From Thalassolituus maritimus (GTDB lineage: Bacteria > Pseudomonadota > Gammaproteobacteria > Pseudomonadales > Oceanobacteraceae), in NCBI RefSeq assembly GCF_040372045.1, contig NZ_BAABWH010000005.1: 32,000 bases of DNA. One strand, given 5' to 3'. Shown in pieces: positions 1 through 32,000 of this stretch. The translations under genes were made by a program, and so were the position numbers. Positions within the stretch are counted from its first letter, which is position 1. Each line of letters starts with the position of its first letter. The notes below the pieces were generated by a model. That model had not been told where the DNA came from. It searched no databases and saw only the letters and a program-made list of their open reading frames with translations.

Positions 1-462
1 CAGCATATTGCCCGATGGCGAGGCTACGTTATTTTCGAGAGTGGCTGTACTTCCATTCGCCTTGAGCGTTGCAATCACACCATTGCCCAGAGAGTGCGCA
101 TGCGCAGGCACCTCATTCGTCGACTCCTGACCTACTTGCTGACCCTGCCTGTAGTTACTCAGACCAGGTCCCTGCCCCGCATTGACCGCGACACGACCAC
201 GCAGGTCGGGCAAGCCGAAGGTTGTTCTACCGTCACCACCGTACATGGTTCCTAATAGAGAAAAGAGAGCAGAGTTCTGTGAAATAGCCATTAACTGGCC
301 GTCAGCACTGGCCCAGCCTCTTGGGCAAAAGTTACCAGCAAACCACATAACCTCACCGAGGAATGGCTCTGCCGCCGCGTGCGCCTTAGATACCGTTACT
401 CCGCTTACCAGAGCGGTAGCAAGCAGAGAACTACATACGAATTTTGAGAATTGCTTTTTCAT
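1..462 (-). CDS. Phage-tail-collar (MdpB-like) domain protein with signal peptide; 3' end cut by the window edge
   Basis: Absent from the ORF track because it runs off the window. Minus-strand ATG at 462..460 is preceded by an AAGGTG Shine-Dalgarno. My translation is MKKQFSKFVCSSLLATALVSGVTVSKAHA/AAEPFLGEVMWFAGNFCPRGWASADGQLMAISQNSALFSLLGTMYGGDGRTTFGLPDLRGRVAVNAGQGPGL.... It matches the Collar-domain consensus (PF..GEI..FAGNF.PRGWA.CDGQLL.I.QN.ALFSLLGT.YGGDG.TTF.LPDLRGR). The frame stays open to position 1. Confidence 0.8.
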   Translation of the reverse strand, partial: MKKQFSKFVCSSLLATALVSGVTVSKAHAAAEPFLGEVMWFAGNFCPRGWASADGQLMAISQNSALFSLLGTMYGGDGRTTFGLPDLRGRVAVNAGQGPGLSNYRQGQQVGQESTNEVPAHAHSLGNGVIATLKANGSTATLENNVASPSGNML

Positions 463-756
463 AGGACACCTTCGGTCATTCACGCCGCGTCAACAGCCTT
501 GTTAGTTTTTCGCGACGCGCCTCAGCGTGTCCCGTTATCAATTCCGACTGTACTAAGGCGACAGCTGAGTTCAGCAATTACGATTAGAGAACAGTCATTC
601 TGTATATTTTACATACAAAACGTTACATTGAGTAGACAATAATTGGTCAAATAACAACCTGTCCCGATTTGAGACAGCCGCAAAGCATCAGGTGAAGTAG
701 ACGCGCAAACAGAGTGTCGAAAAGCGGTCGTGCAAAAGGAAGCGGTTGGGAGGCGA

Positions 757-799
757 TAAAAAAAGGGGGGGAGAAATCCCCACCAGAACGGTGGGGATT
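757..799 (-). terminator. Putative rho-independent terminator after the DUF1329 gene
   Basis: Perfect 10-bp stem aatccccacc (775-784) / ggtggggatt (790-799) with a 5-nt loop, 10 nt past the stop codon. On the minus strand it is followed by TCTC-C7-T7, so the U-tract is displaced by about 11 nt, which is atypical. Confidence 0.45.
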
Positions 800-809
800 G
801 ATCATGCGA

Positions 810-2171
810 TTAGCGCACACCGCCTCGGCGCAGTGCCGCTGGAGTGTAATCAGAGTAGGTACGTTCAAACTCGTACTGATAACCCGACTCTTCTTCGTTA
901 TCCAAGCCAAGGGCCAGATAGCGGCCTGAGTTCAGGTCGTACAGAGTTTCAATCGCGTACCATGGAACCTTACGATCGAAGTAGAACATGTTGTGCGACT
1001 CAGCCACACGCCACAGTTCTCCACGGCCGTCGTAGTGATCAATCTCGGTCGCCTGCCAGGTGTCCTCATCGATATAGAACACACGCTTAGCGTATACGTG
1101 ACGCTGACCATCTTTCAGGGTGGCTGTTACTTTCCACACACGGTGCAGTTCATAACGAGTCAGGTCCTGATTGATATGACCGGCTTTTACGATGTCATCG
1201 TATTTCAGACTGGAATCTTTCAGCTGATATGAATTGTACGGGATATACATTTCGAACTGGCCATTCAGCTCCCACTCATAGCGGTCTGGCGAGCCGTTAA
1301 ACATATCAAAGTTATCGGCGGTACGAAGACCATCAGACGCAGTACCTGGACCGTCATAGGCTACCTGAGGCGCACGACGTACGCGACGCTGACCCGCATT
1401 GTAGACCCACGCCTTACGAGGTTCTTTTACCTGGTCCAACGTTTCGTGAACCAGCAGAACGTTACCCGCCAGACGAGCTGGAGACAGTACATCCTGTTTA
1501 AAGTAGAAAAGAACGTTGTCGTCTTTATCTGCCTGGAAATCGACCAGATTATTACGGAAAGTGAACTCGTCTTTAAAGCGAACCACGGTGTAATCACCGT
1601 TCACTTGAGGAGTCACCTGACCAATAATACGGCTGACCGAGCCACCACGGTAACGTGTAATGTGGTTCCAGATCACTTCAACACCCGTCTGAGGGAATGG
1701 GAAAGGCACGCCAAAAGTGAAGTTGGCAATACCGTTACCGTCGTTCAACAGTGAGGTGTTTACAGCGTTCTTCTTGGTTTCGTCATAAACGGCCTGCGGG
1801 TAAGCAGCAGAACGTACCGTCTTGTAGACCGGCATTTTGTAAGTATCAGGATACTTTTCAAACATAGCTTTCTGACCATCAGTCAGATTCGCCGCATAGT
1901 CTTTGTAATTTGCTGCAGTAATCACAAACTCAGGTTTTTCACCTGCAAATGGATTACCCAGACGACCGTTTTTACTCACGCTCGCGGCGTCAGTGGCCAG
2001 ACCGCCAGTCCACGCAGGAATATTGCCCTGCGCTTCTTTAATTGCACCTACTGGAGTCAGTTCTGTACCCAGTTTGGCCGCCTGATCAGCACTCACACCT
2101 GCGTGTGCAGAGCCCATCAGGATGGAGAGGGCCGCAGCCGCTCCCCAGGTTTTAAATTGTTTCTTCAACAT
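810..2171 (-). CDS. DUF1329 family protein (LolA-like, periplasmic/outer-membrane associated)
   Basis: 453-aa ORF with signal peptide MLKKQFKTWGAAAALSILMGSAHA. The N-terminal motif VSADQAAKLGTELTPVGAIKEAQGNIPAWTGGL is characteristic of DUF1329 proteins. It lies directly downstream of a DUF1302 gene, the canonical pairing. Confidence 0.85.
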   Translation of the reverse strand: MLKKQFKTWGAAAALSILMGSAHAGVSADQAAKLGTELTPVGAIKEAQGNIPAWTGGLATDAASVSKNGRLGNPFAGEKPEFVITAANYKDYAANLTDGQKAMFEKYPDTYKMPVYKTVRSAAYPQAVYDETKKNAVNTSLLNDGNGIANFTFGVPFPFPQTGVEVIWNHITRYRGGSVSRIIGQVTPQVNGDYTVVRFKDEFTFRNNLVDFQADKDDNVLFYFKQDVLSPARLAGNVLLVHETLDQVKEPRKAWVYNAGQRRVRRAPQVAYDGPGTASDGLRTADNFDMFNGSPDRYEWELNGQFEMYIPYNSYQLKDSSLKYDDIVKAGHINQDLTRYELHRVWKVTATLKDGQRHVYAKRVFYIDEDTWQATEIDHYDGRGELWRVAESHNMFYFDRKVPWYAIETLYDLNSGRYLALGLDNEEESGYQYEFERTYSDYTPAALRRGGVR

Positions 2172-2203
2172 ATTCGGAACCTCTGTGTAACTTGTTCAAC
2201 TGC

Positions 2204-4096
2204 TCAGAATGAATATTTAGCAGAAAGACTGATATTGTCGCGGTCTTTCAACTGGTTATATTTGCCACCCGAGAAGTTAGTGTAGGACACGTCAACGGAT
2301 GTCTGGTTCAGATACAGGAATGACACACCCAGACCAACGGTCAGACGATCATCGATGAACTGTGAACCCGGCTCTGGGCCGTAACCTTTGTCATAAGCAA
2401 TCGACATATTCGGCGTCATATTCACACCAGCAAATGCGTTGTTATACGTCAGACCAGAGCGCAGACGAATACCACCGGACAGCTTGGTCGTGTAACCATC
2501 GTCGGTACAGTAGTCGGTATTTACGTTCGCAGAAGTGCCACCATCGATACAGTAGTTAGTATCACCACCCGCGGCGAAAACACCGTCGTTGTTACCGATA
2601 CCGTAAGCACCTGAACGACCGTAGCGAGCGTCGTCGGTATTAGGCAGGTCTGGAATATACGTCGCACCAATTTCACCAACCAGTGCCAGACGGTCTGCAC
2701 CTAACACGCGATCGAAGAACATGATGTACGTCGACTGGGCCTGCCAGATATCGAACTCGTCATAACCTTCGCCAATTTCACCGTACAGGTTCTCTGCGCC
2801 ACCGGCTTCCTCAGCACGCTGCTGATACAGACGACTCCATGGCACACCGTTACCAGCCAGAATCAGCTCAAAGGCATTCCACTGAATCGGCATATCTGGT
2901 TTGTAGCTGATCTCACCAGAAATAGACGCACCGCTCGCGGTACTGCGAGCAAACGAGATACCGGCAATCTGAATGTCTTCTGGGTATGCGATCTGATACA
3001 GCGGACGATACGTGTTGTAAGACGCGTCGTCATTCACTTCCAGGTTTGGTGTACCAGTAAGAACGCCCAAGCGATCCTGATTGGTAATCACGCCGTTAAT
3101 ATATGGAAGGCGACTGTGGATATTCATGTAGTAGAAGCCGAACTCAGTATCACCGAGCGCTTCTGAGTACCAACGCAGGGCCACACCATACTGGCCAGAA
3201 TCACTTGGTTCTTCGTCCTCGATTCGTTCAGTCACAGGGGCGACTCGACCCGTCAGTGGAATACCACTGTCAATCTCAAGCTCGCGCAAGGCAAGAATTG
3301 CACGTTCCTCGGCATCACCACCCAGGATTACCGGACCACAGCCGTCGGCTACGAAGTCAACAGTAGAGAAGAAGGTGCCGCACGGATCGCTGCGAGTGTG
3401 ATCCCATTCAAGCTGATAGAAGGCTTCAAGAGTGATCTCACCGGTCAAACCGATAGACGTATACAGCATGTTGACAGGCAGGAGGCCCTCTTTCAGTTCG
3501 GCACCAGGCTTACGGAACGCAGACGCGTCCACCGGGTTTACACTGTTAATACCACCCTGAATAAAGGTGCTCTCACCCCAACTCAGTACCTGACGACCCA
3601 GACGGACACTTACAGGAACATAGTTGATGTCGTAGTCAGCCCAAACAAAAGCATCCAACAGCTCTGCACCGAAGCCTGCTGCGTCTTTCGTTTCATCATT
3701 CAACGGTTTGAATTCCGTATCCTGATCCATAATCGCGTGATCGTAGTACGCACGTGCACGGAAGAAAGCACCGTAATTGCGGTAACTCATTTCCAGGTCG
3801 CCACTCCACTTAAAGACGTTGGTATAGATGTCGCCTTGGCCGTAGTTTAGTGTGCCGTCATCGTAGTTATAGGATGAACCGTATGTATTCTCGTTAATCA
3901 CGCTACCATTGGAAGTCATGATCTGACCACGATCACGCTCTTCTAAGCGCCAGCCAATACCATAGGACAGAGTGTTGGCAAGTTGAATATTCAACTCACC
4001 GACGTTGTACTCAATTGCATTAACTGAGGTTACAGCTCCTGCCATGGCCAGTGCCAGCGGAGTCTTTTTAAACATTGAAATCATTGCTTTTTTCAT
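2204..4096 (-). CDS. DUF1302 family protein (predicted outer-membrane beta-barrel)
   Basis: Long ORF ending in ...ISLSAKYSF, an aromatic C-terminus typical of outer-membrane proteins. Signal peptide is MKKAMISMFKKTPLALAMAGAVTSVNA. Gly/Tyr/Asn-rich alternating pattern throughout. I prefer the ATG at 4096, which has a GGAG Shine-Dalgarno about 10 nt upstream, over the TTG at 4114 used by the ORF track. The gap to the DUF1329 gene is 32 bp. Confidence 0.8.
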   Translation of the reverse strand: MKKAMISMFKKTPLALAMAGAVTSVNAIEYNVGELNIQLANTLSYGIGWRLEERDRGQIMTSNGSVINENTYGSSYNYDDGTLNYGQGDIYTNVFKWSGDLEMSYRNYGAFFRARAYYDHAIMDQDTEFKPLNDETKDAAGFGAELLDAFVWADYDINYVPVSVRLGRQVLSWGESTFIQGGINSVNPVDASAFRKPGAELKEGLLPVNMLYTSIGLTGEITLEAFYQLEWDHTRSDPCGTFFSTVDFVADGCGPVILGGDAEERAILALRELEIDSGIPLTGRVAPVTERIEDEEPSDSGQYGVALRWYSEALGDTEFGFYYMNIHSRLPYINGVITNQDRLGVLTGTPNLEVNDDASYNTYRPLYQIAYPEDIQIAGISFARSTASGASISGEISYKPDMPIQWNAFELILAGNGVPWSRLYQQRAEEAGGAENLYGEIGEGYDEFDIWQAQSTYIMFFDRVLGADRLALVGEIGATYIPDLPNTDDARYGRSGAYGIGNNDGVFAAGGDTNYCIDGGTSANVNTDYCTDDGYTTKLSGGIRLRSGLTYNNAFAGVNMTPNMSIAYDKGYGPEPGSQFIDDRLTVGLGVSFLYLNQTSVDVSYTNFSGGKYNQLKDRDNISLSAKYSF

Positions 4097-4115
4097 GATT
4101 TTTATTCTCCGCAAC

Positions 4116-6968
4116 TTAATTACTTTCTAGAACAGTGGTGTTAGTGACGGAATAACTGCCCAGAATCAGACTGACGGATTGACCCAACATTTCCAGGAAA
4201 ACCGCACTGTCATCTGAATTCGCAAAGGTGCTGTGCGTTCCTGATGCAAATCGTACTTCTGCACGCAGAGGCGAAGACAGATCACCTACAGTCGTTGCAC
4301 TCGTTACAGGCTCAGTACCAAGAACTGTCGTCAGGCCTTGCGTACCAGCGAGAGGCGCGTAGGCAGTGTCGATACCTGTTGGCAAGCCCAACGCAGACGC
4401 GAAAGCGGCATATGGGTTGGTACCCGCATCAGCAAAGTAGTCGAAGTTTGGAACCGTTGGATCGGGCAGATATACACCAGCCGCTTTGAATCCATCCGGA
4501 TAAGAAACACCCGAGGCATCTGATGGCAGTGCATTACCACCTACCATATTAAATGCCACAACAGGTGTGTCCGTGGCTGCAAGCATCGCCCCTGCATTCG
4601 CAGGATCTGCTACATCTACAGCAGACTGGAAGACGTACATGAATTTCTCAAAATTCTCTGTACCCTGAGCCACACCTGAAGCAGCCAGACCACCCACAAC
4701 AACCGGACCAAAAGATGCAGAGTTTTCCAGCAGTTTGGTCAGGTTTGCACCGCCATTTGCCAGAATCACACCCTGAACCTCATTCAGGTTGTCATTCGCA
4801 GCAAGAACCGCTGGAGAGTTGTTCACCGCTGCATAGGTTGTCGCCACAATGGCACCCAGTGAATGACCAGCAACGAATACTTTAGTCTCATCGAGTTCGA
4901 GTGCCGCCCCTGCGGCAACGACAGCGTCGCTGACTGCTTCGATACTGGCGTTCAGGTTAAGCAAGTCGACAACTGCCTGACGTACGTTGTCACGAGTTCG
5001 GGTGAAATTCGACAGGTTAATAAAGGCGCTGCCAGACGTACCTGCATCAGTTTCGCCGAAGTCCATCGCCACACGGGCATTCAAGCTATTCTGATATACG
5101 TTGCCATGGCGTTCTTTAATGCTGGCAAAAGTGGTGTCTCCACCGCCAACCTGAGCGGCAATAACACCTGCCCATGGTGACGAGGTATCTGCACCCAGAG
5201 CGACTTCCATGTTGAATGGAAGCAATGCATTAGCTACCGGCTGACCGTTATTATCGCTACCAATCGGAGCAATACCGTGCAGAGGCAAATCGATCGCTAC
5301 CGTTGCAATGCAGTTAGCTGCCAGACCTGCCGAATAAGGTAGAGCGTTGCCTCGGCTGCCAGTGATACCGTGGACGTACATCACGACCGGCACAGAAGAT
5401 AAACCTGAACAATCCTGTCCGCCTGCTGCACTATAATCAGCTTGAGCAGGCATGGTGATCAACAATGGAGCGACATTGCTGCTTTCCAACGGCTGTGGGA
5501 AAGGATAACGGTAAGTCACGTTCGTCGTGTCGTCGTCGTCTTTGGGTGGAGTAGTACCCGCTTCATTTCCAAGAGCTCCATCCAATACAGCACCCACACT
5601 GGTATTCGCAGACCAGTCTGGGTCCGCAGCCATTGCTGCGCCAATACCTTCAGCAGACAATTCTGTCGTAAGAGTAACGCCGCCCAGGAAGTCCGGAAGT
5701 TCGATCTGACCCTGATAGTAGCGAGTCAACGTATCTGCCGTACCCAGGAATGTCGCAGGTGACGCGCCATTACCACCAATAACACCGTCTACAGTTGCTC
5801 CATCAACAACAGCAACCGTCCGTTCAGAAGGACGATCAACCAGATCGTTGATGCTCACAGCTGCTTCTGCGCCAATCAAGCTGCTGATATCGGCTGAGGC
5901 AATTGACCCGTAAACCTGTCCCGGATAGATGTCCAAAGCCTTCACTCCGGCTACCTGTTCATCCGTCACTGCAGCGAGCTGCGCGGGATCATTTGGGTTG
6001 CCCATGGCACTGGCAACAGCTATCGAACGCGCAACGATATCTTCTAACTGCCCGCCAGCGAACTCGTCAGTCAGATCTTCGGCAGCTTCCAAAGTAAGAT
6101 TTGCCGCAATGAACTGCGCTGGATTAGCGTAGGAGGTCAAAACGTCCAGAGAGCCATCTGTTGTGAACGCGTAGCTCAAAACAATGTTGTCTTGCGACAG
6201 AGACCCGCCACTCGCTGCAGCCAGGAACTGTGCAGAGAGCGCCTCCCAACCCTGTACAGCATCACGCACAGGCTGCAATGCATTTGACGCCAGCTCGAGG
6301 TTACTGCTGACTAACTCATACTCGGCGGATGTTGCAACTGACTCGCCTGCGGCGGACTGAATGCCATCAGTGAGTACCACAAGATACTTAGTCTGCTTGT
6401 CCAGTGGTTTCAGAGGGGTTATCGCCACAGATGGCGTTGCACCGTCGTCTAGCTCGACATAACGCGCAGTGTAGTCAGTGCCAGCTACAGGCTGATCAGC
6501 AGAGAACGGTGACGACGCTTCTTCTGCATACACGCTGTTCGCCAGAATCGTGTTGATATCCAACGCATCAATATTCGCGTTGTCATCACTGCTCTTCAGC
6601 TCGATCAGAAAGACCGACTGGCCGGCAACCACGGAGTCGGCGTTCAGAATACCGTTGAACGGAACATAAAAAGTCGCAGTCGTAGAGAACCCTGGCAGAT
6701 CATTAATAGCTGTTGTAACGGGTGGTGTCGTGTCTGCCGTTGCTGCTGTGCCGTCTGTCGCCGCCGCAGTGGCAAAGACCAGATCGGTATTCAAGGGAAC
6801 CTGAGAAGTCGCAGGGGAGAATATAGGTGTGATTCGGGACGGAGTCGCTCCATCAGAACCAGAGGTTACTGCGGTTGTGTCTACTTTGAAATCGCTACCC
6901 GTATTACAGCCCGCAAGGCCTGCGGCTGTGGCTGCGATGGCCAGACTGAGTAAAGTCTTCTTCACCAT
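4116..6968 (-). CDS. Large lipoprotein lipase / alpha-beta hydrolase (bacterial virulence-factor-lipase N-terminal type, VolA-like)
   Basis: About 950 aa. Lipoprotein signal MVKKTLLSLAIAATAAGLAGC|NTG. The N-terminal ITPIFSPATSQVPLNTDLVF resembles the Lipase_bact_N motif. The serine-hydrolase nucleophile elbow is VFVAGHSLGAIV. An alternative start lies at 6983. The stop is only 19 nt from my preferred start of the DUF1302 gene (4096). Confidence 0.8.
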   Translation of the reverse strand: MVKKTLLSLAIAATAAGLAGCNTGSDFKVDTTAVTSGSDGATPSRITPIFSPATSQVPLNTDLVFATAAATDGTAATADTTPPVTTAINDLPGFSTTATFYVPFNGILNADSVVAGQSVFLIELKSSDDNANIDALDINTILANSVYAEEASSPFSADQPVAGTDYTARYVELDDGATPSVAITPLKPLDKQTKYLVVLTDGIQSAAGESVATSAEYELVSSNLELASNALQPVRDAVQGWEALSAQFLAAASGGSLSQDNIVLSYAFTTDGSLDVLTSYANPAQFIAANLTLEAAEDLTDEFAGGQLEDIVARSIAVASAMGNPNDPAQLAAVTDEQVAGVKALDIYPGQVYGSIASADISSLIGAEAAVSINDLVDRPSERTVAVVDGATVDGVIGGNGASPATFLGTADTLTRYYQGQIELPDFLGGVTLTTELSAEGIGAAMAADPDWSANTSVGAVLDGALGNEAGTTPPKDDDDTTNVTYRYPFPQPLESSNVAPLLITMPAQADYSAAGGQDCSGLSSVPVVMYVHGITGSRGNALPYSAGLAANCIATVAIDLPLHGIAPIGSDNNGQPVANALLPFNMEVALGADTSSPWAGVIAAQVGGGDTTFASIKERHGNVYQNSLNARVAMDFGETDAGTSGSAFINLSNFTRTRDNVRQAVVDLLNLNASIEAVSDAVVAAGAALELDETKVFVAGHSLGAIVATTYAAVNNSPAVLAANDNLNEVQGVILANGGANLTKLLENSASFGPVVVGGLAASGVAQGTENFEKFMYVFQSAVDVADPANAGAMLAATDTPVVAFNMVGGNALPSDASGVSYPDGFKAAGVYLPDPTVPNFDYFADAGTNPYAAFASALGLPTGIDTAYAPLAGTQGLTTVLGTEPVTSATTVGDLSSPLRAEVRFASGTHSTFANSDDSAVFLEMLGQSVSLILGSYSVTNTTVLESN

Positions 6969-7189
6969 ACATATACCTGTCATGTGTTGTTATGGTTATC
7001 AGATGCGTTGGTACACGCATCCCTTGCGTATATCAGCAATCACCTGACTATAATCCCGTGGCGTCACACCCTCATCGCCCGAAAGTATGATTCGCCTCCT
7101 TAAACCGGGGCATTTTGTATCTGATCGTAATCAAACATAGTTCAAATCCGCCAACCTACCAAACCGAGGGATAGGATTTATACGAGCCT

Positions 7190-7218
7190 TTGACATAGAA
7201 TAGTCGGCCTTTTAAACC
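7190..7218 (+). promoter_or_regulatory. Candidate sigma70 promoter for the thiolase gene
   Basis: Perfect -35 TTGACA at 7190-7195, a 17-nt spacer, then a weak -10 TAAACC at 7213-7218. The AGGAG ribosome-binding site lies 6 nt before the ATG at 7245. This rests on sequence pattern only. Confidence 0.25.
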
Positions 7219-7244
7219 AACCCACCCCGAGACAGGAGATTCCT

Positions 7245-8435
7245 ATGTCGTCCAATCAGGATTCCGTTGTAATTGTTGCTGGCGCCCGTACCCCTATGGG
7301 TGGCTTTATGGGCAGCCTCAGCACCGTTTCTGCACCCGAGCTTGGCGCAATCGCGATTGAAGAAGCCGTTAAGCGTTCAGGCCTGCAGCCTGCGGACATT
7401 CAGGAAGTCATCATAGGCAATGTATTGTCTGCGGGTCTGCGCCAGGGCCCTGCCCGTCAGGCGATGCGTAAAGCCGGTCTGCCAGACAACACAGGTGCAA
7501 CCACGATCAACAAACTGTGCGGATCAGGTATGAAAGCTACCATGATGGCGCATGACGCGATCAAAGCAGGTTCTGTTGATGTCGCAGTCGCCGGTGGCAT
7601 GGAGTCGATGTCCAAGGCACCTTATATCCTTGAGAATGCGCGTGGCGGTTACCGTATGGGCCATGGTGATCAAGCAAAAGATCACATGTTCTTTGATGGT
7701 CTGGAAGACGCTGAGACCGGCAAACTGATGGGCGCTTTCGCTCAGGACATGTCCGACAAGAAAGAATACACCCGCGAGCAGATGGACGAATACGCGATCC
7801 GCTCACTGAACCGTGCAAAAGCGGCGATTGAGAAAGGTCTTAACACTGCTGAAATCGTACCGGTTACTGTAAAAAGCCGTCGCGGTGAGACTGTTGTTGA
7901 GCAGGACGAACAGCCATTCAACGCGAACATCGAGAAAATCCCATCTCTTCGCCCTGCTTTTGCAAAAGATGGCACCATTACGGCAGCAAATGCTTCATCC
8001 ATCTCTGATGGCGCATCTGCTCTGGTACTGGCGCGTGAATCAGTCGCGGCCGAGAAAGGTCTGACTCCTGTTGCTCGCATTGTTGCGCACAGCACTCACT
8101 CACAGCACCCTTCTGAATTTACAGCGGCTCCATGTGGTGCGATTGAAACACTGCTGGCGAAGACTGGCTGGACTAAAGACGACGTCGATCTTTGGGAAAT
8201 CAACGAAGCCTTCGCTATGGTAGCGATGATGCCAATCGATGCATTCGGACTGGATGCTGAGAAAGTAAACATCTACGGCGGTGCCTGTGCACAGGGCCAC
8301 CCTGTTGGCTCTACTGGCTCACGCCTGATCGTGACCCTGATGAACGCTTTGAAGAACACTGGCGGCAAGAAAGGTATTGCTGCTCTGTGTATCGGTGGTG
8401 GTGAAGCAGTTGCCGTTGCAATCGAAATGATCTGA
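7245..8435 (+). CDS. Acetyl-CoA C-acetyltransferase (thiolase II)
   Basis: 396 aa. Active-site cysteine context INKLCGSGMKA, plus NEAFA, GGACAQGHPVGSTG and C-terminal CIGGGEAVAVAIE motifs typical of thiolases. Confidence 0.95.
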   Translation: MSSNQDSVVIVAGARTPMGGFMGSLSTVSAPELGAIAIEEAVKRSGLQPADIQEVIIGNVLSAGLRQGPARQAMRKAGLPDNTGATTINKLCGSGMKATMMAHDAIKAGSVDVAVAGGMESMSKAPYILENARGGYRMGHGDQAKDHMFFDGLEDAETGKLMGAFAQDMSDKKEYTREQMDEYAIRSLNRAKAAIEKGLNTAEIVPVTVKSRRGETVVEQDEQPFNANIEKIPSLRPAFAKDGTITAANASSISDGASALVLARESVAAEKGLTPVARIVAHSTHSQHPSEFTAAPCGAIETLLAKTGWTKDDVDLWEINEAFAMVAMMPIDAFGLDAEKVNIYGGACAQGHPVGSTGSRLIVTLMNALKNTGGKKGIAALCIGGGEAVAVAIEMI

Positions 8436-8453
8436 TTGCAGCGCTAACGAAAG

Positions 8454-8478
8454 AAGCCGGCTTAACGCCGGCTTTTTT
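8454..8478 (+). terminator. Rho-independent terminator of the thiolase gene (possibly bidirectional)
   Basis: Perfect 8-bp stem aagccggc (8454-8461) / gccggctt (8467-8474) with loop ttaac. The stem is followed by a T-run through 8478. An A-rich stretch lies on the other side. Confidence 0.85.
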
Positions 8479-8541
8479 GTGCCTCGCACATAGCGAGCTT
8501 ACTCAGAGAGTTAAAGCGACCGCGAGGGCGTCACAACAAGG

Positions 8542-8604
8542 TAAACATCGGCCAAAGAAACGAAGCTTACTATCGCTAAGTGAGTATTTTTTGGCCGATG
8601 TTTA
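8542..8604. repeat. Long perfect inverted repeat (15-bp arms, extendable to about 18 bp) in the convergent intergenic region
   Basis: taaacatcggccaaa (8542-8556) is the exact reverse complement of tttggccgatgttta (8590-8604). The arms are separated by 33 nt. The element lies between the purU stop and the thiolase terminator. Confidence 0.6.
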
Positions 8605-8630
8605 ACAAAGCTATGACAATGCAGGCAGGC

Positions 8631-9482
8631 TCAGAAGACGATTGTTTTGTTACCGTGAAGTAGCACTCGATCCTCCAGATGACTCCGCACCCCACGCGCC
8701 AGCACCGACTTCTCAACGTCTTTCCCTAAGCGCACCATGTCTTCAACCGTGTCGTTGTGACTGATACGGATAACGTCCTGGTCAATAATCGGCCCGGCAT
8801 CCAGCTCCTGAGTCACGTAGTGGCAAGTCGCACCAATCAGTTTTACACCGCGCTCTGCGGCCTGATGGTATGGTTTCGCACCGACGAACGACGGCAGGAA
8901 ACTGTGGTGGATATTGATCACCTGACCGACATATTGCTGACAAATCTCTGGAGGAAGAATCTGCATGTAGCGCGCGAGGACAATGGTGTCGGCTTTATGC
9001 TCTTCAATAATCGCAGTCACACGACGAAAGTGCTCCGCCTTATTGTCTTTGTCGACAGGCACGTGGAAGTACGGAATACCGTGCCATTCCACCAGCGAGC
9101 GCAAATCATCATGGTTTGAAATTACACATGGAATATCGCATTCAAGTTCTCCGCTGTGCCACCTGTGCAACAGATCTACAAGGCAGTGGCTCTGCTTGGA
9201 AGCCATCAGAATAACCTTCTTGGGAGCGCCACTATCACTCAGCTGCCAGCTCATCTCAAATTCGTCAGCAATCGGGGCAAATGCTTCCTCTAAGCCTTTA
9301 ACATCGAATGGGAGGGAATCAGCCCGGATACAGTGGCGCATAAAAAAGCGTCCACTCTCAGGATCTGAATAATGATTAGCTTGTACGATCCAGCCACCAT
9401 GGCTCGAAAAGAACTGGCCAACTTTGGCCACAATCCCCACCCTGTCGGGGCAAGAGATAGTAAGACGAAATACTCTTTCCAT
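8631..9482 (-). CDS. purU: Formyltetrahydrofolate deformylase
   Basis: N-terminal ACT-like segment (FRLTISCPDRVGIVAKVGQFF). Formyltransferase core with INIHHSFLPSF and GATCHYVTQELDAGPII. Size is about 283 aa from the ATG at 9482; the ORF track starts at 9497. Confidence 0.9.
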   Translation of the reverse strand: MERVFRLTISCPDRVGIVAKVGQFFSSHGGWIVQANHYSDPESGRFFMRHCIRADSLPFDVKGLEEAFAPIADEFEMSWQLSDSGAPKKVILMASKQSHCLVDLLHRWHSGELECDIPCVISNHDDLRSLVEWHGIPYFHVPVDKDNKAEHFRRVTAIIEEHKADTIVLARYMQILPPEICQQYVGQVINIHHSFLPSFVGAKPYHQAAERGVKLIGATCHYVTQELDAGPIIDQDVIRISHNDTVEDMVRLGKDVEKSVLARGVRSHLEDRVLLHGNKTIVF

Positions 9483-9594
9483 AATGTGATATAACACTCA
9501 ATAACGATGGACATCAGCTTGCAACGGCTGATCAATCATGGTCAACTATTTGACGTTTTTACGCCTGTTCAGAACACCACACAGAGACGGATCT

Positions 9595-10380
9595 ATGTTA
9601 CTCCTACGGACGTTTATCATCAGCCTTTTTTTCTGCCTTCCTGTGCACGCTATATCCAGCGATGGCGCACCTTTGGCCGAAGAGCTGCGCGTCTTCAAAC
9701 TCAGCACGGATGTGAAGCTGCTACTGCTTAAGTATTACCACGTTCAGGCCGACGAAGGAAATTCACAACTCGTTGAAGAAGTTCTGCGTCATAGAGATGA
9801 AGTTGCCTACCAGAAAGACCGTTTATTCCAGGAAATGTCGGAAGGCTACAGTGAGAAGCAGAGCCGGATCGACGGGCACTGGGTCGAATTCAATACTTTG
9901 CTGGATCAGAATATTAACGAAATTCGGGAGAGCAATTATCCGGAACTGCAGGTCGTCACACTGATGCGTAAAGCTCAGCGGGCCATGCTCGACGAGCTGG
10001 AACAACTCTCGCAAAGTATCCTCAGCAATAACGAAGTCTCTCTCTCTGAGCTGACTCTGTGGCAGCGCGACCAGAAGAATTTATTAATCGAGGTTGTTGA
10101 GCGCTACATTGAGCGTGCGGCGTCTTCCATGGGTGCTCCGCTGACCATCGACAGTGTCGATATCAACGTTCTGTGCCAGCGTTTTGATCGAGGTATCGAA
10201 GACATGCTTACGCGTGTGTCCTCGTCTGAAGCGCAACGCCTGTTGAATAAAGTGCGCAGCCAATGGCTGTTTATCGAAACCGCCGCTACAGACACCAACG
10301 CGCGCCTGATCCCTTTCCTTGTAATGCGCTATGCCGACAGCATCCTCGCACGCCTTGATGATGTGGCTCACCATATCTGA
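9595..10380 (+). CDS. Hypothetical secreted all-helical protein
   Basis: The ORF is open from 9538. The ATG at 9595 gives a clean signal peptide, MLLLRTFIISLFFCLPVHA|ISS. The remainder is predicted helical and charge-rich. I do not recognise a family. Confidence 0.6.
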   Translation: MLLLRTFIISLFFCLPVHAISSDGAPLAEELRVFKLSTDVKLLLLKYYHVQADEGNSQLVEEVLRHRDEVAYQKDRLFQEMSEGYSEKQSRIDGHWVEFNTLLDQNINEIRESNYPELQVVTLMRKAQRAMLDELEQLSQSILSNNEVSLSELTLWQRDQKNLLIEVVERYIERAASSMGAPLTIDSVDINVLCQRFDRGIEDMLTRVSSSEAQRLLNKVRSQWLFIETAATDTNARLIPFLVMRYADSILARLDDVAHHI

Positions 10381-10523
10381 GGCAGCAATGGCATCGATGG
10401 ATTTCGCAAATATTGAGCATAGAAACCTTAAGTATAGACAGGCGCGTGTCTTTGCCTGATACCGATAAGCAAAAGGCTTACGGCTATACTTAACGTATGT
10501 AAGCGCAGCATGGCAGCGTATGT

Positions 10524-11114
10524 ATGAGTTTAATTGTCTTCGATATGGGACGCCGGGTAGAAACCCCGGTTGCATCCCCCCGCAGAAGAATAAGTCCCCT
10601 TTCCGGCATCAGCCGTACGGATGCCGTCGAGCAGCAAAACGATCATGATGGCGAGCTCCTGACCTATTCCCGACAGGGACAACAGGAGCATGACGAGCAT
10701 TCACCTCAAGCTGTCGCACTCACTTCTGACATTATGATCCAGCCTGTTATCACAGTTGAAAGTGGTGCTTCTATTGGGCACGCCTATTCTCTGATGAGGC
10801 AACACGGTATTCACCATCTACCTGTGATGGACACTGATCACCGTGTACTGGCCATGGTATCTGACCGCCTGATACTAAGATCTCTGGTCGAAAATAATGC
10901 CAGTAATGAAGACCCCGTCATACGTATCGCTGCCAGACCCGTATACTGTACAGAAGAAGACGCAGATATTCGTCAAACGGCCCACCTGTTATGCGAATAC
11001 CACATTGGTGCCCTACCAGTACTGAATGATAAAGAACAACTGGTGGGCATCGTGACAGGCAGCGACCTGTTGCACGTTATCAGTGATTACGGGCCTTTGG
11101 AATTATGGGCCTGA
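10524..11114 (+). CDS. CBS-domain pair protein
   Basis: Two CBS repeats: IMIQPVITVESGASIGHAYSLMRQHGIHHLPVMD...VLAMVSDRLILRSL and PVYCTEEDADIRQTAHLLCEYHIGALPVLN...LVGIVTGSDLLHVI. The N-terminal ~70 aa are low-complexity, so the start is uncertain. Confidence 0.8.
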   Translation: MSLIVFDMGRRVETPVASPRRRISPLSGISRTDAVEQQNDHDGELLTYSRQGQQEHDEHSPQAVALTSDIMIQPVITVESGASIGHAYSLMRQHGIHHLPVMDTDHRVLAMVSDRLILRSLVENNASNEDPVIRIAARPVYCTEEDADIRQTAHLLCEYHIGALPVLNDKEQLVGIVTGSDLLHVISDYGPLELWA

Positions 11115-11181
11115 CAAGCCACTCATCATTGACAATAAACGCCTGCAATAACAACAACAGCAGGCTATGGAGTGAATTACT

Positions 11182-12546
11182 TTGGCTAAACAATACGAAT
11201 TGATCCATCCGAAAACCCATCTTCGTGTGTTGTCACAGCATGAAATACAACAACTCAAAGACGTAGGAAGTGGCGCGCATGAGATGCTACGACGCTGTTC
11301 CTTTGCTGTTTTATCTGCCGGTAGCATGGAAGACGATTACACCCGCCTGGAAGAAAGCTATCGCGATTTCAGTATCAGCGTAGAACAGGAAGAGCGTGGC
11401 ATTGTTCTGCAACTCAGTGGTGCTCCCTCTGGCGCGTTTGTCGACGACGAAATTATCCGCGGCGTCAGGGAGCAGCTTTTCTCGGTACTGAGAGACATCC
11501 TCTACGCCGAAGAAAATATTCTTAAAGCCCATCGTTTTGACCTTAGCAAAAGTGAAGACATTACCAATGCCGTCTTTCACATTCTACGCAATGCTAACCT
11601 CCTGCAACCCGACGTCGAACCCAAACTCGTCGTATGCTGGGGAGGACATTCGATTCCACCCAATGAATACCAATACACCAAAGAAGTCGGCTACGAACTA
11701 GGCCTACGCGGTCTCGATATCGGTACCGGGTGTGGACCGGGGGCAATGAAGGGACCAATGAAAGGTGCCACCATCGGACATGCCAAACAGCACATCCGAA
11801 ACGGTCGCTATATCGGCATTACCGAGCCGGGCATTATTGCCGCAGAATCTCCCAACCCGATCGTAAATGAACTGGTTATTCTGCCAGATATAGAAAAGCG
11901 CCTTGAAGCATTCGTACGCATGGCACACGGCATTATTATTTTCCCGGGTGGCCCGGGTACAGCGGAAGAAATTCTCTACATACTTGGTGTGCTTTCACAC
12001 CCAGCCAATAAAGTTATTCCTTATCCATTAGTGATTACAGGACCAGAAGAAACCCGTGATTACCTGATGGACATTGATCGTTTTATTGGCGATACACTCG
12101 GGAAAGAAGCGCAGTCGCGCTACGAACTGATCATTAATGATCCTGTGACCGTCGCCCGTAGAATGAAAGCAGGCATGGAATCTGTACGCCAGTATCGTCG
12201 CGATAATAACGATGCCTACTTCTATAACTGGACATTGAAAATCGACCCTGATTTTCAGGCACCGTTCGAACCTACCCACGAGAATATGAAAACGTTACGA
12301 CTGAACCGCGATGCGCCTTTTCATGAATTAGCTGCAGACCTGAGGCGTGCGTTTTCTGGGATTGTAGCGGGTAACGTTAAGGCTGATGGCGTCGAGTTGG
12401 TACGTAAACATGGTCCTTACGAGATCCATGGTGACGCCGACATCCTTGATGGCATGGACCGATTACTGCGAGCGATGGTTGCCCATGGTCGAATGAAGAT
12501 CAGCGGTAACTACGAACCTTGCTACCGCATCGTAAAAAACGAGTGA
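11182..12546 (+). CDS. ppnN: Pyrimidine/purine nucleotide 5'-monophosphate nucleosidase (LOG-family, YgdH/PpnN)
   Basis: 454 aa, collinear with my recollection of E. coli PpnN. Shared segments include VVCWGGHSI..NEY.Y...VGYELGLRGL.I.TGCGPGAMKGPMKGA, TEPGIIAAE.PNP.VNEL.I.PDIEKRLEAFVR.AHGIIIFPGG.GTAEE and LAADLRRAFSGIVAGNVK. The track start is a TTG. Confidence 0.9.
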   Translation: MAKQYELIHPKTHLRVLSQHEIQQLKDVGSGAHEMLRRCSFAVLSAGSMEDDYTRLEESYRDFSISVEQEERGIVLQLSGAPSGAFVDDEIIRGVREQLFSVLRDILYAEENILKAHRFDLSKSEDITNAVFHILRNANLLQPDVEPKLVVCWGGHSIPPNEYQYTKEVGYELGLRGLDIGTGCGPGAMKGPMKGATIGHAKQHIRNGRYIGITEPGIIAAESPNPIVNELVILPDIEKRLEAFVRMAHGIIIFPGGPGTAEEILYILGVLSHPANKVIPYPLVITGPEETRDYLMDIDRFIGDTLGKEAQSRYELIINDPVTVARRMKAGMESVRQYRRDNNDAYFYNWTLKIDPDFQAPFEPTHENMKTLRLNRDAPFHELAADLRRAFSGIVAGNVKADGVELVRKHGPYEIHGDADILDGMDRLLRAMVAHGRMKISGNYEPCYRIVKNE

Positions 12547-12574
12547 TTTGCTTCACGTGGATCAGCACCCCGCA

Positions 12575-14209
12575 TTAATGCGAGGTTTCCTGAGTAGCGT
12601 GCAACTGAATGCGTTCGGTTGCACGCTGCGATAGGCCCGCGGCATGGTTCATAACGTGAAAAATGACGTTCTGCTCGTTCACACCTGAAATCAACGGCGC
12701 ACCGGGTCCTCGGGCATAAATAGCAACATCCTCGCCGCCATGTGTTTCTGCAGTAAGTGGAACCAGCGCTTCCTGGTGATAGCCGACCGACTGAGTGTCT
12801 ATATCGGTAATGTCCTGACGACCAAAGGTCACTGGTTCTTCATAGACTACCTCAGGGTCTGTCTGAACGCCCAGTGCATAGTGGCCTCGACCGTTCATAT
12901 ACCCCAGAGTCGTATAGGGTTTACCGTCTTCCGCGAGCGTCGGTTCACTTTGCCCAACACCAACGACTTTTCCGAGAATGGGATTGCCGCGCTTGGGGTA
13001 GCCTGCCATTGTAAAAACATGGCTATGATCTGCAGTAACGATAATCAAAGTGTCGTCTTCTGAAGTCATATTTAATGCCATACTGATCGCATTCGAAAAC
13101 TCCCGGGTTTCATGCAGAGCATTAAACGCACTACCGGCGTGGTGCGCGTGATCAATGCGACCCGACTCGACCATAAGAAAGAAGCCTTCCTCGTCCGCGT
13201 CGGCCTGCAACAACTCCAGCGCTTTTTGAGTCATCTCACTCAATGACGGTTCGCCTGCTTTATCATTCTGACGATCGATTTCGAAGCGCATGTGAGTTTC
13301 TTCGAATAAGCCCAGCACAGGCAAAGTCGACAAGGACGCGAAGGTCTCAGAATCAAATGCGAACTGACCAACCGGATTCAGCTTCTGCCACTCAGAAATA
13401 AGATGGCGACCATCTGTGCGGTCACCCTCAGTCTCACTGCGCGCATCTGCGGTATTCGAGGCAGCATCCGCCGGCAGAAAATGTCGACGACCTCCGCCAA
13501 ATGCCACCTCAATACCGTCGACAGCAACTCCATAAGTCGAAGCTGTACGTGTTTTAAAATCAACAAACTGAGACGCAATGTCCACGCAGCCAGCGGCAAC
13601 GGCGTCTTCCGTCATATCGGAAATATCTTCCCAGTTGCGTTCGGCAGAATACGCGTATGTCGCCGCGGGTGTTGCGTGAGTCAGTCGCGCGGTGGTCACA
13701 ATACCGGTTCTCATACCGGCAAGCTCAGCCATTACCAGAGCGGAGGGCATTTGTAACTCTGCCTGATGGCAGGCACCCCGTTGTGCCTCTTCACTCAGGC
13801 CTATCACCCCTGCATCCGTCTTTACGCCTGTCACCATCGCGGTCATAGTGCCAGCCGAATCCGGGGTTTGCGCATCCACGTTGTAGGTTTTACTGAGCCC
13901 AGTAAAGGGTAACGTCTCAAAACTAAGCTGATACTCTTCACCACTCAGCCCCAGTAATTGCCCTGCGTAAATACGCGAAGCCGTCACGGTTGATATTCCC
14001 ATACCGTCGCCTACAAACAGAATGACATTCTTAGCTTGAGTGTTGTCTTTAAGATAGCTGGCTCGCTCCTCGACGGCTTTTTTCCCTGCGATATACCAAG
14101 GGTTAGTCGAATCAAAGAGGTCAATAGAACCAGAAGAGCTACGATCGATATCGGAGCAGCCCGACAGCAGAAATACAGAGGTAAACAGCAAAAGGTGGGA
14201 ATATTTCAT
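12575..14209 (-). CDS. Alkaline phosphatase (PhoA/PF00245 family), lipoprotein
   Basis: Lipobox FLLSGC|SD. Metal-site and nucleophile motifs LFVGDGMG and TPDSAGTMTAMVTG (Asp-Ser-Ala), plus DHSH and ETHGGEDV. I prefer the ATG at 14209 over the TTG at 14218. Confidence 0.9.
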   Translation of the reverse strand: MKYSHLLLFTSVFLLSGCSDIDRSSSGSIDLFDSTNPWYIAGKKAVEERASYLKDNTQAKNVILFVGDGMGISTVTASRIYAGQLLGLSGEEYQLSFETLPFTGLSKTYNVDAQTPDSAGTMTAMVTGVKTDAGVIGLSEEAQRGACHQAELQMPSALVMAELAGMRTGIVTTARLTHATPAATYAYSAERNWEDISDMTEDAVAAGCVDIASQFVDFKTRTASTYGVAVDGIEVAFGGGRRHFLPADAASNTADARSETEGDRTDGRHLISEWQKLNPVGQFAFDSETFASLSTLPVLGLFEETHMRFEIDRQNDKAGEPSLSEMTQKALELLQADADEEGFFLMVESGRIDHAHHAGSAFNALHETREFSNAISMALNMTSEDDTLIIVTADHSHVFTMAGYPKRGNPILGKVVGVGQSEPTLAEDGKPYTTLGYMNGRGHYALGVQTDPEVVYEEPVTFGRQDITDIDTQSVGYHQEALVPLTAETHGGEDVAIYARGPGAPLISGVNEQNVIFHVMNHAAGLSQRATERIQLHATQETSH

Positions 14210-14221
14210 GGTCGTCAACGC

Positions 14222-14239
14222 CAGTCATGCGAATGACTG
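14222..14239. promoter_or_regulatory. 18-bp palindrome in the motB-like / alkaline phosphatase gap
   Basis: cagtcat (14222-14228) gcga atgactg (14233-14239): perfect 7-bp arms with a 4-nt spacer. It occupies half of the 37-bp intergenic gap. No U-tract follows on either strand. Confidence 0.3.
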
Positions 14240-14246
14240 CATGGTA

Positions 14247-14921
14247 TCAGTAACGTCTTACAGTGACGACAACCCGACGATCAGCTTCACGTTGATCTTG
14301 AGTGGTAATGTCCCCTTCCAGAACCTTCGGACGACTATCCGCGTAACCCGATGCTTTAAGACGTTCTTTCGCAATTCCAGTTTGCAGTAAATACTTCACG
14401 ACACCGGTCGCGCGGGCCGCAGACAACTCCCAGTTTGAAGGGAATTCATCTGTCGCAATGGGTAAATCGTCGGTGTGCCCTTCCACTTCAATCATATGAG
14501 AGCCATGACTGACGTCTTTGATCACCCTTCCAAGCTCCTGCAACATAGGCTGCGCATCGGGCTTTAGCTGCGCCGACCCTGAATCGTACAGCGCCACATT
14601 TGCAAATTCGACCTGTATACCGCGCGGATCAAGCGTGACCGTTACCTGATCCGCCAACCCATTCTTTTCAACGTACTCGTCGAGCCCCTGCTTAATTTCC
14701 GTAAAAGGCGTCGCATTATTTTCAGATGAAATCACCTCTGCGAGGCCTTCTTTCAAGGACTCGATTTTTCCCTGATTTAAATCCGATACCGCGAGTATCA
14801 TCACGAAAAATGCCAACAGCAACGTAATAGCGTCAGAATACGTCACTAACCAAGAGCTGGAAGAATCATCAAAATTGGGACGACGTCGTCGCAATCCACG
14901 CTGACGAGATGCATGGCTCAT
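14247..14921 (-). CDS. MotB/OmpA-family stator protein (peptidoglycan-anchored proton-channel subunit)
   Basis: 224 aa. Single TM segment with the conserved channel Asp (SWLVTYSDAITLLLAFFVMI). C-terminal OmpA-like peptidoglycan-binding domain (VEGHTDDLP...SNWELSAARATGVVKYL...GYADSRP). Its start overlaps the stop of the MotA-like gene (TGATG). Confidence 0.85.
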   Translation of the reverse strand: MSHASRQRGLRRRRPNFDDSSSSWLVTYSDAITLLLAFFVMILAVSDLNQGKIESLKEGLAEVISSENNATPFTEIKQGLDEYVEKNGLADQVTVTLDPRGIQVEFANVALYDSGSAQLKPDAQPMLQELGRVIKDVSHGSHMIEVEGHTDDLPIATDEFPSNWELSAARATGVVKYLLQTGIAKERLKASGYADSRPKVLEGDITTQDQREADRRVVVTVRRY

Positions 14922-15724
14922 CAGAGTTCACCCGATAACACGGGGGTTCGTACAGACGGCTTAAGAAATGCGCTCAGCCTGTCCTGCATATACAGTGCCG
15001 TGCGCTTCTCACTCAACAGGACAAACCCCTCAGACACCAGCTGATGGCGGAAATACATGGTTTCCTGTTTTTCTGTAACCTGATTTGCAGCTGGCTTAAA
15101 AAATAAGTTCGACAGTAAAACACCATACAGCGTCGTGATTAATGCCAAGGCTAGGCCTTTACCCAAACCCGCCATATCCCCATTCAGATTATCCAACATG
15201 ATAATCAACCCGACTATGGTACCCACCATCCCAAAGCCGGGTGAGTACACAGCCATGGTATTCAATACCTTGCCTTCCAACGTGTGGCGCTGCCAGGTTG
15301 CATCCATCTGATCGGTCAACATAGTGCGGATATCATGATTGCTGTAGCCAGCTCCCATGAGATCCAGACCGGCGCGCATAAATTCATCGTTCTGCTCTTG
15401 CTTCGTCAAAGATTGCTCAAGCGCCACAATGCCACCTTGACGATAAATCGTACTCCACTCAACGAAGCGATCCGTCACCTGCTTGAGGTGTTTCTGTGAT
15501 GTTGGCGGGTGAAAGAAGGTGTACAGCATGCTGCGTAAGGCACGAATCACATCCATGGTGGAGTAACTGATTAAGGCTGCCGCCAAGGTACTACCAAACA
15601 CCAGCCCGAAACTGGAAACACTGATAAATATGACATGGTTATCAGTGGCGCTGGCCACTGCGAACACAAGGAGACCAATGCCTGCACAAAAACCAATTAG
15701 CGTACTGAATGAAAAACGGAACAC
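14921..15724 (-). CDS. MotA/PomA-family stator protein (MotA/TolQ/ExbB proton-channel family)
   Basis: 267 aa with a four-TM layout. Cytoplasmic loop has YRQGGIVALEQ (compare the RxxGxLALE region of MotA/PomA). TM3 is SPGFGMVGTIVGLI and TM4 is ALITTLYGVLLSNLFFKPAAN, each with the conserved Pro. GTG start with an AAGGAG Shine-Dalgarno 10 nt upstream. Confidence 0.85.
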   Translation of the reverse strand: MFRFSFSTLIGFCAGIGLLVFAVASATDNHVIFISVSSFGLVFGSTLAAALISYSTMDVIRALRSMLYTFFHPPTSQKHLKQVTDRFVEWSTIYRQGGIVALEQSLTKQEQNDEFMRAGLDLMGAGYSNHDIRTMLTDQMDATWQRHTLEGKVLNTMAVYSPGFGMVGTIVGLIIMLDNLNGDMAGLGKGLALALITTLYGVLLSNLFFKPAANQVTEKQETMYFRHQLVSEGFVLLSEKRTALYMQDRLSAFLKPSVRTPVLSGEL

Positions 15725-15766
15725 GACGATACTACTCCTTAACTCTTAGCCCCAAACCTTCAGAAC

Positions 15767-17701
15767 CTAGCTCTGCTTCACTTCAGCCAGCTCATCCATA
15801 GAGAAGCGACCTTCACGAATAACATCACGCATTTTTTGCACAACCTGACGACGGGCCGATTCAACCTGATCCTGTGCGGTCGCCGCTTCTGATACTTTCA
15901 GTTCATTAATAATCCCCGCGCGCAACTTGGCGGGCAACGCAGCCAGTACGTAACGTTTAAACTCAATAGACGTATTGCACAGCGACGCAGTTAAAATCGC
16001 GGTATCCAAGGTGCGTAACTCATTAGAAATAATGCGATCTGGTGTCCTGCTCAAATCAGCAAATGTGAAGTACACCTGACGTAAGCGATAGTAGGTTTCC
16101 GGCTTCTCAGACTTGAGTGTTTTAAGCATCCGGGTTTCTTCACTGGTGGTCATCTTATCCAGCATGCCGATTAATACCGACAAACCATCCGCCGTAATAT
16201 TCTCAAACGAAGGGACCGTCAATGACGCTTTGGCCAGGCGATCTGCAACATCTTTAAAAGCCGAGACGGGGAGACTCTCAAATTGTCCCAACTCGAATGC
16301 GATATCCGCCAACTCACGCGAGTCCAGTCGCAGAATAATATCCGCCGACCGCTGGGCCGGTAGCTGCGACATGACTAACGCCTTGATGCGTATATCCTCA
16401 TCCTTAATCAGGAACAGCACCTGGGAGTCGTTCAGTTTATTCAGAAAGGCAAAAGGCTGAGTATTTGAGGCGTCGTCCTGCTGGCGCTCAAGACGTTGAG
16501 AAAACTGCTCCATGCCTTCCGATAACTGCTCTTCATTCCAATCGCCTTCTTGTAGTAAGTCGTCGATCTGTTTCCAGTCTGCTGGCGTGAGATGCGGCGC
16601 CAGACTGGCAAATAAGCTCTTACCCATCGTTGCAGATAACGAAGCAACCTCAAATGCCTGCGCGCTGCCCAAGGCCTGTGACACCGCCTGCTGAAAGCGA
16701 TGTGGCTGCGACAGTCCCTGGCTCACCAGTCGTTGGCGGGATTCATTGATTCGATAACGGAGTGCTGCCGTATCGCCCTCCGACTGGCGGGCAATGCCAG
16801 TTCCCTTAGCCGTGTCAACGGGAGTATCAAGCCCGGGATGAGCTGTGGCCATTGAAGTAATTGGCTGATTGAGACGACGCCACAGTGCAAGGAACGCCAG
16901 CACGAGAAGCAACCCGACAACCAACAGGCTGGCTAACCAAATCCAAGGGGTGTATGCCTCCCAGAAAGAGAGGGGCGTTTCCTCTTTTTTCAGGTGACTA
17001 AAACCTGTTTTGACAATATTTAATGTATCTCCACGGAGTTCATTAATTTGTGCTTTGCGCGTCACCAGGTTTTTCAAAAACTCGATCTGTTCGTCTTCTA
17101 AGCCATTATCGACGACTAATGTAATCTCGAGTTTTTTAATGATATTGCGATAGCCTATGGTTTTCTCCGAGGGCTGACCGGCTTGCGCCTGTTGTTTTTG
17201 CTGTGCCACGTCTTTGAGCTGATCCGCGTAGGAGATAATCTCCTGACGCTCTTTCTCAAGCTGCTGCAGCTGAGAATGCAGCGCACGTAATTTCTCGTTA
17301 TTTTCCTTCAAGAGCGGCATTTCGCTGACAGGCAGACCAGGTAATTCTTCGAGGTCATCCAAATTATTGGATTCAATATCAGGCAGCGAAATACTGCCAC
17401 TGACTCGCGGTTTAGCCGGAAGTTGTGGAGGCTGCTGAGCTGGTGCTGGCTGACCCGATTCACGTACGACGGTGCGTGCGCGTTCAATGACTGCATCAAC
17501 CTGAATAATAAAGCGGTTATTACCGAGATAGGACTCAATATCCTGACGTAAGCGCGCCTCAAGGTCACTGCGAAAACGCGCCTCTTCTACCTCATCTTTT
17601 TTTACCGGCACCTCAAATGTGTCTTGAGAGTGTGCCATGAAGGGTAACATCAGAAGAGAGCAAACAAGCACCCAAAGATAACGACGTATTGAATTCATCA
17701 T
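15767..17701 (-). CDS. Bitopic inner-membrane protein with cytoplasmic FliG-like (middle + C-terminal) domains and a periplasmic coiled-coil / ring-building-motif-like region
   Basis: The layout runs from N to C in five parts:
- N-terminal signal/TM segment: YLWVLVCSLLMLPFMAHS.
- Periplasmic region of about 220 aa, containing a Gln-rich coiled coil.
- Second TM segment: WIWLASLLVVGLLLVLAFLALW.
- Cytoplasmic FliG_M-like stretch: VLFLIKDEDIRIKALVMSQLPAQRSADIILRLDSRELADIAFEL.
- Cytoplasmic FliG_C-like stretch: QVYFTFADL...LRTLDTAILTASLCNTSIEFKRYVLAALPAKLRAGIINELK...VESARRQVVQKMRDVIREGRF.
I prefer the ATG at 17701 or 17698, downstream of a GAGGGAGGG Shine-Dalgarno; the track start at 17716 is a TTG. 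Confidence 0.75.
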   Translation of the reverse strand: MMNSIRRYLWVLVCSLLMLPFMAHSQDTFEVPVKKDEVEEARFRSDLEARLRQDIESYLGNNRFIIQVDAVIERARTVVRESGQPAPAQQPPQLPAKPRVSGSISLPDIESNNLDDLEELPGLPVSEMPLLKENNEKLRALHSQLQQLEKERQEIISYADQLKDVAQQKQQAQAGQPSEKTIGYRNIIKKLEITLVVDNGLEDEQIEFLKNLVTRKAQINELRGDTLNIVKTGFSHLKKEETPLSFWEAYTPWIWLASLLVVGLLLVLAFLALWRRLNQPITSMATAHPGLDTPVDTAKGTGIARQSEGDTAALRYRINESRQRLVSQGLSQPHRFQQAVSQALGSAQAFEVASLSATMGKSLFASLAPHLTPADWKQIDDLLQEGDWNEEQLSEGMEQFSQRLERQQDDASNTQPFAFLNKLNDSQVLFLIKDEDIRIKALVMSQLPAQRSADIILRLDSRELADIAFELGQFESLPVSAFKDVADRLAKASLTVPSFENITADGLSVLIGMLDKMTTSEETRMLKTLKSEKPETYYRLRQVYFTFADLSRTPDRIISNELRTLDTAILTASLCNTSIEFKRYVLAALPAKLRAGIINELKVSEAATAQDQVESARRQVVQKMRDVIREGRFSMDELAEVKQS

Positions 17702-17712
17702 ATTGCCCTCCC

Positions 17713-18390
17713 TCAACGCAGGCGTGCCAGACTGGCACGTACCTGATCAAGCTCAGGATCGAGTTCGAGCGCCTGTTCCCAGCTTGCCCGCGCCTCTGGA
17801 AGCAAACCCATCTTGTAATAGATACTTCCCTTGAGGGCATGCGCTTGTGCTGAATCCGGAATCAACTCGAGTGCATCATTGGTCTGATCAAGCGCGTCCC
17901 AGTATTCCTTTTTATAAAACAGGCTTTGGGCCGAAAGGATGTGTTTCGTCATCGTTTCGCTACGACTGAGTTTTTCCTTCTGCTGCTCGCTGATTTTTCC
18001 CTCTGCATCAGCGTGATTTTCAGCCGCGATATCACTAGCAGTGCCTTCCATCAGTCCGTCGCTCTGATCTTCCACTTCAGCATGACTCTGCGGCAAATCC
18101 ATAACGAACTTCACATCAGAATCACCCGCATCAATGGTCATCAGAATGTCATACCCTTCACCGTAGCGATGGATGTGCATCAAGCCATGTTGCTTTTTGG
18201 CTTTCTCGACCACCTTCTCCAGTTGAGAGATTTCTTCAACCTCGGCCTCTTCTTCCGGTTCGACAGGCTTCCCCGGATCGACCCATGGGCTTGGGTTAAA
18301 CCCTTTTACCATCTTGTTGGTACGTTCGTGCGAGCAACCCTGAATTCCCAGAGAGACAAGGAGCACGGCAACTATCATTCCTGCTTTCAT
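17713..18390 (-). CDS. TPR-repeat lipoprotein with acidic linker
   Basis: Lipobox VSLGIQGC|SH. A highly acidic middle region follows. The C-terminus carries TPR-like helices (YWDALDQTNDALELIPDSAQAHALKGSIYYKMGLLPEARASWEQALELDPE). Its stop overlaps the downstream gene's Shine-Dalgarno/start region. Confidence 0.75.
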   Translation of the reverse strand: MKAGMIVAVLLVSLGIQGCSHERTNKMVKGFNPSPWVDPGKPVEPEEEAEVEEISQLEKVVEKAKKQHGLMHIHRYGEGYDILMTIDAGDSDVKFVMDLPQSHAEVEDQSDGLMEGTASDIAAENHADAEGKISEQQKEKLSRSETMTKHILSAQSLFYKKEYWDALDQTNDALELIPDSAQAHALKGSIYYKMGLLPEARASWEQALELDPELDQVRASLARLR

Positions 18391-18398
18391 ACTATCTC

Positions 18399-19454
18399 CT
18401 AGAATCTCAGACCAAGTGACAAGTCATAGCTCGCACCACCAAGCTTCCCTGTGTCTTCCAGACCAGAAACACTCGTCCATTTCGCTGTGCTTTCCGGCAA
18501 GTACGTCACGCCATAATCAATGAAGCCGTCTTTGAAAAAGGGGAATTCAAAACCAAAACGGAAGACCAGTGCGTTGGTGTCGTTAAAGAACGCCTGCCCC
18601 ATACCCAGATAAACTTTCGTATCGATAAGATCATCCATGCTGGGAATATCAGCGATGATCCTCCCTTCCAGATTTATGCCTGAGATATCGAAGTTTTCGC
18701 GATTAGAGAAATTGCGGAAATACTCGAACGCCAGGGTGTATTGCAACTGATCGTCGAGGCTCGTCGTTTCGCGGCGTCGGATGCCAAATACGGTGACGCC
18801 TTTTACCTCTTCACTGTCTGTACTGGACAGGTGGGCCCGCTCTGCAGAAATTCCCCATGCGCCGACAAGGAATTCATAATTTACGCTGTCAAAGCCCTCT
18901 ACTTCCTGTTCCAGAGTCGTTTTCTTCGAATATTCTTTCAGCCACAGTAATTTGTTGTCGCGGGCATCGACCATACGCAAGTTAATGGTGAATTTGTTCT
19001 GCTCGACTGACGCGTTCCAGAACAAAAAAGCATCCGCTCGCACATGCTGCCCTAGCTTCCGTAACGCCTGATTATCAACAGCGACATGGCTGACCTCGAG
19101 CCGGTCTTCTCGCATTGCTACCTGCGTAGTTCTGCATTCAAGACATTGAATGACTTCAAAACGACCGCTATCCAGCATGCGCTTCATTAGCTTGTTCTCG
19201 ATCATCAAATGAACTTGCTTAGGAATCTTACGGTGCATCCGATCCCCGTTGTGATATAGCGCTACCCGCTTCACGGACTCGGGAAGGTCAATTAACTCTT
19301 CCTTTACCAGCGTTTTGTCGTCATCCAGCAGCTGAGTAAAACCCGTGTACAAAGATGAGCGCATTTCGGGTGGCTCAAGACCGGGAAGAGGTGTCTCTGC
19401 AAGACTGCTGAGCGGTAATAATATTACGGAGAGTAACAGTAACCGTCGGAACAT
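18399..19454 (-). CDS. Outer-membrane protein: periplasmic LpoB/CsgG/FlgO-like N-domain plus a small C-terminal beta-barrel
   Basis: Signal peptide MFRRLLLLSVILLPLSSLA|ETP. The N-domain pattern is VALYHNG...IENKLMKRMLDSGRFEVI...ADAFLFWNASVEQNKFTINLRMVDARDNKLLW. The C-terminal ~160 aa contain about 8 amphipathic beta-strand segments (YEFLVGAWGI, LQYTLAFEYF, KVYLGMGQAFF, ALVFRFGFEF, ASYDLSLGLRF) and end in Phe. An 8-nt gap separates it from the TPR gene. Confidence 0.65.
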   Translation of the reverse strand: MFRRLLLLSVILLPLSSLAETPLPGLEPPEMRSSLYTGFTQLLDDDKTLVKEELIDLPESVKRVALYHNGDRMHRKIPKQVHLMIENKLMKRMLDSGRFEVIQCLECRTTQVAMREDRLEVSHVAVDNQALRKLGQHVRADAFLFWNASVEQNKFTINLRMVDARDNKLLWLKEYSKKTTLEQEVEGFDSVNYEFLVGAWGISAERAHLSSTDSEEVKGVTVFGIRRRETTSLDDQLQYTLAFEYFRNFSNRENFDISGINLEGRIIADIPSMDDLIDTKVYLGMGQAFFNDTNALVFRFGFEFPFFKDGFIDYGVTYLPESTAKWTSVSGLEDTGKLGGASYDLSLGLRF

Positions 19455-19687
19455 CTGGGCATCCTGTATAGGTAAAACGCGAATACAGAGAGCTTAGTTC
19501 AGTACAGTAGACTCAGTTGAGGCGGCGACATTCCAACCTTTTGATTAACAAATGTTTTTTATTTGAAGATAAGATGACCGACAATAATCGAACGTCGTTC
19601 TATTTCACGAACGCCATTGAAATGCCGCAATGTGGAATGCAGCGGTAGGGAACTGGACAGTTTCAGCCGAACGCCAAAAGAGGTACC

Positions 19688-19721
19688 GAGAAACGACAAA
19701 CCGACGCCATAAAGACGTCAG
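19688..19721 (-). terminator. Putative terminator of the pterin dehydratase gene
   Basis: On the minus strand: CUGACGUC-UUUAU-GGCGUCGG, an 8-bp stem that includes two G:U pairs. It is followed by UUUGUCGUUUCUC, about 48 nt after the stop codon. Confidence 0.45.
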
Positions 19722-19768
19722 CTTGTTTTCATTGGTAACAGATTGTCAGAGGTAAGCCGTTGATCTCG

Positions 19769-20065
19769 TCAGTTCGACAGGTGATCACACAAGGCTGCCA
19801 TATCAACATCGCGCTGAGTCACACCGCCGGCATCATGGCTCCACCAGATAACCGTCAATAAGCCCCACGCCACGTTGATTTGAGGGTGATGATCATAATT
19901 CTCGGCGAGTTCAGCTATCTTGCCTGCCAAAGCAAAGGCATCGGCAAAATTAGCAAAGGTCCAGGTTCGACAGAGGCAGGGGATGTCCTCCATTGTACCA
20001 ATGTGCCACTCAGGACGACTCAAGAGCTGAGATGTGAGTTCTTCGTGTGTCAGTACATCAGACAT
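19769..20065 (-). CDS. phhB: 4a-hydroxytetrahydrobiopterin (pterin-4-alpha-carbinolamine) dehydratase
   Basis: 98 aa. FANFADAFALAGKIAELAENYDHHPQINVAWGLLTVIWWSHDAGGVTQRDVDMAA matches the PCD signature (HHP...W..V.V.W.TH...G....D). Confidence 0.9.
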   Translation of the reverse strand: MSDVLTHEELTSQLLSRPEWHIGTMEDIPCLCRTWTFANFADAFALAGKIAELAENYDHHPQINVAWGLLTVIWWSHDAGGVTQRDVDMAALCDHLSN

Positions 20066-20105
20066 ACAACCTCCGGGAAAGAAGTGAATGAGTCCTTACT
20101 CTGAC

Positions 20106-20135
20106 AAAAAAGGAGAGCAATTGCTCTCCTTTTTT
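20106..20135 (-). terminator. Symmetric rho-independent terminator after the fumarase gene
   Basis: aaaaaa-ggagagc-aatt-gctctcc-tttttt: perfect 7-bp stem (20112-20118 / 20123-20129) flanked by A6 and T6. It starts 40 nt downstream of the fumarase stop. Confidence 0.85.
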
Positions 20136-20174
20136 CGTATCAGGACAGGTCAAAGAATCCTTAGGAGGAAATCC

Positions 20175-21683
20175 TCAGACCTCGGTCGCGTTGATTCGCG
20201 CGAACCACTCCTGAGGGCCCGTCTGGTGAACGGACTCGCCTTTGCTGTCTACCGCTACGGTAACTGGCATATCTTCGACTTCAAACTCGTAGATAGCTTC
20301 CATGCCCAAGTCGTCAAAGCCGACAACCTTAGCGCCTTTAATCGCTTGAGATACCAGGTACGCAGCACCACCAACAGCCATCAGATAAACAGCTTCGTTG
20401 TCACGAATCGCATCAATAGCAATCGGACCACGTTCTGCTTTACCGATCATCCCCAGCAGACCGGTCTCCTCGAGCACAGTACGGGTGAATTTATCCATAC
20501 GCGTCGCGGTTGTCGGGCCCGCAGGACCTACGACTTCTTCGCGCACCGGATCAACCGGACCGACGTAGTAAATAAAACGACCTTTCAGATCAACTGGAAG
20601 CTCTTCGCCTTTCGAAATCATGTCGACCATACGCTTGTGCGCCGCATCACGGCCAGTCAGCATCTTACCGGACAACAAAACTGTCTCACCCGGCTGCCAG
20701 TCTTTCACATCTTCTGGAGTCACAGTGTCGAGGTTTACACGGCGAACGCTGTCACCGACTTCCCAGCTGATTTCTGGCCAGTCTTCAAGCTTAGGCGCTT
20801 TCAGAGAAGCAGGGCCGGAACCGTCCAACTCGAAATGCGTGTGACGGGTTGCAGCACAGTTCGGGATAATCGCAACAGGCTTATTCGCTGCATGCGTTGG
20901 GTAATCGGCGACTTTGATGTCGAGAACCGTGGTCAAACCACCCAGTCCCTGAGCACCAATACCCAGCTTGTTTACTTTCTCGTAGAGTTCGAGACGCAGT
21001 TCTTCCGCACGGTTTTCTGCACCGCGAGCCTGAAGTTCCTGAATATTAACCGGCTCAAGCAGCGCTTCTTTGGCAATCTGCATCGCTTTCTCAGCCGTAC
21101 CGCCAATACCAATGCCCAGCATACCCGGTGGACACCAGCCTGCACCCATCTTCGGCACCTGCTCAAGTACCCAATCAACAATCGAGTCTGATGGATTCAG
21201 CATCGCGAACTTTGATTTCGCCTCTGAACCACCGCCTTTCGCTGCAACATGAACATCAACCGTGCTGCCCGGTACTAATTTCATGTGAATGATGGCTGGC
21301 GTATTGTCTTTGGTGTTTGCACGCTTGCCATCCGGATCAGCGAGTACGGACGCACGGAGTACATTGTCAGGATGCGTATAAGCACGGCGAACGCCTTCGT
21401 TGCACATGTCTTCGACGCTCATATCACCCTCGAACTTCACATCCATACCGATGTTGAGGAAGACCGTTACGATACCCGTGTCCTGACAAATTGGACGTTT
21501 CCCCATCGCACACATACGTGAATTGATCAGAATCTGAGCCATGGCGTCTTTCGCTGCCTTGGATTCCTCACGCTCATAGGCCTGGTGTACGGCATCAATG
21601 AAGTCTTTCGGGTGGTAGTAGGAAATGTATTGCAAAGCGTCAGCAACGCTCTGAATCAGATCCTCTTGCTTTATCACGGTCAT
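20175..21683 (-). CDS. Class I (Fe-S dependent) fumarate hydratase, single-polypeptide type
   Basis: 502 aa. The N-terminus MTVIKQEDLIQSVADALQYISYYHPKDFI...RPICQDTGIVTVF and the C-terminal beta-domain (GRFIYYVGPVDP...GPTTATRMD...AVGGAAYL) are typical of class I fumarases. Confidence 0.93.
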   Translation of the reverse strand: MTVIKQEDLIQSVADALQYISYYHPKDFIDAVHQAYEREESKAAKDAMAQILINSRMCAMGKRPICQDTGIVTVFLNIGMDVKFEGDMSVEDMCNEGVRRAYTHPDNVLRASVLADPDGKRANTKDNTPAIIHMKLVPGSTVDVHVAAKGGGSEAKSKFAMLNPSDSIVDWVLEQVPKMGAGWCPPGMLGIGIGGTAEKAMQIAKEALLEPVNIQELQARGAENRAEELRLELYEKVNKLGIGAQGLGGLTTVLDIKVADYPTHAANKPVAIIPNCAATRHTHFELDGSGPASLKAPKLEDWPEISWEVGDSVRRVNLDTVTPEDVKDWQPGETVLLSGKMLTGRDAAHKRMVDMISKGEELPVDLKGRFIYYVGPVDPVREEVVGPAGPTTATRMDKFTRTVLEETGLLGMIGKAERGPIAIDAIRDNEAVYLMAVGGAAYLVSQAIKGAKVVGFDDLGMEAIYEFEVEDMPVTVAVDSKGESVHQTGPQEWFARINATEV

Positions 21684-21735
21684 CGGCTGATCTCTCTCTG
21701 AACAGGCTTATGGTCACATCGTTGTATACGGTCGC

Positions 21736-21764
21736 AAAAACGCCCACATTTAGTGGGCGTTTTA
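21736..21764 (-). terminator. Rho-independent terminator after the lipoprotein gene
   Basis: aaaaa-cgcccac-attta-gtgggcg-tttt: an 8-bp stem (21740-21747 / 21753-21760) flanked by an A-run and a T-run. Confidence 0.8.
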
Positions 21765-21801
21765 TTATTATGCTGGGAATTGTAGCTCAAGCGGTCGCCC
21801 G

Positions 21802-22578
21802 TTAAAACGGCCACCACTCTTCTTCGGTTGAGCGGGGCTTCGCTCGAAGTCCTTCAGGGGCATCCGTCTCAGCGTTATTATCTTCTTCAATAAAGAAGGT
21901 CTGAGGCTCTTGCTGTTCTTCGACCTGCGGCTGAGCAGGCTCAGACTGACGAGCCATCACTGTCTCTTCCGGAGCATCATCTTCTGAGCGGGACTTAGCA
22001 CGGATCAATTCGCGTCCATGATGGTGCAAACGGGTCTTGTTCATTTCGCGGACAGCAAGGTCATGTCCGACCAGCTGAAGAGGGCCATCTCCGCCCAGCG
22101 ATCCATCGTCCATCAGAACCATGTTCTGAGGATCAACTTCAGAATACCGCAGGTAATAGACCTTACCCGCTTCGAGGTTCATGTCGAAATCACTGTAAGT
22201 GCGGAAAACCAGACTACCGACACCTTCAAAACCAAAAATGCCACGACGCACAACAAAGTCGTAGGTACCCGGTTCCATCTCGTACCAGGTGTAGCCGCCG
22301 CCTTTGAAGTTGAACAAACGCTCACCGTTGACATTAAGACTCGGCGCTTCGACCTCATCCATAGACCACTCAGTCGCAGGACGGTAAATGTATACCAGTG
22401 CGTACTTTTCGTAATCCCAACGATAACCCACGGACTTGTAGTACTGCCCTTTTGGCGAGAACAGCCACTTAGGATAAGACCCGAAATTATCGAACGTTGT
22501 GATGTGAATATTGCTACACCCGGCGATTAACGCCCCCATGGCTGCAGCAGAGAAAACTTTGATTGCTGTTTTTATCAT
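21802..22578 (-). CDS. Lipoprotein, DUF2846-like, with acidic low-complexity tail
   Basis: Lipobox GALIAGC|SN. The core ALVYIYRPATEW...LNVNGERLFNFKGGGYTWYEMEPGTYDFVV resembles DUF2846 (the YIYR...vNG...l..g.y....l.pG.h pattern). The family call is from memory only. Confidence 0.6.
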   Translation of the reverse strand: MIKTAIKVFSAAAMGALIAGCSNIHITTFDNFGSYPKWLFSPKGQYYKSVGYRWDYEKYALVYIYRPATEWSMDEVEAPSLNVNGERLFNFKGGGYTWYEMEPGTYDFVVRRGIFGFEGVGSLVFRTYSDFDMNLEAGKVYYLRYSEVDPQNMVLMDDGSLGGDGPLQLVGHDLAVREMNKTRLHHHGRELIRAKSRSEDDAPEETVMARQSEPAQPQVEEQQEPQTFFIEEDNNAETDAPEGLRAKPRSTEEEWWPF

Positions 22579-22766
22579 TATTATGCCCTGTTACCGGCTA
22601 TTACATACGTTTCAGGTCGGCTGGCCTACTTCGAGATCGCCAGACTATGACCACCAGTATTTATCAACTGGCGTAATGTTACCAACTGTACAGAAAGTAA
22701 ACCGTCGTGCTATATTGCATTCTACACATAATAACAAAAAGAAACAGCCACTAAGGGAAAGCAAAC

Positions 22767-23279
22767 ATGAAGAGTAGTCTGTACACACTTCCCCTCCTGT
22801 CGATTCTTGTAGCGGCTCCGGTTATGGCCGCGGAGACACTGGAACAGGAAAGCGCAACTCAAGCTTACGGCTCGCCAGAAATTGAAGTCGCGGTTGAAGC
22901 CGCCAGACGTTTCCCGGTTCAGGCCGAATACGTTGGTTACGAATGGTATAACCGCACCACCAGCAAAAGTTTTCCACTGCCCAAAATGCTCAATACTGAG
23001 ATGAACGATCTGGTAATTGAAGGCGCAATGGGACCAACTGCTGCCGGTACGGCTGCTGCCGAAGAGGCGTCTCGTCCAACACGTCGTGTGGCCTTGGGTC
23101 AAAGTGACGAAGACGAAGAAGTCATCGAGACAGATGAGAACCTTCAGCCATCTCCGCGTGCCGACGTCAAACGGGTACGAGAAGTGTTCATCAAGGAATC
23201 TCGCTCTTCCAGTGCAAGTGGTGAGATGATCACTCGTGAGGCCCGTTCATTCGGCACGGTCTCGGCTACCGCGCGATAA
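22767..23279 (+). CDS. Hypothetical small secreted protein (paralog A)
   Basis: Signal peptide MKSSLYTLPLLSILVAAPVMA|AET. The AAGGGA ribosome-binding site is upstream. The remainder is acidic and low-complexity. I do not recognise a family. Confidence 0.6.
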   Translation: MKSSLYTLPLLSILVAAPVMAAETLEQESATQAYGSPEIEVAVEAARRFPVQAEYVGYEWYNRTTSKSFPLPKMLNTEMNDLVIEGAMGPTAAGTAAAEEASRPTRRVALGQSDEDEEVIETDENLQPSPRADVKRVREVFIKESRSSSASGEMITREARSFGTVSATAR

Positions 23280-23289
23280 GGATTCCGCC

Positions 23290-23784
23290 ATGCCAAGTGT
23301 CGTTATAAGTGCAGCGGTGCTCTTACTGCTGTGCTCTGGGGCCAGCGTAGCAGGAAATAAGTCAGCAACCGCTGAAGATTTTCGAAAAGCGCAGGACGAT
23401 TACTATGCCAGTGATCTTGATGCCGCCATCACCGAAGCACGCGAACGTACTCATCACTACGACTACAGCAGTGAATTTCGCTACGACCGCACTACGTCGC
23501 AAAGTATTCGTTTCTCACGCATGAGAAACAATGAACTTGAGCAACAGCGCATAGAAACCGCATCCTTGGCACCGACCAGTTCAGGTAACTCTGAAGACAC
23601 CGAATATAGTGCTGAAGGTAGTGCGGAAGTTAGTGGCGAATGGAATGCTGATGGCACCGAAGACGGTTTCCCGACCGACTTATTAGAACGTAATGACGTA
23701 CTGCCAACCACGGTCAGCCCAGCTGCCAGCCAGCAGATACAGCTGCCATCCAGTGGCATTCAAGTTCAAGTTAATGTGCGCTGA
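23290..23784 (+). CDS. Hypothetical small secreted protein (paralog B)
   Basis: The ATG at 23290 gives signal peptide MPSVVISAAVLLLLCSGASVAG. The track ORF starts upstream at 23236, overlapping the previous gene. It shares the Y.RTTS.S...M.N.E motif block with the preceding protein. Confidence 0.55.
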   Translation: MPSVVISAAVLLLLCSGASVAGNKSATAEDFRKAQDDYYASDLDAAITEARERTHHYDYSSEFRYDRTTSQSIRFSRMRNNELEQQRIETASLAPTSSGNSEDTEYSAEGSAEVSGEWNADGTEDGFPTDLLERNDVLPTTVSPAASQQIQLPSSGIQVQVNVR

Positions 23785-24628
23785 GCTCCAGCCTCTGGCG
23801 AATAATACTCCGCGCTTTCTGCCCCATCACCAGTAACCTGCGATCACGCTGCCAGTAGTCCGCCGCTGCCGCAGGCAAAGCCGCAGCAACCGTCATCAGC
23901 TCTTCGGCAAGTGCTTCAAAGGCGTTTAACTGCTCCAGACAATAACCTTTCGACGACATCCGGTAACCACCGGCCAATGCCTGCATCACCGTCACCAGCT
24001 TGCTTTGATCTGACGCACTGTCTGACATCCTCAGACACCAGCCGGAAAACGCAAGTATGGTCATTACATCTTCATGGTATCGGAACGGCTTATTAATTTC
24101 GTTGTGCGCGTCGGCACAGTGAAAATGCGAGTCAACATGCGCCTCATTAAACTCGAGTGCGTGATGAGCTAACTCAGGAACCACGGGTTGCGCTGGGTCA
24201 GACGGTAATACAGAGACACCCTGCTCACCCGCCTTTACCCGACGACAAACCAGATCAGATTGGTCACGAGCAATGATATAGAGCCAGTCCATACCACTGT
24301 CGGCCAGCATAGCGTGACTCTTCCTACCCGATATCACGCCATTGTCTATGCAAGTAGACATTTCTGAGAGCGAGCGCAAGCCCTTTTCAGACACACAAAG
24401 ACATGCCCATTGCTCTGGAGACAGTGAAGAATCGACCGCGCGCATAGCAACCTGATAGCCGGCGAGAAATGCCGATGCAGGGATATCGGAACGCAACCCA
24501 GAAATAATGGCTGCCTCCGCAGGTTCTGAGGTTCGTAGTAATCGTGCCAGGTTCATCCTTAACGTATATGGCGTCGTCACTGAGAGTGCAGGCAAGCTCA
24601 GTGCCTGCACCCAGAGATCTGGCATCAT
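23771..24628 (-). CDS. Hypothetical cytoplasmic protein, no family recognised
   Basis: 285-aa ORF that starts 6 nt downstream of the stop of the preceding same-strand gene. It has no signal peptide. A faint resemblance to an acyl-CoA-dehydrogenase-like fold is not supportable from sequence alone. Confidence 0.55.
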   Translation of the reverse strand: MMPDLWVQALSLPALSVTTPYTLRMNLARLLRTSEPAEAAIISGLRSDIPASAFLAGYQVAMRAVDSSLSPEQWACLCVSEKGLRSLSEMSTCIDNGVISGRKSHAMLADSGMDWLYIIARDQSDLVCRRVKAGEQGVSVLPSDPAQPVVPELAHHALEFNEAHVDSHFHCADAHNEINKPFRYHEDVMTILAFSGWCLRMSDSASDQSKLVTVMQALAGGYRMSSKGYCLEQLNAFEALAEELMTVAAALPAAAADYWQRDRRLLVMGQKARSIIRQRLELSAH

Positions 24629-24634
24629 GTGTAA

Positions 24635-25456
24635 TTAACCACCGCTCATTGCGTTCTGAATACGATCCAGACGGATCTGGATATCTTCGATTTCCAGTTT
24701 CATATTCAACAGATCGTTGTAACCCGCACCGCCACCACTGGCCGGAGCAGCCTTCTGACTATCCACTGTGGTACGAAGACTGTTAACGCTGGCTTCCAGC
24801 ATATCGATGCCTTCTTTATTCTGGGCAATAGATAACTCCAACCCAGAAGGCATAGCTGCCACACTGTTCTTTAATTCAGCCAGTTGTGCTTTCAATGCTT
24901 TGATATCGGAAGAACTCGCTCCTGAAGCACTGTTCACCGCAGAGCTGAGATTATTGAGTTTGGCTGCATTGGCATCAATATCCGCACGATTACGCTTGCT
25001 CGCCAAATCCCATAATTTCCGGATTTCGTTGTCCTGTTCACGCAAGACTACTTTAAGTGCATCTACCGAAAGATTCGCGTTTTCACCCGACGCCGAGAGA
25101 CGATTTTCAAGCGCTTCGATCTTACCGCCCTGCAGCAACAGAATATCCTGAGCAGCGGTCAGCTTCTGCTGAGATGACTCCAATAAAGTGTACATATATC
25201 CAGCGCCCGCCAGAGCACCGAGGGCGACGAGGAGGCTGACAACCGCCAAGCCCGATGAGCCCGATGAGCCTGAAGACCGCTGCACCGGTGCCGCCGCTGC
25301 AGTTGTCGCCTGTGCTGTTGGCGCTGTTGCTGCAGCAGTTAAGGGGTCAGTAGCCGGCGCACTGCGTTTCGCAGCACCTGCCTGTGCCAGACGTTGTTGA
25401 GCCTGACGACGAAGCTGCTGTTGCCGCTGCGCAATCTCTTCCTCTGTTGGTTTCAT
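24635..25456 (-). CDS. Membrane-anchored coiled-coil protein
   Basis: I prefer the ATG at 25456, which has an AAGGTG Shine-Dalgarno 6 nt upstream; the track start at 25465 is the GTG inside that Shine-Dalgarno. The N-terminus is Gln/Ala/Arg-rich. One TM segment (LAVVSLLVALGALAGAGYMYTLL). A long heptad-like C-terminal region follows. Confidence 0.65.
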   Translation of the reverse strand: MKPTEEEIAQRQQQLRRQAQQRLAQAGAAKRSAPATDPLTAAATAPTAQATTAAAAPVQRSSGSSGSSGLAVVSLLVALGALAGAGYMYTLLESSQQKLTAAQDILLLQGGKIEALENRLSASGENANLSVDALKVVLREQDNEIRKLWDLASKRNRADIDANAAKLNNLSSAVNSASGASSSDIKALKAQLAELKNSVAAMPSGLELSIAQNKEGIDMLEASVNSLRTTVDSQKAAPASGGGAGYNDLLNMKLEIEDIQIRLDRIQNAMSGG

Positions 25457-25800
25457 TCGATACACCTTTTCTTGTTATTCCGTCCGGGTGACTGAACAGC
25501 GTGCTTCCCCAAAAGCTCAGTCACTACGACGCTTCGTTCGCGCTTCAATCTACGCGATACCCTTATGACTTTGAACCGTTAGTTTCCCTGATTGTCTACC
25601 GGTTGGCAATTTGTAAAGAAATGCTCAAGAAGACCTGTTAAATTTGAATCGAAACAAGGCCGTAGCCACGACAGACAGCGGCGTTATAATCTTTAGAATT
25701 ATTCAATAACGGAGCATTGAAATAGTACGAAACGACCCCATGTAGGTCACAACGGACATTTCAATAAATCCGGCAACCAACCTGAAATCGGAGAGAGACC

Positions 25801-26382
25801 ATGGCGTTCGAACTTCCTGCACTGCCTTACGAAAAAAATGCACTGGAGCCACACATTTCATCAGAGACTCTGGACTTCCACTACGGCAAACACCACAACA
25901 CCTACGTTCAGAAGCTGAACGGTCTGGTTGAAGGTACTGATCTCGAAGGCAAGAGCCTGGAAGACATCATCAAGACTTCTTCAGGTGGCGTATTCAACAA
26001 TGCGGCTCAGATCTGGAACCACACTTTCTACTGGAACAGCCTGAGCCCGAATGGCGGTGGCGAGCCAACTGGTGCGGTCGCTGACGCTATCAATGCGGCA
26101 TTCGGTTCTTTCGAAGACTTCAAAGCTAAGTTCAACGACATGGCTGTTAACAACTTCGGCTCAAGCTGGACTTGGCTGGTTAAGAAAGCAGATGGCACTC
26201 TGGATATCGTTAACACTTCCAACGCTGCAACGCCAATCACTGAAGACCTGACTCCACTGATTACCGTTGACCTGTGGGAACACGCCTACTACATCGACTA
26301 CCGCAATGTTCGTCCTGATTACCTGAAAGGTTTCTGGGCACTGGTTAACTGGGACTTCGCTAACGAAAACTTCGCTAAGTAA
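25801..26382 (+). CDS. sodB: Iron superoxide dismutase
   Basis: 193 aa. [36 protein letters not shown], plus the metal ligands in ...[13 protein letters not shown]. Confidence 0.95.
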
Positions 26383-26400
26383 TCGATCAGCGTTGTCAGT

Positions 26401-26445
26401 AGTACTAAACCAGTACTAAGTACTAAACCAGTACTGAGTATTAAA
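26401..26445 (+). repeat. 18-bp tandem repeat (about 2.5 copies) rich in AGTACT palindromes, in the sodB 3' UTR
   Basis: agtactaaaccagtacta (26401-26418) and agtactaaaccagtactg (26419-26436), then the partial copy agtattaaa. AGTACT occurs at 26401, 26412, 26419 and 26430. Confidence 0.8.
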
Positions 26446-26474
26446 AAGGGAGCTATGCTCCCTTTTTTGTTTTT
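26443..26474 (+). terminator. Rho-independent terminator of sodB
   Basis: aaaaa-gggagc-tat-gctccc-ttttttgtttt: a 6-bp GC-rich stem (26448-26453 / 26457-26462) followed by a long T-tract. Confidence 0.85.
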
Positions 26475-26492
26475 ACGATCAGGTAACCCACC

Positions 26493-27086
26493 ATGTCTTT
26501 TTCACTGCTACTGGCGTCGAGTTCACCCTATCGGGCCGAGATTCTCGCAAAACTCCGTATTCCTTTTACGCAGGCGGCTCCAGACGTCGATGAAACACCC
26601 CGTACCAATGAAGCACCGTCAGACTACGTACTAAGACTTTCAGTCGAAAAAGCGAGAGCACTCCGGGCACAACATCCAGAGCACTGGATCATAGGCAGTG
26701 ATCAAACCTGTGTCGTGGACGGCAAGCCCGTCGGTAAGGCGGGGCAATCGGACAAGGCCGTCGCACAACTCAAACAGGTTCAGGGGCGAAAGATTACTTT
26801 CCTCACAGGCCTGTGCCTGCTATCACCACAAGGAAGGGAATACACGTTGGTCGAACCCTTTGAAGTGCACTTCCACGACCTGCCTGAAAATGTACTGGAG
26901 CGATACGTTGAAATCGAGAAACCCCTAGACTGTGCAGGTAGCTTTAAAGTGGAGGGCTTGGGTATCACGCTATTTTCCGCACTAGGCGGGCGCGATACAA
27001 ATTCACTTGTGGGACTGCCGCTGATTGGACTATGCGAACTGATGCGCGAGGCAGGACTTGAGCCACTGACATTGGCGGAAGCGTAG
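26493..27086 (+). CDS. yceF: Maf-family nucleoside triphosphate pyrophosphatase, YceF subfamily
   Basis: 197 aa, collinear with my recollection of E. coli YceF. Shared segments: LLLASSSPYRAEILAKLRIPF..AAPDVDETP, IIGSDQ.CV.DG...GKP, HF..L......YV..E.PL.CAGSFK.EG.GITLF and NSLVGLPLI.LC. Confidence 0.9.
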   Translation: MSFSLLLASSSPYRAEILAKLRIPFTQAAPDVDETPRTNEAPSDYVLRLSVEKARALRAQHPEHWIIGSDQTCVVDGKPVGKAGQSDKAVAQLKQVQGRKITFLTGLCLLSPQGREYTLVEPFEVHFHDLPENVLERYVEIEKPLDCAGSFKVEGLGITLFSALGGRDTNSLVGLPLIGLCELMREAGLEPLTLAEA

Positions 27087-27127
27087 CCTCCGCCAACAGG
27101 CCCTTCTCAAGAGGTCTTTATTCCTCT

Positions 27128-29026
27128 TTATTTCTGAACAGGCAGTCCCTGGAACAGGCGTTCAAGCTGCATATCAGCTTCATCAACACCCAACTCTTCC
27201 GACACTGTAAACTCCCAGATGCCGTTGAATTTATCACGGGTCAGCGTCTTGGCTTTACCACCGTCATCGACAATGGTCGGGCGCAAGAACACCATCAGAT
27301 TACTCTTCACCTGATTAACGCTCTTAGAGCGGAACAACCAACCCAGTAATGGAATATCACCCAACAGAGGTACCTTGCTCACCACTTCACGAACGTCGTC
27401 ACGGATCAGACCACCCAACACGATCGTCTCACCGTCCTCAGACAGAATCATGGTTTTAATAGAGCGCTTGTTGGTAATCAGGTCAGCACTGCCAGCAACG
27501 GTAGTATTGGATACAGATTCCGCTGTCGCTTCCACTTCCAGTCGGATCGCCTCACCGTCGTGAATGTGAGGAATCACTTTCAACGTAACACCCACGTCCT
27601 GTCGATCAATTGTGGTGAATGGGTTTGTGTTGGTACTGGATGCTGTTTGCCCGGTCACGAAGGGAACATTCTGACCCACAACAATCTCAGCTTCCTGGTT
27701 GTCCAGCGTCATGATGCTCGGAGTCGACAACAGGTTGGTCGACGAATTACTTTTCAGAGCCTGAATAATGACACCGAAATCGATATCGCCACCAGACTCT
27801 TTAAACCCACCAATGGTCAGACCCGAGCCTACCGCGTTGGCGTAAGTTGATGGCCCGCCCGCCACTGCACCGGCAATGGTCGCAAGGTCTGGTCCGGCAT
27901 TGTTAAAGCTGGTTCCGGCAACAGGGGAGTCCAGATCACCACGAACCCACTGCACACCCAGTGCATCGCTGGTGTCGCCTGTCACTTCGATAATTGCCGA
28001 TTCAATCAGTACTTGCGCGCGACGTACATCGAGTGAATTAACCAGTTCCTGTACTTCTTTAAGGATAGAAGGCTCAGCACGCACAACGAGCGCATTCAGC
28101 TCTTCATCCGCGTGAATACCAACCTCGCCTTTCACCTTGGCTTCTTCGCCCGAACCCGTGCTGCTACCCATCAGGTTCTTCAACATCTCAGCCAGCTTGG
28201 TGGCATCGGCGTATTGCAGACGAATAACCTGAGCACTGCCGCTGAAATATGAAGGCTGGTCGAGCTGTTCGATCAGACCGCGGATACGCTCACGCGCCGT
28301 TTTCTCACCCTTGATGATAAGACGATTGCTACGCTCGTCTGCCACAACACGGATACTGCCAGCGGTGTTGTTATTGTCCGTATTTCCCTGAGAGACCTTC
28401 GATGGATCGAGGCTCTGCAACATGGTCACAACGTTGCCCACCCAGGCTTCTTTAAGCTGAATAACTTCAAGCTCTTCAGATCCTGAACGGTCAAGGCGGT
28501 CTATGATTTCCTCGATACGATTAATATTGATCGCGTGATCAGAAATAATCAGCGCGTTGGCCGATTTCACACCGGCCAGATGACCGTATTTCGCCACCAG
28601 AGGGCGAAGGATCGGCACCAGATCCAGCGCAGGCGTGTTCTTGATCATAATGACCTTAGTCAGCAACTCCTGACTGTCGACACCCGCTCGCTCTTCAAGG
28701 CTACGACCCGCTTGCTTCACATCGTTCTGCTGGATAATCAGCGTCACATCACCGGCGGGAACCGCCGCAAGACCATGAATCTGCAATACCGACAGGAAAA
28801 GTTCATAGACACCTTCCTGATTCATCGGCTCACTGGAGAGCACGCTGACCTTGCCTTTCACACGCGGATCAAGGACAAAACTTTTCCCTGTAATATCGGC
28901 AACCTGACTGATAAACGCTTCTATGTCCGCGTCCTTCAGATTGATCTGCCAGCTTTCATTCGCTTGCAGTGGCATCGCCATGCTTGCCATCAATAACATG
29001 GCCATCAGCCAACGTCTGAGCAACAT
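27128..29026 (-). CDS. gspD: Type II secretion system secretin
   Basis: 632 aa with a signal peptide. N0 domain INLKDADIEAFISQVADITGKSFVLDPRVKGKVSV. C-terminal secretin core is VPLLGDIPLLGWLFRS....NLMVFLRPTIV. Its start overlaps the gspC stop (TGATG). Confidence 0.92.
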   Translation of the reverse strand: MLLRRWLMAMLLMASMAMPLQANESWQINLKDADIEAFISQVADITGKSFVLDPRVKGKVSVLSSEPMNQEGVYELFLSVLQIHGLAAVPAGDVTLIIQQNDVKQAGRSLEERAGVDSQELLTKVIMIKNTPALDLVPILRPLVAKYGHLAGVKSANALIISDHAININRIEEIIDRLDRSGSEELEVIQLKEAWVGNVVTMLQSLDPSKVSQGNTDNNNTAGSIRVVADERSNRLIIKGEKTARERIRGLIEQLDQPSYFSGSAQVIRLQYADATKLAEMLKNLMGSSTGSGEEAKVKGEVGIHADEELNALVVRAEPSILKEVQELVNSLDVRRAQVLIESAIIEVTGDTSDALGVQWVRGDLDSPVAGTSFNNAGPDLATIAGAVAGGPSTYANAVGSGLTIGGFKESGGDIDFGVIIQALKSNSSTNLLSTPSIMTLDNQEAEIVVGQNVPFVTGQTASSTNTNPFTTIDRQDVGVTLKVIPHIHDGEAIRLEVEATAESVSNTTVAGSADLITNKRSIKTMILSEDGETIVLGGLIRDDVREVVSKVPLLGDIPLLGWLFRSKSVNQVKSNLMVFLRPTIVDDGGKAKTLTRDKFNGIWEFTVSEELGVDEADMQLERLFQGLPVQK

Positions 29027-29919
29027 CAGTTCCGAGCTCCAAAACTCTGATTAATCATAAAACGGCTATTGCCGCGCTGTACTTCTATCTGGGCGCGACC
29101 TTCCTGCATCACCTGATCAAGCAACGCCTGATCGGAAGACGCATCCCCCAATTGCTGTCCGTTTATCGACAGCAACACATCACCGGGTTTCATCCCAGCT
29201 TTCAATAATATAGAACTGCCTTCAACGCGATATCCCTCACCAACGCCAACGGACTCCAATCCAAGTCCATCAATCACCACCTCCGGTGACTGACTGGCTG
29301 CTTCGCTGGCAATCCCCATGAAATCAGAGGGTCGACGTATCCGGCTAAATCTGTCACGCAGTTCCGTGACACGTTCTTCACGGACTTCACGATCTGTGGG
29401 CGCCGGAGCCTGAGCAGAGACGCCCACGCCGCGGTTAGAAAACTCTTCAAACTTAAGTGTCTCAAGCTTACCCGCGGTATCAAGGATCACTTTATCGGGG
29501 TACACACCAGCGAGCTTAGTACGGCCCTGAACCACGTCCCCGACACGGTAAAAATCACCTTTACCGCCCTTCTGCGCAATAATGGCACTGGACATCTCAG
29601 CCACACTCGATTGCATAACTCCAAGCAGCTCGAGGCGTAGACGCGTATCAGGCGCATCCACTTCCTGCACAGCCACCACAGGCTCAGCACCCACCTCACC
29701 AAACAAATGATACTGAGCGGTACTGACTTGCGGCGCCGCCTGAGAGGCCGACTTACCAGCAACAGGTGCTTTCAGGGTGATGGGCTCAGGCGCCAGGACC
29801 ATCCAGAAAATCGTCGCCAGAAGCCACGCAGTAAGCAAAGTCAGACTGACGTAGGCGAGACGCTTGACCCATTTCTGCCAGGGGGCGAGTTCAACAGCTT
29901 GATTCACTACTGCGACCAT
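29026..29919 (-). CDS. gspC: Type II secretion system protein C (with PDZ domain)
   Basis: N-terminal TM segment (YVSLTLLTAWLLATIFWMVL). A central HR-like region. C-terminal PDZ (LKAGMKPGDVLLSINGQQLGD). It sits immediately upstream of gspD and is translationally coupled to it. Confidence 0.75.
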   Translation of the reverse strand: MVAVVNQAVELAPWQKWVKRLAYVSLTLLTAWLLATIFWMVLAPEPITLKAPVAGKSASQAAPQVSTAQYHLFGEVGAEPVVAVQEVDAPDTRLRLELLGVMQSSVAEMSSAIIAQKGGKGDFYRVGDVVQGRTKLAGVYPDKVILDTAGKLETLKFEEFSNRGVGVSAQAPAPTDREVREERVTELRDRFSRIRRPSDFMGIASEAASQSPEVVIDGLGLESVGVGEGYRVEGSSILLKAGMKPGDVLLSINGQQLGDASSDQALLDQVMQEGRAQIEVQRGNSRFMINQSFGARN

Positions 29920-29939
29920 TATTAATCAAAGCGCTCAGG

Positions 29940-30719
29940 TTATAGAAACTTCTGCGACACTTCAAAAATTACCGTGTCGGGTTCCGCTTGTTTATCAGGC
30001 CAGCTCTGTCCTGCAATATCCACAGCACGACGCAATACCGTCATGCCCCCCCAACCATCAGGCTGCATAAACAACTGCCCTAACGGATCGCCCTCTGCGG
30101 TTGCCACAGGGACAACCAGCTTGTCACCTTCCATCATCAGATTGGCGACCAGCATCGGTAATTCGGTATCAACAGACTGGCGCTCAACCCGGGCACGGAG
30201 CTGACCACCGGAATAAACCAGCTGACCAGTAGCGTCGCTGACTTTACGATTGGCGATATCAATATTGGCATTCAGGCGACTGAGCTCGAAGTCGCCCTCG
30301 AGAGTTGCGCGCGCCTGAATTAAAAGAGGCATCAGAGCAGCACTGTTCACATAGCCAGAGACATCCGTCAGTTGCAGCTGATCAGGCAGACCGGAAAATA
30401 AGCCGTTGGCGTGCGCCTGACCCTCGAAGCGCACATTGTCGCCAGTGGCCTTAAGCTCAAGATCCGCCGCGCCCGTCATTAATGACCACGGGCTAAGCTG
30501 CCATTCGGTCGCCACGATGCCTGCCTGAGGAATACCGAGATTGACCCACCCCTGCCAGACAGTCCCTGCTGGATTTTCAATACGCACAGGTAAGCTACGT
30601 GCATGTGGCTCGGCGTATTTCCAGAGAAAATGAATCGGAGTGGTGGCAACCACTATCAGAGTAAAGGCCAGCAGACCAAGCAGGATGTACCACTTAGCTG
30701 ACCACACGGCACGCAGCAT
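29940..30719 (-). CDS. gspN: Type II secretion system protein N
   Basis: 259 aa with a single N-terminal TM segment (WYILLGLLAFTLIVVATTPI). Contains the GTVWQG motif. Size and position next to gspC fit the GspN family. The call rests partly on context. Confidence 0.65.
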   Translation of the reverse strand: MLRAVWSAKWYILLGLLAFTLIVVATTPIHFLWKYAEPHARSLPVRIENPAGTVWQGWVNLGIPQAGIVATEWQLSPWSLMTGAADLELKATGDNVRFEGQAHANGLFSGLPDQLQLTDVSGYVNSAALMPLLIQARATLEGDFELSRLNANIDIANRKVSDATGQLVYSGGQLRARVERQSVDTELPMLVANLMMEGDKLVVPVATAEGDPLGQLFMQPDGWGGMTVLRRAVDIAGQSWPDKQAEPDTVIFEVSQKFL

Positions 30720-30854
30720 AATTTTTATATCTTTCCTTAGTTAGGCTGGACATTCTATCAGTCGGCGGGACAAATTTAACCTGAGATTACTCTGTTGGCG
30801 TAAATAATAGTCAATCAACGCGAATACGACGGAGGCAGTCAGGTTAGCACCGCA

Positions 30855-31196
30855 TTATGACAACGAAATAACAACCCGGGACAACCCTAATTCCAGCGCC
30901 AGAGCAGTATCACCGTCGGCGAGTCGTAGTTTTTGGGTACGGGTAAGCTTCTTAACGCGAAGCTCTGCCCGAAGCGCGTCGCCGTGTGTCCCCACTTTCG
31001 CAGCATAGCGCAGAGTAAGTGGTCCCTTACCGCGCAGGGATCGCGCAGTCTTGCTCTTGTTAGCCGCATGCTCATGAAATCGTCTTGCAACATCAAGGGT
31101 GATACCGCAATAGAGCTGACCCGATGCCGTTTCAATCAAGTAGAGATACCAACAGGTCTGCGGCTCAACAGCCACAGTGTTATTTTCTTCAGTCAT
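30855..31196 (-). CDS. yhbQ: GIY-YIG nuclease-superfamily protein (UPF0213 / YhbQ-like)
   Basis: WYLYLIETASGQLYCGITLDVARRFHEHAANKS...LRGKGPLTLRYAAKVG....ALRAELRVKKLTRTQKLRL is collinear with my recollection of YhbQ. Confidence 0.85.
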   Translation of the reverse strand: MTEENNTVAVEPQTCWYLYLIETASGQLYCGITLDVARRFHEHAANKSKTARSLRGKGPLTLRYAAKVGTHGDALRAELRVKKLTRTQKLRLADGDTALALELGLSRVVISLS

Positions 31197-31271
31197 GTTT
31201 GCAGTATGCCAGCTTTACCGTATCGTGTGGCTTTTGCGGTCTTCTCTGCTTTTTAGCATAGGGTTTTGAGT

Positions 31272-31940
31272 ATGCATTCTGTTTTCCGCGATCCCATCAG
31301 CGGTCTCTCTCACTTGCTGGGCGCTCTGTTTGCCATTGTCGCCCTGTGCATCCTGATGGTTCGCGCCGCGACCTATGGCTCCACACTTCATATCGTCGCA
31401 TTCGCTGTTTTTGGTACCACTTTACTGATGATGTTTGCCAGTAGCGCGCTCTACCACCTGGTGCACGCACCTGCGCATGTCATTCTATGGCTGAAGCGTA
31501 TCGATCACATGGCGATATTCATGCTGATCGCAGGCACTTATACACCCTTTTGCCTCATCCCACTGGCTGGCGATACTGGATTAGGGTTATTGATCGCTGT
31601 GTGGGGGCTCGCCGTGGCAGGAATCGGGTTAAAACTTTTCTGGATTACGGCCCCGCGCTGGCTGTCGACGGTTGTGTACGTTGCTATGGGCTGGCTGGTT
31701 GTATTCGCCTATGAGCCAGCCATGGAGCGCGTCCCCGAAGGCGCTTTACTGTGGTTACTATACGGCGGCATCGCTTACTCGATCGGCGCAGTTGTATACG
31801 CACTGCGCTGGCCCGATCCCTGGCCCCGCTGGGTAGGGTTCCACGAAATATGGCATGTCTTCGTGATGGCCGGTGCGTTCTGCCATTTCTGGGCAGTCGC
31901 GTTCCATTTACCTCAGGTTGTTGTTGGAGCAAACCCATGA
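31272..31940 (+). CDS. Hemolysin III / PAQR family membrane protein (YqfA-like)
   Basis: Seven hydrophobic segments. Motifs SALYH, DHMAIFMLIAGTYTPF and HEIWHVFVMAGAFCHF. I prefer the ATG at 31272; the track uses the TTG at 31266. Confidence 0.85.
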   Translation: MHSVFRDPISGLSHLLGALFAIVALCILMVRAATYGSTLHIVAFAVFGTTLLMMFASSALYHLVHAPAHVILWLKRIDHMAIFMLIAGTYTPFCLIPLAGDTGLGLLIAVWGLAVAGIGLKLFWITAPRWLSTVVYVAMGWLVVFAYEPAMERVPEGALLWLLYGGIAYSIGAVVYALRWPDPWPRWVGFHEIWHVFVMAGAFCHFWAVAFHLPQVVVGANP

Positions 31941-32000
31941 ATGAGGGACTGTACATTAACCACCGGATCACACTGCCTTGGGCAGAGATCAATCTGAAAG
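31937..32000 (+). CDS. arfB: Probable alternative ribosome-rescue factor ArfB (peptidyl-tRNA hydrolase), 5' end only
   Basis: The ATG at 31937 overlaps the upstream stop (ATGA). My translation MNEGLYINHRITLPWAEINLK fits the ArfB N-terminal pattern (h-h-I-x-x-x-h-x-h-P-x-x-E-h-x-h-x-A). Only 21 codons are visible. Confidence 0.45.
   Translation, partial: MNEGLYINHRITLPWAEINLK

Follow-up and report, generated by a model that had tools for sequence, protein, structure and literature searches.

A five-gene operon in the 32,000-nt stretch of DNA analysed here, from the marine bacterium Thalassolituus maritimus (the window) probably encodes a self-contained, ion-driven machine derived from the flagellar motor, in which a stator would drive a rotor coupled to the outer membrane without the rest of the flagellum. 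The module comprises a MotA/MotB stator, a protein joining a short FliF to FliG, a TPR lipoprotein and an outer-membrane protein. Since the same gene set occurs in distant phyla and far from flagellar genes, it points to an undescribed envelope-spanning motor. The five-gene module indeed appears to be new, its closest precedent being the far shorter, stator-less FliF–FliG fusion of Chlamydia. The original prediction, a machine made of a stator and a FliG-like partner, was supported on the three points set beforehand: FliG similarity in profile searches, separation from flagellar gene sets and conserved synteny. Its statement that no known non-flagellar stator is paired with a FliG-like protein agrees with a targeted literature search, in which no description of such a pair was found.

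Organization of the operon and its surroundings

The five minus-strand genes of the original prediction were all found (Table 1). They are spaced by 8, 11, 42 and −1 nt along the operon, so the tight packing and the single 42-nt gap that had been claimed are correct, but the limit of 8 nt put on the short gaps is not, as one of them measures 11 nt. The TGATG overlap of motA and motB is present in the sequence. The Shine-Dalgarno sequence GGGAGGG abuts the stop codon of the TPR gene, and AGGAG overlaps the stop of the 351-aa gene. The start of the 644-aa gene was taken as the ATG; the TTG at 17716 given by the ORF lister would yield a protein of 649 aa. As first reported, genes for alkaline phosphatase, pterin dehydratase and fumarase lie nearby. 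The cluster has host-like GC content and adjoins fumarase at a core-genome position conserved family-wide.

Table 1. Features of the operon and its upstream region (window coordinates)
Feature	Coordinates	Strand	Basis or remark
Five-gene operon	14247-19454	minus	all five ORFs present
Upstream non-coding region with probable promoter	19455..19768	-	upstream alignment and motif scans, 33 loci
351-aa outer-membrane protein	18399..19454	-	ORF list
225-aa TPR lipoprotein	17713..18390	-	ORF list
644-aa inner-membrane FliF(ΔRBM1-2)–FliG fusion (predicted)	15767..17701	-	ATG at 17701
LPGLP motif codons, residues 120-124	17330..17344	-	invariant in family alignment A1
Torque-helix equivalent codons, residues 589-604, LPAKLRAGIINELKVS	15890..15937	-	alignment to E. 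coli FliG
267-aa MotA/PomA-type stator A subunit	14921..15724	-	GTG start, AAGGAG Shine-Dalgarno
224-aa MotB-type stator B subunit	14247..14921	-	start overlaps motA stop (TGATG)

A natural FliF–FliG fusion predicted from sequence

The 644-aa protein had been described as FliG-like, which is right with regard to its FliG domains but incomplete, as the fusion to FliF was overlooked. Judged by profile alignment, it is a natural FliF(ΔRBM1-2)–FliG fusion that runs from RBM3 to the C-terminus of FliF and continues into a near-full-length FliG. The profile search proposed for checking the FliG similarity gave significant matches to Pfam FliG_M (2.7e-11) and FliG_C (9.3e-15), both above the gathering thresholds; YscJ_FliF_C scored 0.0025. 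Sequence matches in the PDB comprised FliG (1.6e-13), an engineered Vibrio FliF-FliG fusion and Salmonella FliF. The family profile is colinear with E. coli FliF 231-549 followed by FliG 39-321, and the profile of distant family members with FliF 223-552 followed by FliG 6-324. The AF2 monomer model, of moderate confidence (pLDDT 73.7, pTM 0.33), retrieved full-length FliG in Foldseek (1.6e-10, 320/321 columns) and the RBM3/collar part of FliF (~1e-3).

The N-terminal signal/TM1 segment is followed by a periplasmic RBM3-like domain split into two parts (~28-80 and ~179-232) by an insertion, in which an invariant LPGLP and a long helix (128-173) are found. Next come an RGD motif, a TM helix (~246-278) and helices resembling the FliF C-tail, and the FliG N, M and C domains occupy residues ~346-640, with the FliG-type hinge region and torque helix kept. 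The β-collar of FliF is replaced in the model by a low-confidence linker and a helix. Without RBM1 and RBM2 there would be no seat for the type III export gate, and aligning the family with E. coli FliG shows the FliM-binding EHPQR motif to be lost. LPGLP, a candidate contact site, aligns with 'VPGAL' of FliF. It hardly varies in alignment A3, that of the distant phyla, and an LPGLP-like motif occurs in 90 of the 135 long representatives of the family.

On profile scores the fusion proteins are a family distinct from true FliG: 185 representatives (median 618 aa) were collected at E ≤ 1e-30, and the score gap to true FliG of ~340 aa is 1e-125 vs 1e-38.

The stator and its proposed interface with the rotor

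MotA matches Pfam MotA_ExbB (1.5e-22) and aligns over its full length with the solved Clostridium MotA (8.9e-32) and Vibrio PomA (1.5e-27). Its best NCBIfam models are MotP, MotC-type, MotA and PomA, and that of MotB is MotD (1.1e-51); the equivalog cut-offs for the stator proteins and for FliG were all missed by wide margins. MotB consists of a TM helix with the channel residue Asp30, a plug (MotB_plug, 1.2e-13) and an OmpA-like peptidoglycan-binding domain (6.8e-17). MotB_plug and OmpA domains are defining features of the flagellar-type (FIT) stators (PMC12505986), and by its domain content the stator of the module is of the FIT type, not of the TolQ/ExbB (GIT) type; the TolQ model scored just 0.076.

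The residues that the subunits were said to keep were all matched to E. coli: MotA P162/P211 correspond to the TM3/TM4 prolines P173/P222, the loop charges R95/E103 to R90/E98, and MotB D30 to D32. D30, P162 and P211 are invariant in 42/42 module copies. In the same comparison R95 and E103 were often replaced in distant phyla, so the electrostatic interface is not universal.

In the canonical motor MotA R90 pairs with FliG D289 and MotA E98 with FliG R281 (PMC7564593). The register of the torque helix was identical in three independent pairwise alignments and places fusion K592 at FliG R281 and N599/E600 at D288/D289. The equivalent pairs, MotA R95–E600 and MotA E103–K592, are complementary in this clade. 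Of 146 family members, 128 have R or K at the R281 position and 81 have one acidic residue or more at 288/289; the equivalents of FliG K264 and R297 are not kept in the family alignment. By sequence comparison, the rotor-side charges are conserved only in part.

The outer-membrane protein and the TPR lipoprotein

The 351-aa protein has a signal peptide (…SSLA|E), an LpoB/TolB-N-like α/β periplasmic domain (~60-180) with an invariant CxEC (104-107), and a small C-terminal β-barrel with a β-signal-like end, LGLRF. Its Pfam matches are weak (LpoB 0.032, FlgO 0.061). The family is well conserved in alignment A2, with the C-terminal RF invariant. In the AF2 model (pLDDT 76.7) the barrel resembles NspA (3e-6), the OmpA TM domain, Ail and OmpX in Foldseek, and the N-terminal domain resembles the LpoB C-domain (6e-5), GNA1162 and TolB. 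The assignment as an outer-membrane barrel with an LpoB-like domain is in line with the model and its structural matches, the sequence matches being weak when taken alone. Homologous ORFs occur in distant modules (1.9e-10, 4.1e-8 and 5.5e-5).

In the 225-aa protein the lipobox reads LGIQG|C, position +2 being Ser. TPR repeats lie at the C-terminus, and a further conserved segment (…KKQHGLMHIHRYGEGYD…) is outside them; matches to TPR_1 (6e-10), TPR_11 and TPR_2 in Pfam uphold its assignment. Of the 15 module loci listed, 14 keep the lipobox Cys, among them the distant L038, L040 and L042, and TPR homologs from distant modules are up to 35% identical over 184 aa.

Conservation and spread of the module

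Conservation of the five-gene synteny in relatives was tested and holds: in 36 related genomes the genes have the same order and strand at every locus uncut by a contig end, with fusion-protein identity ranging from 85% down to 31%. The same five parts in another gene order were found in Elusimicrobiota, Fibrobacterota, a Bacteroidota-labelled MAG and other MAGs, so the module, as traced by homology, is spread well beyond the gammaproteobacteria. MotAB and TPR genes adjoin the fusion gene in 7/9 distant contexts; two of the nine distant members have no adjacent stator and one has no outer-membrane gene. Synteny and recurrence across phyla argue for functional linkage of the five parts.

Proposed machine and its relation to flagellar parts

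Together, MotA and MotB would make up a stator unit of the flagellar PomAB/MotPS-like type, anchored in peptidoglycan and conducting ions. Ions passing through the MotB Asp30 channel would drive the cytoplasmic domain of MotA against the FliG_C 'torque helix' of the fusion. The fusion, lacking RBM1/RBM2 (the export-gate seat) and the FliM-binding motif, most likely oligomerises through its RBM3-like domain into a small inner-membrane rotor resembling the MS-ring/FliG-ring; that the machine is rotary we infer from homology. The periplasmic insertion, with LPGLP and the long helix, would hand the motion of the fusion on to the two outer partners, the TPR lipoprotein and the barrel protein with the LpoB-like domain, and the proton- or sodium-motive force would thereby reach the outer membrane or cell wall.

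In the flagellar core a MotA5B2/PomA5B2 stator acts on a FliG ring borne by the FliF MS-ring. The module shares with it a stator homologous over its full length, including plug, OmpA-like anchor, channel Asp and TM3/TM4 prolines, the FliG N/M/C domains with torque helix and hinge region, the RBM3, TM2 and C-terminal tail of FliF and, in this clade, complementarity of both canonical charge pairs. It differs in having FliF and FliG as one polypeptide without RBM1/RBM2, in lacking a flagellar promoter, EHPQR and nearby FliM/FliN, export apparatus, rod, hook, filament and L/P rings, in missing the equivalog cut-offs, and in adding two dedicated outer-membrane partners.

A natural FliF–FliG fusion is known from Chlamydiaceae, with a shortened FliF, two TM segments and reduced RBM content (Bergeron 2016, PMC4768692). 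It has ~330 aa, with RBM2, one RBM-like domain and a FliG_M-like region alone, is not paired with MotAB and is assumed to be injectisome-associated (PMC4768692). Both proteins join a short FliF to FliG with no complete flagellum in their context, but the 644-aa protein keeps RBM3, the FliF tail and the whole of FliG including the torque domain, and its family is usually encoded with a stator (all uncut loci of the 36 related genomes, 7/9 distant contexts). Engineered fusions (Salmonella; Vibrio FliFG) likewise join FliF covalently to FliG at 1:1, but are artificial, contain full-length FliF with RBM1-3 and work inside a complete flagellum. Such fusions form 34/35-fold rings (PDB 8z4d/8z4g; PMC11481574), which supports the ring competence of the natural fusion, and Salmonella FliF–FliG deletion fusions are functional and support rotation (PMC4768692).

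Alternative interpretations

The stator could instead push one or a few fusion copies through FliG_C without rotation, as in a TolA/TonB-like transducer, the long periplasmic helix then relaying a conformational change or lateral motion to the TPR lipoprotein and the outer-membrane protein by a logic like that of Tol-Pal, Ton or Agl-Glt. We consider this rather unlikely. The module does resemble Tol-Pal (TolQRA-TolB-Pal-CpoB) and Ton (ExbBD-TonB), envelope-spanning operons in which a 5:2 motor delivers ion-motive force to the outer membrane, and its part list parallels Tol-Pal/CpoB in particular: an ion-driven stator, an inner-membrane protein whose periplasmic helix is long (128-173), a TPR protein, an OmpA-type anchor in the peptidoglycan and, at the outer membrane, a domain of TolB-N/LpoB fold. 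Nor is there a rod, bushing or axial component that a rotor could turn, and the FliF β-collar has given way to the linker and helix. Against a transducer, the periplasmic domain shows homology to RBM3, which as ring-building motif forms the 33/34-mer S-ring, and the fusion retains the C-tail of FliF together with the three FliG domains, parts that build a ring in flagella. Ton/Tol transducers meet their stator by a TM helix, whereas the partner here would do so by a cytoplasmic FliG domain bearing the torque helix; the stator is FIT, not GIT (classification of PMC12505986), with negligible TolQ similarity; and TolA/TonB, the TolB β-propeller and a Pal homolog are missing from the module. In AglRQS-Glt, GldLM/PorLM, ZorAB and SiiAB a MotAB-family motor has similarly been co-opted beyond swimming and is encoded with system-specific partners, but their A subunits belong to ExbB/TolQ-like or Zorya lineages and none uses FliG/FliF homologs (PMC9389320, PMC12505986).

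It is improbable that the cluster serves an ordinary polar flagellum, supplying extra MotCD/MotXY-like stators, an alternative rotor subunit co-assembling with FliF/FliG and an H-/T-ring-like scaffold (FlgO/FlgP/FlgT or PflA/PflB analogues). Thalassolituus, Oleispira and Bermanella are polar flagellates, the host among them, the top NCBIfam matches are MotD and MotP/MotC-type stators, the 351-aa protein matches FlgO weakly, and complex flagellar motors employ TPR and lipoprotein scaffolds (PMC11870540). However, flagellar genes adjoin the cluster in 0/47 copies (the window and 46 related loci), and no homologs of fliE/H/I/J/K/L/M/N/O/P/Q/R were detected in the 873 kb around them. This bears out the predicted lack of other flagellar genes in the 32-kb window and of a canonical flagellar gene set beside the cluster; at genus level, the check suggested for a separate set showed that Thalassolituus has its own flagellar and chemotaxis block elsewhere. 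The Elusimicrobiota and Fibrobacterota MAGs carry the five-gene set amid unrelated neighbours, EHPQR is lost, and the equivalog cut-offs are missed. The FliF-like ring module of the fusion shares only ~15-20% identity with FliF, which makes co-assembly unlikely. Motif scans upstream of 33 loci found no σ28/σ54 motif; the region contains two conserved elements, AACATTTGTTAATCAA (19556-19541) and CTGAACTAAGCT (19502-19491), with nothing above chance in a σ70 consensus scan and no significant known RNA element in Rfam.

A Zorya-like anti-phage system using the MotAB-type motor as envelope sensor is very improbable. ZorB models do match MotB (1e-18), and there is a marginal ZorA match for MotA (0.0014), but the former reflects generic MotB homology and is far weaker than the match to MotD (1e-51). 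The long ZorA tail and counterparts of ZorC/D/E are missing, PADLOC gave no match for the other three proteins and thus no Zorya partner, and the conserved site beside fumarase with host-like GC is not a variable defence island.

It is hardly credible that a second flagellar system was lost and that the cluster is its decaying, now functionless remnant: the core parts of the cluster are all flagellum-derived and the host is already equipped with a functional flagellum, but the five reading frames are intact and translationally coupled, the catalytic as well as the channel residues do not vary in 42/42 copies, the set persists across phyla and in 36 genomes, at identities as low as 31%, and it includes two non-flagellar partner genes, of which the outer-membrane gene is missing in one distant member.

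Operon organisation

ORF listing recovered the five minus-strand ORFs of the original prediction at the positions proposed for them, and these are compiled in the table together with the other features discussed. For the fusion gene the ORF lister picks a TTG at 17716, which gives 649 aa; the ATG at 17701, with GGGAGGG just before it, gives 644 aa, the length of the database homologs of the fusion. The intergenic gaps in the module are 8, 11, 42 and -1 nt. TGATG is common to the motA stop and the motB start, and the stop of the 351-aa gene is contained in the AGGAG Shine-Dalgarno sequence of the TPR gene. Inside the module no σ70 consensus promoters or intrinsic terminators were found above the shuffled expectation, and its GC content is uniform with that of the surrounding window. 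The other genes of the window encode a thiolase, a PurU-like formyltransferase, PpnN, an alkaline phosphatase, a pterin dehydratase, class I fumarase, SOD, Maf and the type II secretion proteins GspN, GspC and GspD.

Features of the window and of loci in other genomes (L numbers) that carry the module or a member of the fusion family
DNA	Feature	Position	Strand
Window	351-aa ORF, outer-membrane protein	18399-19454	minus
Window	225-aa ORF, TPR protein	17713-18390	minus
Window	644-aa ORF, FliF–FliG fusion	15767-17701	minus
Window	267-aa ORF, MotA	14921-15724	minus
Window	224-aa ORF, MotB	14247-14921	minus
Window	upstream element AACATTTGTTAATCAA	19541-19556	minus
Window	upstream element CTGAACTAAGCT	19491-19502	minus
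Window	7-bp hairpin CAGTCAT-TCGC-ATGACTG	14223-14241	minus
Window	DUF1329/DUF1302/lipase-N trio	810-6983	minus
Window	class I fumarase gene	20175-21683	
Window	367-aa ORF antisense to fumarase	20088-21191	plus
Window	gspN, gspC, gspD (secretin)	27128-30719	minus
L037	class A PBP	14518-16728	
L038	CsgG/LpoB/FlgO-like lipoprotein and PilZ protein	45-2652	
L040	MoxR–DUF58–VWA (Bat-like) set	13496-16573	
L041	771-aa family member followed by KAP-family NTPase	10001-13709	
L046	MotA broken into two ORFs, 131 and 137 aa	9150-9939	
L047	7TMR-DISM histidine kinase and response regulator	12295-14648	

The two upstream elements are kept in several Thalassolituus-clade loci, in which the rest of the upstream spacer diverges around them; they may correspond to a regulator site and a -10 region. 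A search for riboswitches and known RNA elements upstream of the module found nothing.

The 644-aa protein as a FliF–FliG fusion

The FliG-like character proposed for the 644-aa protein was borne out by profile search, since Pfam FliG_M (2.7e-11) and FliG_C (9.3e-15) both passed their gathering thresholds; the periplasmic part gave weak YscJ_FliF_C (0.0025) and PrgH matches. The architecture YscJ_FliF_C, FliG_M, FliG_C is precomputed for most homologs of the fusion, and FliG_N for distant members. Among PDB sequences, the fusion matched the FliG proteins of Aquifex (1.6e-13), Thermotoga, Helicobacter and Salmonella, both halves of an engineered Vibrio FliF–FliG fusion, and Salmonella FliF 407-484.

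In the AF2 monomer model, which is of moderate confidence (pLDDT 73.7), an N-terminal hydrophobic helix is followed by two β-α-β modules, at 28-80 and 179-232; between these lie a linker modelled with low confidence and a long helix (128-173). A predicted TM helix (246-278) then leads into a helical cytoplasmic domain of ~330 residues. Foldseek matched the model to full-length Aquifex FliG (3hjl) over 320 of 321 columns (1.6e-10), to Salmonella C-ring FliG and to the FliF RBM3/collar ring (6sd1, 7bk0, 8zds and others; ~1e-3, probability 1.0).

Alignment of the family profiles with E. coli FliF and FliG was treated as the decisive test. The gammaproteobacterial profile is colinear with FliF 231-549 (1.7e-15) and then FliG 39-321 (1.6e-10), and the distant-phylum profile with FliF 223-552 (5.2e-17) and then FliG 6-324 (1.6e-33), all of these being single-sequence E-values. 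By these alignments the fusion consists of FliF from RBM3 onward, through TM2 and the tail that binds FliG, and of a whole FliG attached to it. FliG_N, FliG_M and FliG_C follow in order, and the FliF features retained are a split RBM3 that carries an insertion, TM2 and the C-terminal tail. RBM1 and RBM2 of FliF, the SctJ-homology region that seats the type III export gate, are missing: the alignment starts at FliF ~223-231, and only ~25 residues of the fusion lie between the signal/TM1 segment and the FliF-alignable part.

The protein is a 644-aa membrane protein and not a soluble ~330-aa FliG that binds the FliF tail in trans, and it scored below the cut-off of the FliG equivalog TIGR00207 (62.1 vs 226.7 bits). 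A fusion of this kind arises easily, because fliF and fliG overlap in E. coli. In family members that are only ~20-25% identical hardly any positions are nearly invariant, and the periplasmic motifs LPGLP and RGD belong to these.

A stator of the flagellar type

MotA of the module was aligned with two proteins of solved structure, Clostridium MotA (residues 6-259 to 6-253, 8.9e-32) and Vibrio PomA (6-255 to 3-243, 1.5e-27), and matched Pfam MotA_ExbB at 1.5e-22. It has the four TM helices and the torque-generating domain in the cytoplasm, can be aligned with MotA/PomA over its full length, and its best NCBIfam models are MotP, MotC-type, MotA and PomA. MotB matched Pfam MotB_plug (1.2e-13) and OmpA (6.8e-17), with MotD as its best NCBIfam model (1.1e-51); the channel Asp, the plug and the OmpA-homologous peptidoglycan-binding domain are all present. 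The plug and the OmpA-homologous anchor separate flagellar-type (FIT) stators from Exb/Tol-like (GIT) motors (PMC12505986), and a 2025 stator phylogeny treats the FIT stators that bear them as the motility lineage. The NCBIfam equivalog cut-offs were missed widely (MotP 166.6 vs 394 bits, PomA 124.9 vs 341, MotD 175.9 vs 283), so that the stator is of the flagellar type, yet not an ortholog of any named flagellar stator.

Conservation was counted over 42 module copies with the E. coli K-12 proteins as rulers for residue numbering. MotB D30 (E. coli D32) and MotA P162 and P211 (P173 and P222) are present in all 42, MotA R95 (R90) in 37 and MotA E103 (E98) in 38; the two charged residues are substituted in some distant-phylum copies.

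The predicted rotor–stator interface

The canonical contacts are MotA R90 with FliG D289 and MotA E98 with FliG R281 (PMC7564593). Three independent pairwise alignments and a 147-sequence alignment including E. coli FliG agree on the register of the torque helix, in which FliG R281, D288 and D289 correspond to K592, N599 and E600 of the fusion. By this register both pairs are predicted to remain charge-complementary in the window, MotA R95 with E600 and MotA E103 with K592. The R281 position is Arg or Lys in 128 of the 146 family members, and at least one acidic residue is found at 288/289 in 81 of them and at 288/289/291 in 110. E. coli FliG K264 and R297 are not conserved across the family. 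Where MotA Arg is replaced by Gln in distant copies, two of three cases have lost the acidic pair of the rotor as well, an anecdote from too few copies for statistics. The FliM-binding EHPQR motif is lost in the fusion (EHPQ to EDIR, with Glu alone conserved), consistent with there being no FliM.

The outer-membrane pair

The TPR lipoprotein has the lipobox LGIQG|C with Ser at +2, and of the 15 loci listed 14 keep the lipobox Cys, the distant L038, L040 and L042 included. Residues ~65-80 of this protein form a conserved non-TPR segment, KKxHGLMHIHRYGxGYD, without known family.

The 351-aa protein belongs to no Pfam family (FlgO 0.061, 13.6 vs 22.6 bits) and has no NCBIfam match; a database protein annotated from Thalassolituus maritimus matches it with 100% identity. 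Its family alignment contains an invariant C-terminal LGxRF and an invariant CxEC; the latter, at residues 104-107 of the periplasmic domain, is likewise without known family. The model (pLDDT 76.7) resembles, by Foldseek, small outer-membrane barrels (NspA at 3e-6, the OmpA TM domain, Ail and OmpX) and also the LpoB C-domain (6e-5), GNA1162 and TolB. For neither the outer-membrane nor the TPR protein was significant similarity detected to the Vibrio/Campylobacter flagellar outer scaffolds (FlgO/FlgP/FlgT, MotXY, PflAB), and no such structure is among the top 50 Foldseek matches of the 351-aa model.

Separation from the flagellum

The absence of other flagellar genes from the 32-kb window, noted in the original prediction, held in searches that included tblastn with E. 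coli FliE to FliR. Across the window and 46 related loci (873 kb) tblastn with the E. coli queries gave no homologs of FliE, H, I, J, K, L, M, N, O, P, Q or R, and the FliF and FliG matches were confined to the fusion gene. No genomic or regulatory association that would mark the module as a flagellar stator was found in 47 copies and a σ28/σ54 scan of 33 upstream regions; motifs of both kinds were absent from the 33 loci, save for one chance-level σ54-like match in L009.

Thalassolituus species are motile by a single polar flagellum (PMC9807766), and a separate flagellar regulon does exist in the genus: in T. oleivorans the flagellar and chemotaxis genes form one block, TOL_2479-2522 (PMC6304351). 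Given that flagellum and that separate block, the module is an addition to the canonical flagellum in Thalassolituus.

Conservation and distribution

A genome scan found 36 loci in Thalassolituus, Oceanobacter, Bacterioplanoides, Oleispira, Bermanella, Oceaniserpentilla, other Saccharospirillaceae and Gynuella. The five-gene synteny was checked across these related genomes and proved to be kept, in the same order and on the same strand, in every one of the 36 loci uncut by a contig end, with fusion-protein identity ranging from 85% down to 31%. In most of the 36 the module is next to fumarase, a place whose conservation argues for vertical inheritance.

An exhaustive profile search over 1.84 billion representatives yielded 185 clusters of the fusion family at E ≤ 1e-30; among the best 150 of these, 135 are 530-780 aa long (median 618). 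The family scored ≤1e-125, whereas true ~340-aa FliG scored ~1e-38. Members with a taxon name are from Elusimicrobiota, Endomicrobia, Fibrobacterota, a Bacteroidota-labelled MAG and Pseudomonadota. Of the nine distant gene contexts inspected, five (L037, L038/L039, L042, L047 and L048) have, in this order, the fusion, an unannotated protein of ~350-390 aa, the TPR protein, MotA and MotB; L046 has the gammaproteobacterial gene order, L040 is without the outer-membrane gene, and L041 and L045 are without an adjacent stator. A four-gene version is carried on the 2.17-Mb circular genome ERZ26859072 ctg12719. The unannotated protein of the distant modules is homologous to the 351-aa protein of the window (1.9e-10, 4.1e-8 and 5.5e-5). 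MotA, MotB and TPR proteins of a Fibrobacterota MAG and of the 2.17-Mb genome are closer to those of the window than canonical stators are, with 35-39% identity for MotA (~1e-55).

Several of these loci have peculiarities of their own. The split MotA of L046 reflects a frameshift pseudogene or else an error of assembly. In L041 a KAP-family NTPase, and not MotAB, follows the family member, and the FliF–FliG scaffold may have been reused there with a different partner. L031, from a MAG labelled Crocinitomicaceae, and P0236, a copy labelled Psychrobacter glaciei, carry Bermanella-like modules, and L031 also has gammaproteobacterial synteny with a fumarase 84% identical; both contigs probably result from mis-binning and are best left out of the taxonomic range. 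A class A PBP is encoded near the module of L037, which is of note given the LpoB-like domain, the Bat-like set of L040 is directly downstream of the module, the histidine kinase and response regulator of L047 are downstream as well, and the lipoprotein and PilZ genes of L038 are upstream. None of these neighbours recurs and they are hints only.

Proposed mechanism and alternatives

What computational analysis shows of the module, from its homologies and conserved residues to its synteny and its separation from flagellar genes, points to a flagellar-motor-derived ion-driven machine, in which the stator pushes a FliF(RBM3)–FliG oligomer and the motion is relayed to the outer-membrane pair; we consider this somewhat probable. 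The stator–rotor contacts, ring formation, rotation and output that we infer would take the following form. Peptidoglycan-anchored units of the MotA5B2 type would push on the FliG_C domains of the fusion, which would be assembled as a FliF(RBM3)–FliG oligomer in the inner membrane, and its motion would pass via the periplasmic insertion to the TPR lipoprotein and the barrel/LpoB-like 351-aa protein. That the fusion forms rings is plausible, since RBM3 is the motif that builds the S-ring, and engineered FliF–FliG fusions assemble into 34/35-fold rings and can be functional. There is also a fair chance, if a smaller one, that the module is a free-standing non-swimming rotary motor, ion-driven and present in at least three phyla, whose FliF(RBM3)–FliG ring would be spun by flagellar-type stators and would deliver torque or force to the outer-membrane lipoprotein/β-barrel pair.

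The main alternative keeps the same parts and takes the fusion for a linear transducer like those of Tol and Ton. The parallel with Tol-Pal/CpoB extends over the stator, the long periplasmic helix, the TPR protein, the TolB-N/LpoB fold and the OmpA-type anchor. None of the Tol-Pal/Ton and other 5:2-motor systems uses FliG; the TolQ model matched the module MotA at 0.076 (NCBIfam), and no match to the ExbB/ExbD, TolA or TonB families was found among the module proteins in Pfam and NCBIfam. We regard this transducer as unlikely. That the module serves the polar flagellum as an accessory is more doubtful still, as the genomic, regulatory and cross-phylum evidence speaks against it. A Zorya-type defence system is very improbable: the ZorA match (0.0014) spans just 58 residues, PADLOC gave no match for the other three proteins, the module occupies a core-genome position with conserved synteny, and it has neither the long cytoplasmic tail of ZorA nor the ZorC/ZorD or ZorE effectors. 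A decaying relic, contradicted by the conservation of the module, is the least credible explanation.

Relation to known systems and significance

The module was rated as an envelope machine that is driven by a 5:2 motor and assembled from rotor and stator parts of flagellar type. Its parts are homologous to those of the flagellar motor core, but it is stripped of the FliM/N, export apparatus and axial structures of that core and adds new outer-membrane partners. Engineered FliF–FliG fusions, Tol-Pal/Ton and the other 5:2-motor systems are also among the closest known systems. So is the Chlamydiaceae FliF–FliG fusion, which is ~330 aa long, is limited to RBM2 and FliG_M and lacks a stator (PMC4768692).

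A description of the module was not found in 8 million full texts, a scope that leaves out subscription-only papers, and the literature found describes no non-flagellar 5:2 motor that pairs its stator with a FliG-like partner, in agreement with the earlier statement to this effect. An F. succinogenes proteomics paper naming MotA and TPR concerns ExbB/ExbD and not the module. To our knowledge, FliG and flagellar-type MotAB have been regarded as exclusive to the flagellum.

If the module is a rotary motor, it could have one of two origins, as an ancient sister of the flagellar motor in which a type III export core was never present, or by radical reduction of that motor. In either case the FliG–MotA torque interface would be seen for the first time in use outside the flagellum, and the module would offer a natural, minimal setting in which to ask how the flagellar rotor–stator pair might have existed before the flagellum or apart from it; a rotor and stator without a secretion apparatus, whether ancestral or derived, would bear on the evolution of the flagellar motor. 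The module would also be added to the few ion-driven envelope machines on record (Ton, Tol, Glt, Gld and Zorya) and supply structural and single-molecule studies with a minimal rotor–stator of natural origin. The hypothesis is directly testable, as Thalassolituus maritimus, T. oleivorans, T. hydrocarboniclasticus and Oleispira antarctica RB-8 are cultured carriers.

Other features of the window

Alkaline phosphatase was ruled out as a sixth gene of the module, because it adjoins the module only in close Thalassolituus relatives. The hairpin between the motB stop and the alkaline phosphatase start has no T-run, and the alkaline phosphatase gene starts within ~30 nt of it; read-through from the module into this gene, outside the conserved unit, is possible. 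The 367-aa ORF on the plus strand was rejected as a shadow ORF antisense to fumarase. The trio at 810-6983 is a further uncharacterised set of envelope genes in this oil-degrading genus; its products are a LolA-like DUF1329 protein, an outer-membrane protein of the DUF1302 type and a 955-aa protein bearing a bacterial lipase N-terminal domain. The type II secretion cluster appears to run on past the edge of the window.

Follow-up and report, generated by a model that had tools for sequence, protein, structure and literature searches.

The pairing of FliG as rotor with MotAB as stator is generally treated as specific to the flagellum. Several other systems, namely Tol-Pal, ExbBD-TonB, GldLM/T9SS, AglRQS and ZorAB of Zorya, combine a motor of the MotAB family with envelope partners and work without a flagellum, and to our knowledge none of them works with an RBM ring or with a rotor resembling FliG. 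Stators of the 'FIT' class (MotAB, PomAB and MotPS) are diagnosed by a cytoplasmic torque-generating region with an R/E pair, a MotB plug and an OmpA-like domain, and the 2025 survey that set out these features treats the OmpA-like domain, the plug and the interface for torque generation as innovations specific to flagella (PMC12505986). Rotor proteins that occur without a filament have been noted as a hint of other functions (PMC12199754). FliF and FliG have also been joined artificially: engineered FliF–FliG fusions form rings and support motility (PMC10941966), and Salmonella deletion-fusions are working motors (PMC10941966, PMC11481574). These laboratory constructs, among them Vibrio alginolyticus FliFG (PDB 8z4d/8z4g), place MS-ring and FliG functions on one polypeptide, comprise full-length FliF plus FliG in about 945 aa and operate inside a complete flagellum.

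The stretch of Thalassolituus maritimus DNA analysed here (the window, 32,000 nucleotides) carries on its minus strand a gene (15767..17701) for a FliF(RBM3+TM)–FliG fusion protein of 644 aa, which, unlike the engineered fusions, is natural, shorter, widely conserved and encoded outside flagellar loci. It matched PDB 8z4d, the FliFG protein of Vibrio alginolyticus, in both the FliF and the FliG part. The initial annotation had proposed a FliF-like periplasmic part, a transmembrane (TM) helix and FliG-like domains in one chain adjoining a MotA homologue, and sequence, profile and predicted-fold evidence all support this core claim; the domain matches to FliF and FliG are far beyond chance.

Layout of the fusion and its FliF-type periplasmic domain

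The open reading frame spans 15767..17716 on the minus strand, and translation probably begins at the ATG at 17701, which has GAGGGAGGG before it and lies 11 nt beyond the stop codon of the TPR gene upstream; this start gives exactly the span first assigned to the gene (15767–17701, 644 aa). The AF2 model of the whole protein (pLDDT 77.8) shows an α-β-insert-β-α-β arrangement, a TM helix and then a FliG-like helical array. Residues 1–25 (17627..17701, minus strand) are signal-peptide-like in sequence, with RR, a hydrophobic core and a putative AxS/AxA-type cleavage site between AHS and QD, and an equivalent region is found by alignment in all fusion orthologues. The topology first proposed stands as regards an N-terminal hydrophobic segment, about 224 periplasmic residues, a TM helix and 367 cytoplasmic residues, whereas the first segment, judged from its residues, looks more like a signal peptide that is cleaved off than like TM1. 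The TM helix (residues 251–277, 16871..16951, minus strand), a helix in the AF2 model, aligns to FliF 455–482, the region of FliF TM2, and is followed by RR on its predicted cytoplasmic side.

In both the alignment and the AF2 model the mature periplasmic part opens straight at the RBM3 helix. The first half of RBM3 (residues 28–81, 17459..17620, minus strand) is predicted as a short strand, a helix (37–59) and a long strand (64–81); the second half (residues 178–231, 17009..17170, minus strand) as a strand (178–197), a helix (203–217) and a final strand (226–231, RGDTLNIV). From the first half, FRSDLEARLRQDIESYLGNNRFIIQVDAVIE aligns with Salmonella FliF 234–273, though alone this is not significant (score −0.0). 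The second half aligns to FliF 359–445, including RGDTLNVV of FliF, and EQIEFLKNLVTRKAQINELRGDTLNIV together with the TM helix aligns to Salmonella FliF 407–482, again with that motif. A profile of the fusion family matched FliF (6scn) with E=1.1e-9 over FliF 235–534, the alignment beginning within residues 28–81, and a profile of the N-terminal part alone matched FliF at 9.1e-7. Foldseek related the fusion to the FliF RBM3/collar structures 6sd1, 7bk0 and 8zdt at 5e-4 to 5e-3. Pfam YscJ_FliF_C (PF08345) gave a weak match within residues 178–231; it is recorded for many fusion orthologues and, when 68 family members were scanned, matched 16 (best E=7e-8). By these comparisons the RBM3 domain and the second TM helix are homologous to those of FliF. 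As in FliF, an αββαβ ring-building fold receives an insertion between β1 and β2, an RGDTLN[IV]V strand stands just ahead of the second TM helix, and periplasmic domain, TM helix and cytoplasmic tail follow in that order.

In contrast to FliF, however, no β-collar is predicted within this RBM3. Its position is taken in the AF2 model by an insert of about 95 residues (82–177, 17171..17458, minus strand) made up of a Pro-rich disordered stretch, an LPGLP motif and a 45-residue helix (128–172). LPGLP (residues 120–124, 17330–17344, minus strand) is near-invariant in the family alignment, LPG being kept in at least 90% of the 131 representatives compared, which come from several phyla. The long RBM3 strands flanking the insert (18–20 residues) may, in the model, retain a stub of the collar. 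Further differences from FliF are the signal-peptide-like N-terminus and the lack of a detectable separate FliG-binding C-terminal peptide. YscJ_FliF (PF01514), which covers RBM1 and RBM2, the inner M-ring around the export gate, had no match in the fusion in a Pfam scan; both domains are absent as far as the sequence can tell, and the fusion would therefore offer no seat for an export gate.

The two segments initially annotated as resembling ring-building motifs are thus FliF-like, but they are halves of a single RBM3-type domain and not two modules. A coiled coil had been said to separate them; the separating element is the Pro-rich/LPGLP/long-helix insert at the β-collar site. The objection that the periplasmic region might be an unrelated coiled coil fails, as α-β-[insert]-β-α-β is predicted for it.

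FliG-like domains of the cytoplasmic part

The C-terminal domain of the fusion (residues 528–634, 15800..16120, minus strand) matches Pfam FliG_C (PF01706) at 55.3 bits against a cutoff of 23.3 (9.2e-15), and the middle domain (residues 426–495, 16217..16426, minus strand) matches FliG_M (PF14841) at 44.0 bits against a gathering cutoff of 25 (2.7e-11), FliG_M being seen in 68/68 members of the broad family. The family profile matched FliG PDB 3hjl at 2.3e-20, and in Foldseek the C-domain superposes on solved FliG-C structures, 1qc7 and the MotAB-bound 8ucs_H, with an rmsd of 1.7–2.1 Å.

Three landmarks proposed at the outset are borne out by alignment. The MFxF-type hinge of FliG appears as YFTF (residues 544–547, minus strand), which aligns to FliG's MFTF, and LPAKLRAGIINELK aligns with the FliG torque helix (residues 589–604, nt 15890–15937, minus strand). 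The EHPQ region is indeed degenerate: NEHPQ of Aquifex FliG is aligned to DEDIR of the fusion, and across the family the motif reads E-[DE]-x-R, E435 and R438 being its only invariant residues in a 49-sequence alignment (A2). The EHPQR motif of the middle domain, which in FliG binds FliM, is therefore missing. Mapping of residues between the fusion and FliG was made via the alignment to Aquifex FliG. In the torque helix, K592 is conserved in 36/37 orthologues and E/D600 in 35/37, and these we take to be the Lys/Arg and Asp/Glu that correspond to R281 and D289 in E. coli FliG numbering. At the equivalents of FliG K264, D288 and R297 the orthologues carry C575, N/A/S/E599 and a non-basic residue, which on this mapping leaves two charges of the classical five.

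At the position of FliF-C/FliG-N lies a six-helix domain (residues 307–410, 16472..16783, minus strand; AF2 pLDDT 84–89) with a family-specific sequence. A profile of residues 296–418 found no FliG_N (PF14842) or FliF_C match in PDB and Pfam, hhalign to a canonical FliG gave none, and PF14842 matches in relatives of the fusion overlap the M domain. Foldseek, however, aligned the fusion with full-length FliG across 320/321 residues (2.5e-10). Because the six-helix domain stands in this position and the structural alignment spans nearly all of FliG, it is likely, as modelled, a diverged FliG N-like domain. The early statement that a FliG N-terminal domain is lacking is therefore correct at the sequence level, whereas a domain of about 100 residues does fill its place.

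The fusion thus differs from FliG in its membrane anchor, in the lost EHPQ, in an N-domain unrecognisable by sequence, in three of five charges and in having no FliM or FliN gene nearby. It is also below the thresholds for orthology as FliG (TIGR00207, 62.1 bits against 226.7; PRK05686, 30.1 against 550).

The N-terminal domain of MgtE, homologous to FliG, was considered and rejected as an assignment for the cytoplasmic region. MgtE_N matched with E=0.019 and 15.9 bits against a cutoff of 25.9, the FliG domains scoring far better, and by fold MgtE (2yvy) reached only E=1.7 in Foldseek against 2.5e-10 for FliG. The objection that MgtE-N might align better fails, since FliG is ahead by many orders of magnitude (9e-15 and 3e-11 in Pfam against 0.019).

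A conserved five-gene module with MotA- and MotB-type stator genes

The fusion gene is the third of a tightly packed five-gene operon, in the order outer-membrane (OM) barrel, TPR lipoprotein, fusion, MotA-like, MotB-like. The fourth gene (14921..15724, minus strand) encodes a MotA/PomA-type stator A subunit of 267 aa (Pfam MotA_ExbB PF01618, 1.5e-22), with best PDB matches to MotA (8ucs_C, 9e-32) and PomA (1.5e-27). Its rotor-facing charges R95 (37/38) and E/D103 (38/38) are the equivalents of E. coli MotA R90/E98. The start of the fifth gene (14247..14921, minus strand) overlaps the stop of the fourth, and its 224-aa product, a MotB-type B subunit, has a TM helix with an Asp (YSDAITLLL), a plug (Pfam MotB_plug, 1.2e-13) and an OmpA-like peptidoglycan-binding domain (Pfam OmpA, 6.8e-17). 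All three features diagnostic of the FIT class are present in this pair, which, unlike MotAB, PomAB or MotPS, is tied genetically to the fusion and not to a flagellar locus. Scores for the named stator equivalogs of NCBIfam (MotAB, PomAB, MotCD, MotPS) were all below cutoff, the best being MotP (166.6 against 394) and MotD (175.9 against 283), with further matches to PomA/MotA for the A subunit and MotS/MotB for the B subunit. Zorya was rejected as an assignment, as PADLOC ZorA matched with E=0.0014 over 58 residues only, ZorC, ZorD and ZorE gave no match and the ZorB match was generic MotB similarity.

Rotor and stator change together at one position. Asp at MotA96 is paired with Arg/Lys at fusion598 in 16/17 loci, and Gln/Ser at MotA96 with Ile at fusion598 in 19/20, a charge-compensating co-change that is seen again between loci L036 and L037. 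The co-variation of the torque helix with the adjacent MotA homologue that had been suggested as a check is hence found, and amounts to essentially two phylogenetic events.

The first operon gene (18399..19454, minus strand) encodes a secreted OM barrel/LpoB-like protein of 351 aa (AF2 pLDDT 74.7). Its model combines an N-terminal LpoB/TolB-N/PelC-like α/β domain with a C-terminal 8-stranded OM β-barrel ending in LGLRF, and Foldseek matched NspA (3e-6) and the LpoB C-domain (3.5e-5), as well as Ail, OmpX, OmpA-TM, GNA1162 and PelC. Pfam LpoB/FlgO matches were weak; a CxEC motif and the terminal RF are invariant, and all relatives are named 'hypothetical protein' in the databases. The second gene (17713..18390, minus strand) encodes a 225-aa lipoprotein with a lipobox-like LGIQGC and Ser at +2, as read from the sequence, and with C-terminal TPR repeats (Pfam TPR_1, TPR_11 and TPR_2 above cutoff; weak NCBIfam matches of PilW/Tgl/BatC type). 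Flagellar stator scaffolds such as PflA/PflB, FlgP/FlgQ and Vibrio FlgO/FlgP/FlgT resemble the module in that TPR and OM-associated proteins are encoded with rotor and stator, no significant sequence relationship having been shown between the two sets. Unlike those scaffolds, the barrel protein joins an LpoB-like domain to an 8-stranded barrel of OmpX/NspA type, a combination that has not been described for them.

As far as the contigs reach, the module is kept in 37/37 related loci (35–37 per gene), and frameshifted or missing genes were found in none of them. The barrel gene is syntenic at every locus with enough upstream sequence to cover it, and the TPR gene in 36/37, the exception being a 3.7-kb contig that begins inside the fusion gene; two of the 37 loci have the rearranged order motA-motB-barrel-TPR-fusion. 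The fusion ORF is full-length in every copy whose whole gene is on the contig (two of 37 are cut off), with dN of 0.06–0.33 and saturated dS. Its family has 162 deep-branching cluster representatives at E≤1e-30, and the same gene set recurs around very distant ones that share about 20–30% identity, one of them in a Calditrichaeota genome, which extends the module to Gammaproteobacteria and Calditrichota/KSB1-type genomes at least. Barrel homologues adjoin the fusion genes of distant family members, TPR homologues lie beside them (E 1e-21 to 1e-31), and motAB is not adjacent in three of them. No other flagellar gene (export apparatus, rod, FliM or FliN) lies within the window, and in T. oleivorans the flagellar and chemotaxis genes form one separate block, TOL_2479–2522 (PMC6304351).

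A candidate flagellum-derived rotor and its alternatives

Because it has its own MotA and MotB in a conserved cluster far from flagellar genes, the module appears to be a pared-down rotor–stator machine not described before, and we found no published account of it in the literature. The fusion probably serves as a one-chain rotor subunit that originated in the flagellar motor and is driven by a dedicated stator, whatever its output. With its N-terminus exported in the manner of a signal peptide, it has RBM3 in the periplasm, one TM helix and, in the cytoplasm, the helical domain followed by the FliG domains. RBM3 would gather many copies into a membrane ring, as FliF does in its ring of roughly 33–35 subunits, thereby arranging the FliG-C torque helices in a circle beneath the membrane. 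MotA5B2-type units would turn this ring through charge pairs between MotA-like R95/E103 and fusion K592/E600, comparable to E. coli MotA R90/E98 against FliG D289/R281; the OmpA-like domain of their MotB-like subunit would fix them to peptidoglycan, and ions flowing past the conserved Asp of that subunit would supply the power. The covalent fusion would replace the FliF-C/FliG-N joint. With EHPQ lost and FliM/FliN absent there would be no switch, and with RBM1/RBM2 and the export-gate, rod and hook genes absent no axial filament would be built. The TPR lipoprotein and the barrel/LpoB-like protein probably form a scaffold or motor partner on the periplasmic/OM side, toward which the LPGLP and long-helix insert could reach in place of the β-collar, and rotation might serve some function at the outer membrane or in the periplasm, or drive movement on surfaces. 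Ring assembly and rotation are what we infer from sequence and models. Against a rotor speak the RBM3 that appears to lack the β-collar by which the FliF S-ring is stabilised, the three FliG charges that seem to be missing, the fact that no load or output component is seen in the module, the three distant family members whose fusion gene has no motAB beside it and the small number of events, essentially two, behind the co-change. That the module is an autonomous, flagellum-independent rotary machine, in which the fusion ring and its own stator would be coupled by the TPR and barrel proteins to the outer membrane, lacking export apparatus, rod, hook, filament and switch, is put forward tentatively, at somewhat less than even chances.

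The incomplete set of torque-helix charges and the want of an axial or load component could also be read as signs of a docking platform that does not rotate, its FliG-like domains recruiting and un-plugging MotAB-type units whose own 5:2 rotation is passed to the TPR and barrel proteins in a Tol-Pal- or Ton-like manner, with the fusion ring static or no ring formed at all. The partners, a LpoB/TolB-N-like OM barrel and a TPR lipoprotein, do recall Tol-Pal, whose TPR protein YbgF is mentioned in PMC12222027. The stator, however, is of flagellar type (plug, OmpA-like anchor, R/E pair) and not of TolQR/ExbBD type, its MotB-like subunit lacks an extension of TolA/TonB type, RBM3 serves to build rings, and a torque helix that is conserved and co-changes with the MotA-like protein fits force transfer at that site, which makes a static platform unlikely.

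We consider it less likely still that the module serves the polar flagellum under some conditions, as a second stator set with the fusion as adaptor or outer rotor ring and a TPR/OM scaffold, akin to Campylobacter PflA/PflB/FlgP or Vibrio MotX/MotY/FlgT/FlgO. The hosts are polarly flagellated (PMC6304351; for Bermanella, PMC6248924), complex motors use TPR proteins and OM-associated rings as extra-stator scaffolds (PMC12222027), and the barrel protein has its weak FlgO/LpoB match. Yet the flagellar locus does not include the module, a crude test found no σ28- or σ54-type promoter consensus upstream of it in 34 loci, and the same five parts recur in very distant phyla; moreover, the fusion carries a TM helix and a membrane ring-building domain of its own, with which it could not be built into an MS-ring already in place, and it lacks the EHPQ needed for FliM binding. 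Decay of a duplicated flagellar locus, or an MgtE-N-like helical repeat only superficially like FliG, could be argued from the weak MgtE_N match (E=0.019), the known homology of MgtE_N and FliG and the 62 bits for TIGR00207 against a cutoff of 226.7, but is scarcely credible. The ORFs are full-length, dN is low with dS saturated and the 162 representatives branch deeply; FliG is ahead of MgtE in every search, and the C-domain lies on 1qc7/8ucs_H at about 2 Å. The conservation of the fusion gene effectively refutes a relic.

The family is a widespread and strongly conserved candidate for a rotor and membrane ring in one chain, with a dedicated stator and with neither export apparatus nor axial parts. 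Should the ring turn, no simpler FliG/MotA motor would be known; the module would be a new energy transducer spanning the envelope and a data point on a flagellar motor functioning or arising independently of type III secretion. Its homo-oligomeric rotor would avoid the symmetry mismatch between MS-ring and C-ring, which would make it attractive for structural and single-molecule studies. Were the module an autonomous machine, it would represent a new class of envelope machine and a living, working 'half motor', whether as a drastically reduced flagellum or as a model of a pre-flagellar rotor–stator stage. Should it prove instead to be a flagellar accessory, it would nonetheless add a new type of elaboration to the motors of marine oil degraders.

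The fusion gene and its FliG-like half

The fusion open reading frame extends over 15767..17716 on the minus strand, and its likeliest start is the ATG at 17701; a GAGGGAGGG ribosome-binding site precedes this codon, and 11 nt separate it from the stop of the upstream gene. The 644-aa product of this start agrees exactly with the limits 15767–17701 set in the initial annotation. Pfam scans placed FliG_M at residues 426–495 (44 bits, cutoff 25) and FliG_C at residues 528–634 (55.3 bits, cutoff 23.3), both above cutoff, and the NCBIfam FliG equivalog, matching residues 410–631, fell far short of its cutoff of 226.7 with 62 bits. Judged from these profile scores, the protein is thus a relative of FliG without being an orthologous FliG.

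When the family profile was searched against solved structures, Aquifex FliG (3hjl, 2.3e-20) and Thermotoga FliG-MC (3.9e-19) were recovered, as was the Vibrio FliF–FliG fusion construct 8z4d. Foldseek searches with the fusion model ranked full-length FliG at the top (3hjl, 2.5e-10; 8umx_B, 4e-10), and the isolated C-domain superposed at 1.7–2.1 Å on 1qc7 and on FliG-C as bound to MotAB in 8ucs. An MgtE-like identity, the competitor to be weighed against the FliG assignment, was rejected; FliG was clearly preferred by structure (2.5e-10 versus only E=1.7 for MgtE, 2yvy), and the Pfam MgtE_N match was much the weaker, at only E=0.019.

The landmarks that had been read into the cytoplasmic part by eye were borne out. 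The MFxF hinge is present as YFTF, and the FliM-binding EHPQ motif, described as degenerate, is replaced in the family by E-[DE]-x-R. The torque helix follows the pattern P-x-K592-L-[RK]-A-x-x-x-x-[ED]600-L-K602, with K592 found in 36/37 orthologues and E/D600 in 35/37; placed through the Aquifex FliG alignment, these residues presumably correspond to E. coli R281 and D289. In the orthologue alignment, equivalents of E. coli FliG K264, D288 and R297 were absent from the family.

The proposed lack of a FliG N-terminal domain held by sequence methods and was put in doubt by structure. A profile of residues 296–418 matched nothing in the PDB or Pfam, no FliG N-domain or FliF C-peptide emerged when 18 members were scanned with Pfam, and aligning the region to a canonical FliG with hhalign gave a probability of 0.15%. 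Pfam FliG_N matches in 53/68 distant relatives were rejected as evidence for an N-domain and taken as cross-hits, because their coordinates fall on the M domain. On the other side, residues 307–410 form six helices in a confident AlphaFold2 prediction, and Foldseek aligned full-length FliG over 320/321 residues, which implies that the position of the N-domain is covered collinearly. A diverged N-like or FliF-C/FliG-N-like domain at 307–410 is plausible but unproven.

The FliF-like half and predicted membrane topology

Pfam YscJ_FliF_C matched residues 166–234 below threshold. A single-sequence search of solved structures aligned residues 204–280 to Salmonella FliF 407–482, a stretch comprising helix α2, a strand and the second TM helix, with the fusion strand 'RGDTLNIV' set against FliF 'RGDTLNVV'; residues 40–75 aligned to FliF 234–273 (the first RBM3 helix and strand), a match that is not significant alone. 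A 13-sequence family profile matched FliF with E=1.1e-9 across FliF 235–534, and with a profile restricted to the N-terminal 325 residues the value was 9.1e-7.

The AlphaFold2 model of the fusion, built with 49 homologues as input (mean pLDDT 77.8), starts with a strand (28–33), a helix (37–59) and a long strand (64–81), continues through an insert that is disordered over 82–127 and then forms a 45-residue helix (128–172), and resumes with a long strand (178–197), a helix (203–217) and a strand (226–231) before the TM helix at 251–277. Foldseek matched FliF RBM3/collar structures (7bk0, 6sd1, 8zdt, 8z4g and others) at E 5e-4 to 5e-3. The initial annotation had seen two ring-building-motif-like segments in the periplasmic part, of which the homology stands and the number does not; because the modelled order and the agreeing Foldseek matches give a single interrupted motif, the segments are read as two halves of one RBM3. 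As modelled, the periplasmic part is therefore one αββαβ ring-building motif with a break between β1 and β2, the point at which FliF RBM3 carries its β-collar and the fusion its insert. RBM1 and RBM2 of FliF, the export-gate housing, are absent. In all orthologues the N-terminal hydrophobic segment is built like a Sec signal peptide, and it may be cleaved.

The disordered periplasmic insert contains an LPGLP motif (residues 120-124; window 17330-17344, minus strand). At least 90% of 131 of the 162 cluster representatives described below conserve LPGLP, RGD and PFxFL, and the conservation of LPGLP crosses phyla; this motif may act as a docking peptide, the TPR lipoprotein being one possible partner.

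The five-gene module, its stator and its distribution

The fusion gene is the third of a tightly packed minus-strand operon of five genes, which encode a 351-aa secreted protein (18399–19454), a TPR lipoprotein (17713–18390), the fusion (15767–17701), a MotA/PomA-like A subunit (14921–15724) and a MotB-like B subunit with a plug and an OmpA domain (14247–14921). The model of the 351-aa protein (pLDDT 74.7) shows an α/β domain followed by a β-barrel, and its sequence ends in ...LGLRF. Foldseek matched the barrel to the 8-stranded outer-membrane proteins NspA (3e-6), Ail, OmpX, OmpA-TM and OmpW; for the N-domain it returned the LpoB C-domain (3.5e-5), GNA1162, TolB and PelC. We take LpoB, GNA1162 and PelC to be folds related to CsgG; no match to CsgG itself was obtained for this domain with Foldseek. 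All database copies of the protein are named 'hypothetical', one of them, from Thalassolituus maritimus, being 100% identical. The barrel protein (18399-19454, minus strand) also carries an invariant C-x-E-C (QCLECRTT, residues 104-107) at the start of a loop, 105–125, with AF2 pLDDT<50, which could be a disulfide or metal site. The TPR lipoprotein of the window has a faint BatC-type NCBIfam match.

The MotA-like protein matched solved MotA/PomA structures at 1e-27 to 1e-31, with R95 (the E. coli R90 equivalent) in 37/38 sequences and E/D103 (the E98 equivalent) in 38/38, and the MotB-like protein retains the TM Asp; both fall below all NCBIfam flagellar-stator equivalog cutoffs. The initial annotation had suggested looking for co-variation of the torque helix with the adjacent MotA homologue, and such co-variation was found. 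MotA-like position 96, which adjoins the R90 equivalent, is Asp with Arg/Lys at torque-helix position 598 of the fusion in 16/17 loci and Gln/Ser with Ile at 598 in 19/20, and MotA104 Asp accompanies fusion 603 Arg in 16/17; the D-with-K versus Q-with-Q pairing recurs between loci L037 and L036. The co-change is as a direct electrostatic interface would give, but rests on about two independent events.

No other flagellar genes occur within the 32-kb window, and switch, export and axial genes were shown to be absent near the fusion gene; the module is flanked by fumarase, alkaline phosphatase, PpnN, T2SS genes and others. An assignment of the module to Zorya or to some other defence system was rejected. 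Scans for σ70, σ28 and σ54 consensus sequences upstream of the operon gave nothing usable in the window or in 34 loci. The alkaline phosphatase gene (12575-14218, minus strand) begins 28 nt past the motB-like stop and may be co-transcribed with the module in the window; in related genomes PhoA lies 2–4 kb off or is absent, and since it adjoins the module in the window only, it is probably outside the core. Between fumarase and the operon lies a ~98-aa ORF (19770-20064, minus strand) that by eye resembles pterin-4a-carbinolamine dehydratase (…HHPQINVAWG…), and at about 20105–20134, after the fumarase gene, there is a hairpin with a T-run. A 367-aa ORF without a Pfam match, antisense to the fumarase gene (20088-21191, plus strand), is almost certainly spurious. 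Unrelated to the module are the minus-strand genes at 810-6983 (DUF1329, LolA-like; DUF1302; a protein of 955 aa that carries a bacterial lipase N-domain) and, also on the minus strand, gspN, gspC and gspD (secretin) of type II secretion at 27128-30719.

Scanning a single genome from each species recovered 37 loci, from Thalassolituus, Oceanobacter, Bacterioplanoides, Oleispira, Bermanella, Oceaniserpentilla, Saccharospirillaceae and two distant gammaproteobacterial MAGs (28% identity) in which the gene order is motA-motB-barrel-TPR-fusion. All 37 retain every part of the module that their contig covers, with none broken or missing inside, and this integrity, maintained even where the genes are reordered, argues strongly for a joint function of the five genes. 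dN was 0.06–0.33 with dS saturated, so dN/dS has no usable value.

Searched exhaustively with a profile, 1.84 billion cluster representatives yielded 162 proteins at E≤1e-30, most of them 560–720 aa long, with alignments that begin at the RBM3b strand and run to the C-terminus. In the distant branch, the relatives that carry names belong to Calditrichaeota and candidate division KSB1. Among distant loci the order is TPR-fusion-motA-motB in L038, fusion-373aa-TPR-motA-motB in L040, 409aa-TPR-fusion-motA-motB in L041, 344aa-TPR-fusion-motA-motB in L042 and, in the Calditrichaeota genome GCA_008501765.1 (L043), fusion-382aa-TPR-motA-motB with a CsgG-family lipoprotein gene just upstream (6249-7175). 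Both the 344-aa protein (1e-97) and the 373-aa protein (1e-12) are homologous to the barrel protein, and 4/4 TPR proteins tested beside distant members match the TPR profile (1e-21 to 1e-31). Three loci, L039 (8001-11709), L044 and L045, encode the fusion (771, 712 and 777 aa) without adjacent motAB, with a KAP-family NTPase encoded next after one of them and a Sel1/TPR protein after another; here the stators may be encoded elsewhere, or the proteins may be functional variants. In L038, genes for MoxR (AAA_3), DUF58, DUF4381 and VWA proteins, a Bat/MoxR-type operon, directly follow the motB-like gene (11496-14573); they were rejected as part of the module, this adjacency being absent from five other loci.

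Proposed function and standing of the family

Domain homology, the predicted topology, a conserved module and conserved interface residues were each demonstrated. In the mechanism that we propose, RBM3 would assemble fusion subunits into a membrane ring, as it does in FliF, and the dedicated stator would turn this ring through the FliG-C torque helix. The covalent fusion would stand in for the FliF-C/FliG-N joint, an arrangement that is workable because engineered FliF–FliG fusions form rings in Vibrio and support motility in Salmonella (PMC10941966; PMC11481574). By analogy, the TPR lipoprotein and the outer-membrane barrel/LpoB-like protein may serve as an outer scaffold or partner; in Campylobacter, stators are scaffolded by the TPR proteins PflA/PflB and OM-associated FlgP rings (PMC12222027).

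Other roles can be envisaged for the same genes. That the fusion serves as a static docking platform is unlikely in our estimate, and that the module is an accessory of the flagellum is more doubtful still. The host genus has a normal polar flagellum, for which T. oleivorans keeps the genes in a block of their own, TOL_2479–2522 (PMC6304351). A relic is the least credible reading, and we give it almost no weight. Set against these, a rotor driven by its own stator remains our preferred account, and whether it amounts to a categorically new envelope machine is a tentative proposition, to which we assign a substantial, if somewhat less than even, chance.

Neither NCBIfam (June 2026) nor Pfam holds a model for the family, and database copies of the fusion are named 'FliG C-terminal domain-containing protein', 'flagellar motor switch protein FliG' or 'hypothetical'. 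The full-text literature, in a coverage that leaves out most subscription journals, yielded engineered FliF–FliG fusions only and no description of the family. A recent survey treats the stator plug, torque interface and OmpA-like domain as flagellum-specific (PMC12505986), and the role that rotor proteins play where no filament is present has been explicitly left open (PMC12199754). We therefore rate the fusion module as belonging with the flagellar motor core, as a new form of it.
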